A stretch of DNA of 64,000 nt from Cyanidioschyzon merolae (taxonomy: Eukaryota): assembly GCA_000091205.1 (NCBI GenBank), contig AP006501.2; one strand, 5' to 3'. The notes beneath the pieces were generated by a model. That model searched no databases and had not been told where the DNA came from. It saw only the letters and a list, made by a program, of their open reading frames with translations. Below are positions 1-64,000 of the stretch, piece after piece. Every line of letters starts with the position of its first letter. Positions within the stretch are counted from its first letter, which is position 1. A program made the translations under genes and the position numbers.

Positions 1-1
1 G

Positions 2-1063
2 GCCACAGAAGCGGCGTCGACGGCGATAAGACGTATCGGAAATGACCTATTGCCGACTGATACCACAGTGAACGGCGCCGCCTCCGTGGATTTTGCCAAT
101 ATAAGCATGTTGCGTATAACAATCGATGATTTCCTTGTTGCCATCGGAAAAGTTCAGCCCTCGGCGTTGCGTGAGGGATTCGCCACCGTGCCAGACGTTT
201 CCTGGGAGGATATAGGAGCTCTGGATGACATCAGAGAGGAGCTCGAGATGGCTGTGATTGAGCCGCTTCGAGAACCGGAAAAGTTCGCGAGGTTCGGAAT
301 CGGAATCTCTGCTGGTGTGCTTCTGTATGGCCCGCCTGGGTGCGGGAAAACTTTGTTAGCCAAAGCAGTTGCAAATGAAAGCGGCGCCAACTTTATCTCC
401 GTCAAAGGTCCGGAGCTTCTCGACAAGTACGTCGGTGAGAGTGAGCGCGCCGTCCGTCGACTTTTTCAGCGAGCCCGCTCCAGCGCACCATGCGTGATCT
501 TTTTCGACGAATTGGATGCACTCGCGCCGCGAAGAGCATTCGGTAGCTTCGGTGCTTCAGCGAGCGCCGATAACGATGCCGGGGGAAGCAACGCTAGTGA
601 AAGGCTAGTGAACCAGCTACTCACGGAGCTAGACGGCATGAATCCCCGCCGACAAGTTTTCGTCATTGCGGCAACGAATCGGCCGGACTTAATCGACGCG
701 GCGATGCTCCGACCTGGACGTTTCGACAAACTTCTTTACGTTCCACTGCCAGACGAAACTGGAAGACATGCGATCCTGCAAACTGGCCTTCGGGGAATGC
801 CCCTGGACTCCCGCGTGGACCTGAGAGCGGTTTCTGGTGCAACGAAAGGATTCTCCGGCGCAGACATTGCTGCACTCATTCGAGAAGCGGCTGTACGTGC
901 ACTGCGTTCTGAGGCGCCGGCGATCGGCGCTGAGCATTTTCGCAAGGCTCTCGAAAATATATTTCCGTCAGTGAGTCCCGGAGACGCCGCCCGTTACGAT
1001 TCTATGAGGCAAAATTTACGCAGAGCAAGAGGGCACGTGAACGAAAATATTTTCACGATATGA
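2..1063 (+). CDS. NVL: Nuclear VCP-like AAA+ ATPase (NVL/Rix7 family), 3' portion including the D2 ATPase domain; 5' end lies outside the window
   Basis: The frame is open from base 2 with no stop before the first listed codon. It carries Walker A GPPGCGKT, Walker B CVIFFDELD and the second region of homology ATNRPDLIDAAMLRPGRFD. The block LLAKAVANESGANFISVKGPELLDKYVGESERAVRRLFQRARSSAPCVIFFDE closely matches the NVL/Rix7 D2 domain as I remember it. Stop is TGA at 1061-1063. Confidence 0.8.
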   Translation, partial: ATEAASTAIRRIGNDLLPTDTTVNGAASVDFANISMLRITIDDFLVAIGKVQPSALREGFATVPDVSWEDIGALDDIREELEMAVIEPLREPEKFARFGIGISAGVLLYGPPGCGKTLLAKAVANESGANFISVKGPELLDKYVGESERAVRRLFQRARSSAPCVIFFDELDALAPRRAFGSFGASASADNDAGGSNASERLVNQLLTELDGMNPRRQVFVIAATNRPDLIDAAMLRPGRFDKLLYVPLPDETGRHAILQTGLRGMPLDSRVDLRAVSGATKGFSGADIAALIREAAVRALRSEAPAIGAEHFRKALENIFPSVSPGDAARYDSMRQNLRRARGHVNENIFTI

Positions 1064-1088
1064 TTTGCTTGAATCTTGATGCCCATCT

Positions 1089-2309
<1,221 letters not shown>

Positions 2310-3054
2310 CTAGACACTTGGACGAACGCTTCGCGGTCCTCGGAGCTCACAACAGAAGCTCACATGTCTGGAGCGCACACTGCCGTCTCAAAATGCAGCC
2401 GCCGTTGTGGCTGCACTGCACAAGCTTCACACCGGGCATTTGCGGCGACTAGAAAACGTAGAGGCTTTGAGGCAGCAAAGGAAAGAACAGAATATGACCG
2501 CTAACTAGCTATTCGCCAACACATTCTTCCCGCCTCTATCGTAAGGTTTTCAAGTGGGAAAAGGTTTTCGTAGTTCAGAAAGCTTACCTTCTATGCGCAC
2601 CGTCCGGCTAGTGCTTCATGCTACCAGTGGCGGGTGCAGTGGCGCGACCTGATCAGCTCGTTTGCAAAGCAATTTCACCTGGGACTAGCAGTGGGTAGGC
2701 AGCGTATCTCCGTCACCGTGGTCTCGGTGGTCTCCTAGCATAACGCCTCGCGCTGCAGAAGGCAGCACGTCTTTCTACCCAGCTTGCTGGCTCCCAGAGT
2801 GACGATGAATCCCTATTCCGTGTCGGGTGAACGACGCCTCGAGCCGACACCCTCAGCGGCATGGCAGAGCCGTTCTGTCTTCGTGCTGCATTCGCGCTAG
2901 TGGTTTAGGCGCTCCGGAGGGTGCGCACGGTAGGATCGGCGCACGAGAGAATGTACGGAAAATTCCAAAGGCGGGCGTTTTCTCGTAGCTATTTAAAAAA
3001 GAGGCGAGAAAAGGAAGCACTTGAAGTGAGCTGTGAAGTTGCATCAAGACTACT

Positions 3055-6000
3055 TCAAGTATATGCATCGAACTTCATAGATCGTGGTTCTAGAGAAATC
3101 TTACCACAAAATGAACCGCTTCGTTTCCTCTTAGTTTTCATTTTGCGAAACGCTTTTCCTTGGTATGCGGAGAGTTCCGCCCAGGTTTTCTGGGCATGCT
3201 GATCTCTCGGGGTGGGATCAATGAGGGTAACATCCGAAGAAAAGAAACGTTCCTCTTGAATCCTCCGGAAAGGTGTGTTAGCCTGGGGGACTCTCTTCGC
3301 TCTGTCGGATTTTGGGGCAGCCTGTGGGTGAGGATTCAGCTTGGAGCTAGAGGCACCAGCCACGTCGCACTGACTTTTGTCACCAGAGCCTTCTACAATG
3401 ATGCTTCCTGCTGAGTCATCTCTGGGGTCGGACAAAATGGTTTGCGTGGATGACTGACTTTTGCGCCCCATCGCAGACACGGGTTTCGTTACCCGAGGCG
3501 CCATATCAGTAGATTGCGCTAGCATTCCTGGATGGGAATCAATTTGTGATGCACTGAAAGCGCTCCCTATTTGTTCGTTTGAACTGCAAGCGCGCAGTCC
3601 ATCAAATGCGATCCCATTTCCACCGTCTTCCATCGCTGCGCGCGGCTTGTATCTAGGATCCGCATCTTTGCTAGAGTGAAGTCTCTCTGGTTTCCTGAAA
3701 CCTGCGCAAACGTTTGACTTTTGAGCTTTCGTATGGCAATTCTCAGTTAAGGAATGCCAGCTTGAACAAGGAGATCCGTGCTCTCTACGCGTTCGTTTGT
3801 CTAAAGGTTTCCCCGTATCTCTTTTCTGATGATTTTGGATCTGATTTGCACAGACTGGCAAGTCTCCTCCGTCTTGCGCATGAAACCGATATTGCTCTTC
3901 TAAAGAATCCCATTTCATCGTTTTGTTCTGGCCGACCATGAGGCTAGAGTTATGCGGTTTCGACGTATTCGAGGGTCCACACTGGACGTCGTCACTTATA
4001 CATGATTCCGTAACAGCAGCCGGAGCTGAATCCGTGCCTATTAGTACTTTTCGCTGGGAAGTACGCTCAGTGCCTTCGGCAGGGTTCTGTGATTGAGCAA
4101 CGTTCCCTTTCCGAGAGCTCGCATCCCTAGAAGCTCTGCCATTCGCGATTTCACTTCCAGCATGGTTTGTCCGAACCCCGCGATTCCGAGGGGCCTTGCC
4201 CTCACCTTCAGGGATGTGTTGCGTTGCATGTCGTCCTAATGGATTCCTTCCATGGAGCTCTCCATGAAAATATTGCGACCCGCTGGACGCAGCATTCCCT
4301 GTTCTCTGTTCCTGCACTTTCCCGGAAGCAAGATCTTCAGCATGGTAGCTGTTCATTTGCATTTTCATCTCACGCGATTCTAATGATGGACTTATTCCAT
4401 CAGTATTACCATTCGCGAGAGATCCATTGATTTCATGATAATGCCTAGATGGCTCGCATGAGCTGCCTCCAGTGGAATGCACTGATATGTTATCATTTCT
4501 GTCACAATGAGATGCTATCAGCTGATGGTCTGAGGTGTTGGGAAGGGAATCCTGGAATCGTTCCTCTATCCTGCCAGGAGCCGTGCGACTTGCTGATATC
4601 TTTCCAGGCGGAACTGGTAAATTCGGCTCGCTGCTGGTTCCAAAGTCACTCATATTCATACGCGCTGAGCATCTACTGCAGCCGCTGCTCGATGACGACT
4701 CAGAAGTCGACTCCGAAGTGGAGGACGCAACACCTGCCGTCCTCGGTGGCACCTTTCGCGCCTCCGTAGCCTCTAGTGAGCTCGATGAGCTCGATGAGCT
4801 CGACGATGTTGCCGTCGACGCTAGCGCACGCTTCGCTGAGGCCCGATGTGGCGGTTGGACGCTCCCAGCGCGCCTTGTGACTCGCTCGCCGTCGCTCGAT
4901 GACGACTCAGAAGTCGACTCCGAAGTGGAGGACGCAACACCTGCCGTCCTCGGTGGCACCTTTCGCGCCTCCGTAGCCTCTAGTGAGCTCGATGAGCTCG
5001 ATGAGCTCGACGATGTTGCCGTCGACGCTAGCGCACGCTTCGCTGAGGCCCGATGTGGCGGTTGGACGCTCCCAGCGCGCCTTGTGACTCGCTCGCCGTC
5101 GCTCGATGACGACTCAGAAGTCGATTCCGAAGTGGAGGACGCAACACCTGCCGTCCTCGGTGGCACCTTCCGCGCTTCCGTAGCCTCTAGTGAGCTCGAT
5201 GAGCTCGATGAGCTCGACGATGTTGCCGTCGACGCTAGCGCACGCTTCGCTGAGGCCCGATGTGGCGGTTGGACGCTCCCAGCGCGTCTTGTGACTCGCT
5301 CGCCGTCGCTCGACGACGACTCAGAAGTCGACTCCGAAGTGGAGGACGCAACACCTGCCGTCCTCGGTGGCACCTTTCGCGCCTCCGTAGCCTCTAGTGA
5401 GCTCGATGAGCTCGATGAGCTCGACGATGTTGCCGTCGACGCTAGCGCACGCTTCGCTGAGGCCCGATGTGGCGGTTGGACGCTCCCAGCGCGCCTTGTG
5501 ACTCGCTCGCCGTCGCTCGATGACGACTCAGAAGTCGACTCCGAAGTGGAGGACGCAACACCTGCCGTCCTCGGTGGCACCTTTCGCGCTTCCGTAGCCT
5601 CTAGTGAGCTCGATGAGCTCGATGAGCTCGACGATGTTGCCGTCGACGCTAGCGCACGCTTCGCTGAGGCCCGATGTGGCGGTTGGACGCTCCCAGCGCG
5701 CCTTGTGACTCGCTCGCCGTCGCTCGATGACGACTCAGAAGTCGACTCCGAAGTGGAGGACGCAACACCTGCCGTCCTCGGTGGCACCTTTCGCGCCTCC
5801 GTAGCCTCTAGTGAGCTCGATGAGCTCGATGAGCTCGACGATGTTGCCGTCGACGCTAGCGCACGCTTCGCTGAGGCCCGATGTGGCGGTTGGACGCTCC
5901 CAGCGCGCCTTGTGACTCGCTCGCCGTCGCTCGATGACGACTCAGAAGTCGATTCCGAAGTGGAGGACGCAACACCTGCCGTCCTCGGTGGCACCTTTCG

Positions 6001-7527
6001 CGCCTCCGTAGCCTCTAGTGAGCTCGATGAGCTCGATGAGCTCGACGATGTTGCCGTCGACGCTAGCGCACGCATCGCTGAGGCCCGATGTGGCGGTTGG
6101 ACGCTCCCAGCGCGCCTTGTGACTCGCTCGCCGTCGCTCGATGACGACTCAGAAGTCGATTCCGAAGTGGAGGACGCAACACCTGCCGTCCTCGGCGGCA
6201 CCTTCCGCGCTTCCGCAGCCTCTAGTGAGCTCGATGAGCTCGATGAGCTCGACGATGTTGCCGTCGACGCTAGCGCACGCTTCGCTGAGGCCCGATGTGG
6301 CGGTTGGACGCTCCCAGCGCGCCTTGTGACTCGCTCGCCGTCGCTCGACGACGACTCAGAGGTCGACTCCGAAGTGGAGGACGCAACACCTGCCGTCCTC
6401 GGTGGCACCTTCCGCGCTTCCGTAGCCTCTAGTGAGCTCGATGAGCTCGACGATGTTGCCGTCGACGCTAGCGCACGCTTCGCTGAGGCCCGATGTGGCG
6501 GTTGGACGCTCCCAGCGCGCCTTGTGACTCGCTCGCTGTCGCTCGATGACGACTCAGAAGTCGACTCCGAAGTGGAGGACGCAACACCTGCCGTCCTCGG
6601 TGGCACCTTCCGCGCTTCCGCAGCCTCTAGTGAGCTCGATGAGCTCGATGAGCTCGACGATGTTGCCGTCGACGCTAGCGCACGCTTCGCTGAGGCCCGA
6701 TGTGGCGGTTGGACGCTCCCAGCGCGCCTTGTGACTCGCTCGCCGTCGCTCGACGACGACTCAGAGGTCGACTCCACCAGGACCACAGATTCAGGAAGCA
6801 ATTTCAGAGAAGATGATGAGAATACATCTGGTTGGGGTCGTTCATTATCTAAGACGCTGCCTTTTTTCCGGGGAAACGCCGACGCGTAGAATCGCGACTC
6901 GGCTGAGCCGACAGCACCGGAGTCTGCTCTCGCGCGCCTCTCACGCTCTTGTGGAGCTGACTCGTTTTTTGAGATCGCCACTGCTTCCGAGACAGCGCCC
7001 GGCCCACCAGAATCTGGAATAGACTGAGCAGGGGCCCTTACTGAAACCTTTTCACTTCGCCTTCGACCGGTTAGGGCCGCACCTGCGGCTGACAAACTCA
7101 ATACAGGAGACACGCTCCATTTCGCATCTGTTTCAGAGGCCCATTTGTATGTCCGAGCGTCGATCCCACTTTCTTCCAGTAATCTTGCGTCTAACTCTTC
7201 TATTGCAAAGCTCAAGCGCTTTGATCTCTGTATCGAAAGTCCAGCAGTATGCGAACTGCTCGAGTCGCTTGAGTTGTCTGCAATTTCAGAGCTTGATTCG
7301 GCTCTATGAATAGTCGCATCACATTCGCAGCGTGCACGCTTCTTTGCAAGCTTTTCCGCTGATTCATGCGCCAAAGATTCAGCTGTCCGTTTTAAACCTA
7401 CACTGTGAAGAAACTGAAACAGCGCACCGAGAAGGCCACTGTTTCGCAAACGACCTCCATGCAGTCGGGAATCGCCAGCTTCCTCTTCTGATAGGTGCTT
7501 GTCCCCTTGAGAACATTTTGATTCCAT
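3055..7527 (-). CDS. Hypothetical Ser/Thr-rich low-complexity protein containing ten tandem 69-aa repeats
   Basis: 1490-aa ORF with about 200 aa unique N-terminal and about 540 aa unique C-terminal sequence flanking ten 69-aa repeats (VTRRAGSVQPPHRASAKRALASTATSSSSSSSSSSLEATEARKVPPRTAGVASSTSESTSESSSSDGER). No recognisable domain. Assignment to the minus strand rests on the long unique flanks. Confidence 0.5.
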   Translation of the reverse strand: MESKCSQGDKHLSEEEAGDSRLHGGRLRNSGLLGALFQFLHSVGLKRTAESLAHESAEKLAKKRARCECDATIHRAESSSEIADNSSDSSSSHTAGLSIQRSKRLSFAIEELDARLLEESGIDARTYKWASETDAKWSVSPVLSLSAAGAALTGRRRSEKVSVRAPAQSIPDSGGPGAVSEAVAISKNESAPQERERRARADSGAVGSAESRFYASAFPRKKGSVLDNERPQPDVFSSSSLKLLPESVVLVESTSESSSSDGERVTRRAGSVQPPHRASAKRALASTATSSSSSSSSSSLEAAEARKVPPRTAGVASSTSESTSESSSSDSERVTRRAGSVQPPHRASAKRALASTATSSSSSSSLEATEARKVPPRTAGVASSTSESTSESSSSDGERVTRRAGSVQPPHRASAKRALASTATSSSSSSSSSSLEAAEARKVPPRTAGVASSTSESTSESSSSDGERVTRRAGSVQPPHRASAMRALASTATSSSSSSSSSSLEATEARKVPPRTAGVASSTSESTSESSSSDGERVTRRAGSVQPPHRASAKRALASTATSSSSSSSSSSLEATEARKVPPRTAGVASSTSESTSESSSSDGERVTRRAGSVQPPHRASAKRALASTATSSSSSSSSSSLEATEARKVPPRTAGVASSTSESTSESSSSDGERVTRRAGSVQPPHRASAKRALASTATSSSSSSSSSSLEATEARKVPPRTAGVASSTSESTSESSSSDGERVTRRAGSVQPPHRASAKRALASTATSSSSSSSSSSLEATEARKVPPRTAGVASSTSESTSESSSSDGERVTRRAGSVQPPHRASAKRALASTATSSSSSSSSSSLEATEARKVPPRTAGVASSTSESTSESSSSDGERVTRRAGSVQPPHRASAKRALASTATSSSSSSSSSSLEATEARKVPPRTAGVASSTSESTSESSSSSGCSRCSARMNMSDFGTSSEPNLPVPPGKISASRTAPGRIEERFQDSLPNTSDHQLIASHCDRNDNISVHSTGGSSCEPSRHYHEINGSLANGNTDGISPSLESREMKMQMNSYHAEDLASGKVQEQRTGNAASSGSQYFHGELHGRNPLGRHATQHIPEGEGKAPRNRGVRTNHAGSEIANGRASRDASSRKGNVAQSQNPAEGTERTSQRKVLIGTDSAPAAVTESCISDDVQCGPSNTSKPHNSSLMVGQNKTMKWDSLEEQYRFHAQDGGDLPVCANQIQNHQKRDTGKPLDKRTRREHGSPCSSWHSLTENCHTKAQKSNVCAGFRKPERLHSSKDADPRYKPRAAMEDGGNGIAFDGLRACSSNEQIGSAFSASQIDSHPGMLAQSTDMAPRVTKPVSAMGRKSQSSTQTILSDPRDDSAGSIIVEGSGDKSQCDVAGASSSKLNPHPQAAPKSDRAKRVPQANTPFRRIQEERFFSSDVTLIDPTPRDQHAQKTWAELSAYQGKAFRKMKTKRKRSGSFCGKISLEPRSMKFDAYT
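4683..6775. repeat. Tandem array of a 207-bp unit, about 10.1 copies, nearly identical (one copy 198 bp)
   Basis: Read directly from the sequence: the unit starting gctcgatgacgactcagaagtcgactccgaagtggaggacgcaacacctgccgtcc recurs with a 207-bp period from about 4683 to about 6775, with only scattered single-base differences. Confidence 0.95.
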
Positions 7528-10382
7528 GACTTTCGGAACTATGATATCTCAAAAGGACGAGTATGTGCACGAAGTGCCTTCTGAACAGGTTTATGTACCT
7601 CCTAGGGTGACGTCGACTTGGTATGCACCGTCTACCAACGGCGATGTCGACGCCGACGTCTCCCGGCGACGCCGTCGCATGCTACCGGCGATCATCGGCG
7701 TGGGGCATATTGTTGCAAGACGTGAAGATCGGATGTTCAGCTAGAGCGCCTCTCCTGGAACATGCTCTAGAGGCAAAAGTAGCATTGCACTGCATCCGCC
7801 ACATACGACGTCGTCTATCGGGACGTGATTGGGTGTGGAGGAATACGCATGCGCTTTTCGACTGTAGTCTAAGGTTCGGCGTCTTGTACGAAGCATCCTG
7901 TCTTTCTGCTGACTGCGGGCAGTGAAAGGTAGTCAACGAAATAGAGCTGCAGATCAGGCAAGCACTGGTCAGTTGTTCGTTCGTTCAAGCCTCTATACCC
8001 GTGCCAGACGAAACAGGAACACACTGATCCTCGTTCTGTTACCGTACGTCGATATTTTCCAAACCTTTGTCTAGAGTTACAGTGTAGATATGTGAAGTGG
8101 ATCACCACTGACTTACAGATTCGTACGTATGTAAAGGATTCTCCGTCGCAATTTCGGTCTGGCTCCTTCGACTCCCTTCGGCCGGTACTTTTCCAGTCTA
8201 GGGATTCAAGATGATTCGCAACGCAATCGAACGAAGGCTGCTAGAGTAACAGATATCAGCATCCAACCCATGCGTACAGGCCTGTAAGCTTTTCTTTTGC
8301 AAACGTGTAGCGTGCAGGAATCACGCACCCTTCGTATGTTCGATCTGTCCGTTCCGAGGCGATTCTTGGGCGCGACAAGTTGCGTCGCTGTATTCACGAC
8401 GACGAGAACTCGGCTTTAAGCCCTGACGACCTGCTCGCATACTCACTCCGCAGGTGTACTGAACGGATAAGGTCGAATAATCGAGTATGGTCGAAAGACA
8501 TAATCTCCTCTTTTTTCGCCATCGAAGAAAAAGCATTCGACAGCATCAGCACGATACCTCTCAGGGAGTATGCTCCCAGATGCATGCGTCTCTTCTGTTT
8601 GCTTGGAAAAGTGTCTTGGGATAGGACTTCAGTCATCGCAGCAACAGCTGCCAGAGAAGGGTGCGTCACCGCTTGGGGCAAAGCGATTGCAGACGCAGCG
8701 GTGCAGTCGACTTGCTCCCCAGTCGGGATTTTCCTTCCGGTACCTGTTTTATCGAATGGAATGACGCATTCCAAACAAGCCCCAACTGGAAGGTGCGGAG
8801 TGCGTACGCGTATGCAACGGACAGTGTTCTCGACTAGGGGATCGCCCAGGAGAAGCCCCTGATCGTAAGGCACAGCAACGATGACGAAAACGGATGCAAA
8901 CATCGCGGGGAGCGTATTTCTACAGATTAGCGGCATCTTCGGAGCTGCGAAGCTAGCCTCCATGCGCCAGAGAGCGGCCTTTGTAAGAGACGATGTTGCA
9001 GGCACGTGAGAACGCCTCAGGGCAGCCAAGCGTTGGCGCCGCTGCGCGGGCTTCACCGAGGCTCTCCACTACGGAGGTGCAAGCGGCGAGCGAAGCGCAG
9101 CTCGCAACTCGCGCCTGTCCGTGGTATGCGTGGACATTTACCGGAAGGCGCGAGCTCGGGACATTAGCGTTGCCATCAAATCCTTCGGCGCTCACACCCG
9201 AGCTGGATGGACCGGTGAAACTGGCGCACCTCAGACCGGAAATAAGAGAGAAAAAAGGGGTAGGCGCGGAAAAATCCCACAAATGCTTGTATTGTTAACA
9301 GTTGGATGATTTTCAAACTTTGTACTGCATGCTCGAGTCAGGTTTGCGGACCCGTTCCGTTTGACTCTAAGATGCGCGCGGACTCGGCGGCGGACGCGAA
9401 ATGGTATACATCTTGAGAGCTTGAACAGAAACAATTAGATTCTTAACTTCCTGAGCGTCAAAATTTCCATTCGGGGCGGAATGATACCTCCCGCAGGAAC
9501 GGCTGCTCGAACCTTCCGCTTTTTCGATTGCGGGTTCCCGGTCCCGCACTAGCGTTTCCCGTACTATCTTTTGACTAAGGAAACGCTGCTTGTGGTTCTG
9601 GTGCATGCTCCGCGATGGCTTACTGGGGTTCGCTTTTGGCCCACTGGTTGATGAATTCCCGAACCGAAATGTATTCTATCTAACACATGCTATACGTTAG
9701 AATTGCTGTAGCTGTCCCTAAATGCCTTCTTGCCATGCAATGATGATCAAATTCCTGCGGTAGTCTGGTAAAATCTGCACATGGCCAGTTCGTAAGAACA
9801 TGGTCTTTTGGTCTTCTCACTTGATCAAGACAGCAAAGTCACGTAGGCTTGTGAAAAGCAATCATACGTAAGCGCCTTGATCCATGAATAGGTGACGAAA
9901 ATCTCTCGTTTACAATGAAATGTCGAAAAATCCGGAAGAGATGATGATGTTGTGACGCACAGCTCTGCTATAATTTTGAGAAGCCTCATCTTATGATCAG
10001 CCGATTAACGGTTACACGCTGTTTTGCCGTCCCCTGGACTACGTGCGACTGCCTTGCGCTTATTCGGATTCTTGTTAGTTCAGTGTCATTTATTCTTGGC
10101 GATGGAGGCTAGCGTGGGGTCCAAAGTACCTCCGAAAGAACACTCTGGCTTGACGTGCCTATTACGCGCTCTTCTGAAGCTTGAGTACACCAGCGCTAAC
10201 TTTTCCCTTGTATGCAATCCAGCACGATCGTTGCTGCACAGGAAAGGATCGAATTCGACGACGCGCAGTTCTCATTAGCAATTCGAAGGACTGTGCGGTT
10301 GGGATTTGTCCTGCGATCCGCATATCTATTTCAGGGGCATCTCGCCTGATGCAACACCAAAAGAGCAGCACCTGCTGCTGTG

Positions 10383-13043
10383 TTAAAGATCATGCTCTTC
10401 CTTTTTCGCCTCTCCAACGTCATGGTTTGGCTCGATTTCAAGCGTTGCCCCGCTCAAACTTTCCGCTTGTTTGCTAATGCGCACGCGAACATCTTCTCCG
10501 TGCCGCACTGTTCCCTGCAAAAGGTGGCGAGACAATGGCTCGAGAATTGCCCTCTGGATCACCCTTCTTAGCGGCCGTGCGCCATAGACAGGATCGTATC
10601 CATGTTCAACAAGCCACTGTATTACATCGTCGGAAATGTCTAGGCGGAGATCTGCTCGCTCGCGGAGTAGTTTCTGCAGCGCGTCAAGCTGTACACGAAC
10701 CACATCTTTCAAGATTTCACGTCCAAGTCGATTGAACAAAATGATGTCATCAAGTCGGTTAATGAACTCCGGGGGAAAGAATTGCCGGACCTGAACCATG
10801 ACTTCGTCACGTGCGAAGCTGCTCGGAACACCATCTGGCAGAGAGGCTAAAATATCTGCGCCGATATTACTCGTCATCACAATAATCGTGTTTCGGAAAT
10901 CGACCGTTCTTCCTTGACCATCTGTAAGACGGCCATCGTCTAGAACTTGCAAAAGCACTGTACATACAGCCCGGTGAGCCTTTTCAAATTCGTCGAAAAG
11001 TACCAATTGATAGGGCCTGCGCCTCACCGACTCGGTGAGTTGTCCGCCCTCCTCGTAGCCGACGTAACCGGGTGGTGCACCAATGAGACGAGCGACTGAA
11101 TGCCGTTCAGAGTACTCACTCATGTCCAGGCGACACATTGCATCGGGGCTGTCGAAAAGAAACTCAGCCAGACCTCTACAAAGTTCGGTTTTCCCCACGC
11201 CAGTGGGCCCTAGAAACAGAAATGATCCTATTGGTCGATTGTGAGCGTGAAGCCCTGCTCGCGAAAGACGAATAGCAGACGCGACCGTGCGGACGGCCTC
11301 AGGCTGCCCGACTACCCTCTTCGAGAGGTGATCTTCGAGATGCAGAAGTCTCTCTTTCTCGCTCGACATTAGCGCCTGAACCGGAATTCCTGTTGCTTTC
11401 GAGATCACTTGCAGAATATCTTTCTCAGTCACAGCCTCTGCTACGAGTTTGCCCGACGTTTCTGCCTCATTCTGAGCGACGTTTAACGTAGTCGCGGTCG
11501 TGCCTTGGGCGGAATCCGATAGCAGAATCGTTCGATGCTCAGCGGGAATGCGCGATTCAATCTCTGGTATCGTTTTGTACCGCAGCATCGCCACTTTCTC
11601 CCACTCGCCGCGTCGCTCAGCCATTTCCATCTCATGTAACGCCTTTTCCAACTCCTCTTTTGCTTGTTTCATCGCCTGCAGTTGAGCACGCTCACGTTCC
11701 CATTGGAGAGCCAGTTGTGACCGTTGGTGTTCAAGCTCCCTGACTTCTCCCTCGACTGCGCTCAGCCGCTTTCGCGAGACAGGGTCGCGCTCTAGGCGCA
11801 GTGCTTCTAGCTCGACACGCAGTCGGATCAAGCGGCGATCCAAATCGTCAATAGCTTCAGGTTTGCTCTCTTGCTGCATTTTCAGCCTTGCTGCGGCTTC
11901 ATCAACCAAATCTATTGCCGAGTCAGGTAGTTTCCTCTCTGTCATGTAGCGATGTGCGTTCACTGCCGCAGCAACAAGAGCTCGATCCGCAATACGGACA
12001 CCGTGATGCACTTCATAGCGATTGCGGAGGCCTCGCAAAATGTTGATCGTGTCTTCGACAGAGGGTTCTGCGACGAAAATCGGTTGAAATCTTCTCGCTA
12101 GTGCTGCATCCTTTTCGATATACTTGCGGTATTCAGCGAGGGTTGTCGCACCAACGCAGTGAAGATCGCCCCGGGCAAGCGCAGGCTTCAACAAGTTGCT
12201 CGCATCCAGGCTACCTTCGGCAGCACCAGCACCGACGAGCATATGCAACTCATCAATAAAAAGAATGACGCTTCCTTGGAGCTCCTCGACGTCTCGAAGC
12301 ACACTGCGAAGCCGCTCTTCGAACTCTCCCCGAAACTTTGCCCCCGCAACGAGTGCGCCTAGATCCAGAGCTACTACGCGCTTATTCTTCAAGGACTCGG
12401 GGACGTCACCCCTCGCAATACGCTGCGCCAAACCCTCGACAACAGCCGTCTTGCCGACTCCCGGCTCACCTATAAGGACAGGGTTGTTCTTTGTTCGGCG
12501 CGATAGCACTTGGATTGTTCGGCGAATTTCCTCATCGCGCCCAATCACGGGATCAAGCCGATTCAGCGCAGCCGCGCTAGTAAGGTCTCGCCCGTACTTT
12601 TTCAGTGCTTCTCCAACTGGAACGTTTTCCGGATGCACCCAACCCGGCGGTTGTCCCGTCGCTCCGGTGCGATCGTTCGTGTGCCCCATTCCCGTGGCAA
12701 AACCCCTGATACCAACGACACGTTCCAAGTTCCTGCTGGAAACATTGAACCTGTTTAAAACGGCGCCACGCAAGCTCTCTAGCCTCCTGCACCGTTCCGA
12801 CAACGCCAAGACGCCGGCCTGATGATTGAAAAACATAGTCAGGCGCCTTACAGAATGCCACCTTCGCAACGAACGGGACGCATGCAGCAGAGGCCCTGCA
12901 GGAGCATCCCCAACGAGCGCCCTCGGCCAACTCTCAGACCTGCCAACTGAAGTCCCGAGAAGGGCTGCCCCTCCCCAAGGCGCTTTCGACGAGTTCCTCA
13001 AGGTACGTAGCACTAGAGCCACCATTGTGACAGGAGACGTCAT
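10383..13043 (-). CDS. CLPB: ClpB/Hsp104-family AAA+ disaggregase (Hsp78/ClpB type) with N-terminal organellar-type extension
   Basis: 886 aa with two nucleotide-binding domains (Walker A GEPGVGKT and GPTGVGKT), a coiled-coil middle domain between them, and the C-terminal D2 small domain. The true ATG start was verified. An N-terminal extension of about 120 aa rich in R/S/L precedes the Clp-N region. Confidence 0.9.
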
Positions 13044-14065
13044 AGCGAAGCTGTACGGTCTAACTTGCGAACAAACCGCTCATTCCTTTTCTGGAACAAT
13101 CTCGTGGTGGAGGTCAAAAATTGCGGGGCTCTGCGAGGCGCACTGGCCCCATGCCATATCCTATCTGGGGGGTATTGCAGCGCTCGGCGGATGCACGCTG
13201 ATCTCGAGTGTCAAGCACGGTGCTGAGTTTGTGATGATGCAGGTATTTAGTTTTTGAGCGAGACTCATATTCATCGATACGTACTGTGTGTAATTTCACC
13301 GCGAATGGCGTGTTTCTTGTCGACAACTTCTGCATCAAAGCAAGTCATTGAGCTCGAAACTGGTAGGACTTGTGAGCTGTACGAGCGCCGTAAACATCGA
13401 ACACCTTACTCTGGATTCAGCAGGACACTCCGGTTACGTGAAGCACCTGCTGGAGAGAAGGGTTCAGGGTCTAGTCCGGAAGAGCACGTGGATGCTTTCG
13501 GACGCGATCCAAAGAAGGAGGCAGAGGCCTGGAAGGAGACGGCGCGCGAGCTCCTAGAAACAGATACTGTGCAGGAAGCTATCCACAAGCACATCGAGCG
13601 GGAACATTCGGGAGCGCAAGACGCTCCTGTGGATGTAACGGAAAAGCCGCAGCAGAGCAACTAGTTTTAGAAGGACAACTAGGGGTTAGAAATAGATTTG
13701 GAATTTAGCAGTTAAGAGTTCCGAGCGCCTACGTGGATGCACATAGCTCTCGTTATTCCGCCCGGGACGTATGCTCGCCAGAGCCGTGTCGATGGGAAAA
13801 GGAACACGGAACTGCAAGCTCTGCTCCTGTCTTTGCATGTTTGGAAACTATAGATGTGCAGCCTCGGCACAGAAAGTGCGGCGCTCTTGGCTCACGGTTT
13901 CATACGACGTGTAAGAATTCTCAATCATATTTCTGGAGTGGCACCTTCGACGCTATGAAGCAGGAATTCGTTACATCAATGCCTGCAAGATGATTTTCGA
14001 CACCTTCGAACAAGGGTCCGTAATATAACCAATACCATTATCTAGTCAATTCGCACAAGCCTCAA

Positions 14066-15940
14066 TTGCTCTCCGTTCTTCACGTGCAGTATTCTCAAAT
14101 CACGCGTTCTTCATGTTTTAGTCTTTCTTCTTCAAGGTACTTCGGGGGTTCTGCAATGTGCCCCGATGGATTGGTGAGGAACAACATGAGATGTCGACCT
14201 TTGACGACTTGTTCACAAGGTCATGCCGAAAGTCAGCTGAACCTTCCACGCCAAGTAATAAATTCTGTACGAAAGACATGTCCTTCTCTATTTGCAAATT
14301 ACGAAGAAACCGTATTTTACAACAGCACAATGGTTCCCAGAGAATATGCTCCCAGCGGCTTTCGTCTCTTGTGCTTTAATGGAAACGGGTCTTGGACCCG
14401 GGCCTCTCTCGAAAAGGCATTTGGGCCATCGTCACTGCCATCACCAACGATCGGCAGCATGAACAGGCGAAAGAATTTTTCGACAAGAAGACATCACGCA
14501 GGGGAAAGAATGAAGCTTATGTGATCGGTTCGGCTATTCAAGAGTACCGTGCGGTCTTGGGGCTAGCGAATCTCGCAGAAAAGTCATCAGATATGAAAAA
14601 AAGGTGATGAAATGCGCTGTCCCCTCATCCTGCGCTATTTCTTGTTCTTTGACCGAGAACTCGAAGACAAGGCCGGAAAGGAGCTGGGTGTAGGAAAAAA
14701 AGAAGAGTCGGAGAGACAGAAGGCTGCCCTAATGGGGAAGCGCTTCAAGGTCGTTCCGTTATGCAACATCAAGTCATACTTTGTGACAATCAACTCCAGA
14801 GTCTATTTCGGCATCATGAGGGATATCTATGAGGAGTTCGGCGTAAACAGGGAGGAGTTCAGCGGCGAAAATCGGGACACGTACCGGAAGAGTATCTTCT
14901 ATTTAAAAAGTGTCAAAACGAGCAAGCAAAAGAAATTCACATGGATGGTCGAAAGCGATGAAGTATCCATGTGTGTACACTTTCGGCGCTTGAAGGCGAA
15001 TCGTCCTGTTCCGTCCTCGGCTTCGCCCCTGAGGAAGCATGCAGAAAAGAAAGAGGCGGATCCTGCTACGCAGAAAGTGCAGGATAACGACTTTGTCGTT
15101 GGCGCGGACCCAGGGGACACGAATATAATAGCCATCGCAGTATCGAAGCGTATGGTAGATGTGACTGACGGCAACTTACGTCATAAAGACATGCGTCTCT
15201 TAAAGTTCTCGAGAACGAGATATCACCGAGAATCGGGAATAATGAGTGCGAGGGAAAAAATTTAGGAAGAGAATTCAGGAGTGAAAGAGCGCCTGGAAGC
15301 TATGAGCGAGGTGACTAGCCGAAAAGCGGACTTTCGAGCTTTTCTGAAATTCATGGAAGTTCGCGTTGCTCTTTGGGAGGCGCTGTGGAAAGAGTATACA
15401 AAGCCACGATGGGCTCGTTTGTGAATGAGCTTGTACTGTGTGAAGCAGCGGGCATTCGCCAACTTTTTCAATGAGTTGAGTGCCTTGAAAGAGGACGAGA
15501 GTCAAAGGCACGTAGTAGCATTCGGAGCAGGGTGCTGGGCATCGAAAAAATGGTGTACACCAGCTCCAACGACGAGAACGTACAAGGAGCGTGCACGGCG
15601 TTTTGCCACAATACCAATAGATGAGTTCCAATCGTCCAGTATTCACCATGAGTTGGGATGTACACTTCAGACGGTCGAGATGGATTAGTGTCAGCGGCGC
15701 GGTGACGATATAAAACAGTACGGAGCGCTGACGGAAGAGCAAATGGAAAGGACGGCGAAAGTTCGAGGATTGCTTACGTTAGTGAGTACAACCACCGGGA
15801 GGAAACGTGTGAAGTTTGTGAACAGGGAATTTAACGCCGCCATCAATATAAGGAGATGTGCGGTGATGGAAATAAGACCTCCAGAGTTGACAAGAGTGAA
15901 TTTTTGGGAGAACCTCTCAAATTATACGAGAAGAAATTGA
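14066..15940 (+). pseudogene. TnpB/Fanzor-like RuvC-fold nuclease gene (OrfB-type, IS200/605/607-like), copy A. One continuous reading frame interrupted by five in-frame stop codons.
   Basis: All ORF pieces (14066-14524, 14612-15265, 15425-15688, 15743-15940) lie in the same frame. They are separated only by stops at about 14522 (TGA), 14594 (TGA), 15263 (TAG), 15422 (TGA) and 15689 (TAG). The segments between the stops translate to sensible protein. It has a RuvC-I-like motif FVVGADPGDTNIIAIAV (about 15092-15140), a pre-zinc-finger block RRFATIPIDEFQSSSIHHELGC, and a RuvC-III-like motif KFVNREFNAAINIRR (about 15809-15856). Length (about 620 aa) fits TnpB/Fanzor. Confidence 0.55.
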
Positions 15941-16091
15941 AGCCAGTAGTAAGTGGCCAGTCTAAAAAGGCTGGGAAGCGTCTGCACATCGGCTGGAGAC
16001 GTCTAGCGTAGAGCGCGAGGCGCGCAACTACTGCACCGCTGGTGGCAACGTCTGACTTTTGAGGCGTTCGTTATTGCCAGCGTTGGCTGTG

Positions 16092-16799
16092 ATGGAGGGC
16101 CCGGAGGCAAACCCTTCGTGTTCAGAGGTCTTGACACCCTCAAGCGCACTGCCTAGAGCTGAAGCGACACGCACGGCGCTCGGGTGGTTCTGGTTCCGGG
16201 TGCGGACGTGTTTTGGACAAGGTGACGCTGCGACTCAAAAATTAGAGCAACGATCTTTCGTTCAGCGACTGTTACCTCTGTGCACACTAGTGCTCACTTT
16301 GTGCTTAGCGTTCACGCTTTGGAGGGCTTTGGTCCTGTGGACCTACTCCGAGTCCCCAGTCGTTGTGGTGCTCAGTGGCAGCATGGAGCCAGGTATTCAC
16401 CGCGGGGATATCCTATTTCTTTACAACCGCACCGCAGCTGAAAGGCCTTTACGTGTCGGTGATATGGTTGTTTACAGTTTGCGTGACCGCAGTCTGCCGA
16501 TAATCCATCGCATTATTGAAGTTCATAGACGAGCTTCCGAGAGCATAGGCGATGGCACAAGGGCATCAAACTCTAGTATCCTGGAATATTTCCTTACAAA
16601 AGGGGATAACAACTTCGGTGACGATCGAGGTCTCTACCCTGCTGACAAGAAATGGCTGCTACGCAGTGACGTCATTGGACGGGTTATCTTTACTATCCCG
16701 AAAGTTGGCATGCTGACGATCCTGATGAATACACACAAATGGTTAAAATACGCCCTGATAGGACTGCTGTCACTCACCCTGCTCTTCATATCAGAGTGA
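16092..16799 (+). CDS. SEC11: Signal peptidase complex catalytic subunit SEC11 (S26B peptidase)
   Basis: N-terminal TM anchor followed by VVLSGSMEPGIHRGDILFL (catalytic Ser in SGSMEP), IIHRII (catalytic His) and GDNNFGDDRGLY. Start is set at the first ATG (MEGPEAN), because the ORF-track start is TTG. The true start is uncertain. Confidence 0.85.
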   Translation: MEGPEANPSCSEVLTPSSALPRAEATRTALGWFWFRVRTCFGQGDAATQKLEQRSFVQRLLPLCTLVLTLCLAFTLWRALVLWTYSESPVVVVLSGSMEPGIHRGDILFLYNRTAAERPLRVGDMVVYSLRDRSLPIIHRIIEVHRRASESIGDGTRASNSSILEYFLTKGDNNFGDDRGLYPADKKWLLRSDVIGRVIFTIPKVGMLTILMNTHKWLKYALIGLLSLTLLFISE

Positions 16800-16819
16800 G
16801 TCAAAGAGGCAGGCCGCCC

Positions 16820-17782
16820 TTATGCAACTCCAGGGCCACTGTGTGCTTCAATCGGTGTGAGCGTTATGATGCTCAGTGCATGGATTCTTCTGGAATTAAG
16901 CTCCTCGCTCAAAAGAGCATAAACCAGCTTGTGTCGTTTCACCTCGGGCATGTCTTTGAAGGTATCGCTCACAATTTTGATTGTAAAATGCGTCTCGCCT
17001 CGTCGCTCATGGGCACCTTCGTGACCTCGATGCTTTGCGGAGTCATCACGAATTTCAATCAAGTCTGGTTTCAATACCTGAAGCTTGTTTTCGATGACCT
17101 CCTTCATGGATACCTTGCCATTTGCTGTGGACTGCATAGAGTTTGCCTCACCCATGCCGAGCATTCTGGCCTTTTCTTGCATTGTCCGTAGCATGTTCAG
17201 AAAACCGTTCGTACGGCCTGGAGTCAAACTCACACCCAGACCCGACTCTTTGATAAAGTCAGGCGTCACCGCACATACCTCTTCCACACTGTATCCACTG
17301 AGGCCTCGAATAAGGAAAGCAACAAGCCCCTTGGTAAGCTGTGAGTCAGAGTCACCAATAAACTCAACTTTGCCTTCCTTATCCAAGAAGGCATCTACGT
17401 GCACGACGCTGAGACAGCCCCGTACGCGGTTTGCGAGCACTCTGCGCTCGCGCGGAAACGGTGGCAGGGTCGACGCCATGTGCAAAAGCTGCTGAACCCT
17501 CAGCTTTTGGTCGCCAAGTTTCTTGAAGGCATCCACAAGCCCTTGGAGTTTTTCAGTTGTCCTGCTCTGTCCACTGTGGTTGCCGGGGTCCTCATTCCCA
17601 CAGGCTCGCAAAAGAGCGAGTCTTGCCGTTCGCCGCCTTTGCGCCCGCACAAAGCGCGGCTGAGAGAAACTCGGACGCTCTCCAGAACTCGAACAACCTC
17701 GAAACCTTCTCTGGGTTCGCAGAGCAGTTGGATTACAGGCAAAAGCAGGACCTGAACAGCCGCCACCGCATAAGCGCGCCAT
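16820..17782 (-). CDS. SUFE: SufE-domain protein with C-terminal BolA domain (plant SUFE1-like architecture), N-terminal presequence
   Basis: SufE core spans LPPFPRERRVLANRVRGCLSVVHVDAF through GRTNGFLNMLRTMQEKA, with the conserved Cys in RVRGC. This is followed by a BolA-like domain (HRGHEGAHERRGETHFTIKIVSDTFKDMPEVKRHKLVYALL). The N-terminus is R/S/A-rich, like an organellar targeting peptide. True ATG start. Confidence 0.8.
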   Translation of the reverse strand: MARLCGGGCSGPAFACNPTALRTQRRFRGCSSSGERPSFSQPRFVRAQRRRTARLALLRACGNEDPGNHSGQSRTTEKLQGLVDAFKKLGDQKLRVQQLLHMASTLPPFPRERRVLANRVRGCLSVVHVDAFLDKEGKVEFIGDSDSQLTKGLVAFLIRGLSGYSVEEVCAVTPDFIKESGLGVSLTPGRTNGFLNMLRTMQEKARMLGMGEANSMQSTANGKVSMKEVIENKLQVLKPDLIEIRDDSAKHRGHEGAHERRGETHFTIKIVSDTFKDMPEVKRHKLVYALLSEELNSRRIHALSIITLTPIEAHSGPGVA

Positions 17783-18866
17783 AGTGGGTGCCTCACGAGA
17801 AAATAAGCGCGCTCCGCTTGACGAGTTTCAAGACAGAGTTTCTTTGTCGCAAAAATTTATACGCTACGATCCGAGGTCTTTCGCGAGGAGTCGCTGTCAA
17901 GAGACGCACCCCCAGCCGCGTAACGCATGGTATTTTAGATACTTCCGAGCGATACACGGTTTAAATCAATCATGAGGCAAGGGGGTTAGATATTCGACGT
18001 TTGAGCAGCAATGATATGGGCAGTTTTTGGAGAGTGAAAAATGCGTCCAAGGGGCTCCTCTATACGGCCATAATGATGGTAGTGCTTTCTCTGTGGGTGC
18101 CATGCACTGTTGACGAGGGATCCAGAGCTAGCAGCAGGACATTCGTGGCGAGTATTCAGGCGAAGGACACCTTCACGATCATAGGCGATCCATGTGCTAT
18201 GAAAGACTCGTACAATGCGCAGCGAGCTTCGATTGCAGACTTTGCTACGCAGCCAAGCATGCCGCTGGCTGCCGCGCAGTATGCGGGGTTCTTTTTCGGA
18301 GTCAAAGCCCCAGCACATGCGATACTTGGATGCAAAAAATTCATTGTGTTTATAGAAGTGCGGGCTTGTTCGTACCTTGGGGAATTCTCATAGCGCCTCT
18401 TAGACAAACCTGACGGCTACTTGCTTCAAAATTCGAGGCAGAAGCATTCATTCTAGACAATCTTTAGAATTGCGGAATCGAATCCAGATCTTTGTGGGCG
18501 CCCTAGATGGCTTCCCTCGTCGCTGGAGGTTCAAAGCGCAGCGCGATCTCCGGAGTATCTTCGTTTGGTGGGGCATCGCGCCTGGCATCCATTCCGCAGT
18601 CTTCCCGGTCTGTGAAGAATCGATCACTGGGGCCAGTCCCACAGGCAGACAGGAAAGCAGAAAGCCACGCGCAGAAGTTGGGCTACCAGGTAGGAACGCC
18701 CGCAAGCCTGCGCGGATGCAGACATGAACGTAGGCACGCGTCCGTGCATTTACACACACTAACGGACATAAAGGCAAACAGCAGGATAAAAATCCTGGAA
18801 GGAGGGGAGTTCAGCTCTTGGATAGCCCATGTGAAAGGAACGAGGCCGAACTCGCTTGCATATGCA

Positions 18867-20681
18867 TCAAGCTGAGGGTTCAGCGCACAATTCGGAACGA
18901 TTTGCCGAGGCCAAAACTGGCAGCGTTGCATACTGGCTATCAGCCATGCCGATAGCTTCCGCAATACCCCGGAAGCTCGGTTCTTCACCGTTGAGAACCG
19001 TAGCAAGAATTTCTCGCGGTTCTTTGGAAGCGCCGAAACGGAAAAACCCATTCCGTAAAAGCTCCCCTGCAGCCGCCATAGATAACTTGGAATCACGAAA
19101 CAGCCGATTCCATACTTCTGCTGCGAGTATTCTTGCCAAAAGGTAAGAATAGTAGCATCCTCCATAACCAATGATATGCGGCATATATGGGATTCCATCC
19201 CGATACAAGACTTGTTCCAAGCGCCCGTATTCCCGAACGACCTCAGCGATAATTCTTTTGATCTTCGATCGCGCCTCATTACCCCATCCAAAATGATCAT
19301 GGGAGTGGAGTGCCAGGTCCAGCGCCGCGAAAGGCGTCTGCAGAGCTATCTCCGCGACAACGGCCTCCTGTCTCGCCTCTTCAAGTTCTGCCAAAAATTG
19401 ACGTGGCCCATTTGGGGCGAAACGGCGCATCCAAGCAGCATCCCACGCAAAGTTTTCCATGAGATGGCTCGGGATTTCCACAAAATCCATTGGACCGCGA
19501 GTTCCAGAGAGGTGCTGGAAGCGCGTTCTCGACATAATCGTATGTAAAACATGTCCAAGTTCATGCAGGAGAGTCTCCAACTGATAATGTTGCATCCCCG
19601 CTTTTCTTATTATAGGCGGAAAATCACAGACAATGGCAGCGCTCGGCAGCTGACTGGAGCCATCACGTAGTCGACGACTCCCTCGTAACGCGTAGTGCGC
19701 TGCTCCCGGCATCTTGCCATCGCGAGCAAACAAATCAAAAAACACCTCGCCGACGAAGTTCCCGTTCCGCGCGTCCACCAACATAGCGTGCTCTACGCTT
19801 GGATGCCAGATGACTCCCCTGACTTGGTTTTGACGGAGCCGATAAATGCGAATTCCAAACAACTCACAGAGTAAGCCGCTCAACACTTCTAGAACCGAAT
19901 CAACACCAAGATATGGCTGGAGTCGGCGAGCCAGCGAGCTGCATCGTGAGCGTTGAAGGGAAAGGCTATCATGCTGGCGCTTCCTTCGCACCTCATTCAA
20001 CATCGAAGAAACTGAGTTGAGAAACGATACTACGCCATGGGGGTGGCGAAGCAACTTGTCGAGAGCTACGAAGTGAGCATATGATGGGTACGATAGCACC
20101 TGTGCGAGCTCTGATCGCTTATTTAGCAAAGCAGTGAGCGAGTTCCAGGCGATGTTCACATTTGCGGACCCGAAACGCTTCCCGGGGCTTTTCTCCGCAT
20201 CTCGGAATACCGCTGTGACGCGCATGCTCCATTCGAGGATTTCATTCTGTACTGCGGCGACGTGTTTACGCTTTGATGGCGATAAACTTGCTCCTCCGCG
20301 CAAAGCAAAGTCGCGTTGCAACGAGCGGACCAGTGCTTGCTCCTCGCAGGTTACTGCGTCCTGCTTGCGGAGCAGTGCTCCACACAGATTCTCGTCACAG
20401 TTCAGCTCTTGCATGTATTGAGAGAGTTCCCTAAACACACTCTCGCTCGCCTCCACGTGTTCAGGCTCCGCTGATACGTTCCGAGCCAGTTCGGAAGCAT
20501 CGAGTACCTGGCAGAGAGTGTCTGAGAGCTCGTCGAAATCCTGGAGCACGCTGCCTTCGCGGTTAGAGAGGATCTTGTATACCAGATCATTGCACGCTTT
20601 GAGTGTCTGGTGCTTAATTGTTTGCCAGTCTTGAGGCACGTGTAGACCTCTCAAGCCAAACAAGCCTCTGGAGCATAGCAT
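18867..20681 (-). CDS. M3-family zinc metallopeptidase (mitochondrial intermediate peptidase / thimet oligopeptidase-like)
   Basis: HEXXH zinc site in LLHELGHVLH, followed downstream by E in the M3 arrangement. The 604-aa colinear M3A fold has a conserved C-terminal GGxYYSYL-type block (GGCYYSYLLARI). The N-terminus MLCSRGLFGLRGL resembles a mitochondrial presequence. It is somewhat short for M3A, so an upstream exon is possible. Confidence 0.85.
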   Translation of the reverse strand: MLCSRGLFGLRGLHVPQDWQTIKHQTLKACNDLVYKILSNREGSVLQDFDELSDTLCQVLDASELARNVSAEPEHVEASESVFRELSQYMQELNCDENLCGALLRKQDAVTCEEQALVRSLQRDFALRGGASLSPSKRKHVAAVQNEILEWSMRVTAVFRDAEKSPGKRFGSANVNIAWNSLTALLNKRSELAQVLSYPSYAHFVALDKLLRHPHGVVSFLNSVSSMLNEVRRKRQHDSLSLQRSRCSSLARRLQPYLGVDSVLEVLSGLLCELFGIRIYRLRQNQVRGVIWHPSVEHAMLVDARNGNFVGEVFFDLFARDGKMPGAAHYALRGSRRLRDGSSQLPSAAIVCDFPPIIRKAGMQHYQLETLLHELGHVLHTIMSRTRFQHLSGTRGPMDFVEIPSHLMENFAWDAAWMRRFAPNGPRQFLAELEEARQEAVVAEIALQTPFAALDLALHSHDHFGWGNEARSKIKRIIAEVVREYGRLEQVLYRDGIPYMPHIIGYGGCYYSYLLARILAAEVWNRLFRDSKLSMAAAGELLRNGFFRFGASKEPREILATVLNGEEPSFRGIAEAIGMADSQYATLPVLASANRSELCAEPSA

Positions 20682-20960
20682 AGGCGTGAGTGCTGCTACC
20701 GCGCTAACTAGGTACGCTACTTTGGGTTAAGCGTACTCGCCGCGTCACAGGTGCACGTCCGAGAACCTCAAACGGCAGTCACAGGAGACATATTCAAAGA
20801 GACTGGTAAACTAGTTTCATTTTGCCCTTATTTCGGCCCAGTAGGTGCTTTCTAAATACGAAACTCCCCGGACGCAAGCACAGCAAAAATAAAACCCACA
20901 AGCGAAAGAATCTAATAGATGCTAATCTGAGGAGCGAAAATCGTATCAAAACCATAGTGG

Positions 20961-22466
20961 TCAATAAATGTATTCACGCGCAGACGATTCCCAGCCTTTT
21001 TCGACCGGCAGACTGCTGTCGGCCGGTCGAAAAATGTACACTTCGGGTCTGCGAGGCTTCCACACGAAGTTAGATCGCCTCAGCTCTGCGGCCCTCGTCT
21101 CCAGCACCGCAAATCGTCTGATATTAATAGCAGTGCTGAAGTCTCGGTTCACAAACTCCATGCGTTTGTTGCCGCTGGTTGAACTCACTAGTCTAAGGAT
21201 TCCTCGAACTCGAGCGCTCAGTGCCATTTGGTGCTCTGTCAACTCTGCGTGATTTTCTATCGCCGAGCCGCTCCACCGGCTCCTCTCCATCTCGTTCTTC
21301 TGAAGTATACGCACAGTTCATCCAAAGGGTTTTTTTCCTGAAACGAACGTACTTCCTCCCGTCCTTAAGTCAGGAGTTTCCCGGAGGATCGAAAGACTTG
21401 GAAAGTAAAGACAAAATGTGTCCCGATGTGTTACCGTGTGCTGAAAGCTTCAGCGATTCGCCCACTAGAACGATCACTACGTTTCACGATAGAAAACACT
21501 CCTTCGATGAGCTTTAACGACCGAGCGCATGCAGAGATAGAAAGCAGCTCTTCCCCGATTGCATTGGTAAAAGCTCAAACGCAAGAAGAATGGTGAAATA
21601 CCACGTTTTCCAATAGAATGACGTCGCTGGACGTCAGGAGAAAGTCTTCAATGATTCGCCAAAGTGGTCGGTGCTGTTGTATGAGCCTTTTCGATGAGCG
21701 AAACTGAGGCCGCAAAATGAATCTACTGCAGTTAGAACAGATAATGATGTCCTCGTTCTCATCGAGCTCGATCGTACATACAATGCGATTCCTCTCCGCA
21801 AATACTCATACACGCTTCGAGCGTATCGTTTGAAGTAAGTCATATTGACTGAAGAAACAAACCGACGTCCCCGTGCTTCATACCGATCGCGACGTGTCAG
21901 GACTTGTGTTCGAGCGATTCGGCGGAAGATGGCCATGCATGCATTTGGACTTTTTTTGCGACTGGATCTCAGTATTTTGATGACCACATATACAGTCTGG
22001 TGTGAAACAGGAACACCAGTAGTAAATCGTATCGACGCCTTTTGCTTTCCCTAGAGTGATCAACGGATCGTCTTCTAGCGTTGAGAGCAATCATGCTTTA
22101 AGAATATCGATTTTGGCACGAAATGCTTTCAATCTTTTCTTTCAGTGTTCCACCACCATCTGTGTTCTCCGCTACGAATGAGCTGAAGGTAAATGCAGTC
22201 CTCGTTGCAATTTTCAGTAAATGATATATCTTGTAAGCAATTCGTCTGTGATCTATGCGGTACATTGATCTGTAATATCCATCTCCATCTAGACAACACA
22301 GCGGAGCCGAAACAGAATTGAGTTGAAAGCCGCTCGCGTACGGCACTGAGCGCCGCGCACGCAATTTCGGGATTCCTTGCGCGTTGCAGACCGCACTCTG
22401 CAGTTGAACGCGTTGAGGCCAGTGGACGCATTCATAGTGTCGAGTGCGTGGACGTATTGTTTGCAT
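20961..22466 (-). pseudogene. TnpB/Fanzor-like RuvC nuclease gene, copy B, degenerate (frameshifts, catalytic-site substitutions)
   Basis: RuvC-III-like MEFVNRDFSTAINIRR sits at about 21122-21160 (-). A homolog of the copy A pre-zinc-finger block (YEARGRRFVSSVNMTYFKRY versus YKERARRFATIPIDEFQSS) is in ORF 21634-21987. A possible RuvC-I remnant FVAENTDGGGT is in ORF 22098-22466. The pieces lie in different frames. Confidence 0.45.
20997..21034. other. Perfect 13-bp-stem inverted repeat (hairpin) with 12-nt loop inside the 3' end of Fanzor-like copy B
   Basis: Read directly from the sequence: tttttcgaccggc (20997-21009), loop agactgctgtcg, then gccggtcgaaaaa (21022-21034). The second arm is the exact reverse complement of the first. 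Confidence 0.9.
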
Positions 22467-22538
22467 AAAAAGCGAGCTCTCTATGAGGTGTTTACGTAAG
22501 TCACTGCTAGATTTGTAGCTCCTGGACTCCTCTATTCG

Positions 22539-23408
22539 ATGGAGAATCTTAGTTTTAGGGAAATTCGAGAGAAGAACGCTTCCAGAGGTGTTCCTTCCCG
22601 TACAGTTCGGTGCACAACGAGGTGGACCGAGGCGCCTCAGGTGAGACGGCAGAGTTTTTCAACGCCTGAAGCCGTCTTTGCTTCAGAAAAGACACGCTTT
22701 TGTGGTGAGCGTCAACTACAGCGCCGCCGCAGGACGCAGCTGTGTGCGTGGGGACTCGTCGAGGGCTCCGCTGTGATTGGAATTCTCGGAATCCTTGTAA
22801 CGCTGAATATTGTTTCCCGAATTTCGGACTCTGCCCGAGGGACGCGCCTCTGGTCTCGGGAGCAAAGAGGCCTCTTTGTTCGCCGCAGGCCACCACCACG
22901 TGAACGCTGCACAAAGTGTGGTGGGTTTGGCATCGTTCGGTGCTCTTTGTGCCGTGGTTCAGGTTTTGTGCTCTACGAGAAGAAGCTCCAGCATAGTGAC
23001 CCGTGCCCGCTATGCACTGCTCGGCGATACATACGTTGCGGCATGTGTCATGGCAGTGGACGGCGGAAACTAGTCAGAAGGCATGACCCTGCGCTGAGCA
23101 GCATTCGCCTCAGCGATCCGACTTCACTGTACAATGCGTTTAGGGCGTGGAGAGAAGAGTTTGTGCGCCGCGGATCGCTTTCAGTAGGCTTTCTGAATCA
23201 CGAGGGCCTCTTGAACCGTGCGTTCCGAGTAGCTTCGGCATTCGCTGACTCGCTCAAAAGCGGTATTGGTCGCAGCTGGTGCACAGTCCAAGAACGTGTT
23301 CGTGCGGGAATTGAGCAACATTTAGAAGCCCGCAAAAAAGCTCGAATGAGTCGAATTGCACGAGCACGCAGTTTCCTTGAAGAGCGTTTACAAAAAGAGT
23401 CACAATGA
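22539..23408 (+). CDS. DnaJ-type zinc-finger (4x CxxCxGxG-like) protein with predicted transmembrane helix; resembles plastid BSD2/LQY1-type small zinc-finger proteins
   Basis: A hydrophobic helix LCAWGLVEGSAVIGILGILVTLNIV is followed by CTKCGGFG, CSLCRGSG, CPLCTARR and CGMCHGSG. Two CxxCxGxG repeats are canonical and two are degenerate. Confidence 0.6.
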   Translation: MENLSFREIREKNASRGVPSRTVRCTTRWTEAPQVRRQSFSTPEAVFASEKTRFCGERQLQRRRRTQLCAWGLVEGSAVIGILGILVTLNIVSRISDSARGTRLWSREQRGLFVRRRPPPRERCTKCGGFGIVRCSLCRGSGFVLYEKKLQHSDPCPLCTARRYIRCGMCHGSGRRKLVRRHDPALSSIRLSDPTSLYNAFRAWREEFVRRGSLSVGFLNHEGLLNRAFRVASAFADSLKSGIGRSWCTVQERVRAGIEQHLEARKKARMSRIARARSFLEERLQKESQ

Positions 23409-24524
23409 TCTGAGCCTTAAAGTGCAATTTTCTTGTCCTGACTAATAAAAGGAATATAGCTTTCGCTTCTTGCCTGCATTGCGCCACCGAAGGCAGGTTA
23501 CCGCTGCGGAAACCTATCGGAAAACTTGGCAGCGAGGGAGACCCTGGGGCCATATGAATGATCAGCTGCGTCGCCTTGCACGGTGGCCCACTGGAGCGAG
23601 GGATGCATGCGCATAGAGGGATGTTCCCTTGAGCCTTCTAGATGAGATCGGAGATATGAGCATTACAAGAGCGGCACTGTTGATATCAATGCGCAGGAGC
23701 ATTTGCTTCCAACGGGTGCATTCCCCCTCGATGCATAAACATAAACTAGTGGCCGACATTCGGCCAGAGTTTCCAAATCCTACTCGTTTCGCACAGCGTT
23801 TGAAAAGAAAAGCTTCTTGAAGTAGCTGCATATCGGCAGCGAGAGCACGTGAGCCTGCTGCAGAAGCGCCACGTCGAAAGGAGCGGTCCCGCAGCGCCTG
23901 CGGACGTCGACAGGCCCACTCGCTTGACTGGTTACAAAAGTTTGATGCCAACGCCGTTGAGATTATTCAGCCAAACACGTACCTTCTGCCTCGGAAAACA
24001 ACGGGCTTCCAAGACCTCAAATCACATGGCGATGTCTCATTTTTCTAACCATACAACAGGTAGTTTGCACTGCACGAGAAAGGAATGCAAGATATTTGCC
24101 GTCATCATCTTGTTCTTTGTTGCACGAAAGGACGAATCCTCATCTGGGAATGCTCCAGCGGGCCACCGCCAGTTGGGATCTTGAGCTGGACGATTGTAAG
24201 CGCCCCGTCCCACGAATGCGCCTGGGAAACTAATCTTCTCCTCTCGACGAATTTCTGGCTCAAGGCCTGAATCTCGCGCTAGGCTCGCTCGCCTGCAATA
24301 TCGATTCGCCGGACAGACATCCGCAAAACGCATGGAAAGCATCTTCGATCAGAAATGAGCCCTTCGCTCCGGCTCCTGCACCAAGTCAGGCCATTCGGAA
24401 AATGCACTTGAAGCATCATCAATCAGAAACGAGTCATTCGCTTCCAGTTAAGTGTCAAAAGTGCTTCCACGAGGAACGCTAGAAAAGACTAAACAGCTGG
24501 CGAACCACAAGGCTCAGGTCCTGT

Positions 24525-25019
24525 CTAGTTCTCTGCTCGGTGTTGTTTGAGCCATTGCGCTACAGCCAACCGCAGAAACGCAGGCACAGACTGGTGCGCC
24601 GTCGCAACGTTAAACGCCTGATTGGTGTTCAGTAAGTCGGAGGAGAGCCTATCCGTTTCCAGGTCGCTGGTTTCTAGTGATAACGGGTAGTCTATGCTTC
24701 GCAACCGAAAGTTGAGCAGGTCCTTTCGTGTCCATGCAAAACCGATACCTCGCGCTACACCCGATCCAAACCCTATCCCGAATGCAACTCCACAAAAACA
24801 CCCAACAACAAGCCCATCTTGTGCAAATGGTTCAAGAGAAGGCACCACAACGCACTGCTGCCTCCGAAAACGGTAAGGCCTCCCCAGGCCGAAGCAAACC
24901 CCGTAGCCAGCTCCCACGAAGCAGCCTACGGAAAGACCCACCCCAGCTCGGGGCCAGAACCGTCGATAGTTGTCCCGTGGATCGAACTGCACAGGCCACA
25001 CCTTCTTCGGCTCATTCAT
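24525..25019 (-). CDS. Hypothetical small membrane protein with two glycine-zipper (GxxxG-rich) helices
   Basis: GVGLSVGCFVGAGYGVCFGLG and GLVVGCFCGVAFGIGFGSGVARGIGF. Start is set to the internal ATG (MNEPKK), because the ORF-track start is GTG. No family could be assigned. Confidence 0.3.
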   Translation of the reverse strand: MNEPKKVWPVQFDPRDNYRRFWPRAGVGLSVGCFVGAGYGVCFGLGRPYRFRRQQCVVVPSLEPFAQDGLVVGCFCGVAFGIGFGSGVARGIGFAWTRKDLLNFRLRSIDYPLSLETSDLETDRLSSDLLNTNQAFNVATAHQSVPAFLRLAVAQWLKQHRAEN

Positions 25020-25254
25020 GAGAGCCAAGCCTAGCCAACACACACCACAGTTCAAAGGGAGGCAGTTCAGAGACTCGTACCTCTTCCGTCCAGTGCAGCA
25101 TCTCTGAGCGCGCTCATCTGGACGGCGGCGCCAGGCATCTCGCACAAGCAAAGCGCTTGTGCTGTATACTTCAACGCATCGAGTATTCTCGCTTTCGCCG
25201 TGCGAATGCAAGTCGACGTATGCTGACGTGCAACGTATCAAACTTGCGTAAACT

Positions 25255-26571
25255 ATGAGCAATGGGGGTTCTCCCGATCGGAACAGTCTGCACACCGTTG
25301 GTAGAAATGTGGTGCTGCGGGTTCGACGCGTAGGAAAAGGAAAACAGTCCGTGTCGGCGGATGAACACAGCTCTGCAGGACACGAAGAATCTGAACAGCC
25401 CTCTGAAGTCTCAGAATTCTTGCCTAATAGTCTTTTGCTGATTTTAGGACAAACGAACAGCAGTTTAAGCGCGGGCGGTGCGTTTCAACCTATCCGCGAG
25501 ATGCAGCGGACGTTGTCCGCTCACGCTGACGTGGACTTACAAGTGAGCATTACTGACGACGAGGCGGCCCCGACGCACAAGTCCCTGAAGCTGTTTCCGC
25601 TACGCCAGTACGCAACCGATATACGATGTGAGGGACAGCCGGAATCAGTTGAGCCTGCGCAGGTAACCGGTGTACAGTGGACAAGGTCAGAGCGAGCTCG
25701 GATGAAACGTTCGCCGTCGGGTTGTGCGTCCTCAACAGAGACTGGTGCTCCCGCGAGCAAGCCTCTGGAAGTCGAGGCAGAGCGATCCCTGGAGCATACT
25801 GTGGATGCAATCGGCGCTACGAGAAGCTGGAATTGGCAGGAGCAGCGCTTTTACCGACTGCGAAATCCGCGGCTCCTCCTCGATCTTGTGGGTCAACCGC
25901 TGTTTGTGGATATTCAGTTGCCGCCCAGTGGTGCGAGCTATGGTCAGGTGCGCAGGCGTGTCCAGTTTGCGGATGATGATTATGACTATTATGTCTCATG
26001 CGATTTGCTTTCTTCTGTGCAGACGGACTCTGCGGATCTGGATCATTCAGATGCCTCGGACTCGGAAATCGTCATCATGGTAGACGAGCCTGTTTCGACC
26101 GCAAATGCAGGTCAATCAGCGTCGTACGGGCATTCCCATGAGCAGTCGAGCGTTGAAACCCAGACCCATCGGAGCGCTTCGGTAGCGCCGTGGTCTTTGC
26201 TCCGCTCCAGGATTCGGCGGGCGTCTTCGGAATGCGGCGAAACAGTTGTTACTCAGGATGCGGATGCGGATAAATGCGAGACATCGACACAAACTTCGGA
26301 AGGCTCTAACACGGACTGGTGGGAAGATTTCGAATACAGGGGCGAGCCGTACCAGGCAGATGATCTTCAGCCTGTTAACGGGATATCGAGGGACGCTGCG
26401 TACGCACCAGGGCAAGGTCTCGCGACATCGACCTCCACGAGCCCGTCTATAATTGCCGCTGCTGTGACGCACTCACTGCGGGCATGGGCTGCATATGGCT
26501 CTGACTGCCACGATTCCGAAGAGCACTCGCCGTGTAGCTCGCCCGCGTGGTCGCCCGACATTGATAACTAA
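25255..26571 (+). CDS. Hypothetical acidic, Ser-rich protein (438 aa), no recognisable domain
   Basis: Long ORF with a true ATG start, compositionally biased toward D/E/S. Support comes only from its length in a GC-rich background where antisense ORFs are common. Confidence 0.3.
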   Translation: MSNGGSPDRNSLHTVGRNVVLRVRRVGKGKQSVSADEHSSAGHEESEQPSEVSEFLPNSLLLILGQTNSSLSAGGAFQPIREMQRTLSAHADVDLQVSITDDEAAPTHKSLKLFPLRQYATDIRCEGQPESVEPAQVTGVQWTRSERARMKRSPSGCASSTETGAPASKPLEVEAERSLEHTVDAIGATRSWNWQEQRFYRLRNPRLLLDLVGQPLFVDIQLPPSGASYGQVRRRVQFADDDYDYYVSCDLLSSVQTDSADLDHSDASDSEIVIMVDEPVSTANAGQSASYGHSHEQSSVETQTHRSASVAPWSLLRSRIRRASSECGETVVTQDADADKCETSTQTSEGSNTDWWEDFEYRGEPYQADDLQPVNGISRDAAYAPGQGLATSTSTSPSIIAAAVTHSLRAWAAYGSDCHDSEEHSPCSSPAWSPDIDN

Positions 26572-29500
26572 GCGCCGGCGCCTGCAGTGCTTGGCTTTCT
26601 CGAGTAGCTGCTATGTGCTCCGGGCAGAGGTGGCGAATAGAGCAGGAACCAAGCTCGCCAAAAAACGGAAGCGAGCTCCTGAGTTATTTCCTGGTTTTTT
26701 ACGAACACTATGGAGGTATTCCAATTCTTTGTTCAGGTTTCGGATCGTGGCCAGCACTGACGGCGGCAGCAGTAAGCCCGTGCGCTCAGCATAGCAATAA
26801 GCGGGCTCAAGGTCGTCATCACGACTAGATGCTCCCTAATCAGAATAATGACTTGCTGAGCTGATAGCCTTCACTGCATTCACCCTCAATATTGGATGCT
26901 GACTACCTCATGCACATCGTCGCCTCTTTGATCGATGGGAAAGCGGCGCTATCATACTGCTGTCCCATGGATTTCCGACGAGAAACTCTCGAAAGCGGTC
27001 CGGTTTCGTGAAAAGATAGAATGGTGCATCTTTTTGACGGAAATATGATGCTTCCAACACTTGCAAGGCCAGACGTTGCGACATTGTTTCAGACGTAATC
27101 CACACGGGCCGAGCAGCATCTGCAGAAAGCTGGATTCGCGCAACCGACCAGAGAGACATCTTCTGTACTTCTGTCCCTTCTCGGCTGAATCTGGGAACCC
27201 ACTCACACACTATATAAAGTCGCTTAATTGGGATCAGGCTTTCTTAGATTCTCTTGATTGTTTTAATAAAACGACTTGCAGCTCGCACTAATTGTGGAGT
27301 CGTTTGCGTGGCTCTCCGTTGCAGAGCGGAGTTACGCGACAGCCCAAAACATTCATGATGTTCTACATACAGCTGTGAGTTATAGAACGCGTCTCCAAAT
27401 AAACCTTGTTCTTTTGCTCGTTTCTCTCACAGATATCGAAAACCAGGAATGCATCGTTGGACTGAAGAATGGACGCGGAATTTTTTTTGCTTTAAGTGCT
27501 GGCTGGCAGTTGAAAGCCTCAGATTTTCGAGTACTTCGTGCTTCGCTCAGCTAGTGGATGAGCGAACCTTCTTGTTGTCAATCTCTTGAACATTGTCTAC
27601 TCTTGAAAAAGATCAAATCAAAACCTATCCAGATGACTGGCTCCTCAGCAATCCATTCCACCCCAGACTCTCGCTCAAAAAAATAAATGCGAGAGGAGCC
27701 ACAGGATCCGAGTTTTCCCGTTCTTTGACGTGAACCATGATAAAGCGACACGCTTGGAGAACGAAAATGGGACCCTTCTATTCGAGACAGGCGCGCGTGA
27801 AACAACACACCATCGACTTCGTCCTGAAACGCGAATGCGTATTTCGAGAGGCAAGGGCGGTGATCTCGCTCAACGAGACTCCCTTCGGAAGCGATGATGG
27901 TCCTTTGCGTGGGCGCCCAGAGGGCGGCAAATTACTGTTCATGAAGGAAACGCTGGCGGGAATGATCGCAGCATCAGCGCTAGCGGGGATTCAGTCGAAT
28001 GTTCGCCGCCAAATCGCCAAACGGAAAGAATCGTCCAACACCGCATCATAGGTTGAACCACTCTTCGTGGCTTCTTTTCCGCGAACTCATCCATCCTGCT
28101 CTCGCACAACATAGCTTTCCACCGCCCATATGGTGTCGTCTAACACGCTGCTTGCATTCATGTTGGGCTGCTCCTCGTGCCGGTCTCTACTTCGTGGTAT
28201 GATCGAGTCGAACGCGCATTCTATGGCATCAAACGCTCTGTTGACGCTCACGAATCTCTAGACATGTCACTCGAACCGTCGCACCGTTCTTAAACAAGTC
28301 GTGCTCTCCCTTCATCTGCCATGAACTGCTGTGTTGCTTTAGTGCTCGTGCGCGGTATGGAGGTGAAATACGCTCCACGGTCCGTGAATATTCTCGCAAC
28401 CGAGCGGATCACCAGAGGATTCCTGAGGAGGAGGAGTAGATACATATACACCTACGCAGCAGAAGGCGGACTCGGTCCCACCGTCCATCAAGCGCGTCTG
28501 AGCTCCTAGGGGACAAACGTCCATGATATACAGCGCCGAAATCCAAGCCATCTCGCCGAGCAGATGTGAAGAAGGGAAACGCCACTGGGCAGAGAAAAGG
28601 AGGGTTCCCTTGAATAGAGGACTACGAGGGAGAGGACGGAAAATCTGCCGGAGCTGAAAGACCAGTCTGAAAGCGTTGTCAGGTCTTTTTTACCAAAACA
28701 TATTAACCTGGAGCATTCCCAGAAATTGAAGAGAATGACTTCAGTGGGAAGAGCGCAGCTTCACACACAAGGAAGGCTCACCTGATATTTCTCGCATTGA
28801 CGCACGTCGTCAAGCAGCATATCGTGGGAGTTCCGGACGCAGTGCTGCCAGCTGTCCACATTCTTATCGAAAGTTTTCATCATATCTTCCTGAGAAAATG
28901 CAGATGATGCTCTTGTCAGAAGGTTCACTGCGCTCCGATCGTTGGATCCGAGTTTTGGACACCCGCTATCCAGCACGCCTACAAGCATCCCCGCGCCAGT
29001 CAACGATCGGAACATCTAAAGCACAGGTACCAGAAGCCATCGAAGCAATCTCATGAAACGAAACCATTCGTGGGTTAATGTCGAGCGCTTCATGAGGCGG
29101 ACACTGTTGGTATTGTTGCAGTTGTACGCTTATTCCACTGGTCCGGAATTGTAGGAACTGATGCAAAGGGTTCCCGAGGTGTCGATAGATGAGAATGACG
29201 AGCTCGTGACGAAAGAGCTCGTGACGGTCGCGAGTTCTGAAGGGATATCGCAGTGAGAGAGAGAGAGTCGCAACGATGTTCCAAGCTAGCATCAAATGGC
29301 TAAGGTTTGTGGCACTTGTGCCCATCGCACTTGCTGGTGTCTCTCAGATGCTGCATGCGCATGCCCATGAAAGCTTTTGGTGCAGAAGCAGCCTCAAGAA
29401 GATCCGGAAAGTATACAATACGACCGATAGAGCATCAGGCGTCTGCAAAAGTGGTATATCAACAAGTATCAACTATGCTCGCGAACACTGGAGCTTCTTG

Positions 29501-30033
29501 CCTAGCTGCAGCTTTGCCGCCACGTGCGAAAGACAAAATTCGATCGACTCGAGACGAATCTTCTGCGGGGTACTGCGTCAGGGAGTGCAAACCAATTACG
29601 CAGATATAGAAGCTTCTGGGTCAGGGGCAGCCTTGCCGATTGCGAATCCGCAGGTGCTCGAATCTAGCAACACCCGATGATCAACTTTTGCAGCGGCAGA
29701 TTGGAGCGCACTTTGCGCATCACGAGAAGGTTGTACGGAAGCGATCATGCTAACAACTGACTTAAGCCCCGGAGAGTTGTCTTAGAAATCGAGGGGCGGT
29801 TTCGGTGGAACCAGGTTTGCTTATTTACACAAGCAGAGCGCATGTCTATTTGCGCGGGGAAACGCGAAATGCTCCGAAGCTGTGGTGCCCAGGATGCCGT
29901 CGAAGGCGGAACTCCGGCAACTTTGCCAGTCATCCGCCGTTGCCGCGATATGATGCATGCATGCATGCACGTAGCTCACGTGTCTTGTCTGTTTTTGTGA
30001 TGATGCCGGGTAGGACCTCATTTTTTAACTGGA

Positions 30034-31566
30034 TTATTTCCGGAAATGAGTGGCTTTCAGTGGCCCCCAATTCTTTGTAGGATGCGGTGGAAAACGAGGC
30101 TTCTTTGCGCCGGACGATGATGAACTCGCGGTCGTTCGCCTCGCAAAGTCGGCAGGTTCTAGTGGAGGGTCGAACTGCACGTCCGCGGTCGCCTGCTGAA
30201 TACGCTCGCGAACATCCTCCGGGCCTGGCGTTCGCTTCGTTGGCTCCAGCTGTGCCCACGTCCTTAGGATACCCCAGAGCAGTCTCAGAGGTGCGTTCGT
30301 CTTTAGAGCTAGCGGATCGTGGTGACTCTGGGAGCACCGGTACCCGAAACGCCTCTCCAAGATGTGACGAATCGCACTCAAAGGCGGCATAGAACAATGT
30401 AATGCTTTGCACGCTGTCGGCAAATGCAGGTAGAATGGTGGCGTATCGAGCTCCTCATGCGCCAAAGTGAGCAACGCCTGAACGCGCTTATAAGCGGCCA
30501 AATGGGGGGTGAGTTCGCGCAACGGCGGCCTCAGCTCTCCGCTGGCGTCATCAGTACCGCTCTCGAGCGCTTGTCTCAAGGCCCTGACCCAGTCCAAGGA
30601 GTGTAATGCACCCAAATAAAAAGGCCCACCTAGCACCATACGATCCCTAGCGTTGCACACAGTGCAGTGTTGATGCACGGGGGGTCCCAGTGCAACCGCG
30701 AGCCGATCACGCTTTGCATCACAGTTGCTTGTTGCACGTGCAGTCTTGATTCGGCCCAAAGGCTGTACCCAGTAGGAACTGCAATCCATGCAGTGATAAA
30801 TGCTGCCCGTCTTTGCTACCTGATTGAGGACTGCAGCACGGTCATCATGAATACGGACGAATACGCGCACGTAAAAGTCAATGTAAAGGCTCAGCAGAGG
30901 CTCCATGTGACGGCCATGGCGATTCGCTTGTTGGGCTATCGCACCGAGGACGAGTCGGATGGCCTCCTCGTGTGCGTACGGTGCCGCGAGCGATGTCGCA
31001 TGATACCTAGCAAAGCATACTTCTGGCTGAGTCCCACAGAGAACTCGCGAATCCGTGCAAGTTACACATAGTAGACCTCCGTGCCGAATGGCTCGCACTG
31101 CAGGATCCAAAAAGGAGACCGCGGAACCAAAAGGGTCTAAATCGATGACATCAAACGTATCCGAGTGGCTTGCCATGTATGCGTACGCATCTGCACAGTT
31201 CGGAACAAGAATTTCGTTCAGGTCAGCGTTCTCCTGCAAGTTTCGGCAAATTATAGTGTGGGCTTGCGGATCAATATCGTTGGCTACAATACGCTCGATG
31301 CAGTTTGTCTCGCGACAGTAGCGCAAAGCGCGCAGGCCCGTTGCAGAAAGCGCCTCCAGCACGTGAAGCTTTGCTGACGCAGTTCCGTTTTCGCCGTGCT
31401 TTTCGCGCTCACTACGTACCAGCTGCCAGAACTGACGAATCACTAGCACGCTCAAGTCACGATTCACGACCTGAGCAGGATTGATAAAGTTCTCGCCTTT
31501 GCGATAGAAGACGCTGGCGAGGCCTTCACGAAACTCTGCCAGTACCGCTCCCCCGCCAGACACCAT
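30034..31566 (-). CDS. TRM1: tRNA (guanine26-N2)-dimethyltransferase TRM1
   Basis: N-terminal FYRKGENFINPAQVVNRDLSVLVI matches the TRM1 VFYNPVQEFNRDLS block. LEALSATGLRALRY and NDIDP match the SAM-binding region. A C-terminal Cys cluster is present. Start is trimmed to the first ATG (the track start is TTG), and an N-terminal extension is possible. Confidence 0.85.
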   Translation of the reverse strand: MVSGGGAVLAEFREGLASVFYRKGENFINPAQVVNRDLSVLVIRQFWQLVRSEREKHGENGTASAKLHVLEALSATGLRALRYCRETNCIERIVANDIDPQAHTIICRNLQENADLNEILVPNCADAYAYMASHSDTFDVIDLDPFGSAVSFLDPAVRAIRHGGLLCVTCTDSRVLCGTQPEVCFARYHATSLAAPYAHEEAIRLVLGAIAQQANRHGRHMEPLLSLYIDFYVRVFVRIHDDRAAVLNQVAKTGSIYHCMDCSSYWVQPLGRIKTARATSNCDAKRDRLAVALGPPVHQHCTVCNARDRMVLGGPFYLGALHSLDWVRALRQALESGTDDASGELRPPLRELTPHLAAYKRVQALLTLAHEELDTPPFYLHLPTACKALHCSMPPLSAIRHILERRFGYRCSQSHHDPLALKTNAPLRLLWGILRTWAQLEPTKRTPGPEDVRERIQQATADVQFDPPLEPADFARRTTASSSSSGAKKPRFPPHPTKNWGPLKATHFRK

Positions 31567-32003
31567 TCCGTGCCGTATACAGCGTTCTGCAATAGGCGGC
31601 GGCGGCGGAACGAAGCTGTCCAGCAAGAAATAAGTTCTTCAAACCTAAGAAACAGATCCCTTGACAGAAGAAGCTCACTGGATTGGACACCCGTTTCGTC
31701 AGTGAGCACCCATGGACCGATGTTATACATTATTCCACTGTTTGCAATCGTGGAGGCGGTTGGCTCAGCACCCGTCGCCGCTGCGGCAAACCGCTCGGTC
31801 CGATGGGAAAGACTTGCCTGGTCCTGATGGGACACACGTGCGACTGGAGAGAAGAAGTGGACTTTTCTATGATTACCGGTAGCGTTTGCGTATCTCTGGC
31901 GGATCTTGTGCGATGAATCGATCTTCCAACAGAAAAAATGCGATTGGCAACCCCAATGCCATAAAGTGGAAAGGATCTACGTACGTTAATCGGACGCGCA
32001 CGA

Positions 32004-33291
32004 CAAAGTTTGGGTGTCCTCCTGCAATGACCTGCACCAGCCATTGCGGTTATTTCTGCGACTGCCTCATTGCCCGCCCTCCTGTCTCTATAGCTCCGTT
32101 GCCAGCGGTCGAGGAATCCTGATCGCAGCGCCAAAGCTCCTATTTCGAGGCTTCCGACTGTTGTCGATGCATTTTATAGGCGGACGGAGGTGGCGTTCTG
32201 CGCTTCGCTTGCCAATTTCATTTTCTTCGTGTATAGCCTCTGTGTGCGGTTCGCGGCGGTGACTCATGAGGCCGGCATAGTGTCCCCAGCTGTCCGCGAC
32301 ACTTGCACCTTCGAGGACTTGCCTGCAGCGCGCGAACGCTTGTTTCATCGCTCGGCACATGCCCGATACTAGTTCAAGAGGTTCCCATAAATGCACGCTG
32401 TCGTTTCCGCACACAGTTTCTACTCTACGATCACCGGCCTCGTCGGGGCGATCCCGTCAGCGGCTGCGTCGTTCGATGAACACGCAGACGCACATTGTCT
32501 CGCACGATGAAGAGATTTGTGGAACGCGACGTAGTTCACGTTGTAACAGGTGCTCAGATGAAAACCTGGGCAGGAGAACAACTCGAAAACCTGCGACCTG
32601 TCTCTGCTCCCTTCGTGCACATTGATGACGCACTGCCCACCGAGCGCAATCGCTGTCACGACTGACGTCAGAGTCCACAGCGCTGTTCCATGCAAGACGG
32701 TGGCGACGGACGCCTCCGAGAGCACATCCCGTGAGAGGAATCACGGTGGCGTCGACTGCCTTCTCATCGACGGCGACGAAGAGAGGGCCATTTGCTTTTC
32801 GAAGGGAATCGATGATTTGACGTGACAATTGCAGTGAACTTTCGGCATGAACTTTTTGTGAACAGGTCGTCAACGGCCGACGTCGAGTGATTCTCCACGC
32901 CAATGCCGCAGCGCGCATCGCTGCACCACAAGGTGGTATGGTACAGTCGATCGAAACCTCTAACCATGCGCGATGTGAATATGCTTCACATGAGAAAATG
33001 CGAAGCGCCGATGTTGATGCGTACAAGTTGGATGATGATATCGGGTAAGGCACGAATCCGTGCTCGAGGGCGTCGCGAATGATGTCAATGACGATGACGT
33101 GACGAATACGAGCGGCAAAGCATCGAAAGAGCTACTCCGAGGACACGATCCAGAATTCTGAAACTCTATATGAGTACGTAGTGCTTTATTGCTTCACTGT
33201 GAACGCCGAGGCTGTAAAGCGAAAGCGTCCAGACGGAATGAGAGAGAAAGGCGGGAACAGGGCAAACATTTCAGTATTCCATTTTACTCTG
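32004..33291. repeat. Copy 1 of a 1.29-kb dispersed direct repeat (about 99% identical to 50363-51650)
   Basis: Direct comparison of the two stretches shows about 12 mismatches over about 1290 bp. It contains the ORF 32457-33053 (-), which has the motif RPLTTCSQKVHAESSLQLSRQIIDSLRK shared with ORF 14066-14524. Confidence 0.9.
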
Positions 33292-35924
33292 CACGCGTTC
33301 GGCGTTTCTATCACGTCCGTTGTGACTAACGAAGTACAGAAACGACTAGCATTATACCATTTACGTACTGCTCGAGCGCATCGACATTTCTCGCGCGTGC
33401 GCAGCGACGCAGTTGAGCAGGCCAACAAATAACCGCCACGGGTTTAAGCAACGCTTACCGCAAACGCGTCGAGCGAGAAAGACGCACCATCGAACGGAAC
33501 CATGGCAAATGAACTACAAGTACGTCAGCGCAGAGCGCCACAAGATACGCAAGTCGTCGAAGCAAAACCAAGAGCTGCCGCTGTTTCGACTCAGAGGACG
33601 CCTGGTGCGAAACGACACGGCCTGAAGCTCGGGCCGACCGCAGTGCTCGCAATTAGCCTCGGTTTTGTCGGGACAGTCATAACGCTACATATCATCGGAA
33701 AACTTGCCGGAATCTAAGACCCAATCACTAGGTCTTGGTGCTTGCACAGCGTATGACCAACCAGAAGCCTGGCAGATCTGATCAACGTTCGGAACCGGAG
33801 CTGTACGCGTTCCTCGCGCATCCGGAAGACTGCTGGTGGGGAGCAACTGTTCGCTCCCCTACATCCATGTCGCTTTCGGCTTGTGTGGTACGACGCTTGA
33901 TCGGTACGCCTGCCGAATCGTAAGGCGCGTCGCGCTCAGGGCAGCACATGTTGCCGATGCGTACGAAACACACGAGTGCTTCCGAGCGATTTTCTGTTTC
34001 CTGAGCAGTGATGCGGATGACGAGCGGCTCCACCCCGGTAAAAGGATTTTGCGAGACTTACCTGTACGAGTGAATCTCTCAGGTTGGTACGTGATTTCGG
34101 CGAGTCCCATCGGCTGCCAGCACCATGTGAACACTTTCCCAGCGAACACCGAGTTCCGACTGAAATCAAATGGTTTCTCTGGGCTAACTCGGGCGTCTAC
34201 TCTAAAGTTTTGGTCTCTTCACACTATCGTCAACATCAACCTTTCCCGGATTTTTATGTGACTGTTTCCATTTTGGTCTATACTTCCTCTGGCTTTATAC
34301 ATGCTGGTCCTATCCTTTACTTCAACTCCGTTGTCTACATTCAAAGCACGTTGGTGGAAGCATTCAAGCCCCATTTTCGTCGGTGTCAGTTGTTCCTCAC
34401 GCATTTCATGCAGAGGCGGAAGTTCCCATACACATGTCGCTTGCCATATTTATCTTCTCTGTAGATAGACTCGATGCATCCTTTGCAACCGTCAAAGCTG
34501 ACTATGGGCAGGTGCGCTCATATGTCCAAAACACAATTTTCTCCAAGGGCCGCTCTGACGCGTAAGAACGCATGCCTCACAGCTCGATACACGTACATGA
34601 CGCGGACAGAGCGCTCCACTCAATACCCTGATCCGTTTACGCATCCGGTGCTGTACGCTACTAACTTGAGATTCCGTTGGTACATTCCCTCAGCGAGTAC
34701 ACAGTCTGCTGCATACGCAATCGAACGCTTTTCTATTCGATTGTGTATTTATGGAACGCGATTATGTTCATAATGAAACAAATACCGGAAGGAAGATTCA
34801 GACTGGAGAACAAGTCGAGAATTCTCAGTCCGTCTGCGCTCCATTTATGCAAAGCTATGGCGTAATCTCCACTTGTAGCGGTCGCTGCATTGGCTCAAGC
34901 CCGAGTCCAAGACTCATTCCCGTAGACAGAGAAGGCTTGGGAGCCTCTGGGAATACTTCTTGCGAGACATATCATGTTGCTGTAGAGTGCCATTTGGTCG
35001 ATAACAGCAAATAGGGGAGGATTTGCGTTTCTCATGAAACCGATCATTTGACATGTCAAAATCTCTAAACTTTCGGAATGGCTTGCGAGCAAGTCGTTTC
35101 AGGACGACGCCAGGTTTCATTCTTCATCTATCCAGCAATGCGAATTACTGCACAAGTGAACGGTCGTGAAAAGGAAAGATCGAGATTTTGAAGAATGTAT
35201 GATTTGAGCGAGGGATACGGAAGAGAAGGGGAACACTAGAGGCCTGTGGATACGAGTTGCAGAAACATGAATCTTCATTTACGAATCCACTTTCGGGGGC
35301 GACGGGAATCATCTTAATTTCGCTAACGCAACGACTTCCAGCGGCAAGGAGTCGAAGAAGCCACTCTGAAAATATAACTCATAATCCTAAACTATGCATC
35401 AATTCTTGATGCCCTTATTGGCGTGGTTCGTACTTCGAAGCTGTGTATCCATATGAATTTAGAAAAAAAAATCGATACGCAGGAAGACAGCGGTTATTCA
35501 GTGCTCCGATTTAAGCCGGCACTAACCGAGAATACGCGTTTCTACCCGGGATATTCACGACTCACGAGTGGATATTTTGGCTCCGGGGAATCATAGAGTC
35601 TGATGAATCGAAGGGCGCTTGGCAAATGTAATCGCATCTCGATATCGCAACTCCTGGTCAAGAGATGCATCCTAAATGGCCCGAAGAATCGCACTTGGGA
35701 GGCGCATGCACGCGAGAACCTCTTCCCTGACGAACGCCTACAGCAATGAGCGATCGTGACAGTTGAGCGTCAATGCCGGAAATTCCAGATACGAACGATT
35801 CCTGTCAGTAAACTCATAACCACGTGCACAGAAGAGAAATGCGAACGGTAAGGATTTTACTAATTTATGCTGCACGCGGGGAAGACAACAAATGACCCTG
35901 AGTGCACTGGGCACCTGGAGATGC

Positions 35925-37754
35925 TCATGTTTCCGAGCGGCTTCGTCTCTTTTCGAGACGTTTTCGTAACAGCAGCACATTGGCCTCTTTGGATCTGGAG
36001 AAGCGCGGATTTGTGGGATCAATAGCGAACTCGTGATCCTCGTAGATTGCCCGAAAGCGCTCATCATCAGGGTTGAAGGGAAGCATTTCCAAGTTCGTGG
36101 CAACATCAGTCGATGCCTTTGAGCGCTTCTCTTTCCGGCGACGTCTGCGCTGCCCCGCATTAGCATGTGCGGAATCGTACTCCATGGAAAGCGCTGCTTT
36201 CGGCGGTTCCGTAGAAGCGTCTCGTTGCTTTGATCGTCCCGGATGCTGAGACGAGAGACCGGAAGCTGCGCTAGAAAGCAGGTCGCTCCTCGTTGCTGGT
36301 TGCGTTTCTGTATCAGAAGCCGCGTCCTCACGGGAGGAATACGCTACGAGCAGTGGATCTCGGCTAACGTTACGATTCATAAGGTGCTCGTTGCTTTCCG
36401 TTCCAGACGCACCTTCGTTCGAGTTGCGCTCGTTCTGCTCGGATACTTCAGTTGTTGTACCTGGTACTGCTCTCCGCCAGGCTCGCCGCGACCGCTTGTT
36501 CTCGCGCGCTAGCAATCGTGTTTCTTCATGCTGCAATTCTCGCTTCTCCCTTTCAGTAATGATTCGCTGGCCAAGCCTCTCCAATGACGGGATATAGGTC
36601 ACCTCCATATCCACGTCCGAGTTTCCATCGGATACGTCCCTGTCCGGTTTCGAGCTTTCGAATTCCGCCACCGAGCCGGCAGATTCCCCCAGCTCGTCGC
36701 TGCCTAGCAAACGTTTTCGATAGGCATCAATCCACGCTGCGTCGCGGTCATGATCGCCTTCGGAATCTGTCGAGCTCGCCAAGTATGCTTTGAAGTCTTC
36801 ATCTTTTAGTTCGTCCTCGGTGAATCGCCTTTTCTGCAGTTTCTTCAATCGCCGCTGATCATCTGCATCCCACGTGAGTTGTACGTTAGAATGTTGGAGT
36901 GCGCGAGTGGCGAAGGGCTGCGGCGCGTAGTCGAAAGGTACTGTATCCGCCGTATCGCGCGGTGATCTGCTTTCAAACTCATGCGACAGGTCTGGAATGA
37001 ATCGCAAATCTATGAAGTTAGAACTTCTTTCGAATTCGATGCCGTCAGCTGCGTCATAGAGCGCGCTGGCCGTCACCACCGAATCGCATTCAATCACAGC
37101 GAAAAAGTACCGCATGCGCAGCTTTTCATATCGTCGAATGAGCTCAATCTCTCGCTTCTGCTTTTCTTCCAGCTCGTGAGTAGTTTTAGGCATAAGATCG
37201 TCGTCAGAAGAGAGATTCTCAGCGTCGTAGTCAAACTGTGGTCCATACTTGGCTTCCTTCTCGGCCCTGCTCAAATACAAAGCCGTCGGATACACGCTGA
37301 CGCGGAGCACCTTACCACCAGCTGGCGCCAGGGAGCGCATGACTGCCAGTATATCCACAGCACTGATATGGTTCCAGTCCATGTTCACTAGAGCGAGCCT
37401 CCTTGTTGGTTCGCCCCGCGGAACGGCTTCCCCCGAGTCGTCCGACGCCGACGCCGACACGGCGAAGGCGTCAACACGTGCGTCTGCTCGCTCAAAGGAC
37501 ACTTCCTCACTACCTGTGGAGTCCCAAATGTCGACTTCAGTGTAAAGCACCCGCTCAGCGTCCTCGTCGCCAGGACGTTGTGAAGGGTGCCGTGGCGCCG
37601 CCGCCGGTGCACGAACTGGCCCCGCTGGCTCAACCTCCAAGGGTACTCGAAAGCGCGGATCCGCGTCCGGAACCGTTCCATAGTCCGTATGTTTTATCCT
37701 TCGAAATCTTCGGTCTGTTACGACTTTCGAAAAGCGAGGATCTAGGTTCCGCAT
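35925..37754 (-). CDS. ESF1: ESF1 homolog (18S rRNA biogenesis factor, NUC153-type)
   Basis: N-terminal DPRF...RRFRRIK repeats are present. The characteristic block LALVNMDWNHISAVDILAVMRSL...VLRVSVYP and an acidic/basic C-terminus are ESF1 features. Start is trimmed to the first ATG. Confidence 0.8.
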   Translation of the reverse strand: MRNLDPRFSKVVTDRRFRRIKHTDYGTVPDADPRFRVPLEVEPAGPVRAPAAAPRHPSQRPGDEDAERVLYTEVDIWDSTGSEEVSFERADARVDAFAVSASASDDSGEAVPRGEPTRRLALVNMDWNHISAVDILAVMRSLAPAGGKVLRVSVYPTALYLSRAEKEAKYGPQFDYDAENLSSDDDLMPKTTHELEEKQKREIELIRRYEKLRMRYFFAVIECDSVVTASALYDAADGIEFERSSNFIDLRFIPDLSHEFESRSPRDTADTVPFDYAPQPFATRALQHSNVQLTWDADDQRRLKKLQKRRFTEDELKDEDFKAYLASSTDSEGDHDRDAAWIDAYRKRLLGSDELGESAGSVAEFESSKPDRDVSDGNSDVDMEVTYIPSLERLGQRIITEREKRELQHEETRLLARENKRSRRAWRRAVPGTTTEVSEQNERNSNEGASGTESNEHLMNRNVSRDPLLVAYSSREDAASDTETQPATRSDLLSSAASGLSSQHPGRSKQRDASTEPPKAALSMEYDSAHANAGQRRRRRKEKRSKASTDVATNLEMLPFNPDDERFRAIYEDHEFAIDPTNPRFSRSKEANVLLLRKRLEKRRSRSET

Positions 37755-38869
37755 TGCACGAACGCTGACTTTGAGCAATGAATACCAGTGCAGGCAAGTG
37801 CTATGCTGAAGAAGCCTCGCTGATTGCGGCGCACGAATCCAGCAGCAGGTGCTTCGATGGTCAACGATTAATGCGTTGAACTGGAAAAATCAGTAGAGCT
37901 ATCATCACATAGGAACCGTATCCTATACTGGAAAATCCCCGAGAAGCGACCATCTCAGTGGAACTGTGAAGATCACCAAATGCTTCAGAGTAAGTCCATG
38001 CTGCGCTCCGAAAGACTTGTTCCGACTATGTGCAAGTGCAATCGAAATCTTGCACAAACGTTGAGGACACCCACACGCCGATGCCGCTTGATCTGAGCGC
38101 GTCAGCGATAGAGCTCTGTCATCCATCTATTGGGCAGGCTTGTTCTCCATGTTGCTGCTTGCTTGTGCTCCTAGAAAAGTTGACTCGGGAAGTACCCTGC
38201 GCAGAGATGCGACGATAGGCGGGGGCCCTGAATCACTTGTGTCACTCTGTCCGAATTGTTGTTTTATCCTGTCGTTGTATGCTTGCGCTCCTGCATGCAT
38301 AGATGCAAGGTTGTACTCTGGAAAGCTACACCAAAAAATTAGCTTGAATTTCGGAATATAGGTAGTGGTCATTGTCTACGTCAAACGCATCTTGCCCAAA
38401 TCAAAATGCGTCATCAACGAGAGGATCGGTCCGCGATGATTTGAGGGTACTCGTTCATGGGCAAAAAGGTGTGGTGTTCGATACCCACCAGCCACGAGCA
38501 CCTGGCGAGGGTGTCTCACCAGATGCGAAGTCGGCCATGATTGCTTGAATGATTTGCGTTCGTGGTAGCTCCACAGAGAAGCTGGAGCATCTTCATCGTG
38601 CGCTGCTGTATAGCGCTCATCGTCAGCCCCTTTCGTGACGGCTACCGATGCAGATGCGCGGCGTTATGAAGGTTGCTGCCCCGTGCTGCACAGAAACCGC
38701 TCCGTCCTGTTTTCGGCGGCAGCAGGTACCCTGTGGAACAAGAATCCTAAAGCGCGGAGAACTGAGGATAGCGAAGTATACGTGTATCGCTGACTCCTAC
38801 TAGCTTGCTGCGCGGCGTGACCTCTTCGATCCGTGGCTAGAATATCGACGCTGCGGAGCGTCCATGAGT

Positions 38870-39418
38870 CTACTCCGTCCATTTTCTCTCACGCTGCTCA
38901 GCCTGCTTTTGACGAATGCGCTCCCCAACGACGGTCTTGAGACGCGCCATGCCTTTGCGGAGTTTCCACAAATCACTCGAGCCTTTCCAAAGGAGCTGAT
39001 TTCGACGGCAAAAATCTCGTTCGCTCAGCAGGGCCAGCTTTTCTTTCATCATCACGAACCACAATCGATGCAGATCATCCGTGGACTTTAGTCGTAGCTC
39101 AGAAGCCTTCCACGCTCGTGCATTCGTGCTCGGTCGCATGCCTCGCGTACTTTGTGTCCATTCTTGCCCGAAAACACGTGCGGTAGCCAGTTCAGCTACC
39201 GCATCGTGGGATGCTTTGGATACTGCGGGTCCATCGGAAGCACTAGCGCTTGACTCTGCCGCGGGCGACTCAAGGTTGCCGCTTTTTTTCGAGAAATAGA
39301 AAACAGACCCGTATCGGTTCCAGGGACTCTTGGTAGCAAGTGACGTGCCGCTGCTGCATAGTCCCGGGAGGCGTGTAATGCTGCTGCGGCACGCACAAAG
39401 CATCAAAGAAAGCGTCAT
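38870..39418 (-). CDS. MRPL47: Mitochondrial ribosomal protein L47 (uL29m / MRP-L4 family) with presequence
   Basis: ARAWKASELRLKSTDDLHRLWFVMMKEKLALLSE matches the MRPL47 signature (GRAWKAEELR.KS.EDLHKLWYVLLKE.N.LLT). The N-terminus MTLSLMLCACRSSITRLPG is presequence-like. Start is set to the first ATG. Confidence 0.7.
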   Translation of the reverse strand: MTLSLMLCACRSSITRLPGLCSSGTSLATKSPWNRYGSVFYFSKKSGNLESPAAESSASASDGPAVSKASHDAVAELATARVFGQEWTQSTRGMRPSTNARAWKASELRLKSTDDLHRLWFVMMKEKLALLSERDFCRRNQLLWKGSSDLWKLRKGMARLKTVVGERIRQKQAEQRERKWTE

Positions 39419-42400
39419 TCCAGCAGGTTCCAACGCGAGGTCAGCGCTGACGCCTGTACGACCAAAGTTTCTGCTCTACACCAATGAATCCGGCGTCCCG
39501 GAAAACCAGTGAACGCACTCGAGTCCCAGTGAACAACGATCACGACTTAAGTTGTCTCCGAGGTACACTACTTTGCTCGGGAAGCGTCTCTACACTCAGA
39601 GCTTATTTGAAAAGATAACCGAACGTTGCGCCTGCGTGCGCTTCCGATAGCAGTAAAGTCACAAACTCACCCACAACCTGTGCGCTCTTGTTATCCAGCG
39701 TTTGGTTTTCTCTAGTCCGCAGGCGCGCTGCAAAGTTTCCTTCAAGGGCACTGAGGCGTCGACCAAAACGCGTGTACTGGACTCGGGCGGTCTCGCACGC
39801 GTCGCAAAGACGTTCCAGTAGGCGGCAACTCCGGTTCGAAACCGTGCCTAAGAACACGATAGAGTGCTCGCTAAAACGAACCCGGACAGCCCCTCGTCAG
39901 CAATGGAGCAGTACACACCTGGAACAGCGGCAGATATTGCTTCCAAGTCGTGAGAAACGACAGACAACGTTCGACGATGTTGTCCCACAGACACGGCGCA
40001 TTGGTTGCGAAACACTACCCACCGAATCGACTATGCAAGTAGTTCCGATCCAAACACGATTTCAATGTGAAACGTAATTCCACGGAGGCATCAACATACA
40101 TCCTAACACTTGCGTGCATGTCAAGCGGTGCTGCAATACTGTGGTATTTAGACTGATCGAAGCAGTAGCTGCACTCTTTAAAGGAGCCACAGTATGCTCG
40201 AAGATGTCTCTATGTTCTCTGAGGGAACCTCGCTACGTTCGACTTCTCCAGGCTTACCAGGTACCCCGAGAGCATTGCAAATCGAATACAGCGGTGCCCG
40301 TGTTTCAATGAATTTTTTGTGACACATGATCGCTGCATGATCACTGGAAGCTCAGATTCTTCTATGGACGCATATTCGAGAGCACATTGGCTCTCGTGCC
40401 TGGTCTCCGCAGATTTTGTTCCGCCTCCTTGTGTGCACGGAGTAAATCTCTACATATCTAGTCCAGAACGTTCTCTGGACTTTGTCTTTTGCCTCAAACG
40501 ACGGGAAACCCTTGCCCTTGCGGCAGCGAGTCGATTCCCACGCAAAGATACTGCGCGAACTCGGAAGCAGGAATGGTTCAGCCGTTCTGTGCATATATTC
40601 TTTTTCGTCGTAACTACTTTGCATGTAGGGGCATTTAGTTTGGCGCACTTAGCTTCGGAATCGTCTCTATGCAGCGAAATGAGCCTCGCTGCGGAATATG
40701 GCGCTAGCGGCGGCTCAGGAGCGATCGCTGAGACTTATAGACCCTGGACGCCACCAGCTAGGGTGCGCAGCCATGGACGATAGCCATGTACAGGCTCATG
40801 GTTGGTTACGGGCCCATGACTAGACGCTGCTGCAGATGTGTCGTGAGCCATCATTCAGAAAGAATTTGATCAATATGTTTTCTCCAGGATTGCAGCGTGA
40901 CGATGTATCTGTTATCCGCGCGTAGCGATTTCGGCGTGCGATGTGTCCTCAGATGCCTTGCGACATCAAAATGAATTGAGGCGAAAGAAGCGGTGAGAGT
41001 GTCCCACTCGTACGTCCCATAGCGAAAACAGCGACGCGGCTGGCAGTTTGAGGCCCTTTTTCGGAGACTCCGAGGCACCCATACCATTCGTATCTAGAAG
41101 GCAGCTACTGCAGGCCTGCAGAGGTACTCCATTTTCGGCAAGTCGTTGAGCAGGGTTCTAAACAACGCGACAAGCTTGAATTCTTTCCGAACTGTGTACG
41201 CAGGTTTCTCAAACAATGGAACACCCTTATTGCTCGCAGACTGTGCACCGAAATCGTTCCCAATATGTGTCCAGAGGGCGCTCCAGCCTTTATAGTTTGC
41301 CATCCGCACCGAACAAATAGCGTAATCCAGGCGAAAATCCAATGCTCGAGCTCCTGGTCACAGATACTCTGCACCGCAAGTCGTCAGCATTCCAGCACAA
41401 TGCCTATTCTGAGTACGAAACAAGTTCGTCGAAACTTCGCCGACACAGAGCCACTGGGGCGCTCCGGAAGCACGAAGCATCTCCGCTTCTTGATTGAAAC
41501 GTTGAAGTCGCAGTGGGGAAAGCGCCAGCTCGTATCGTTGCTAGTGGAAGTACCCCATGGGCATTCGCTTACCTTCGAATTCATCGCCATCTGACGTTCA
41601 GTCTCTTACAATACAGCACCGCATGCGTCCGTCTTCGCCTCATGCCCTTCGTCTCTGGATGTTAAAGCGTTCACCCGAGCTCATTCTTCGTGCACACCGA
41701 CTTGAATGCATCCGCTGGAATCGTGCAGAATCGATTCCTGAACTCGTTCTACGCTCTAGCCAAAGGAGCGAGAGCGCGGTCTGCGCGCGTTACAGCACGT
41801 CCGGCTCCTTGGGGTACTACGAAACCGCTCGGATGCCCGGTCATTTTATGTTCCGACGAATCCAGCAAGTCAGCGAATGCCCACTTTTGATCATTGTACA
41901 CCCGAAACCGTTGGTGACCTCAGCGCGAGCGCATGCATTCCTGCGAAAAGTCGTCCACATGAGGGATTAGGCGCTCCTATTTGCTCTGAATGAAGCTTTG
42001 GACGCACTCTGTCAGCTCGATACGATGATCAGCGCGTTGAAAAGGGTCCAGGTGCCGTCGTTCCACTTGCGGATGCGCCTGCTTGCGTTCCTGCTCCCGA
42101 CCCGAGATACGAAAAGGCCCGCGCAATCTTCAGCAGCTTCATCTGGTTTCTGCTTAGTTTTTTTGGCTCCATTCTCTTGAGTCAGGGGCACGACGGCGGT
42201 TACGATGCTCATAGACGTGGAATCTTCGCTCACCACGTGGTGCTCCGCTTCGTCTACGCTGAGCAGCGAGGCAGAGTCTCGGTGCTCGACTCTGGCCTGG
42301 GATGGCACAAAGTGCTTACAGATCGATATCATCGAATAGACGCCTGAGGAGGCTAGCATGCTCGCTTACGTGGCAGGAGTCTGTCTTTCTCTGGAAGGCT

Positions 42401-44715
42401 CTGTTCAGCGGAGCCTAGTCGCGCAATTGGCAGTTCAGGAAGACGTCTCCTTGCAACCGTCCACTGGAGACGTGACTTGGGTCCGTCCGAGGCCAACAAG
42501 ACGACGACGAGCTTGGACAAGCGGAAGCGACACAGACGCTCTCTCTCGCTCGCCGTGACTTGTCATCCGATATCGCCACCACACTGAGCTCTTTCTGCCA
42601 CCACTAGCGCTTTATTCGCTTCCATCGACGCACCAAGAATCCCTTAGATTCGTCCCAGTTATCCTTGGGTGGCAACACGAGGCTGCAACAACCAGGTGGA
42701 GCGCCCCGCCAAGCGCTCGAGGTCGATCTGCATTTCGCTGTTGAGGTTTGTTTGATCATGGATGACACTTGCGCTTCAGATGCTGCGATCGCCGACGTAG
42801 TGAAGTGATATCTCACGGTATTCTGGGGAGCTTGGGTGCAAATCTCGGATCCTGCGATCAGTTCGTAGTGCATCTTCTGTCCAGAGCACCATCTGTGTGA
42901 TCACAACAGGGTCTGACGGAAAGATTCCTGTGAAATGTGGACAACTGGTAGCGCTGCGTACGCAACTGTTATGAACATCTGCTTGACGAGGAGCGTTAAG
43001 GCGAAGAAAGCCAGACGAGACGTCTTTGACAAGAAAGGTATGCGATTCGGAATGGCTTGTAACAAATTACTTTTTGGAGAATGCTATCTTTCCTTGTGAT
43101 TTTGCAGGGAGGCATTCACAGTTGCTCCATACTGATATTTTTCGCTCCGACAGGTTTTCGTCCCTATCTCTGCTTATCCTTTATCGGATCCATCTTTTTG
43201 TTCATTGTCCGGTGGGTTCTTCTCCTTTTCCTCCACAGGCGAGACGGCTGTGATACAGTTGCTGTTCTCTAAAGGTTTTTTCCTCATGATAGAAACACAT
43301 TGGGTACAAGACGGAAGAGAAATTTCTGTCTTCTGAATGTATGTATGCATGCATGATTCTATATGTCCCTTTCTGTCACGTCCATCACCCGAACGCGCGA
43401 GGACGGATTCCCACACTTCCGCTCCAGCTCGGGTCCGAGCGGAGAAGCACCGTGGCGGCTCAAGGATGGTGAAGGTACAGAACAGTTGTCGAATAATCAT
43501 ATCAAGAATGCGAACCAGTCTTCTGTTGATCTATGAGTGAAAAGTTCACAGTTGACAACAGAGAGGCAGCCTTCGACTGGACTGCATCCAGTGGGAATGT
43601 GATGACACGAAGAGCCGCTGGACGCAAGTCTCAGCCGTATATTTCCTCGACCAATGTTGAGAGAACGAAAATGACCTTTTCTTGGAGCAGGACTGAAGAA
43701 TGTGTGATAGACAATGCACGAAGTCTTTCGTTTTAGGATGAGGTGTTGAACGGCCGTGTCTGTAAAGCGCTTATAATGCGGCCACAATGTAATCTGCGTT
43801 AGGGCACTTGTCGTCATTCTCGCTCGTCTTTCATCTATGATCAGCGGTAATACCCTTTCTGAGCACCCATCGTCAGCTCTGCCATTTGTGTCGAATACAG
43901 TCCTATCGATTGAGATGAGAAACCGTCACTTTTGCAGTACGCGTCTGCTTTCCAGGACGAAATCAGTGATGAGTCTCTCAGCGCCCTTTAGTCAACGGTA
44001 GAAACGTGCTGTTCTCTTCGTCTATCCGCGTCTCTCTATCCTTGTTTTCGTCAACAGGGGGGGGGGGAGAACTTCACATGGGGTGCTTCTATTTTAGTAG
44101 TTCTCAACGAACATATGGAATAGAATGGAATATCGGGGAGGCCGTCGTGCAGAGAGAATCTGACAGGTTCTGCGTGGGTGCAAGAGCATCAGCATACGGA
44201 CGGCGGAAAGCGTGGATCATCCACTTGCTTATCTAAGACTAACAAAATTATTGAAGTAGGGCAGTTTATTACAAGATAGCTGGTACCGCATAAAACCTTT
44301 CCCCAACCTTTCCTCAATCTGCATGACGTCTTCCAGATGTTGAACACCTGCGAGCAAACAAACACACACGAAAGCGTTATGGGCGTGCAGGTGTTGCGGG
44401 CTGTACTGCTCTGGGTATAGCTTGAGCAGCTCTGGTCCAATAGACCGTGAAAGGTCCATGTATCCTCTTTATTAGGGCCTGAATGGCCACCAGCAAGGCG
44501 TTTCTTTCAAGTGCCCCGCTCCACAGTGCGATGGTGCGAAGCGCGCGCGCCCCATTGGCCAAACGGCCAACTTCTTGGCCCTCATGAGCCCCGAGCACGT
44601 GTAACCAGTAGAGACTGCGTTTTCAACGTGAAACTACAAGTATTTGTCGGTAGAGCGATCGTTGTCGTACTTGTTGATCAGCGCCCGTCTTCTGGAAGCG
44701 AGCCCGCTCGTGCTC

Positions 44716-46851
44716 ATGAGTACCGACCTGGAAGAGCTGTCAGCAGCGTGGCAACATCGGCTCCTAGAAGAGTTCACTGTTGTCGACGCTGTTTTCAGTC
44801 AAGTCGTTGTTTTGGTCCAGGCGGGTGTCCCGGTTGGCTCGCCCGTGTTTCGCCGCCTCATCGGTCACATACTAACGACGCTAGACGAAAATGTCGCACG
44901 AAGCCGTGCTTTGCTTTGGAGAGAGGCTGTTTTGAGTGCCCGTCTGAGAGAGCGTGCAAGGAAACCTGTTGTGAGAAGAGAACGCCTGCGACAGCAGTTG
45001 ATATCGGAAGCTTTCAAGAGAGCTCCGAGCACCGATCACGGCCAGCAGCACAGTGTCTCGCTAGAGTCGTCCTTAAAGTTTGGTTTGAGCCTGCTAGGCT
45101 GGCCAGCGGCTGCGGACCACGAAGACGAAGAGAACCGCAAACTGAGCGAACGCTGTACATACGAACGGAGTACCTACGGAACGCGTTTTTTCGTCTCGCT
45201 CCTTCGGGCGCTGCTCAATTTGGGTTTGGGAATAGAGCGTCTCAGTGAAAATACGGATGCCCTCTCCTTTTATTTAGCAGATGTGCCGGTTGAGCCGACG
45301 GAGCTCGGCTGGTCGCCGCCATCGACCTCTTCACCAGAACGATCACCGATGCTTTCGATATCACCACGACGATTCAATGACGGACATACCGCTGCTCAGT
45401 TGGCAGAGCGCAGCCCCGTTAAGGCTAGAAATGTTTGTAATGGGGCGGTACGGAGTTGCAAGACTCGCTCTGAAAATACAGAGCACCCAGCTATCTTAGG
45501 CGCGAATCGGCTAACGAAAGAGCCTATGGATCCGTTGCAGTGGATCGATATTTGTGCGAGTGGTTCCTCCTGGAAGCAGCTCATAGAGCAGGAGATGGTG
45601 GTGGTAGAACATATACCACGGAACGCATCCATATTTCTGGAATGCTTGCTTGGTCTCATCGCGAGAGGTGGCGAACACCAAGAGACATCAGATGCCCATG
45701 CTTCGGAAACAGAAGCTTCCAAGCAATGCGCTAGCTTGTCGAGAACGCTGACCGGCGTAACGTCGTTACAGATTCTTTTCGCTGAATCTGTCCGCATGGA
45801 GTGTTCGCGGAAAATGCGCTCTGGTTTCTTCCAAGCGCTCCCATCACTCCTTCTGCGCGCTTTGGAGCGCAACACCGTCTCGCCTGTTGTGGTGGATTAT
45901 GAGCTGGAGCCGCAGGCCGTTCCCCTGGTAGCGCATCATGGCGAAGAAGAAGCGCCTAGCAATGGCGCTGAGCAGCTGGACGGGTACGAGAAACGACAAT
46001 CATATCAGGTCGCTGCGCACTCGCTCTCCAAGCAACTGGACGATGAGCTTAGCGGCTTGTCGGCGCTTCTCGCTGGGGTCCTGGACCTCTGCCTGGCGTT
46101 TACGGATACGCTGGCGACTCAGCACTTGCGCCTTTCTGGGAAGAAAGGTCTGCGCACCTCGTTCTTTGACGAATCAGCGGCGCTCTTGATGGAGCGTGGG
46201 CACAGCTTTGAAAGTGTCGCGGAGCGTTTCCAGGACGACGTTTCCGCTGCGAAAGACTTCCCAGAAAGCGCCCCAGTGGTGCTCGTACCGCGTTCAGCAT
46301 TCGCGGTGCTGATTTTGTATCCGGGGAGCGCCTCGCTGAAACTGCACATTTGTGATCGTATCTTGGATACGTTTTTTGCAGTGGGTACTGCGAAGATGAC
46401 CGCAGACTCTTGGCGTTTCAAAGAGCCCTCGATCGAGAAACTCATCTGGCATTCAATGCGAATTCGACCGAGGGATCACGAGGGCCCCATTCGGAACTCA
46501 GACTTTGGAATGACAGCGACCATCATCGCCGATGCGGGCTCGTCGACACAGGCGGAGACGTCACACACCGACACACTGTGCGTTGGTATCGTTCCAGATT
46601 CACCAATTTCGTCAGCCCCGAAACTGTTGGAAGAGTACCTGCTGAGCATGATTGGTCTGCTCAACGGTTATTTGGGAAGCGTTCTTTCCGAACGGGAGGC
46701 GAATAGCGCTTCGCCAAACATCCGCAACGCTTTTCTGGAGACATCCTCTTCTTTGGCAGCCTTTCTAGAAGGGTTAATATTTAATCCAATTTATGCATCC
46801 TGGAGATGGCATATCACTGATTTACTTGAGAGTCTGGAGCGCGAACTGTGA
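44716..46851 (+). CDS. Hypothetical protein (about 710 aa), no recognisable domain
   Basis: Long open frame with normal composition. Support is length only. Start is at the first ATG (the track start is TTG). Confidence 0.35.
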   Translation: MSTDLEELSAAWQHRLLEEFTVVDAVFSQVVVLVQAGVPVGSPVFRRLIGHILTTLDENVARSRALLWREAVLSARLRERARKPVVRRERLRQQLISEAFKRAPSTDHGQQHSVSLESSLKFGLSLLGWPAAADHEDEENRKLSERCTYERSTYGTRFFVSLLRALLNLGLGIERLSENTDALSFYLADVPVEPTELGWSPPSTSSPERSPMLSISPRRFNDGHTAAQLAERSPVKARNVCNGAVRSCKTRSENTEHPAILGANRLTKEPMDPLQWIDICASGSSWKQLIEQEMVVVEHIPRNASIFLECLLGLIARGGEHQETSDAHASETEASKQCASLSRTLTGVTSLQILFAESVRMECSRKMRSGFFQALPSLLLRALERNTVSPVVVDYELEPQAVPLVAHHGEEEAPSNGAEQLDGYEKRQSYQVAAHSLSKQLDDELSGLSALLAGVLDLCLAFTDTLATQHLRLSGKKGLRTSFFDESAALLMERGHSFESVAERFQDDVSAAKDFPESAPVVLVPRSAFAVLILYPGSASLKLHICDRILDTFFAVGTAKMTADSWRFKEPSIEKLIWHSMRIRPRDHEGPIRNSDFGMTATIIADAGSSTQAETSHTDTLCVGIVPDSPISSAPKLLEEYLLSMIGLLNGYLGSVLSEREANSASPNIRNAFLETSSSLAAFLEGLIFNPIYASWRWHITDLLESLEREL

Positions 46852-47677
46852 GTGTGCTATCGATGTGGATGGCATTTTCGGAGAATACGTAATTCGCCGT
46901 GTTCGATGACGAATTACCGGGAGTCGATCCTCGTTTTGCGATCGCTCCACAGTGATGCTGGTGAGCGACACAGTAGCTCCCGGCAATATTATTGATTCGG
47001 GTCGAGCGCCAGTCTTTTCAGAAATGTACAGGGTGCTATCCTGATGTTGCCAAAATCTGCTGCTGCTAGATTTATATACATGTGCTTTGGCACGGAGCGA
47101 TTTTCGCATCGAATTGCGGATTTCAGCCTATGAAGACGGTTCAGCTCGCTTGTGCCAACTCGACACAAATTTGGTCACTGCTGTGGGGCATACTTTTACG
47201 GCATTTGTGTAAAGGGCGAGGTCTCGCCACAATAGCTCTGCTGGGATCACAGTCAATGCTTTGATGCTAAACGGGCACCAGCGTCAGCACGGGCTGGAAA
47301 CGTGTATACCCTGGTACGCGGAACACAAGCGCACTGGGCGGGCTTCTCGCAAGTGCGAGTTTTCGCAGTCGCGGCCCTAGGTATCGAGATTTAGTTCGCC
47401 TTTGGAACCCGCCTCAGTTTGGCTGCGAGCCTTCGCCACCAATCCATGCTAGAAAGTCGGCGCTGCGGAGCCTGACAATACTTGCAGCTGCAACTCTGGC
47501 CGAATCTGCGCCGCACGAGGACGCTAGAAAGTTCGTTGATTGGGCGACGCAGGCAGCAGACTCTTCCAGATGCAACTGTCGTGTGCCCGGAAACCTGCTA
47601 AAATGTTGTGGAAGCTCTGCTCGGGCGTTTTCAAGAAATATTTCCATGCTTGGTGCATCTCCAACCGCGACATCGCA

Positions 47678-49099
47678 TCATGTGAGCTTGTCATGTTCGG
47701 GCTCAGTAAGAGGGAAAGCCTCAACAAGAGAACCTCCTTGATGCCAGCGGGGAGGCAAGCAGCGCTTAGTGCTCGATGAACTTTGCGCCCAGAGCAAGCG
47801 CATAGGGTACACACACAGACGCCCAGTGCAACAAAAACATTCCACGACCGTGTAGGGGTAATGAATACCCATGGGCAGACGCCTCCGGGCGTTTGTCGGC
47901 CCCTCCCCTGCTCCTGGCTTCAGCTTCTCTTTGTGCACTTCGACCATGACACACTGCCCTGCAAATTTGAGTAGTGTAAGCTCCTCGAGTCTCGTCCTCA
48001 GCACCGCATATCTTATGATATTGATGGCGTTGTTGAAGTCTCGGTTCACAAAGTCCATGCGCTTGTCGCTTCTGGTGGAACTTTGCAATGCGGGGAGTCT
48101 TCGAAATCGCGACCTCTATGCCGTTCGCGGCTTTGTCAGCTCGCCGTGCTTTTGTATCCTCAAAACGATCCGTTGGCTTTTCTCTGTCACAACTTTCTGG
48201 AGTGTCCACCTCAGCCCAATCTTTATATTTTGAAAATGAATGCACTTTTTTATGCAATTTGATGAGTACCTTTCCGAAGGGAGAAGAACTTGCGGAAGAA
48301 AGACCACATATGCCCTGGTGCCACCGTGTGCTGAACGCTTCAGTGGTTCGCCCAGTGGAGTGATCATAGCGTTTCACGACAGAAAACATTCCTTCCATGG
48401 TGTTGAGCCACGAGGTGTGCGGAGGAATCAAAAGCAGCGCTACCCCGATAGAATCGGCAAATGGTCGAATGCAAGGCGATGGTGAAATGCCGCGTTGTCC
48501 GGTAGAAAGACGTCGCCGGACGTCAGAGAACAGTCTTCAACGGTTCGACAATGTGAATGCAGCTGTGCGAGCCTTCTCTAAGAGCGAAGCTGAGGCGACC
48601 AAATGAATCCGCTGCATCTAGAGGAGATGATGGTATCCTCGTTCTCTACGAGTTCCATCGTTTTTAGAACGGGTTCCCTTCACCCCGAATATTTATGCAC
48701 ACTCCGCCGGCATCAACTGAAGGAATTCCGGGCGACTGAAGAAATAAAGCCACGTCACTGTGTATTATACCCATCAAGACGTTCCAGGAACGCTTTAGTT
48801 GCGATTTCGGTGGAAGATGGCTGCGCACGGACGAGGACTCGTTTTTTCGACCATATCTTAGTGTTTCCAGGACCACTCGAACAATATGTTGGGCAACAGA
48901 GACACCTGTAGTTCCTACTATCGCTGCTTTTGCTTTCCTTATGATGATAAACAGGTCGTTTTCTACCATTGATCGCAGGCAGTCTTCGAGAATATCGGTT
49001 TTTAACGCGGATCGCGAAACCTCCTTTGTTTCCGTATTCCTCAATCATCTGCCTACTGTGGTAGACTGACCTGAATGAGGAATGCAGGCCTCCTTGCAA
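47678..49099 (-). pseudogene. TnpB/Fanzor-like RuvC nuclease gene, copy C, degenerate (frameshifts; RuvC-I Asp replaced)
   Basis: RuvC-III-like MDFVNRDFNNAINIIR sits at about 48005-48052 (-). The RuvC-I region VLVRAQPSSTEIATKA aligns with VVGADPGDTNIIAIA of copy A, with the catalytic D changed to Q. A block at about 48310-48650 is roughly three-quarters identical by eye to copy B 21418-21760. Confidence 0.4.
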
Positions 49100-50362
49100 T
49101 GTTCAGTAAACAACGTATATCCGTCAGGCAACTCATCAACGATCTATACAGTCCAATGCATGGTGATGTGGATCGCCTCTTATCCACTTCAAAAAAGCAT
49201 TCAACGGCACGCAGCCGAGGTGAAACAGAAATGAGTTCAAGGTACGCTTCGTACGCGCGCCCTGCCTTTACAGCGTCGAGGATCGAACGCTATATTTTAT
49301 TACTTTTTTGTCGTTTTCTGTGTGTGTTCGAGGCAACGCTTGCTGGAGTTGAACTGAACGCTCAGATATGGCCCTTGGTCGTTTTCCAAGCTCGTACACA
49401 ACGAGCGCCGGCACCTCTAGAGGTAGCGGCGGGGCTGGCTTACTACCGTTCTCTCAAGAGCCGTTGGTTGAACCGCGCGTCCTACAGCGGGCGATTCAGA
49501 ACCGAATAACACGAAGGCGAATTCGTTTGGTTGGAGATTCACTCGTGCTTGTGTGCTCTGTTGCTGTAGCCGCTTCAATACTTGGGAGGACTTACCAACT
49601 GTACTCAGAAAGTAGTAATAGGTCGGCAAAGTAGAAAGTCGACGCCTCGCCTAGATCAGCATTTGCTGCAAAACTTTCGTTCTTGATGCGCGGCAGGTTG
49701 TTGCTGCTTTCATCCTGCTGTGCCTAGGCAACTCAACGGCTAAAGTATGTTGAACTATACGCGTTTATGTTTTTGTTGCTCGCGAGCTGGTTTTGCGAAC
49801 AAACCTGGTTTTTTCAGAATAGTTGAAGGATCGTTTGGAAGTAACACTCGTTCGTATCCATTCGAAGCAGATTCCGGTGCAGGGTGCCCACATGAAACAA
49901 TTCGTTCGCTTCGCATATTCCTGCTTCAGATGGAGTTCTGCCACGCCTCGACACAGAGGCGCGTTTCGAGTTCGGCAGAACTGGTCTGCGTTGCGACAGT
50001 ACACCCTGGAGTCGCAACTGGCATCGGAGGCATCTCGTAGGCGGTTGTTTTTCTGCCCGCGAAGTGAACGCTTCTGCTCCAAAGTCTTGGGTACCCAGAT
50101 TTCGACTGGAGTGTGAGCACTTCTCAGCGAGAGCGACATTTGGCCCCTGGTTCTCCATGAACTCGAGTAATCGTAGCTGATAGACATGTAAGTGCGGCGC
50201 TGGCTGTCTGGCGAGCGGAAAGCTGATGTATAGAGCGCGAGCCGTCTCTGTCAGTTAGCACTGACTTGGCATCTCTGCGTTCAGCCGATTCTCTTCTTCA
50301 ACTTTCACGAATGTCAGACTTAAATAGAATGATTCCGCACAGGGCACTTCAGCGCTTACACT

Positions 50363-51650
50363 AAAGTTTGGGTGTCCTCCTGCAATGACCTGCACCAGCC
50401 ATTGCGGTTATTTCTGCGACTGCCTCATTGCCCTCCCTCCTGTCTCTATAGCTCCGTTGCCAGCGGTCGAGGAATCCTGATCGCAGCGCCAAAGCTCCTA
50501 TTTCGAGGCTTCCGACTGTTGTCGATGCATTTTATAGGCGGACGGAGGTGGCGTTCTGCGCTTCGCTTGCCAATTTCATTTTCTTCGTGTATAGCCTCTG
50601 TGCGCCGTTCGTGGCGGTGACTCATGAGGCCGGCATCGTGTCCACAGCTGTCCGCGACACTTGCACCTTCGAGGACTTGCCTGCAGCGCGCGAACGCTTG
50701 TTTCATCGCTCGGCACATGCCCGATACTAGTTCAAGAGGTTCCCATAAATGCACGCTGTCGTTTCCGCACACAGTTTCTACTCTACGATCACCGGCCTCG
50801 TCGGGGCGATCCCGTCAGCGGCTGCGTCGTTCGATGCACACGCAGACGCACATTGTCTCGCACGATGAAGAGATTTGTGGAACGCGACGTAGTTCACGTT
50901 GTAACAGGTGCTCAGATGAAAACCTGGGCAGGAGAACAACTCGAAAACCTGCGACCTGTCTCTGCTCCCTTCGTGCACATTGATGACGCACTGCCCACCG
51001 AGCGCAATCGCTGTCACGACTGACGTCAGAGTCCACAGCGCTGTTCCATGCAAGACGGTGGCGACGGACGCCTCCGAGAGCACATCCCGTGAGAGGAATC
51101 ACGGTGGCGTCGACTGCCTTCTCATCGACGGCGACGAAGAGAGGGCCATTTGCTTTTCGAAGCGAATCGATGATTTGACGTGACAATTGCAGTGAACTTT
51201 CGGCATGAACTTTTTGTGAACAGGTCGTCAACGGCGGACGTCGAGTGATTCTCCACGCCAATGCCGCAGCGCGCATCGCTGCACCACAAGGTGGTATGGT
51301 ACAGTCGATCGAAACCTCTAACCATGCGCGATGTGAATATGCTTTACATGAGAAAATGCGAAGCGCCGATGTTGATGCGTACAAGTTGGATGATGATATC
51401 GGGTAAGGCACGAATCCGTGCTCGAGGGCGTCGCGAATGATGTCAATGACGATGACGTGACGAATACGAGCGGCAAAGCATCGAAAGAGCTACTCCGAGG
51501 ACACGATCCAGAATTCTGAAACTCTATATGAGTATGTAGTGCTTTATTGCTTCACTGTGAACGCCGAGGCTGTAAAGCGAAAGCGTCCGGACGGAATGAG
51601 AGAGAAAGGCGGGAACAGGGCAAACATTTCAGTATTCCATTTTACTCTGC
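50363..51650. repeat. Copy 2 of the 1.29-kb direct repeat (see 32004-33291); lies immediately upstream of Fanzor-like copy C on the same strand
   Basis: Near-identical to 32004-33291, with the same internal ORF (50815-51411 -). Confidence 0.9.
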
Positions 51651-51903
51651 CTCATTTTTGGGCCAGCGGGTTCACGCCCTGTCTCTAGACAGCGCCAAAA
51701 CCGACGTAATGAACGGATGCAATCGCCATGGAAGGAGCGTTGCCGAGCCTCCTAGTTTCACGATACTGCTCCCGGGCAGCGAGGACGCGCGAAAGGCGCA
51801 CTCGAGACGCAGCACGCACGTCAACGGTGCTCAGGTAGACGGGGGTGCAACCACCACGAACATAGCTTCATTAAACCCCACAAGTCCCCATTCCTTATCA
51901 CAA

Positions 51904-52299
51904 TCAAACACCGTGACGTAGTTTCACGAGCTCCTCGACGAGCTCAGGGGTCGTCTTTATACCGTGCTTCTGCAAGACGCCCTGGATGGCCTCTCTCTCC
52001 TGTGCAAGCTGCTCTTCAGTCGGAGCAACCTGGCGAGCCATCTTTGCTGCAAGCCGCTTCAGCACCAGTTCGTCCTCTTTACTAAAATACATATTCTCTT
52101 GGGATGTCTCGCGCTCCTGCCAGCGACGTCCAAGGCTCCCGGCTGCAATCCTGGATTCGTCGCTGCCGCCAGCGTAGTGGCGCCGAGTTTGTCTGGGTTC
52201 AGCAACTACAGCACGCTCGCTCCGCGCGGTCCAAACTGATCGCAACGCTTGCAAAGACCGCACCAGTTGTCGGTTCCAAATCGATGACCGGAGACTCAT
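51904..52299 (-). CDS. Possible mitochondrial F1-ATPase inhibitor IF1-like small protein with presequence
   Basis: MSLRSSIWNRQLVRSLQALRS is presequence-like. AGGSDESRIAAGSLGRRWQERETSQENMYFSKEDELVLKRLAAKM loosely resembles the IF1 inhibitory helix (G..GKREQAEEERYFR...L..LKK). This is a weak, by-eye call only. Confidence 0.3.
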   Translation of the reverse strand: MSLRSSIWNRQLVRSLQALRSVWTARSERAVVAEPRQTRRHYAGGSDESRIAAGSLGRRWQERETSQENMYFSKEDELVLKRLAAKMARQVAPTEEQLAQEREAIQGVLQKHGIKTTPELVEELVKLRHGV

Positions 52300-54067
52300 G
52301 ACACGGTGCTCTGTTGGATATATCGTCAACGCAGTTCTATGTGCAGCGCAGCGCTTCATCGAGAAGCGCCCGACGCGGTTGCACGATTCGCGTTTGTGTC
52401 GGGCTGCTGATCGTGGCTGAGCATCGTCCGCAAGCCCATGTACTAAATTTTTCTCCCAGATTGTAGAACGGAAGCGTTCATGTCGGACAATCTTCGAAGG
52501 CAAGTACGGGCGGTGATAAATGATAGAACTTGAGGGTATGGTTCAGAATGATAGACAGTCTCAAGGATTCCGATGATAATCACGTTGTAGGTGATCCGCT
52601 CGTTCGTGTCAACGAGAGCTTACCCACGAAAACACATTCGAGTCTAATGCGCTGGACGCGCATGCTCTGCCAATTTCTGGGACGCAGGTGTAATATCCCC
52701 AACATATCACAGACTACATTCTTACTCCCCGACGGAGGCCATCTGCAGAGAACCAGGCTCTACTCGTCGACAATCTGGGCACTCGCTGAGATATGCAGTA
52801 TTGCGCTTCACCGACAGCGCATCTTTGCGAACTGCGAAAACTGTCTCTCACAGCGCGGATCTGGAGCGTGCCTTTCGATGTAGACGGCTGAGTCCGCACA
52901 TGCCAGCGGCCGTGGGATGAGCAGGGACGTTGTTGCCTTGCTGCACAGACGCGAACCTGCCATCCAATTGGAAAGTGATTGCTGAGCTGCTCGGCGAACT
53001 GGGAATGTCCACTGCCGACACACTAGAGCTGAACGCCCTGGACAAGCACCGTCGGTACAGGATTGACGCTCCTGCGGAGTCGAACTGACAATATAGAACT
53101 GAATCCGAATCGGTGCAGGCATTTCTAGAGCGCGTCGCACCAAAAGCACGCTTCTCGGAAATGCATGGAGCACTCGAAAGTGACCGATAAGCACATCTGC
53201 GCGCTCTGGCGGCTACGTACGCTCCAGTCATGAATCGGAATCCTCTTTGTGCTTGTCATCCTGCTGCGTTCGCCTGATGCCCGCATCAGAAACGCGCCCC
53301 AAGACGATTACGCATCATCACAACGTCCAGATGCCGTCGTCCGAAGCTGAACAGCGCAGCGACGCTCGTCTGTGTATCATGTACGATTTACGACCAAGTC
53401 ACGCCACTGGGAACGCGGAACCTGCTGTCCGCTTCGTCACGAGTGCATACTGTATCGTGCCAGGGGCTACGGACGAAAAGCTTTCGTAGAGACGTTTCTC
53501 GGGCGCTTAGGATTCGACCAGGCACGAGTGATAATTTGTTTGGAGAGCGCTTGTGCAAGCACGGAGCAGACTGCTGTTTTCTCATGGGTTTACACTCGAA
53601 GCGTCGAAGACGCTGTTCTCCGGATTCGTGGACGCTGCCGGCTGACAGGGCACTCGCTTCATGTCAACTGCGGATACATATACTCGTTGCGCTGAGCGCG
53701 TGGAGTCCTCGCGTATTTTACGCGGCCTGAATAAACGAGTCTTGCCCCGTGTCTCTGGATTTTCCGGGTTTGTAGAATGGTTGATGCGAACCAGGAAACT
53801 CTATGCTGCGCGATATTTATCGGCATCCGGGAGAGCGCCCGACATGCTGTACTAGACCTTCAAGTTCTGAACAGCACCACCGCCAGTAGCTCCCTGCGGA
53901 AATGCTGGTTTATTCATATAATCCTTCGCGTGCCGAACACCTCTGTCGAAACGACTGGTGACGGTAACCGGGGCGCCAGGCATTCGCGGCACCAGAGCGT
54001 GCATCGCTGAAGTGCGCAGCGCTGCAGCTTCGTCAACGCTCCGCTAAAGTAAAACGGTTTAAGCGAC

Positions 54068-54523
54068 ATGGACAACGTAGATAGGAAAGCGGACGGATCT
54101 TCGCCCGCTAGCCAGTCTAGAGCGACCGTGGCGACAACAGCAAAAGAGCCGAAACCAGGGTTCCAGCAGCCGTTCGCCCGTGAGGACGCCCATAAGCTCC
54201 TTTCGCGGGCCAAGCTAGAGGCCCTGCTCGAAGAGGTGGCGCCCGGTGAGCGCCTGGACGACGACGTTGTGGCTCTCTTGCAAGAGCACATAGAGGACTT
54301 TGTGGAGAGTGCACTCGACTACGCATGTCGTCTGGCGAAACACCGCAAGAGTCGGACGATTGAAGCGCGGGACGTGCAGCTGTACCTGCAAAAGGCCTGG
54401 TGTCAGCGCGTGCCTGGCTATGGAGTTGAAGAGCGTGTTCGAAGACGAAGTGAGGTGCCGGCGCATGTCAAGCGAATGGCAGAGGCGCGCAAACAACGGA
54501 ACATTTACGCTTCAAGTCGTTGA
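54068..54523 (+). CDS. TAF12: TFIID subunit TAF12 (histone-fold)
   Basis: The histone-fold block KLLSRAKLEALLEEVAPGERLDDDVVALLQEHIEDFVESALDYACRLAKHRKSRTIEARDVQLYLQKAWCQRVPGYG is colinear with the TAF12 histone-fold (L..V...D..E.LD.DVE..LL...DDF.ESV...AC.LA.HRKS..LE.KDVQLHLER.W...IPGFG). Confidence 0.75.
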   Translation: MDNVDRKADGSSPASQSRATVATTAKEPKPGFQQPFAREDAHKLLSRAKLEALLEEVAPGERLDDDVVALLQEHIEDFVESALDYACRLAKHRKSRTIEARDVQLYLQKAWCQRVPGYGVEERVRRRSEVPAHVKRMAEARKQRNIYASSR

Positions 54524-54923
54524 GTGCAGCTGCTCGTGCACCACACCCGAACGCCTCAAGCTGCCGGCTCGTGTGTTGGCGTCTATGCTTCCGAATTAGA
54601 TCACTCTAAAGAATTTCATCATTTGGATGAGCGAGAGGAAACGCGAATGCATTTTTTTCCAGCTGCACATGCGGTGGTCTTTACGCGCTGGCGAAAGACC
54701 GTATGGGATCCATATGTTTTTGACTGCTGCTAAGAGCAACTGCACTGCACAGGCGGCGCGAAGACGGAGCAAAGCGAGTTCGCAAGATACGCCTCCTCGT
54801 GTGAACTAGCAACAGAGTCTAGTTCCAATCAGGGAACGTGCCCAGTTCCATACGGAACCATCTGTGGACCTCTGAGCACGCGCATACTGTGCAACCGGAA
54901 TGAGACTTGTTTTGCGCAAGCGA

Positions 54924-57371
54924 TTAGTCCTCGATTTCGTGCTCGTCTGCGGTGCGAGCGTGTAAAGGGTGACGCACTTCGGTGACACCTTGCCGCGACA
55001 TCTCGACGGAATTCAGTTTTGCGAGTTCGGATTCGGAAACCTTCCGCGCAACGAGATGTCTCTTCCAACGGAGAGATAGCCAGGCCGACTGACAGCGTTC
55101 AGGAGTGCTAAACTCTATAAAGTCAAAGCCATCCACATTGCGAGCGATGATGCTGTAGTTTCCGGCATGGGAGCGGAAGTCTTTCGACCACAGCGGCATG
55201 TCGTTCGAGGCATCGTTCGCCGCACCGCCGGTTGTTGAGCGCGGCCCGGTTCTAGCTGCCGGGATAAAGGGCGAAACGCGGACAGCGAGACAGCGACTAG
55301 CCCGGTCTCTCTCCTTTTTCAACTCCAAGAACTCCTTTTGCTGAACGACTTGGGTGAGAAGCGGTTTCGGTACGCGAGACACTCCATGCAGATGCGTAAC
55401 GACGACGTGGCGGTCTACGTGGCTCGCTGCCGAGCGGGTGTGGAGCTTGTAGTGCAGCGAGGCCAACTCATGCTGAGCTGCGCGCATGCGCGCGTTCGTT
55501 GCGTTGAGCGCCACAACCTGCCACCGTAACTGGGTCGCTGTTGCAACCATGCCAAGCAAGCGCTCCAGCTCGAGAAATTCCTCCCAGTGATTTCGAGCCA
55601 TCTCTAGCAGAAACAGAGAGTACGGTGTTTCTGCCTCAGCCTCCTGACCATCGCGCTTCCTATTCATTGTTGGACTCGATCCCGGACACGACTCCTCTCT
55701 GATATCTTCAACGACGACGCTGCCTCCGGTCCATACGGGAGCGCTGCAGGTACCTGCGACCTCGCCTGGGGTCGCGGCGGGTTCATTCGCATTCAGTTCT
55801 TTGCACACCGGCTGCGAGCGCGCAAATGCGTCTTCTGTTGGCCTGTCCGCCTCCATGGATACGTCCGATATACTCGGACCTGGACGCACCGCGGAGAGTG
55901 CACCTCCCTGATGCATCCCCGAGTGGCCGCACGGCAGCGCGCAGACTTGCCGTGTATCGGACATGGGCATTTCGCATGGATGTGTCGGATCGCCTTTGGT
56001 GCAGGAGTCGTCTGGGTTTCGCCAGTCGTGGCAGCGCCGCTTGCATCGATGGCGTCCACAGGGCAGCAGCTGATTGCAAGCTCTAAAACAGCGGAACGGC
56101 TTTGCACTGCACGGTATCTGACGGTGCTCTTTGTGACCTCCAATGCATTCACGTAGCACTAAATGTAGACATTTCGGACAATCACCTGCGTGACAACGGC
56201 CCAGCGCGCACGGATGTCGACATGGTCGTTCCTTTTGGCAGGGCGCATTGCATATCGGTGGCAGTGTACCGCATGGTACTGGAGGTTCAATGCGCTGTCT
56301 ACCGCAGGCACAAACAAGGGGCTCGTGCGACACAGTGGCGCACGGTGGACACGCGCCCTGGTGGCAACGCAATGGACATGGGTGCGAGCATCGTGCGGAG
56401 CGTCTGCCGTCGGCGGCGCGGTTGCAGCTCCGCATACATTCATGACGGGTATCATTACAGCATCGCTCACTGCACCGGTGACGGTTGCAGCTCAGAAGTT
56501 TCCCACACAGGCGATCGCACAGTAAAATCCCCGGATCATACGCTACGTCCATGAGATCGATGCAGGTCAGAGAGAAACGCTCTGAGCCGCATCGACAGTG
56601 ATGCTGGAGAATTTCAGTACAGACAACGGGCGAAGCGTGGCGCACTCCTGGGCAGCGCATCGGAAACGGCTGGTCGTGCAGAGCGCATTGCATCCATACG
56701 GTTTCGTCGCAGGCCTCGTCTTCGGCAGCAGCGCCGTTGTGCGCATTCATCGGATGACAGATTTTGCTACAGCGGTGTCCGCAGCTCTTTTCGAAGCCAC
56801 AAGGCCGACCACACTGGAGTCGTTCCGTACAGGTATCGACGAGCTGCTTGCGGTACTCAGCACAGCGATACGTAAACTTTTCACGTCCGCAGCGACATGA
56901 TACCTCGATTGTGCCTGGACATGGCGCGCATGGGCCTGGATGGCAAACTTGAGAACAACCCCCATGTATACATAGCTTTCTCCCACAACGACGCCCGCAC
57001 GAGTGCGCGTTCGCGCTTGGTGGTCGCCTCTGACCGTCCAGGACAACCTTACCACAGAAACAACGAGGCTCGAGCAGCAAAACCTGCCAAGTCTGACAAG
57101 CAGGGCAAGGGTACTCGTCTTGCACGTTCCTCTTCGCAACTTCGGGAACCTTTTTAGCCCAGCGCTGGAAACAGTTCCAGTGGACACAGTTCCCGCACTC
57201 ACAGCACGTGTGGATCGGCTCCGTTCGCCCTATCCGACATAGACAGATAACACACTCAAAAGTGCCTCTGTTCAGAGACTGCTGTAAGCTCTCGTCGACT
57301 TGAACAGACTCTCGGGAGCTCTGACAAGGCATGACTTGTATAGGACGTCCACGGAAACAAATAGAACCCAA
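54924..57371 (-). CDS. NFX1: NF-X1-type zinc-finger protein (NFX1/NFXL family) with N-terminal RING/PHD-like finger
   Basis: N-terminal CVICLCRIGRTEPIHTCCECGNCVHWNCFQRW is RING-like. It is followed by multiple C-x(1-6)-H-x-C-x3-C-H-x-G-x-C NF-X1 repeats (CGRRCGRKLCIHGGCSQVCHPGPC, CGRPCGFEKSCGHRCSKICH, and others). The track start is TTG, so the true start is uncertain. Confidence 0.85.
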   Translation of the reverse strand: MGSICFRGRPIQVMPCQSSRESVQVDESLQQSLNRGTFECVICLCRIGRTEPIHTCCECGNCVHWNCFQRWAKKVPEVAKRNVQDEYPCPACQTWQVLLLEPRCFCGKVVLDGQRRPPSANAHSCGRRCGRKLCIHGGCSQVCHPGPCAPCPGTIEVSCRCGREKFTYRCAEYRKQLVDTCTERLQCGRPCGFEKSCGHRCSKICHPMNAHNGAAAEDEACDETVWMQCALHDQPFPMRCPGVRHASPVVCTEILQHHCRCGSERFSLTCIDLMDVAYDPGILLCDRLCGKLLSCNRHRCSERCCNDTRHECMRSCNRAADGRRSARCSHPCPLRCHQGACPPCATVSHEPLVCACGRQRIEPPVPCGTLPPICNAPCQKERPCRHPCALGRCHAGDCPKCLHLVLRECIGGHKEHRQIPCSAKPFRCFRACNQLLPCGRHRCKRRCHDWRNPDDSCTKGDPTHPCEMPMSDTRQVCALPCGHSGMHQGGALSAVRPGPSISDVSMEADRPTEDAFARSQPVCKELNANEPAATPGEVAGTCSAPVWTGGSVVVEDIREESCPGSSPTMNRKRDGQEAEAETPYSLFLLEMARNHWEEFLELERLLGMVATATQLRWQVVALNATNARMRAAQHELASLHYKLHTRSAASHVDRHVVVTHLHGVSRVPKPLLTQVVQQKEFLELKKERDRASRCLAVRVSPFIPAARTGPRSTTGGAANDASNDMPLWSKDFRSHAGNYSIIARNVDGFDFIEFSTPERCQSAWLSLRWKRHLVARKVSESELAKLNSVEMSRQGVTEVRHPLHARTADEHEIED

Positions 57372-57926
57372 AACCCAAGCAAACCGTCACCGCCGCCAGT
57401 GTCTAGGCGACTGCCTGGCAACCGCGTACCGCTTTTGAGCGCGGCGAGCGGGTGCGCTTTTCGGCCGGGACGCGTGTCCGAGCGCGCATGCCAGCACAAC
57501 CCGCCAAGCGCTGCCGCCAGCGCGACCCGGACACGTGCGCAGGCCGTAGCGCTGCACGTGGAGGTACGTGGGACGCTATGTACCAGTTTTGCGCAGGATC
57601 AGGAGACTAGGAAAAGCGCAGCGCCTTTCCTACAGCGGGCAGTTAATCGCTGATGCAGCTGGCAGCGTACGTTTCCCAAGCTACGAACCTAGCTTCGCTA
57701 ATAGCCAGTAGCGTTCGCGCTCCCGGGAACTTTGGGTTTGATTCATCGATCTTATACCGAAAGAAAACTTATACAAGTGCACAGCGACTGATTTTCAGGC
57801 AAGCACCACACCGTTGAGGAGTAGCGAGCGTTCACTCCTGTCGGAAGCGGGTGCGGGCGTTTGAGCGTCTTGACACCGGGTGCGCGTAGGTGAAGCTCGT
57901 ACAGACTCCGGCTGTGGCAGGCCTTC

Positions 57927-59135
57927 ATGACCTTTGTGGAAGGGCTTTACGTGAGAAAATACCCTTATGAACACCAGCTGTGCCGTTTCTCGCGAGCGCT
58001 CTGCGTCTCAAGAGGAACGCGTTGCGGGCAAAGCGTGCGCAATCGTCGCGCATTTTCCCAGCTGACTTGTCTGTTCAGCGATCTGTTGGACTGGAGTGAA
58101 ACCGAAAATATCGTTGTGCACTGGGAAGCCGGTGAGCTTGCACGCGGCAGTTTTGGTGTAGTGTACGCTGGTGAACACCGCGGCACTGGGACCCCTGTGG
58201 TCATCAAAGCCGCACCAGCCGATGACGCCTTTGCGCGCTCCCTCCTCGAGACGGAGCGGTATATTAACCGCAAACTTAGAGACAAGGCTGCATCGAATGG
58301 GGTTGTAGAGTCGGTGGAGCCGTTTCGCTGGGCTCGTTACGTCGGCGATGTGCGGCTGCCGAATATGTCGCCACCGACGGCGGTAGCCCGCCAGTGTGCA
58401 CCGATGGCCCTCGTCTGGCAGAAAGAGGGTTCGGGTGAGACGCTCGAGGACTTCTTATCGGGAAAGCCTGCAGCGGCGCTTGCTCAAGCCCTCGGCACGA
58501 GCGATACATCGCCTGGGTCGGTGCGACTATTCCGCTCCACTTTCCGGCGCGTCGTTGGTGAGCTTCTCAAGGCGCTGGTACAGCTCCAGGAATGGGGTAT
58601 TATGCATCGAGACGTGAAACCGGCGAACATCTTGGTCGTGCCCCGAGCAGCGGATGATGCGCCCCTGAAACTCATTGACTTTGGTTCAGCTTGCGACTGG
58701 CGCTCCTTCTGGAAGCGTGGTTTCGATCCGGATCGAGCTACCTGTGACCCGCTCTATGCGGCACCGGAGCTGTTTATCTCTCCATTGAGACCAGATCGCT
58801 TCGATGTTTTCTCTGTTGGCCTCATTGGCCTGCGAGTCCTCGTGCCAACACTGCACAGTGAAGACCGCTTGCGAGAGTGCGTTACCCTACTGCGAACTCG
58901 TTACCAGTGGGACATAGAGGCCTGGGTCGCGGACCAGGTAAAGAAATCAGCGCGTAGCAGACCAGTGCTGCAAGCACTCAGCACCACAGACAACCTCGCT
59001 GAGCAGGTGGCACTCATTGCCGAGGATCCTGCGCTTTTGCAGCTTCTGCGTGCCATGTTGCGGGAGAGTCCTTTCGCTAGAGTGAGTGCTGGTCGAGCGC
59101 TTGAGCTTTACAACTTTGATGCCGCGCTATACTAA
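57927..59135 (+). CDS. Ser/Thr protein kinase
   Basis: VIKAAP (VAIK-like Lys), catalytic loop HRDVKPANILV, DFGSA (DFG motif) and APE in YAAPE. Subfamily unresolved; an STN7/8-like kinase is possible but not supported further. Confidence 0.75.
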   Translation: MTFVEGLYVRKYPYEHQLCRFSRALCVSRGTRCGQSVRNRRAFSQLTCLFSDLLDWSETENIVVHWEAGELARGSFGVVYAGEHRGTGTPVVIKAAPADDAFARSLLETERYINRKLRDKAASNGVVESVEPFRWARYVGDVRLPNMSPPTAVARQCAPMALVWQKEGSGETLEDFLSGKPAAALAQALGTSDTSPGSVRLFRSTFRRVVGELLKALVQLQEWGIMHRDVKPANILVVPRAADDAPLKLIDFGSACDWRSFWKRGFDPDRATCDPLYAAPELFISPLRPDRFDVFSVGLIGLRVLVPTLHSEDRLRECVTLLRTRYQWDIEAWVADQVKKSARSRPVLQALSTTDNLAEQVALIAEDPALLQLLRAMLRESPFARVSAGRALELYNFDAALY

Positions 59136-59955
59136 ATGGTGGTCGACGCAGCGTAGATATCAGCGCGCTCCACAAATGCATATATCCGCCTCAGTTTCCA
59201 TGCATCTAAATCTAAAAACGGCATGTTTATCAGCAGCCTCGAAGCGATCGCCGGCTGCATGGCATGGGACGTGGATCGTCCTGAACCTCAGCGCTTTCCG
59301 TCATAGAGTATTTGCGCAGCAACGGGAGCGTACGCACGGCAGCTGTCCATGGAGCTCAGAACCGGGAGCATCCTTGCAGAAGCATATATGCGATGCTCGT
59401 ACCTTGATCTTGACGCAGAGCAGTTCACAGCATACGGGATACAACTTATCGCCATGCACAAGATTTTTCACGTTTTACACTGAACCTTGGTGGATGCGAA
59501 GCCACTTTTTCGGGCAGGTGAGACATCAGCGATGATGCGAAAGGCAACAAAGTCGTGTGCCGGCCACAGATCTGTTGTTCTGAACCTGAAACCATAGAAC
59601 GGATGGCATGGATTTGGATATGGCAAAAATTGACAGGCAGCGATTTTCTTTAGTCGTCCAAAGAGCAGGCATAGCGTGAGGATGTCGACCGGGCACACGC
59701 AGCAACGAATGGTTTCCTCAGTCCACGTCCGCGCATCTATTGTAATAAACCGTGTTGTGATCAGATCATATGTGTTGTCTGCGATTTAGGCCAGCTGCCG
59801 CGAAGAACATTGCATGTTATCAACTGGCGGTAAAGCGACTTGTAGAATATCACGACCTCCGTTTGCCAAGATGTTGATAGATGGAGGGCATCCCCGTGCC
59901 TATGGCCATGCGCACACTCTCAACACGACCAACCGAACTCCTTCAGTGATTGGTG

Positions 59956-60243
59956 CTACGAGCCGTAAAGGATTTACGCAGTGAACATCATTTCCCGACG
60001 TGCTTGAGTGCAATGTCGAGTTACACGCGGTGCATACTGCTGCTATTGCTGCTACGAGCCGTAATCGATTTACGCAGTGAACATCATTTTCCGACGTGCT
60101 TGAGTGCAATGTCGAGTTACATGCGGTGCATACTGCTGCTATTGCTGCTACGAGCCGTAATGGATTTGCGCAGTGAACATCATTTTCCGACGTGCTTCAG
60201 TGCAATGTCGAGTTACACGCTGTGACAACAGCAGGAGCAGGAG
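59956..60243. repeat. 96-bp minisatellite, 3 copies, followed by a short (GCA/GCAG)n tract
   Basis: The unit ctacgagccgtaa[a/t][g/c]gatttacgcagtgaacatcattt[c/t]ccgacgtgcttgagtgcaatgtcgagttaca[c/t]gcggtgcatactgctgctattgctg starts at 59956, 60052 and 60148. A gcaggagcaggaggagcagcagcagcagcac tract sits at about 60230-60262. Confidence 0.9.
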
Positions 60244-60308
60244 GAGCAGCAGCAGCAGCACTAGTTCCTACGGCTACTGTTCCAGACTGCAGATTTTCGC
60301 TGCAAGTC

Positions 60309-62279
60309 TCAAATTCCCGACCGACTTCGACGCGACTGGCGAGCTTCACTCAGCGCTTGCTGTTGCCAGTAGGTGTAGATTTGTTCAGGCGTCTTGCTGG
60401 GAATGCGATCCGCAAGACGTCGCCAGTCCGCTCCGAGCTCCGAAAAAGCCTCTGCAAAAAGTATCTCCTCCTCTGGAGTCCAGATTGCAAAAGCGCTACC
60501 ACGACCAGAACCAGCTACAGCCGTTCCTCGACTGCCACTCCACTCCAGCGCTGTGGATGCAGCAACGTTACCCCGCCGCTCTGCCTGCTTGCCGTGAACA
60601 GAGGTGTCGCGCTCTCCGTCGCCTTTGGTGGGCGCTGCTTCACCCTCGGGTCGTTGGGAAACTTCGGGCTCGCGCTCCTGCAGTGGTAAGTAGCGGTCGA
60701 GACCCAGTCGCCTTCGATTCATTCGAAAGAACTCTGCACATTCGCGAGCAGTGCGTGTACCTAGAAACGAGGCAATGGCGCGAAAGTTTGTTCCAAACTG
60801 GGACAAACCCTGATAAAACAGACCCAGTTCATCCTCAGTCCATGGACGTTCAAAGGCTGACAGCACGCCCACCACCCCACTAGAAGCTGCTACCGCCGGA
60901 GTTTTTGTATCAGAAGCAGGCACCCAAAGTGAAATCGGTTGACTTGCGTACACCAGAAACGGCACCGAGTCAGCGTCAAAGCAGAGTTGCACGGGAACAT
61001 TGGCCCGCCGCAAGCGTTGATACGTGCGAAACGCGCCCCGTAGTCCCAAGCGCAGTTTGTTCTGAAAATAGAAAAGAACGCAGTCCGCTGTCGTCTTAAA
61101 GTCCAAAAATGAGGCAATGGTCCTAAAATCCTTGTAGTACATTAGAAACTTTTCAATAAAGATGCGTTGTTCCCAGGCTGTCCAAGGATTCACCAGCTGT
61201 GCCTCCTGATACGCCGCAACTGCGTCCTTCACAAGCACACTGCCTCCGTCATAACGAGCTGTTGAGCAGGGCAGCCACTCTTGGTCAGGAATGGGTGCCA
61301 GGTTACGAGACCAGCGAGACCGACCTCCTGCGGTTCCACCATCCATTTCGATTTCGAAGAGGTAGGTATCCAGGTCGGCCAGCACGGTGGTTCGCTGCTG
61401 GGATAACGCACTGGTATCCAAAGAACGAGCAGCGAGGAAGAGGTAGCGATCGCGGTACTGAGTCCGAGCCCGCTCTCGCTCATCCCGTTGACTCTCAGCA
61501 CGTCGAAGGCGTTGCCGCCATGCCGCGGTTAACGCGTCATACTGGTGCCGCAACGCTCGAGCATACTTTCGGTGCCATCGGTAGAGGTCGCGGAATACTT
61601 GCATCAGCACCGATCTTTCCGCTGTGAGTAGCGAAGCATCCTTTGGATACGAAGTGAGGCTCTCGCTTGGATGCCTCTCCCGAGCGCCTACGTTTGGGCT
61701 AACGCCGGCTGCCCCTGAAGCCGCTATCGTGCCACTCGGCACGATTACTGTGCTCCTCATGGTATCGCTCCAGTACTGTAGGGCATGGTCCGCGGCGTGT
61801 TCCTGTTTGTGGACGAGCAAGTCCGCAACAGCTGTAGAGCCAGCAACAAGTGCCGTTTCCCATTCCAAAGCATCGAGCTGGTCTGTCCCCGGCAAGTGCT
61901 GTGCTAGCCGCTCGTGCGCGGCCGCTACGGCTTTCCGACTATCGCCCAGAACTTGTTCCACAATATCAGCTAGCTCTCGACACTCAAGCACTGAGTCTAC
62001 GGGAGCACTGGGTCCTCTCGAAGCACCAACATCAGCGTACGACTCGGTCGCTACAGACGACTCCTGCGCTGTTGCAGCACGCTGCTGGCAAGTTCTGAGC
62101 TTCTCCTCCGTTTGACGCAGCGCCTCTTCAATCTCCTGAATTCGACGAAGTAGGTGCGCCTTCTTTTCTTTGTATGAAGCTTCCCCAAAAGGTTCTGAAG
62201 CACGCTCAGTTTGTCCTGGGTCGCCTTTTGGCGCGGCAATAGAGACTGCCCTCGCCACGGAGCCAGTAGCGCGTTCCAT
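60309..62279 (-). CDS. SANT/Myb-domain protein, N-CoR/SMRT corepressor-like arrangement (three SANT repeats)
   Basis: SANT-like repeats are WTAWEQRIFIEKFLMYYKDFRTIASFLDFKTTADCVLFYF, WTEDELGLFYQGLSQFGTNFRAIASFLGTRTARECAEFF and WTPEEEILFAEAFSELGADWRRLADRIPSKTPEQIYTYWQ. Coiled-coil segments are rich in E/R/Q. Confidence 0.7.
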   Translation of the reverse strand: MERATGSVARAVSIAAPKGDPGQTERASEPFGEASYKEKKAHLLRRIQEIEEALRQTEEKLRTCQQRAATAQESSVATESYADVGASRGPSAPVDSVLECRELADIVEQVLGDSRKAVAAAHERLAQHLPGTDQLDALEWETALVAGSTAVADLLVHKQEHAADHALQYWSDTMRSTVIVPSGTIAASGAAGVSPNVGARERHPSESLTSYPKDASLLTAERSVLMQVFRDLYRWHRKYARALRHQYDALTAAWRQRLRRAESQRDERERARTQYRDRYLFLAARSLDTSALSQQRTTVLADLDTYLFEIEMDGGTAGGRSRWSRNLAPIPDQEWLPCSTARYDGGSVLVKDAVAAYQEAQLVNPWTAWEQRIFIEKFLMYYKDFRTIASFLDFKTTADCVLFYFQNKLRLGLRGAFRTYQRLRRANVPVQLCFDADSVPFLVYASQPISLWVPASDTKTPAVAASSGVVGVLSAFERPWTEDELGLFYQGLSQFGTNFRAIASFLGTRTARECAEFFRMNRRRLGLDRYLPLQEREPEVSQRPEGEAAPTKGDGERDTSVHGKQAERRGNVAASTALEWSGSRGTAVAGSGRGSAFAIWTPEEEILFAEAFSELGADWRRLADRIPSKTPEQIYTYWQQQALSEARQSRRSRSGI

Positions 62280-62864
62280 GTTCTGGGACCGTTGACCTTC
62301 GAAGCAACATACACGCCCAAGATGAACACTTTGCGCCCTACAAACAGTAGCGAGGAGCTAATTCCGGTGCAAAGCAGCCTGCGCTATCTTTGGAACGCTT
62401 CAACGGAAATAAGGGCACGCGTTCAATGCACTTGTGAGCGCACCCATTCAGGGGCCGGTGGAAGCTCACCACATACGCAAGTGACCACGATATATGCTTG
62501 AGAAAAGGCCACGGGTGATCACAAAACGCAACCTATGTGCAGTTTGTCTGGAAGCGCATATTCCCCTACAAACTGCTGAAGGGACAGCGCGGACAGAGCG
62601 TGTTTACGAGTACAAGAGTAAGCGCGGTCCCTATCAGAAAACACAACAGAGTGTTGTCTGTGAAAGCCTCAATCACTACTCTTCTAGCGCATACAACGCC
62701 CAGGTTGACACCTGCCGCAACGACTCAGAAAGACAGGGGTTATGTTCCTTGAGAGCGACCGAGTGTCCAGTTGCACTGCGTCAAACGCCCGCCCAGGGTC
62801 ACCGTTCTCCGCTCGGGACACCGAGCACCACGCCTCAGCACTGAAACCCACTCGGAAAGTTGCA

Positions 62865-63441
62865 CTAGGGCGTCTCGGGTTCTGTGGGTAGTGTATCCCA
62901 CTGCACCAAAGCGTCGCTATTCGATGCTGTGGCAGTGACGCTTTCCCGTTGCAGCGCTGTTTTCCACTGGAAAAAGTTGCAGCGGCCGCCACGTTCAATC
63001 GGTCCCGCTGGTCTGCGGCAAACATAGAATTGGCGTCCCCGATGTGGACCCTGTTTCACTGTACGAAGAACAGCAGGTTCCTGGTGGCCGTGGCACCGCG
63101 GAGTACCCCGTCGTGGGCTGTCTGCACTCGGTACTGCAAGTAAAGCCCGCCACGCTTTCGTATCTGTCTTGCGCACCGACGGACGACTCGACATCTCATC
63201 AGCTTGAAGCGGGTCACTGAGCTTTCGCTGAGCTGAGACAACCAGAGGCGTCTCCCGCGTAGTTGTCGCCTGGGGCTGCGTCCGCCTTATGTATCGCTCC
63301 AGGGTGAGCTGCTGTGCGCTCGCTGGTGCGGGGTCGGCAGCTTCTTTGGACCCAGCCGAGGCCTCATGGAGTTTGGAAAGCGTGGCGTTCTTAGTCCTTG
63401 CACTTCCAATCGTCGGTAACGAGGCTGTGTCGGTGGGAGTC

Positions 63442-63478
<37 letters not shown>

Positions 63479-63989
63479 ACTCAGATGCGTGAGGCGCTTC
63501 GCAAGGCTTGCTACCGCAAGGCAGACCATGTGCCGCGGCACTCCAAGCTGCCTGAACTGGGGGCGAACACGCACGCCGTCCTTCACGTTCCAGATGGAGC
63601 CGATCCATATGGTGAGGCACTGATACCGGCAGTTCTTTGCATGCGGCGAGAGCGTTCGTGCTCCGCTTGAGATGCGGTGACCGCATCGATACATCCAACT
63701 GGCCTTGTTCGGATGATTCTTGCCCCTGACCCGTTGTAAGTAGTTCCGCGATTATCGCTCGCGTCGTCCTTGTCGACAAGCGAGAGTTCGTTGCTTCGGA
63801 AGCGCTGAGCTCGGGCTTCTGATGCTGCTTCCAGAAACTGTAAATATCTGAAGATATTTGGGGCTGAGCGTCCTGCGAAGCTGCTGCTGCGGCTGCTGCT
63901 GTATGAGCATCTGTGATGATGCTCTGTGGTGAGTTCGCGGCGAGCCCCTGGATCGCCTTTTGCGAAACTTGCCGCTCTATTGCTTGCAC
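62865..63989 (-). CDS. GRF-type zinc-finger protein with poly-Ala / poly-Leu tracts; 5' end may extend beyond the window
   Basis: C-terminal CHGHQEPAVLRTVKQGPHRGRQFYVCRRPAGPIERGGRCNFFQW follows the zf-GRF pattern (C..H......K.G.N.GR.FY.C........C.FF.W). A (GCN)n-encoded poly-Ala and a (CAG/CTG)n tract sit at about 63440-63480. Confidence 0.55.
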
Positions 63990-64000
63990 GAGGGAGACAC

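Follow-up and report, generated by a model that had tools for sequence, protein, structure and literature searches.

A decayed copy of the Fanzor1 element CMe-1A in the nuclear genome of Cyanidioschyzon merolae

Identity of the locus

Does the window, a 64,000-nucleotide stretch of Cyanidioschyzon merolae DNA, hold an intact gene for a TnpB/Fanzor-type nuclease, or the remains of one? A preliminary description had read positions 14066 to 15940 as an intact-looking gene of this kind (copy A), and had implied that its family was new. Comparison with published elements placed the locus in a known family. On the plus strand, positions 14396-16062 matched positions 1486-3163 of the CMe-1A consensus (PMC3627910, Additional file 2) with 83.7% identity over 1680 bp (blastn), and the identity was 84.4% in a global alignment. 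The CMe-1 protein matched copy A with 74% identity (tblastn), and positions 14393-16071 corresponded to positions 846-2684 of a 2687-position DNA profile built from 20 full-length copies (nhmmer). The match to an intact relative, P0003 (55% identity, E = 4e-168, tblastn), excluded chance by far. The extent of the copy is as follows.

14393-16071, plus strand: copy A as a whole, equivalent to about 1483-3169 of the 3169 consensus positions, 5'-truncated and decayed (nhmmer, blastn, global alignment)

CMe-1A is a Fanzor1 element of C. merolae described by Bao and Jurka (2013, Mob DNA 4:12; PMC3627910), with a consensus of 3,169 bp. About 150 copies are present in this alga, which are about 3 kb long and about 80% identical to the consensus; they have no TIRs, and some are still intact (PMC3627910). 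About 80 loci that we reconstructed independently agreed with the 2013 paper on copy identity, length and the absence of TIRs at the element ends. The similarity of copy A to the consensus was on par with that of the other copies (about 80%). The element consists of a single ORF and carries no transposase gene. A T-rich run lies at its 5' junction and may be either target (TAM-like) or element sequence. We conclude, with a probability of roughly 0.95, that 14393-16071 is a dead copy of CMe-1A, a ~3.2-kb, single-ORF, TIR-less Fanzor1 element of C. merolae. Copy A has the family, the host and the 3' terminus in common with the published element, but lacks consensus positions 1-1485 and differs in its frameshifts, its stops and an Asp-to-Glu substitution at RuvC-III. 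The family is not new; it was published in 2013, in the paper that named Fanzor (PMC3627910).

Copy A is intergenic, with ClpB and SEC11 as its neighbours on a chromosome of C. merolae 10D. The proteins encoded by ClpB, SEC11, SufE, MIP and CMS133C in the window match BAM82758-82762 of C. merolae 10D exactly. The relic itself is unannotated and its longest ORF is missing from the protein collection; because the accessions of the neighbours are consecutive, there is no room for an annotated gene at this position. The first ~110 codons of the described frame (14066-14392) had been counted as part of the gene. They lie outside the element, in an unrelated dispersed repeat (about 13935-14395) that abuts copy A upstream and has a conserved frame of its own; stop-masked translations of this repeat had no match in Pfam. 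Further relics of the family were found elsewhere in the window.

20975-21321, minus strand: relic B, C-terminal fragment of a more divergent member, profile positions 2250-2602 (nhmmer E = 1.4e-42)
47869-48217, minus strand: relic C, a paralogue of relic B, consensus interval 2252-2603 (nhmmer E = 1.9e-39)
41432-43152, minus strand: relic D, very divergent, with many stops and an internal loss (tblastn; six-frame hmmsearch with the family profile)

Relic B is 55-59% identical to the family (tblastn) and forms one end of a 1.2-kb repeat (21094-22267). Relic C likewise forms one end of a repeat (47991-49158), which is 69% identical to the relic B repeat over 1188 bp. In relic D, pieces of the N-terminal part and of the RuvC half are still recognisable, at 26-43% amino-acid identity.

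Fold, catalytic motifs and zinc-finger region

The Fanzor1 assignment of copy A is based on family-level profiles together with the published consensus. Its translation had no match in Pfam (including the OrfB models that had been suggested for this search), in NCBIfam or in PDB, and a shallow profile of close relatives found nothing in PDB; the relationship was visible by family-level profiles only. A deeper profile of 75 diverse relatives, searched against PDB with hmmsearch, found only PpFz1 (4.8e-23), SpuFz1 (7.4e-16) and GtFz1 (1.5e-10), with the motifs aligned. PF07282, the Cas12f1-like TNB domain, was found in 32 of the 75 relatives. Structure prediction followed by a Foldseek search, another check suggested at the outset, was run on the intact relative P0055 and pointed to a Fanzor1 fold. 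The AlphaFold2 model had a pLDDT of 87.2 and a pTM of 0.85, with a predicted REC/WED N-terminal half and RuvC/NUC C-terminal half. Its best seven Foldseek matches in PDB were all Fanzor1 (E about 1e-17 to 1e-16, TM up to 0.74), with some 680-800 columns aligned, and Cas12, Fanzor2 and TnpB came next with E-values of at least 5e-5. These independent lines, namely the PDB profile, PF07282, the predicted fold and the CMe-1A DNA match, support the original call of copy A as a RuvC nuclease gene of the TnpB/Fanzor type, carried by a mobile element within a eukaryotic genome.

The order of the three motifs named in the preliminary description, GADPGDT, IDEFQSSSIHHELGC (from 15617 onward) and NREFNAAINI, was confirmed in one frame, and each aligned with the corresponding block of the solved Fanzor1s in the profile comparison. 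The catalytic positions are listed below.

15107-15109, plus strand: RuvC-I catalytic Asp codon, in the DPG motif of GADPGDT (15101-15121)
15623-15625, plus strand: alternative (rearranged) RuvC-II Glu codon, in IDEFQSS
15827-15829, plus strand: RuvC-III position, Glu (GAA) in place of the family Asp, in NREFNAAINI (15821-15850)

The RuvC-I Asp column (D421 in the P0055 model) was invariant in 74-75 diverse relatives, and D, P and G were all invariant or nearly so. Fanzors have DPG at RuvC-I, whereas TnpBs have D-hydrophobic-G (PMC10711439); the DPG of copy A aligned with the DPG(R/K) of PpFz1 and GtFz1 and with the DPN of SpuFz1. In Fanzors the canonical RuvC-II glutamate has been replaced by an inert residue, Pro or Gly (PMC10530073), and an alternative conserved glutamate tens of residues downstream completes the triad (PMC10530073, PMC10711439). 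In sequence, the family shows both the replacement and the downstream glutamate. The canonical position is Gly in copy A (VVAFGAG), and in the family it is G or S within AYG[SA], with G559 invariant in P0055 numbering. The alternative Glu (E592 of P0055), 33 residues past the canonical position, is invariant in the family and aligned with the DEFRTS, DEYKTS and PEHYTS blocks of the solved Fanzor1s. At RuvC-III the Asp is invariant in the family alignment A6 (D658), and the CMe-1 consensus reads NRDFNAAINI. The Glu reported for copy A is real; the family has the Asp and copy A has lost it.

A zinc finger of the CCCC type (CxxC...CxxC) has been described in the stretch from the alternative Glu to RuvC-III (PMC3627910, PMC10432273, PMC10711439), in 'many' but not all TnpBs and Fanzors (PMC10711439). 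It is treated as a hallmark of TnpB/Fanzor. In the CMe-1 family it is absent throughout: the pattern E-x6-CxxC occurred in 0 of 192 proteins, most of which had 0-2 Cys in this segment, while both CxxC pairs were present in the controls PpFz1, SpuFz1 and GtFz1. In both copy A and the CMe-1 consensus, this segment contains 2 Cys in a non-canonical arrangement (HHELGC-x9-C). The zinc-finger segment of copy A had been thought shortened relative to copies B and C. It differs in length from the consensus by only a single codon, lost through a 3-nt deletion at 15796; what it lacks are the cysteines, and these are missing family-wide.

The solved Fanzor1s, SpuFz1 (8GKH), PpFz1 (9CF0) and GtFz1 (9CER), are the closest known systems in predicted fold, which they appear to share along its full length. 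They are similar to the CMe-1 family in size (about 600-750 aa) and in the GLL.C and NRD motifs. Both groups have lost the canonical RuvC-II Glu and carry the alternative one in a DE[FY]+T motif. However, the sequence identity between them is only 12-16%, all three solved proteins have the zinc finger, and they are characterised nucleases, whereas the CMe-1 family is known here from its sequence and predicted fold. Fanzor2 (ApmFz2, 9B0L) is also a eukaryotic/viral TnpB homologue with a rearranged glutamate, but it is IS607-like, smaller and nearer to TnpB. Its structural match was weak (E = 1.1e-3, TM 0.22), and we rejected it as the identity of the element.

TnpB (IS200/IS605, IS607; ISDra2 TnpB, 8H1J) shares with CMe-1 the RNase H-like RuvC, the split D-E-D triad and the RD.NAA.NI block, and its elements are likewise TIR-less with a sharply defined right end. 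It differs from CMe-1 in its D-hydrophobic-G and canonical Glu (PMC10711439), in its length of about 400 aa, in its CCCC zinc finger and in its TnpA transposase partner; the D-hydrophobic-G, the canonical Glu and TnpA are all absent from CMe-1A and copy A. The missing direct Pfam OrfB/TnpB match and the missing zinc finger might suggest that copy A is no Fanzor at all, being either a prokaryotic TnpB/IS605-type gene (recently transferred, or a contaminant) or an RNase H-like protein of no relation to Fanzor whose motifs agree by chance. The chance of this is negligible. The DPG motif and the rearranged type of glutamate are not those of TnpB, and the family profile matched only Fanzor1 in PDB. 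The Fanzor1 structures aligned full-length, including the large N-terminal half, with a Foldseek E-value about 14 orders of magnitude better than that of TnpB (1.9e-17 vs 2.7e-3). The C. merolae genes that flank copy A are nuclear. The profile-to-PDB and fold searches, the CMe-1A DNA match and these flanking genes led us to reject prokaryotic TnpB, contamination and chance motifs, and to retain the Fanzor1 element CMe-1A as the identity of the locus.

Reading frames and decay of copy A

Comparison with the consensus and the family proteins divided copy A into three frame segments, as follows.

14392-14601, plus strand: first frame segment, CMe-1 residues 193-262 (GLSRKGIWAI...SSDMKK), stop-free, outside the frame described earlier; 74% identity over 70 aa in frame +1 (tblastn), with P0003 in agreement
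14596, plus strand: frameshift 1, one extra nucleotide compared with the consensus (global alignment; frame switch also in tblastn)
14597-15904, plus strand: main frame segment, CMe-1 residues ~261-697, the entire RuvC/NUC half; 74% identity over 437 aa (tblastn, CMe-1), and 55% identity to P0003
15263-15265, plus strand: premature stop TAG within the homologous frame
15422-15424, plus strand: premature stop TGA within the homologous frame
15686-15688, plus strand: premature stop TAG, in the segment that is the zinc finger of other Fanzors
15900, plus strand: frameshift 2, one nucleotide missing compared with the consensus (global alignment; frame switch also in tblastn)
15898-16011, plus strand: C-terminal tail in the third frame, EFLGEPLKLYEKKLKPVVSGQSKKAGKRLHIGWRRLA followed by the natural stop TAG (16009-16011); similar to the P0004 tail and the CMe-1 consensus

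A single frame does span 14066-15940, as described, but family homology within it is confined to 14597-15904. The claim of a frame intact over 1.9 kb is incorrect, because the homology switches frame at 14596 and again at 15900. Residues 193-262 lie in a different frame from the main segment as a result of the +1 insertion at 14596, and the C-terminal 37 residues with the natural stop lie in the third frame, after the 15900 deletion. Among the smaller lesions, the global alignment showed a +1 and a -1 indel that compensate each other (14691/14701) and the loss of 3 nt in frame (15796), all in the main segment; the tail has an in-frame 6-nt deletion (15919). The frame 14066-15940 contains six stops (TGA 14522, TAG 14564, TGA 14594, TAG 15263, TGA 15422 and TAG 15686) rather than the five counted before, and half of them fall where this frame differs from that of the family. 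The net damage in the family frame thus amounts to 2 net frameshifts and 3 premature stops. In addition, about 1,485 bp are missing from the 5' end of the element, and with them the first 193 codons, the presumed promoter and the 5' module. The complete CMe-1A structure, a 635-bp TE-N2_CMe-like module at the 5' end and an intact 734-codon ORF, is not present. Far from looking intact, the copy is 5'-truncated, frameshifted, stop-ridden and unannotated.

The substitution rates of copy A relative to the consensus were 0.165, 0.117 and 0.181 at the first, second and third codon positions. Among full-length copies, third positions differed about twice as often as second positions. The skew in copy A is small but not zero, indicating that part of its divergence predates inactivation. 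Copy A has probably lost the ability to make protein and appears to evolve neutrally. Could it instead still be a functional gene, whose expression relies on RNA editing, programmed frameshifting, readthrough or a variant code? In favour of this, the main frame runs for 436 codons and is broken by just three stops, and the DPG and alternative-Glu catalytic positions are retained. Even so, such a gene is extremely improbable. Both TGA and TAG interrupt the frame, in addition to the two net frameshifts, and its neighbours in the host are long, uninterrupted standard-code ORFs that correspond exactly to annotated proteins. The loss of the first 193 codons and of all upstream sequence, the near-even substitutions over codon positions, the substituted RuvC-III Asp, and the lack of annotation, with the longest ORF missing from the protein collection, likewise argue against it and for a dead copy.

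The intact ancestor of copy A encoded a Fanzor1-type protein of about 734 aa. By analogy with characterised Fanzor1 and TnpB proteins, the family protein may bind RNA transcribed across the right end of the element, with the adjoining flank serving as guide, and may cut DNA beside a short target-adjacent motif. Such cleavage might help the element to persist or spread. Copy A has since lost the first ~1,485 bp and gained its frameshifts, its stops and the RuvC-III Glu, which probably left it protein-dead and neutral.

The right end and the wider family

Downstream of the natural stop, copy A extends to the end of the element.

16012-16071, plus strand: 3' non-coding tail and element right end, with a local terminal hairpin (ACGTCT...AGGCGT)

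This boundary is sharp. About 50 copies lose similarity directly after ...GGCGTT(T/C)GT (16063-16071 in the window), and local hairpins are present at the right ends of copies. In characterised TnpB and Fanzor systems the guide RNA comes from the right end and overlaps the 3' end of the ORF (PMC10530073, PMC10711439); by analogy, the scaffold of a Fanzor guide RNA would be expected to have its end in 16012-16071. None of the folding, covariation, z-score, synonymous-site and Rfam tests gave positive support for a guide RNA at the 3' end. RNAalifold found essentially no consensus RNA structure among 33 right ends, and the copies resemble one another too closely, and are too rich in G/U, for a column-pair covariation scan to be informative. 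Stability z-scores were mixed (+0.7 to -4.3). In full-length copies, synonymous and third-codon sites showed no raised conservation at the 3' end of the ORF, and Rfam had no match at gathering or permissive thresholds. The papers searched contained no report of CMe-1 activity.

A protein-dead copy might still contribute its right end (about 15850-16071 plus the flank), transcribed as a guide RNA acting in trans for the Fanzor1 of an intact copy. At its 3' end copy A stops no more than 3 nt short of the consensus terminus and the terminal hairpin is preserved, the characterised guide RNAs come from this end (PMC10530073, PMC10711439), and some CMe-1A copies are intact (PMC3627910). However, RNA-level constraint was not detected at the 3' end of the family, nor was there an Rfam family match. 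The region has no known promoter and has acquired indels of its own in copy A (-2 at 16033 and -2 at 16061), and activity has been demonstrated for no CMe-1 protein. We give this trans-acting role only a slim chance and regard the right end as part of the same dead copy, which is no longer programmable or mobile.

For the locus itself the finding carries little weight: the family, catalogued in 2013, has about 150 copies in this well-annotated model red alga, and copy A is a decayed one of them. It does show that Fanzor relics can be flagged correctly from motifs in raw sequence where standard Pfam searches fail. Any wider reach lies only at the family level, where the CMe-1/DUF8286 lineage has retained the catalytic signature and the fold of Fanzors without the zinc finger. 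The relatives carry PF26935 (DUF8286), an uninformative DUF, in precomputed annotation, and the DUF8286 clade comprises, at 50% identity, about 2,000 representatives, nearly all on metagenomic contigs. It is possible, though we hold this tentatively and consider it rather doubtful, that the CMe-1 lineage belongs to a large Fanzor1-like DUF8286 clade that lost the CCCC zinc finger. If so, surveys requiring the CxxC...CxxC motif would miss this clade, and RNA-guided nuclease activity in its intact members would mean that the zinc finger is dispensable.

Assignment of copy A to Fanzor1

Copy A (14393-16071, +) is a 5'-truncated decayed copy of the Fanzor1 element CMe-1A. As a pseudogenised transposon copy it is unremarkable, and its family is already known, published in 2013. 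The preliminary description had recognised the family from the raw sequence, and correctly, since profile, fold model and published consensus agreed on Fanzor1. The copy A translation had no match in Pfam, NCBIfam or the PDB. In a large protein database, 61 intact unnamed proteins of 400-750 aa emerged as strong relatives (best E 2e-186), some with the weak precomputed domain PF26935 (DUF8286). An exhaustive profile search gave 1,973 family representatives at the 50% identity level. A profile built from 75 diverse full-length members matched exactly three PDB proteins, all solved Fanzor1 nucleases, from Parasitella parasitica (4.8e-23), Spizellomyces punctatus (7.4e-16) and Guillardia theta (1.5e-10). 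The three motifs singled out earlier lined up with the matching Fanzor blocks, and 32 of the 75 members matched the Pfam Cas12f1-like TNB domain (formerly OrfB_Zn_ribbon). The suggested fold check was run on a complete member, P0055 (AlphaFold2; pLDDT 87.2, pTM 0.85). The best seven Foldseek matches in the PDB were Fanzor1 structures, aligned over the full length (E ~1e-17 to 1e-16, TM up to 0.74), and Cas12 variants, Fanzor2 and TnpB ranked below them at E >= 5e-5.

CMe-1A of C. merolae was described in the paper that named the Fanzors (Bao and Jurka 2013; PMC3627910). It has ~150 copies, each ~80% identical to the consensus and some still intact. The consensus is 3,169 bp long, with one 734-codon ORF and no TIRs, and its 5' 635 bp are shared with the repeat TE-N2_CMe; target and TSDs could not be determined (PMC3627910). 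Window 14396-16062 corresponded to consensus 1486-3163 with 83.7% identity over 1,680 bp, and the encoded protein, CMe-1, matched copy A at 74%. The same overall picture as published came independently from ~80 related loci in environmental assemblies, with a conserved core of ~2.7 kb, a sharp 3' boundary, no inverted termini and 75-85% pairwise identity between copies.

Locus and decay of copy A

The following genes were exact C. merolae 10D matches.

Host genes around copy A (accession set BAM82758-BAM82762)
10383-13043, ClpB
16092-16799, SEC11 (BAM82759)
16820-17782, SufE
18867-20681, mitochondrial intermediate peptidase
22539-23408, CMS133C

These matches, on a 1.28-Mb chromosome, confirmed the host as C. 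merolae. Because the accessions are consecutive, no annotated gene lies between ClpB and SEC11; the longest ORF of copy A was absent from the protein collection. At its 3' end (~16071), copy A stops no more than 3 nt short of the consensus terminus. Only 21 bp separate this end from the downstream SEC11 ATG (16092; BAM82759), which places the element within the immediate 5' region of that gene.

Translated in a single frame, 14066-15940 gave 624 codons with six internal stops and a terminal TGA, rather than the five stops reported previously. All three reported motifs were present, GADPGDT at 15101-15121, IDEFQSSSIHHELGC from 15617 and NREFNAAINI at 15821-15850. An intact relative aligned to 14597-15904 far beyond chance (E = 4e-168). 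Over this part the proposed single frame is homologous to the family, but both ends of the remaining coding sequence lie in other frames. Family residues ~193-262 (14392-14601) are displaced by the +1 insertion at 14596, and the final 37 residues and natural family stop (TAG, 16009-16011) occupy a third frame, past the 1-nt deletion at 15900.

Lesions of copy A
Consensus 1-1485, absent from copy A: 5' module, upstream region and 193 codons
14596, +1 insertion, net frameshift against the consensus
15900, -1 deletion, net frameshift against the consensus
14691/14701, compensated +1/-1 indel pair against the consensus
In-frame deletions of 3 nt and 6 nt against the consensus
15263, 15422 and 15686, premature stops, all three in frames homologous to the family
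RuvC-III, Asp to Glu

Substitution rates against the consensus were nearly even across codon positions (0.165, 0.117, 0.181), which fits most of the divergence having built up without selection. Full-length copies differed from one another ~2x as often at third as at second positions, in accord with the view of Bao and Jurka that the protein was long maintained (PMC3627910).

Repeats in the window and modules of the family

Repeats and family remnants in the window
20975-21321 (-), relic B, end of repeat 20975-22267
47869-48217 (-), relic C, end of repeat 47869-49158
~41432-43152 (-), relic D, a very divergent, stop-ridden copy
2482-2960 (-), solo copy of the 635-bp 5' module of CMe-1A, 74% identical to consensus 133-636
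13935-14395 (+), 8492-8619 (+), 32005-33292 (-) and 50363-51650 (-), dispersed repeat

No family similarity at all was found 5' of ~14393. The stretch 14066-14392, previously taken as part of the gene, falls in a different dispersed repeat (~13935-14395) unrelated to Fanzor. The repeat's own conserved frame (RPLTTCSQ..HAES.L.L.RQ.I.S.RK...REYAP) coincides there with the frame read earlier. Sequence of ~13935-14395 recurs at 8492-8619, 32780-32927 and 51138-51285. The repeat had neither a long ORF nor a Pfam match, and was likewise present in related loci at positions beyond the Fanzor element. Over 1,288 bp, the copies at 32005-33292 and 50363-51650 shared 99.1% identity and so suggest that the repeat was duplicated recently or that the element is active. 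The fragments directly upstream of copy A and at ~8.5 kb are older.

Relics B and C are likely the copies B and C of the preliminary description. They cover an identical consensus interval, each forming one end of a 1.2-kb repeat; the two repeats are 69% identical, which indicates old paralogous decayed copies, probably of an old divergent subfamily. In the other ~950 bp of these repeats, neither DNA nor protein profiles recognised Fanzor sequence, barring faint motifs such as TRAY. The solo module is presumably a TE-N2_CMe member. At 28606-29109 (+), a weak match to the N-terminal family profile (positions 7-169; independent E = 5e-4) could mark a further very old relic or could be due to chance.

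All related-locus copies aligned shared the core from ATCGCGCTCGGTGAGCGCACC onward (boundary ~consensus position 645). Upstream of it, the copies split into three or more recurring groups with no sequence relationship to each other, and one group alone corresponds to the TE-N2_CMe-like module already published. Differing 5' modules seem to be combined with the Fanzor core. Full CMe-1A copies (L005, L022, L026, L031, L040, L053, L055, L058, L062, L065, L071, L079, L084, L085) gave 14 distinct 5' junctions. In ~11 of these, a T-rich run (TTTTTY) ended the unique flank 2-4 nt before the GATGACAAAACG of the element. This run could reflect a preference for a target or TAM-like sequence, part of the element that went unrecognised, or a poly(A) tail belonging to the 5' module and seen on the opposite strand. 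Intact relatives also carried 1-4 tandem ~75-bp (25-aa) units (KHEEKKEADPATQEVQDNDFVV) directly N-terminal of the RuvC-I DPG (locus L001, 7146-7450; equivalents in L005, L006 and L007; proteins P0003, P0004 and P0008). The unit is single in copy A and in the published consensus, and its number varies inside the ORF with the frame kept.

Catalytic signature, right-end RNA and zinc finger

The family has DPG at RuvC-I, Gly/Ser at the canonical RuvC-II Glu position and, 33 residues after it, an alternative Glu that is invariant; the RuvC-III Asp lies in RD.NAA.NI. Features including DPG and the rearranged Glu set Fanzors apart from most TnpBs (PMC10711439, PMC10530073), and in one Fanzor the rearranged glutamate has been shown to be indispensable (PMC10530073). 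By analogy, intact CMe-1 would bind RNA made from the element's right end and would cut DNA matching the adjoining guide, beside a short motif.

Our tests could not support the RNA part of this mechanism. RNAalifold found no consensus structure at family right ends, column-pair statistics there were uninformative, stability z-scores ranged from +0.7 to -4.3, and Rfam gave no match. Among family copies, no extra synonymous-site conservation was seen near the ORF 3' end, and the non-coding tail was less conserved than the coding sequence. Local hairpins recurred in two places, directly past the stop and at the extreme end of the element; their registers differed between subfamilies, so they carry no claim.

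The CCCC zinc finger has been called strictly conserved in Fanzor/TnpB (PMC3627910) and is common to SpuFz1 and ISDra2 TnpB (PMC10432273). Both cysteine pairs were found in all three solved Fanzor1 controls (P. parasitica, S. punctatus, G. theta), whereas E-x6-CxxC occurred in none of 192 family proteins. Most kept only the GLLWC Cys; the CMe-1 clade lacks this one too (GLLALVS) and has HHELGC-x9-C. The segment in copy A, described earlier as a shortened zinc finger, is only one codon off the consensus and the ligand cysteines are lost family-wide, so that reading was mistaken. The absence of the finger is the one real departure of the family from Fanzor/TnpB. We found no literature discussion of it in the CMe-1 lineage; one study ascribes a zinc finger to 'many' Fanzors (PMC10711439), so a Fanzor lacking it may not be unprecedented. 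The putative zinc-finger-less Fanzor1 clade is the sole lead with wider reach, and it concerns the intact relatives elsewhere, not copy A.

Follow-up and report, generated by a model that had tools for sequence, protein, structure and literature searches.

Two decayed elements of Cyanidioschyzon merolae as probable Fanzor-deleted relics of an IS630/Tc1-mariner transposon

In this study, we examined two relics, copies B and C, in a 64-kb window of nuclear DNA of Cyanidioschyzon merolae 10D (the whole stretch analysed, in which the host proteins were identical to C. merolae 10D entries). Copies B and C are very probably ancient and dead derivatives of an IS630/Tc1-mariner transposon that had carried a Fanzor1 gene as cargo and from which most of this gene was deleted. 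The original prediction had treated both as decayed full-length copies of a RuvC-nuclease family represented in the same window by copy A. Their relationship to copy A was confirmed for the RuvC-III end and did not extend to the whole length of the nuclease. The RuvC-nuclease family is the Fanzor1 element CMe-1A (its Repbase name) of C. merolae, with ~150 copies and a consensus of 3,169 bp (Bao & Jurka 2013, Mob DNA 4:12, PMC3627910), in agreement with the predicted multi-copy, transposon-borne nature of the family; B and C were likewise decayed and intergenic as expected, and family copies were found in both orientations. The limits of B and C (Table 1) were placed where column identity in an alignment of 20 copies jumped from ~0.5 to ~0.8, and differ somewhat from those initially assigned.

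Table 1. Positions of Fanzor-related and transposase-related relics in the 64-kb window.
Feature	Coordinates	Strand	Description
Copy A	14389..16062	+	5'-truncated CMe-1A element, consensus 1486-3163 at 84% over 1.68 kb
Copy B, whole element	20927..22331	-	~1.4 kb; limits from 20-copy alignment and sequence reading
B transposase pseudogene	21386..22265	-	IS630/Tc1-mariner (DDE_3); transposase residues 1-294, frameshifts and stops
B Fanzor1 C-terminal remnant	21036..21311	-	RuvC-III, FVNRDFSTAINIRR; one frame, family-profile positions 619-711
B end of Fanzor frame and 3' tail	20927..21035	-	decayed class II terminal hairpin region, ends ...CTCAG
Copy C, whole element	47824..49242	-	~1.4 kb; layout as in B
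C transposase pseudogene	48271..49086	-	IS630-type; residues 28-293; tblastn and profile
C Fanzor 5'UTR scrap	48222..48248	-	27 nt; CMe-1A consensus 868-894, 89% identity
C Fanzor1 C-terminal remnant	47873..48218	-	FVNRDFNNAINIIR; profile positions 617-731, one in-frame stop
Copy D	41429..44054	-	strongly decayed full composite; transposase remnant 43800-44054, near-full-length Fanzor remnant 41429-43170
Copy F	27605..29118	+	transposase remnant 27605-28272, then weak Fanzor N-terminal remnant 28609-29118
TE-N2_CMe-like repeat	2482..2960	-	matches CMe-1A 5' module, consensus 133-636, 74%

Copies B and C share 69% nucleotide identity over 1,188 bp in blastn (21094-22267 vs 47991-49158). To delimit their Fanzor part, we used the CMe-1A consensus and a profile of 733 positions built from 61 intact relatives of copy A. 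The match was limited to profile positions 617-731 and, at the nucleotide level, to consensus 2738-3088, and neither the profile nor the consensus searches detected Fanzor sequence upstream of profile position 617 or consensus 2737 in either copy. In hmmsearch, the E-values for this end were 4.6e-24 for B and 2.4e-23 for C, and the RuvC-III signature with its Asp was present within the matches as predicted, reading NRDFSTAINI in B (minus-strand ORF 20961-21314) and NRDFNNAINI in C (minus-strand ORF 47678-48088). By blastn, B was 74% identical to consensus 2749-3020, plus 34 nt elsewhere, and C was 70% identical to consensus 2738-2970, plus 27 nt elsewhere; a tblastx comparison of B with copy A gave 3e-23. 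The RuvC-I Asp (G.DPG) and the RuvC-II Glu with the [TS][TS] motif were absent from both copies. Identity of ~80% along the 3,169-bp consensus, which marks CMe-1A members, was found for copy A and not for B or C. Judged from sequence, the Fanzor part of B and C is therefore the last ~100 codons (RuvC-III) and the 3' tail, plus a scrap of the 5'UTR. In copy B, the tail holds consensus 3055-3088 at window positions 20976-21009, and a 17-bp palindrome peculiar to this copy lies at 20997-21034.

The other ~900 bp, about two thirds of each copy, is on sequence grounds an IS630/Tc1-mariner (DDE_3, DD34E) transposase pseudogene. A relative was found on a brine-metagenome contig (L019), the 302-aa transposase of which is intact and was recognised as an NCBIfam IS630 transposase (119.7 bits, cut-off 100). 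A profile built from this protein and a stitched metagenomic copy (copy E) only gave E-values of 1.9e-29 and 6e-15 for B, and 2.6e-28, 8.9e-16 and 1.6e-11 for C. In tblastn, B matched the L019 transposase with E = 8e-18, including MYRIDHRRIAYKIYHLL vs MYPLDRRRIASHIYALL at residues 1-24. The stitched copy E itself scored 32 bits on Pfam DDE_3 (E = 1.3e-7, cut-off 28.6) and matched the L019 protein with E = 2e-25 over 245 residues. Copy C keeps LPDNAAFHH followed, after 34 residues, by LNTMEG, and with them two of the three DD34E residues, the second Asp and the Glu. Copy B has the decayed form VNMTY in place of the first catalytic Asp motif and no longer has the PPYSP region. A consensus of 20 copies, B and C included, reached 100.5 bits on NCBIfam NF033545 (cut-off 100) and 56.9 bits on Pfam DDE_3 (E = 2.9e-15, cut-off 28.6), and displayed the complete triad as FSVDETCF (DET), LLLDNVAFHH and, 34 residues on, NPIEG. 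The N-terminal HTH_Tnp_Tc3_2 domain was matched below its cut-off of 31.5 bits by both this consensus (20 bits, E = 7.9e-4) and the L019 protein (25.5 bits, E = 1.6e-5). When A, B and C were searched against Pfam as single ORF fragments or as unprocessed frame translations, a weak DDE_3 hint in C (E = 0.034) was the sole result; the homologue search with stitched C returned two decayed ORFs only, and a PDB sequence search with the stitched transposase found no match.

These assignments change the meaning of several motifs. VNMTY had been read as a degenerate form of the RuvC-II motif IDEF of copy A; RRFVSSVNMTYFKRY aligns instead to RSFVSVDETSFGRNG, the D-E-T region around the first catalytic Asp of the intact IS630-type transposase. 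RAQPSS, taken for the GADPGD of RuvC-I, falls in the linker between the HTH and DDE domains of the transposase. The block of ~350 bp common to the two copies (21418-21760 and 48310-48650) is indeed homologous between them; it is the transposase catalytic core, with the DNAAFHH and LNTMEG motifs of C, and not a zinc-finger insertion that would define a B/C sub-lineage. The frameshifts noticed earlier mostly affect the transposase pseudogene, and in both copies the Fanzor remnant is in a single frame. Neither B nor C has an intact ORF. They are unable to encode an active enzyme, and at present they most likely do nothing.

Copy A, the reference for the original comparison, comprises Fanzor residues 171-732 and has no transposase part. 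Its reading frame is interrupted by several stops, and it shifts near 14600 and again close to the 3' end. An alternative genetic code was considered for the stops and rejected, as they are a mixture of TAG and TGA and the host genes are normal under the standard code. Copy A keeps GADPGD (RuvC-I Asp) and IDEFQSS (RuvC-II Glu and [TS][TS]), both of which are also found in the family consensus, and its RuvC-III motif reads NREF, with the Asp changed to Glu. Bao & Jurka described the Fanzor1 motif as D-X(125,275)-[TS][TS]-X-X-C4 zinc finger-X(5,50)-RD (PMC3627910). The CMe-1 consensus and its relatives read TSYTHHELGCTLQRVEMEKCQ...LLALVSTT, with two Cys and two His only and the second CxxC missing, so that a C4 zinc finger is lacking in the whole CMe-1 family and not in B and C alone. 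We compared 14 members of the CMe-1 family by hhalign with the C-terminal half of a green-algal Fanzor1 (the protein preceding CMe-1 in the protein file of PMC3627910). The alignment covered 214 collinear columns with E = 5.7e-5 and a probability of 66%, and paired GLDPG with GADPG and IDEFLTS with VDEFRTS, which gives moderate support to the suggestion that the CMe-1 family is homologous to an accepted Fanzor1 protein. The only Pfam label of the nuclease family was DUF8286, and it was weak; a PDB search with the 14-sequence Fanzor profile gave no match, and the AlphaFold2 model of an intact relative (P0055, 61-sequence alignment) was poor, with a mean pLDDT of 52 and a pTM of 0.39.

The window turned out to be richer in such relics than the three copies initially counted: it contains five relics related to Fanzor (A, B, C, D and F) and one TE-N2_CMe-like piece, which together make up ~14% of its length. 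In B, C, D and F alike, a transposase remnant lies directly upstream of a Fanzor remnant. Copy D was supported on the Fanzor side by profile E-values of 4.4e-16, 1.1e-10 and 3.3e-5 and on the transposase side by 4.1e-6 (profile) and 2.4e-6 (tblastn). The transposase of copy F was detected by tblastn with the L019 protein (E = 1.5e-20) and by the profile (6.8e-8 and 2.7e-7), and its Fanzor match was weak (iE = 0.005).

The order within copy B is 5' leader, IS630-type transposase pseudogene, Fanzor 5'UTR scrap, Fanzor C-terminal remnant and class II 3' tail. To see how general this architecture is, we analyzed metagenomic loci picked by an exact RuvC-III DNA pattern, which yielded at least 120 loci whose proportions are therefore biased. 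At least 20 distinct loci (B, C and 18 metagenomic ones) combine a transposase with a Fanzor tail in the same order and orientation, with the same 5' and 3' limits and just two types of junction. At least seven of them, B and C among them, resume at consensus 2737-2762, and in ~12 others among those listed the sequence includes consensus 868-~970 and continues from ~2833-2850. The 5'UTR scrap, which matches consensus 868-894/947, delimits the internal deletion on the left in C, where its local alignment score was 39 against a shuffle maximum of 30. The two junction types are two independent internal deletions, each of which was amplified later. Thus RuvC-I and RuvC-II were not lost by point mutation, as the original prediction had it; they went with an internal deletion of consensus ~895-2737 common to at least seven independent loci.

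Other loci retain both genes. The L019 contig encodes both proteins intact and on one strand, the transposase first and, 157 bp downstream, a 699-aa relative of the nuclease; each is homologous to its red-algal counterpart. Complete transposase and Fanzor composites were also found at three further metagenomic loci (L061, L074 and L104). An intact transposase ORF of the B/C lineage was not found in any red-algal copy examined, and none of the 32 transposase-plus-tail units (20 distinct loci) among the matches listed had an ORF of at least 290 aa. One metagenomic locus (L094) is the copy C locus in another strain, and several metagenomic contigs have copies A and B in identical positions. These contigs are 99.7-99.8% identical over 21.6 kb and therefore belong to the same species, and they are uninformative both on the age of the copies and as empty-site controls.

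On the observed homologies, architecture, shared junctions and decay rests the following history. The ancestor would have been a composite of a 5' leader, a DD34E transposase gene, a Fanzor1 gene encoding a TnpB-like RuvC nuclease, and a 3' end. In the B/C lineage, an internal deletion of CMe-1A consensus ~895 to ~2737 would have removed nearly the whole nuclease gene, but would have spared its last ~100 codons, the 5'UTR scrap, the 3' tail and the transposase gene. With its own transposase gene still in place, this Fanzor-less derivative was presumably mobile, probably by ordinary cut-and-paste transposition into putative TA targets, and the presence of one junction at seven independent loci indicates that it multiplied after the deletion; every copy would then have decayed. 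From the 20-copy transposase consensus, which still has three stops, we infer that the transposase-bearing element was autonomous. By analogy with TnpB and characterised Fanzors, the cargo may have aided persistence of the element through guide-RNA-directed cleavage.

CMe-1A appears to be the reciprocal, transposase-deleted derivative, which would have lost the transposase ORF but kept its leader, Fanzor gene and 3' end. As published, it is ~3.2 kb long, with a 5' TE-N2_CMe module (a family also given in the same paper) and a 734-aa Fanzor ORF, and in 2013 it was left unclassified, without transposase and without TIRs (PMC3627910). The leader of B/C/E-type elements matches CMe-1A consensus 786-840 (z = 5.6, 0 of 200 shuffles as high), a match that is strong for copy E only and marginal for B (z = 2.0). 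With matches to both the leader and the 5'UTR scrap, CMe-1A would thus lack just the transposase ORF; consensus 1-870 showed no homology to the transposase part beyond the leader. The composite model leaves over ~785 further bp at the 5' end of CMe-1A (TE-N2_CMe and more).

Terminal inverted repeats and a TA target-site duplication are hallmarks of IS630/Tc1-mariner elements. The accompanying transposase, which the original prediction had proposed to look for, proved to be the key to the case; the terminal repeats and duplications sought with it were not demonstrated. A search of B, C and E for an inverted repeat joining both ends found none. The sequence is TTA|CAGTC at many 5' ends and CACTG|A(C/T) at 3' ends, and a short motif, TCGTTC(A/C)AC, occurs near both ends and also internally. 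TA precedes the 5' end in ~8 of 18 copies, and the 3' end is followed by A(C/T) and not by TA.

Could B and C nevertheless be decayed copies of the whole nuclease gene, with RuvC-I and RuvC-II erased by substitutions and a common 350-bp insertion in the zinc finger? Homology to copy A is genuine for RuvC-III and the ~100 codons around it, and a length of ~1.4-1.5 kb is near that of a truncated nuclease gene. However, the nuclease match stops at profile position 617, the part upstream of it matches IS630-type transposases with E = 1e-15 to 1e-29, collinear with the intact protein from residue 1, and the motifs taken for degenerate catalytic sites pair with transposase positions, so that we regard this explanation as extremely improbable. 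Even less credit, close to none, is due to the idea of a host gene, domesticated or conserved in synteny: the shared positions of A and B in metagenomic contigs might suggest it, but those contigs are of the same species, and dozens of paralogous copies as decayed as the ORF-less B and C lie at unrelated loci. The composites could alternatively be accidental, with an unrelated IS630-type transposon inserted in or beside a CMe-1 fragment and no single mobile unit. TE relics do cluster and nest here, as in the inverted TE-N2 piece just 3' of copy E or the two back-to-back Fanzor tails in L070 and L092, and the composite ends have no clear inverted repeats. Against this stand the uniform order, orientation and limits of at least 20 distinct loci with two junction types only, and the intact homologous pair on the brine-metagenome contig. 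Moreover, no inverted repeats flank the transposase ORF internally, and CMe-1A keeps sequence from either side of the missing ORF. We consider such a coincidence very unlikely.

A further explanation, compatible with a Fanzor-deleted transposon, is that two independent deletion lineages retained the ~330 bp at the Fanzor 3' end because these serve both as guide RNA gene (omegaRNA/fRNA) and as transposon end; Fanzor-less elements could then borrow the Fanzor protein from CMe-1A copies. The guide RNA of characterised Fanzors comes from the 3' end of the gene, abutting the right end of the transposon, and fRNA copies without an ORF are known in Chlamydomonas (Jiang et al. 2023, PMC10530073). Both deletion subfamilies retain at least consensus ~2850 to the end, and the class II tail consensus can be drawn with two hairpins, GGGTA..TACCC and GTGGAACG..CGTTCCAC. 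Nevertheless, RNAalifold found no consensus structure in the class II tails and a single 4-bp hairpin in those of class I, and the covariation of the two hairpins was within the range of shuffles (103/500 for cells paired, 221/500 for the covariation score). The 3' end was no more conserved than the transposase part, either in sliding identity along B, C and E or in the 20-copy alignment, and a cis-acting transposase-binding site would explain the retained end equally well. Rfam and tRNA scans of the window returned no match. A guide-RNA role of the tail is unlikely, and so is a reciprocal partnership of two elements, in which an IS630-type transposon with a 'guide-only' module would use the CMe-1A Fanzor in trans and CMe-1A would use its transposase. 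The weaker novelty, an IS630/Tc1-mariner classification of CMe-1A, is more likely than this partnership.

As Fanzor-deleted derivatives, B and C can be compared with known systems. Deleted copies of P, Ac/Ds and mariner are internal-deletion derivatives of cut-and-paste transposons that arise from abortive gap repair. B and C resemble them in keeping the ends and losing the interior, and in forming several independent classes, each amplified; however, the classical derivatives usually lose the transposase, whereas B and C lost the Fanzor cargo and kept the transposase, CMe-1A being the opposite case. CMe-1A belongs to the same genome and nuclease lineage, and B and C have its last ~270-340 bp (70-74%), its 5'UTR scrap and probably its leader. 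They differ from it by the IS630-type transposase pseudogene, by the lack of ~1.8 kb of the Fanzor gene and of the TE-N2 module, and by the sequence after the shared GGGAGGCGTCTGC block (class II tail). Fanzor1 elements borne by Mariner/Tc1 transposons include PUl-1 of Pythium ultimum and PGv-1 of Phaeocystis globosa virus (PMC3627910), and such associations were also reported by Jiang et al. 2023 (PMC10530073). In PUl-1 and PGv-1, as here, a DDE_3-type transposase gene with the LPPYSP.LNP.E motif comes first and Fanzor1 second on one strand, but these elements have defined TIRs of 24-33 bp, TA duplications and complete Fanzor genes, whereas only the 3' end of Fanzor is left in B and C. The ORF-less guide RNA copies of Chlamydomonas reinhardtii (PMC10530073) are similar in that a Fanzor 3' end occurs in many copies without a nuclease ORF; they are, however, highly conserved and their RNA was sequenced, whereas the C. 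merolae copies are decayed (~70% identity) and no conserved fold was found in them.

The significance of these results is modest: the nuclease family was published in 2013, Fanzor1 on Mariner-type transposons was already known, and B and C are dead. They illustrate that a RuvC-III motif by itself is no evidence of a whole nuclease gene. In the older relics of the window and in metagenomic copies, the Fanzor lineage of CMe-1A is physically linked to an IS630-family transposase, and B/C-type relics may therefore supply the IS630/Tc1-mariner classification that CMe-1A did not have. The genome of C. merolae is famous for its few repeats, and much of its intergenic DNA may be old Fanzor/IS630 debris.

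Copies B and C, taken in the original prediction for decayed copies of the RuvC nuclease of copy A, were 69% identical to each other over 1,188 bp in nucleotide alignment (21094-22267 against 47991-49158), and by tblastx more than 1 kb was matched between them, with shifting frames. The alignment of A with B was limited to ~210 bp and a 30-nt patch, and no translated match of A to B or C extended past the ~80 codons surrounding the RuvC-III motif (tblastx, 3e-23 and 2e-13). A search with the conceptually translated copy A yielded 61 relatives of 55-75% identity and at most 752 aa, almost all of them coming from JGI metagenomes, and the family profile built from their sequences matched B and C at positions 617-731 of 733 only (E = 4.6e-24 and 2.4e-23). 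The assignment of B and C to the family of A held for the homologous RuvC-III end, where both previously quoted peptides were present, and their decay was real, but the profile match stopped there.

The nuclease family of A is the already published CMe-1A family, and the proposed multi-copy mobile family is real. In C. merolae ~150 copies were described, with ~80% identity between each copy and a 3,169-bp consensus that encodes a 734-aa Fanzor1 protein, without TIRs, a determinable target duplication or a classification; the 5′ 635 bp of the consensus are another repeat, TE-N2_CMe (Bao & Jurka 2013, PMC3627910). Fanzor1 membership was indicated by this publication, by the motifs GADPG, VDEFRTS and NRDFNAAINI, and by profile comparison with a green-algal Fanzor1 from the literature (hhalign E = 5.7e-5 over 214 collinear columns). 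In the CMe-1 lineage the canonical C4 zinc finger has degenerated; a PDB sequence search with the family gave no match and the AlphaFold model of a family relative was too poor for use. We took the consensus from the supplementary file of the 2013 paper and mapped it on the window; the TE-N2_CMe-like repeat found there is isolated, neither a Fanzor nor a transposase part lying close by.

Relics in the window and the parts of the CMe-1A consensus mapped to them
Feature	Window position (strand)	Consensus positions	Identity
A	14389-16062 (+)	1486-3163	84%
B	~20927-22331 (-)	2749-3020 and 3055-3088	74%
C	~47824-49242 (-)	2738-2970 and a 27-nt piece, 868-894	70%
D	41429-44054 (-)		
F	27605-29118 (+)		
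TE-N2_CMe-like repeat	2482-2960 (-)	133-636 (TE-N2 module)	74%

We also noticed that over 14594-15919 A reads mostly in one frame, which in-frame TAG and TGA stops interrupt; the frame changes only around 14600 and close to the 3′ end. In A the RuvC-III Asp has become Glu (NREF); the Asp is kept in B and C, though these are more decayed. Within the end of the Fanzor frame of B lies a 17-bp palindrome (20997-21034; TTTTTCGACCGGCAGAC / GTCGGCCGGTCGAAAAA, 94% complementary), which is missing from the consensus and from C and is thus probably a chance product of decay. Two better-preserved metagenomic CMe-1A copies (L017:7221-7376 and L018:6540-6621) contain a 79-bp unit (consensus 2117-2195) two or three times in tandem, giving repeated ...PATQEVQDNDLVV... 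segments just N-terminal of the RuvC-I motif. At the 3′ ends of CMe-1A copies, for example A and these two (window 16063-16075, L017:8400-8412, L018:7648-7660), similarity seems to run ~10 nt past the published consensus end, with GGCG followed by TTYGTTRTTGG or GTGGTGGTG, and the true CMe-1A 3′ terminus may be located a little beyond that end.

The remainder of B and C is made up by the remnant of an IS630-type transposase, the accompanying gene for which a check had been proposed. The C peptide LLLIPPHTSWLNTMEGMFSVVKR gave a weak Pfam DDE_3 match, and we therefore searched with the stitched translation of C, which retrieved P0115, an ORF of copy E in a hot-spring metagenome (L004:4750-6119); stitched across one frameshift, E yielded 270 aa with a DDE_3 match of E = 1.3e-7 (32 bits, cut-off 28.6). 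Among the intact Fanzor relatives, P0055 (699 aa) is the most divergent; it lies on the 3.7-kb contig L019, where an intact 302-aa transposase stands 157 bp upstream on the same strand, the only intact transposase-plus-Fanzor pair among the matches listed. This transposase carries HTH_Tnp_Tc3_2 and DDE_3 domains, belongs to the IS630 family by NCBIfam (119.7 bits, cut-off 100) and aligned with stitched E over 245 residues (E = 2e-25). Both partners are distant from the red-algal sequences, with only 28% identity to E for the transposase and only 39% to the A query for the Fanzor. L019 comes from a brine metagenome (JGI 3300000575), not an acidic hot spring, and ends 32 bp past the Fanzor stop.

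By tblastn, the alignment of the L019 transposase with B started at the N-terminal residues of the protein (MYRIDHRRIAYKIYHLL against MYPLDRRRIASHIYALL) and reached residue 294, and that with C covered residues 28-292; a profile built from L019 and E only gave 1.9e-29 for B and 2.6e-28 for C. A spacing of 34 residues, as in DD34E, separates the second Asp (DNAAFHH) of C from its Glu (LNTMEG). The anatomy first proposed for B and C was misread, the observation itself being partly right: VNMTY is not a lost RuvC position but comes from the D-E-T at the transposase's first catalytic Asp, here decayed (RRFVSSVNMTY against RSFVSVDETSF), RAQPSS falls in the stretch linking the HTH to the DDE domain, and the ~350-bp block shared by B and C and absent from A is the transposase catalytic core rather than an insertion.

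The composite of transposase and Fanzor is a unit, not an accident. Beyond the three copies counted originally, profile searches revealed D, with a near-full-length, much more decayed Fanzor remnant (41429-43170, -) and a transposase match directly upstream (43800-44039), and F, with a transposase match at 27698-28272 followed by a weak Fanzor N-terminal match (iE = 0.005). A transposase remnant thus lies directly 5′ on the same strand in four of the five Fanzor relics of the window. D was seen at the protein-profile level only, not by blastn to the consensus; the IS630-type remnant of F gave a tblastn E = 1.5e-20. A metagenome scan by the RuvC-III DNA motif returned at least 120 loci; among the matches listed, 91 of 120 had Fanzor and 32 transposase profile matches, and L061, L074 and L104 were full composites with a near-complete Fanzor. 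At least 32 units, collapsing to at least 20 distinct loci with B, C and E counted, had a Fanzor remnant, starting at profile position 613-649, no more than 700 bp downstream of a transposase. In the alignment of 20 copies, column identity rose at a single 5′ position (...TATAGTCTTTCAACTCAATT...), from ~0.5 to ~0.8, and dropped again after ...CGTTCCACTGA, defining an element of ~1.48 kb. In its majority consensus the transposase frame was almost open, interrupted by three stops, and the triad read DET / DNVAFHH / 34 residues / NPIEG (NCBIfam IS630, 100.5 bits against 100; DDE_3 E = 2.9e-15); among the matches listed, no individual copy had an intact transposase ORF. Later insertion of an unrelated IS630 element is argued against by the lack of internal inverted repeats flanking the transposase ORF.

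No terminal inverted repeat, for which a check had likewise been proposed, was found to join the two element ends. The Tc1-like sequence TTA|CAGTC stood at many 5′ ends and CACTG|A(C/T) at the 3′ ends, so no TA duplication was demonstrable. Related contigs over B and A were 99.7-99.8% identical to the window, hence from the same species, and provided no empty site. After a shared block, GGGAGGCGTCTGC, the tails fell into two classes: class I, of CMe-1A type, carries a nearly invariant CGCCACTACTGTACAC, and the tails of B, C and most of the copies that bear a transposase belong to class II, whose consensus contains two hairpins. In Fanzors that have been characterised, the guide comes from the 3′ end, abutting the transposon end, and ORF-less guide copies exist in Chlamydomonas (Jiang et al. 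2023, PMC10530073). A guide-RNA reading of the tail gained no support but may still hold: Rfam gave no match, RNAalifold almost no consensus structure on the tails, the two class II hairpins no more covariation than shuffled controls, and tail conservation was no higher than that of the transposase part.

Each of the 20 loci was then mapped to CMe-1A. Among the matches listed, seven, with B and C among them, resumed at consensus 2737-2762; of these C, and B more weakly, kept only 868-894 before the junction. Another ~12, including E, kept 868-~970 and resumed at ~2833-2850. Neither class is derivable from the other; the two represent independent internal deletions of the full composite, each multiplied later. 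Having kept the transposase, the Fanzor-less elements were presumably autonomous, in agreement with the general dispensability of TnpB/Fanzor for transposition. The leader of the transposase-bearing elements matched consensus 786-840 (E, z = 5.6, 0/200 shuffles as high; marginal in B, z = 2.0) and the sequence just past the transposase stop matched 868 onward; CMe-1A thus appears to be this element after clean loss of its transposase ORF. The ~785 bp of extra 5′ sequence in CMe-1A (TE-N2_CMe and more) lie outside the reach of this deletion model. TE-N2_CMe sequence was also seen inverted just 3′ of E (L004:6214-6455) and, in L048 (unit start 8654), directly oriented and ~210 bp away on the 5′ side of the element, resembling the CMe-1A layout.

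B and C are dead copies, with the Fanzor deleted, of an IS630/Tc1-mariner-type transposon whose former cargo was the CMe-1 Fanzor1 nuclease, and both family and kind are already known. The transposase-bearing subfamily, and CMe-1A as its probable transposase-deleted sibling, are absent from the 2013 description (PMC3627910) and may already be in Repbase. By exact-sequence look-up of five long ORFs of the window, four were identical to proteins of strain 10D (ClpB BAM82758, mitochondrial intermediate peptidase BAM82761, CMS135C and a kinase); the DNA is red-algal nuclear DNA with very few introns, hence the long unbroken host ORFs. The C. merolae genome is usually described as very TE-poor. The six relics sum to ~9 kb, 14% of the 64-kb window, and a large part of the intergenic DNA of C. 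merolae may be old debris of one element family.

Follow-up and report, generated by a model that had tools for sequence, protein, structure and literature searches.

Two nearly identical copies of a sequence of about 1.3 kb are found on the same strand of Cyanidioschyzon merolae DNA, with host genes between them. This arrangement raises the questions of what kind of sequence is repeated, whether it belongs to the Fanzor elements of this alga, and how the two copies came to be so alike. The window analysed here is a stretch of 64,000 nucleotides (contig AP006501.2, assembly GCA_000091205.1) and is part of chromosome 19 of C. merolae 10D. Six of its long open reading frames (ORFs) exactly matched C. 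merolae 10D proteins, including ClpB (BAM82758), CMS133C and CMS135C, and CMS141C, CMS143C, TRM1, uL29m and NFX1 were also matched among its genes. The 10D genome is finished and intron-poor (PMC1955436).

When the window was compared with itself by blastn, the two copies, R1 and R2 (R being their common sequence), gave a single gap-free alignment of 1,288 nt with 12 mismatches. We judge that such a match cannot arise by chance. The sequence-only reading of this DNA had reported about 99% identity and about a dozen differences, in agreement with this count; it had placed the second copy exactly and the first (32004-33291) one base too far to the left. The coordinates of all features are provided in Table 1. 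The distance from start to start is 18,358 bp, with 17,070 bp between the copies, and this interval holds the host genes that had been named before (ESF1, uL29m/MRPL47 and the 711-aa CMS141C) plus Sec61beta. R1 is located between the minus-strand gene TRM1, whose ATG is at 31566, and the plus-strand gene Sec61beta (33502-33717). R2 is 254 bp away from the stop of the minus-strand gene CMS143C (51904-52299); no gene is annotated at either site. According to the list of mismatches, the identity breaks off sharply at each end and the immediate flanks look unrelated.

Table 1. Positions of the repeat copies, their margins, the related relics and the neighbouring Fanzor copies (window coordinates unless a contig is named).
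Feature	Position	Strand	Description
R4	7984..9381	+	full-length old relic; relaxed blastn, nhmmer profile
RA	13778..14406	+	5' 630 bp only, cut where Fanzor copy A begins
Copy A	14396..16062	+	5'-truncated CMe-1A; consensus nt 1486-3163, protein aa 193-730
R1 old 3' tail	31948..32004	-	family-level similarity only
R1 locus	33300-31962	-	extent by nhmmer family profile
R1	32005..33292	-	1,288-bp tract, 99.07% identical to R2; self-blastn
198-aa ORF	32457..33053 (twin 50815-51411)	-	judged no gene
R1-side 12 bases	33293..33304	-	ACGCGTTCGGCG on plus strand; matches family 5' end
R3	35531-34143	-	full-length old relic, ~58% identical to R1/R2, ~0.85 kb from R1
Copy C	47875..49158	-	69% identical to copy B (20976-22267)
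R2 old 3' tail	50302..50362	-	in-register match to R3 and R4 tails
R2 locus	51664-50302	-	extent by nhmmer family profile
R2	50363..51650	-	twin tract of R1; self-blastn
R2-side 12 bases (10D)	51651..51662	-	CTCATTTTTGGG on plus strand; not family-like
R5	contig L010, 15205-16570		sixth relic, just beyond the window's right end

That the pair might have arisen through misassembly, or might represent the two long terminal repeats (LTRs) of a retrotransposon, is suggested by nothing more than the presence of two direct repeats, and we regard the chance of either as negligible. Independent environmental assemblies (JGI, ENA and Logan) supplied more than 30 contigs with 99.3-99.8% identity to the window. 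These contigs either cross a copy or stop 30-360 bp inside the repeat, and they do so at all four junctions. Contigs that break just inside a repeat are the usual outcome of short-read assembly at true repeats. Entering R1 from the left, L004-L008 end at 32131-32217, and L018, L033 and L034 enter likewise; from the right, L021-L030 start at 32933-33263. On the R2 side, L010-L013 start at 51448-51462 while L031 and L035 end at 50555-50557. R2 is crossed together with both flanks by L014-L016 and L019, and L018 covers nearly all of R1. The repeat is real, since four of the four repeat/flank junctions were reproduced by independent assemblies, and the finished state of the reference genome (PMC1955436) also speaks against an artefact. 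A 30-mer taken from the left end of R was present, as an exact match, in six JGI metagenome contigs with only two types of left flank. In these populations R therefore occurs in two copies and does not behave as an active multi-copy element. The same 30-mer scan of JGI metagenomes yielded no third young copy, and a scan of viral contigs for R was empty. With respect to the LTR reading, R1 and R2 resemble such a pair in being two direct repeats of about 1.3 kb, but they enclose host genes without gag or pol, R ends in AAAGTT...CTCTGC and not in TG...CA, and no target duplication is common to both copies (flanks CGCACGAC vs CTCATTTT). No LTR elements have been reported in the C. merolae genome (PMC1955436).

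R proved to be a member of an old dispersed family with a unit of about 1.36-1.40 kb, as recognised by tblastx, relaxed blastn and an nhmmer profile. Relaxed blastn and nhmmer recovered exactly five relics of this family in the window and a sixth just beyond its right end, in a survey that covered ~70 kb of the 16.5-Mb genome. The old relics are about 58-62% identical in pairs, both to each other and to R, and they occupy several sites whose flanks are unrelated beyond the unit. Neither consistent inverted terminal repeats nor target-site duplications were found in the family, and a search for a transposition protein gave no Pfam, PDB or protein homologue. From these sequence features the family appears to be an unclassified, non-coding, dispersed repeat. 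Relics of R lie near Fanzor relics at three places (RA with copy A, R2 with copy C, and R5 with a relic designated E), with variable spacing and orientation; no such relic lies near R3 or R4.

Each copy of R contains a minus-strand ORF of 198 aa, as had been noted earlier. This ORF looks spurious from its sequence. It begins with GTG, and in a eukaryote the first ATG, at codon 46, would leave 153 aa. Among 5.8 billion proteins it matched only its own cluster, it had no PDB match, and six-frame translation of R2 yielded no Pfam domain. Its codon-usage score was -0.012, compared with 0.067 +/- 0.045 for real genes and -0.015 +/- 0.035 for ORFs in non-coding frames. Substitutions between the relics showed no codon periodicity, which is weak evidence given that dead copies decay neutrally anyway. 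At the RNA level, R matched no Rfam family, no tRNAs were found, and folding of 200-nt windows on both strands gave no excess of structure (MFE z-scores all |z|<1.4).

These data bear on whether R could be a functional non-coding element or gene present in two copies and kept identical by selection. The location of one copy between the divergent genes TRM1 and Sec61beta, and of the other immediately 3' of CMS143C, would suit such a role, and interspersed repeats of C. merolae are reportedly transcribed (PMC1955436). Against it stand the absence of an Rfam family, of excess RNA structure, of any protein signal and of an annotated gene, the free decay of the four other family members, and the differences between the ORF twins, of which three change the amino acid and one is silent. 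Selection for function is thus highly improbable as the cause of the identity.

The relationship with Fanzor required a defined reference. CMe-1A is one Fanzor1 family of C. merolae, with a consensus of 3,169 bp and a 734-aa protein (Bao & Jurka 2013, PMC3627910). It has about 150 copies, ~80% identical to the consensus, without inverted repeats and without recognised target duplications, and the 635-bp non-autonomous element TE-N2_CMe corresponds to its first 635 bp (PMC3627910). Nozaki et al. (2007) described 253 copies of a 3.2-kb interspersed repeat carrying a WSV486-like ORF (PMC1955436), which we read as the same element. The CMe-1A consensus was taken from supplementary file 2 of PMC3627910. 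Searches with the CMe-1 protein against PDB and Pfam gave nothing, or a faint match to PF07282 (E 0.51), so that its assignment to Fanzor rests on that publication.

Relaxed blastn placed the CMe-1A consensus at 2482-2960, 14396-16062, 20976-21321, 41665-41822, 47875-48218 and 53807-53867 of the window. Copy A is 83.7% identical to the consensus over 1,680 nt (blastn), with 74% protein identity (tblastn). Copies B and C resemble Fanzor over their last ~350 bp only (aa about 616-726), which in copy C are the last 344 bp (47875-48218; aa 616-726). A TE-N2-like copy, matching CMe-1A nt 133-636, was observed at 2482-2960, and a very divergent Fanzor relic at 41456-43063.

Neither R1 nor R2 was matched by the consensus in that search of the window, nor by the 734-aa protein in tblastn at E up to 10. 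In the reverse direction, R2, R3, R4, RA and a reconstructed family consensus gave only noise against CMe-1A (E>0.2), and over all these comparisons every hit had E>0.1 and was non-collinear. The 198-aa ORF scored E 19 against the CMe-1 protein, and the TnpB-like motif D...[TS][TS]..C4 zinc finger...RD is absent from R. A Fanzor identity of R was consequently rejected, blastn, tblastn, blastx and tblastx with CMe-1A all being negative.

The sequence-only reading had connected R with Fanzor through a peptide similarity between the 198-aa ORF and the ORF at 14066-14524, regarded as the N-terminal region of copy A. The similarity itself is significant under a statistical test (BLASTP, 46% over 65 aa, E 4e-13), and the DNA mirrors it, with 68% identity over 148 nt and 58% over ~640-660 nt (E 1e-34 to 4e-40). 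Nevertheless, the ORF at 14066-14524 is not a Fanzor N-terminal region: it is upstream of the start of the CMe-1A match at 14396 and is read in frame 2, as opposed to frame 1 for Fanzor at this point (ORF 14392-14607). RA contains most of this ORF, and the peptide likeness appears to reflect DNA homology to 13778-14406, upstream of the Fanzor start.

It had further been proposed that the repeats are 5' Fanzor fragments and that R2, abutting copy C, forms with it a single element of about 3.9 kb; put more weakly, R would be the 5' module of an older, undescribed family bearing Fanzor. Some of the geography is in keeping with this. RA is directly upstream of copy A on the same strand, R2 is upstream of copy C on the same strand, a Fanzor C-terminal relic is located 350 bp from R5, and interchangeable 5' regions are known from MCi-2 and from CMe-1A with TE-N2_CMe (PMC3627910). 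The details point the other way, and we consider even this weaker version very unlikely. CMe-1A DNA and protein match neither copy of R, and the other relics and the family consensus are equally devoid of similarity to them. Copy A and RA, which adjoins it, differ in age, since the former has 84% identity to the consensus and the latter 58-62% identity to other R relics, and the ORF at 14066-14524 is out of the Fanzor frame. R2 does not abut copy C, because the segment common to copies B and C ends at 49158 and the relic around R2 ends near 50302, with about 1.14-1.2 kb of unrelated sequence between them. Similarity between B and C stops at 22267/49158 and no R adjoins copy B; the Fanzor relic at R5 is on the opposite strand, and R3 and R4 have no Fanzor sequence downstream.

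How the two copies became identical was addressed through their margins, where identity falls abruptly from 99% to the level of the family. The boundary at 32005/50363 is the minus-strand 3' end of the tract, just after the conserved ...CAAACTTT, and every full-length copy ends in ...(C/A)AAACTTT or ...GTACTTT at this same position. Family similarity continues for about 55 nt past the 3' end of the tract in all full-length copies. These tails were compared over 60 nt, ungapped and anchored at the tract boundary, with p values obtained against 2,000 random segments of the window. Identities were 34/60 for R2-R3, 31/60 for R2-R4, 29/60 for R3-R4 and 29/60 for R1-R4 (p<0.0005 in each case), and 23/60 for R1-R2 (p about 0.013). 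Over 40 nt, the R1 tail matched that of R4 at 23/40 positions (p about 0.0005 or less) and those of R2 and R3 at 18/40 (p about 0.005). R5 carries the same tail, which the R1 tail resembles. Profiles built from three tails recovered the fourth in place for R2, R3 and R4 (E 0.0085 to 0.14); left out in turn, the R2 tail was found at E 0.055, and the R1 tail at the right position with a window-wide E of 5.3. It must be noted that the evidence for the old tail of R1 is statistical and modest, with in-register p values of 0.0005 to 0.02. No convincing free-standing tail motif was present in the window, the best extra match (E 0.18) being inside copy B.

On the 5' side, the resemblance to the family reaches only some 10-12 bp beyond the tract. 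The 12 bases next to R1 agree with RA at 8/12 positions by eye, and their first 10 positions agree with R4 and RA at 6/10. The 12 bases next to R2 in 10D are probably a remnant of the R2 relic's old 5' end. This form was present in eight environmental contigs, while contig L032 carries the R1-type form: R is followed by the R1-type 12 bases and then by the R2 flank from position +13, in register.

Because each tail keeps family similarity while those of R1 and R2 share only 23/60 positions, an old copy seems to have been present at each locus before the two became alike. The survival of such old sequence on both sides disfavours a simple recent insertion or segmental duplication and fits an overwriting of two relics. 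The earlier alternatives had been a recent duplication or homogenisation by gene conversion; on the evidence of the flanking tails the second is the better supported and the first loses ground. We lean, by a little, towards R1 and R2 being two old, decayed relics homogenised by non-allelic (ectopic) gene conversion. Each locus would have held an old and diverged relic of the family, one of which would have served as template when the other was repaired by recombination. In this way 1,288 bp in the centre (in one environmental variant, 1,300 bp) would have been overwritten, giving the 99% identity, while the old 3' tails and, in 10D, the outermost 5' 12 bp of R2 would have escaped and kept their ancient divergence. 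Such conversion would probably have occurred more than once. The 12-bp extension in L032 is most simply explained by a conversion tract that reached 12 bp further, and we infer that the direction was from R1 to R2, at least for this 12-bp variant.

Other data are relevant to this reading. At the R2 locus, environmental contigs vary at sites by which R1 and R2 differ in 10D, and among these, sites 1173 and 1227 are 62-116 bp from unique flank; both these shared variants and the L032 tract end come from short-read metagenome assemblies of mixed populations, whose paths may mix the two copies. Of the 12 differences between R1 and R2, five fall into a cluster of 42 bp (P about 0.003 by simulation). 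C. merolae is documented to carry out both homologous recombination and gene conversion (PMC3764038). Conversion also has points against it. The relic R3, 0.85 kb from R1 and in the same orientation, has not been homogenised. Recombination between sequences that are only ~55% identical is normally very inefficient. Conversion would consequently need either an exchange that began when the pair was much younger and more similar, with only the edges left out of it, or a rare repair event guided by microhomology.

The main rival is a recent transposition, in which R would be a 1.3-kb non-autonomous element inserted beside a loosely conserved target motif of ~55 bp, either at both sites or at one from the other. 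A target motif would explain why similar sequence follows every copy, the tract ends are sharp, and all full-length copies end in one of the two terminal motifs at the same position. The 5' end of the repeat in L032 coincides with the end of family similarity, about 10-12 bp outside the 10D tract, and CMe-1A and TE-N2_CMe are likewise without inverted repeats or visible target duplications (PMC3627910). However, across the metagenome collection the exact 30-mer occurs in only two copies, and the window holds no convincing tail motif away from the R copies (best E 0.18). The tails are as diverged as the bodies of the elements, as expected of element parts. In addition, the in-register difference of 12 bp for 12 bp at the R2 junction requires an extra ad hoc event, and no empty site was seen among about 30 environmental contigs. 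In attention to these points, recent insertion seems unlikely.

The pair had also been proposed as a substrate for non-allelic recombination. This is plausible. Two single contigs carry deletion-type and reciprocal joins, with chimeric assembly as a possible source. L032 joins the left flank of R1 to the right flank of R2, which is a junction of deletion type, and L036 joins the left flank of R2 to the right flank of R1, as in a circle or a tandem duplication. The two contigs come from different metagenomes, and such joins are also what a confused assembler would produce. As the organism is haploid, a deletion of 18.4 kb would mean the loss of ESF1, uL29m and Sec61beta. A bolder proposal is that R1 and R2 are still exchanging in wild C. 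merolae, through conversion with varying tract ends and through reciprocal crossovers yielding the 18.4-kb deletion and its circle or tandem-duplication counterpart, with breaks perhaps made by the alga's own Fanzor RNA-guided nucleases cutting old relics; we hold this to be quite unlikely.

Concerted evolution of dispersed paralogous repeats by ectopic conversion is well known from yeast Ty/delta elements and human segmental duplications. R1 and R2 resemble these cases in having a near-identical tract with abrupt ends inside an older, diverged homology, variants apparently shared between loci, patchy differences, and the plausible role of the pair as a substrate for deletion or duplication. 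They differ in that the homology left outside the tract is very short, with about 55 nt at one end and 0-12 nt at the opposite one, and very diverged (about 40-55%). Among the elements of the same genome, R is like CMe-1A in being a dispersed and decayed repeat without inverted termini or recognisable target duplications; unlike it, R has no TnpB/RuvC motif and no ORF, and shows no detectable DNA or protein similarity to it. TE-N2_CMe is, like R, a short, non-coding, dispersed element of unassigned class, but R matches neither TE-N2_CMe nor CMe-1A.

R1 and R2 are thus a real, well-replicated and fairly ordinary two-copy repeat, not derived from Fanzor on any test run. The main value of this result concerns annotation, as the likeness of an ORF to sequence beside a Fanzor copy does not make it a Fanzor. 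A further outcome is that the "simplest" eukaryotic genome contains an old family of repeats so decayed that ordinary repeat searches would miss it. If the reading of gene conversion is true, the pair would be a small natural case of concerted evolution and a possible rearrangement hotspot on either side of essential genes, in a model alga that is haploid and proficient in recombination. Many hot-spring metagenomes already include C. merolae, and the pair could be traced in them.

The local density of the R family, an old non-coding dispersed repeat, is unexpectedly high for a genome described as repeat-poor. Six relics of this family were found in ~70 kb, the sixth being located, together with a relic of a Fanzor C-terminal part, on an environmental contig (L010) that matches the window. 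The list of genes given by the sequence-only reading for the interval between R1 and R2, the two nearly identical copies of this family, was incomplete, as it left out the gene for Sec61beta. This gene is flanked by R1 and the old full-length relic R3.

Features in the window and on contig L010 (window positions unless L010 is indicated)
Feature	Position	Strand	Remarks
Sixth R-family relic, full-length	L010 15205-16570		Outside window; with next feature, ~66.6-68.6 kb in window numbering
Fanzor C-terminal relic	L010 16920-17135	Opposite to sixth R relic	350 bp beyond that relic
CMe-1A 5' module copy	2482-2960	-	74% to consensus nt 133-636
Tandem 207-nt (69-aa) units, n=10	4681-6834		Head-to-tail, within 1,490-aa ORF 3055-7527 (-)
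Copy B	20976-22267	-	~1.2-1.3 kb in common with copy C, 69% identity
Copy C	47875-49158	-	See copy B
Fragment related to divergent Fanzor-like relic	28788-29115	+	
Sec61beta, 71 aa	33502-33717	+	Pfam PF03911, E 2e-7
Very divergent Fanzor-like relic	41456-43063	-	27-43% amino-acid identity to CMe-1, aa 75-689
Tandem 96-nt units, n=3	59949-60236		

Two tandem arrays were also present. Most of the 207-nt units were 96-99% identical to each other, and the ORF containing them is a highly repetitive protein-coding gene. At the 96-nt units, the registers were shifted where environmental contigs align, which suggests that their copy number differs among populations.

Several environmental contigs break at window 42900-43023, within the divergent Fanzor-like relic. 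One 22-kb contig (L021; JGI 3300052694) follows window 33166-43023, departs from the window order at this last position and continues with an inverted stretch from past the window's right end, a region normally >20 kb away. Its departure from the window order represents a structural variant or else a chimera assembled through repeats.

With respect to the Fanzor-related sequences, the stretch matching the 5' module of CMe-1A, the published Fanzor1 element of C. merolae, is a non-autonomous element similar to TE-N2_CMe. The resemblance of copies B and C to Fanzor was limited to their last ~350 bp, and their upstream 0.95 kb matched neither CMe-1A nor R; they may represent another unclassified element with a borrowed Fanzor 3' end. 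Finally, the divergent relic and its related fragment point to a Fanzor lineage that would be older than the published CMe-1A.
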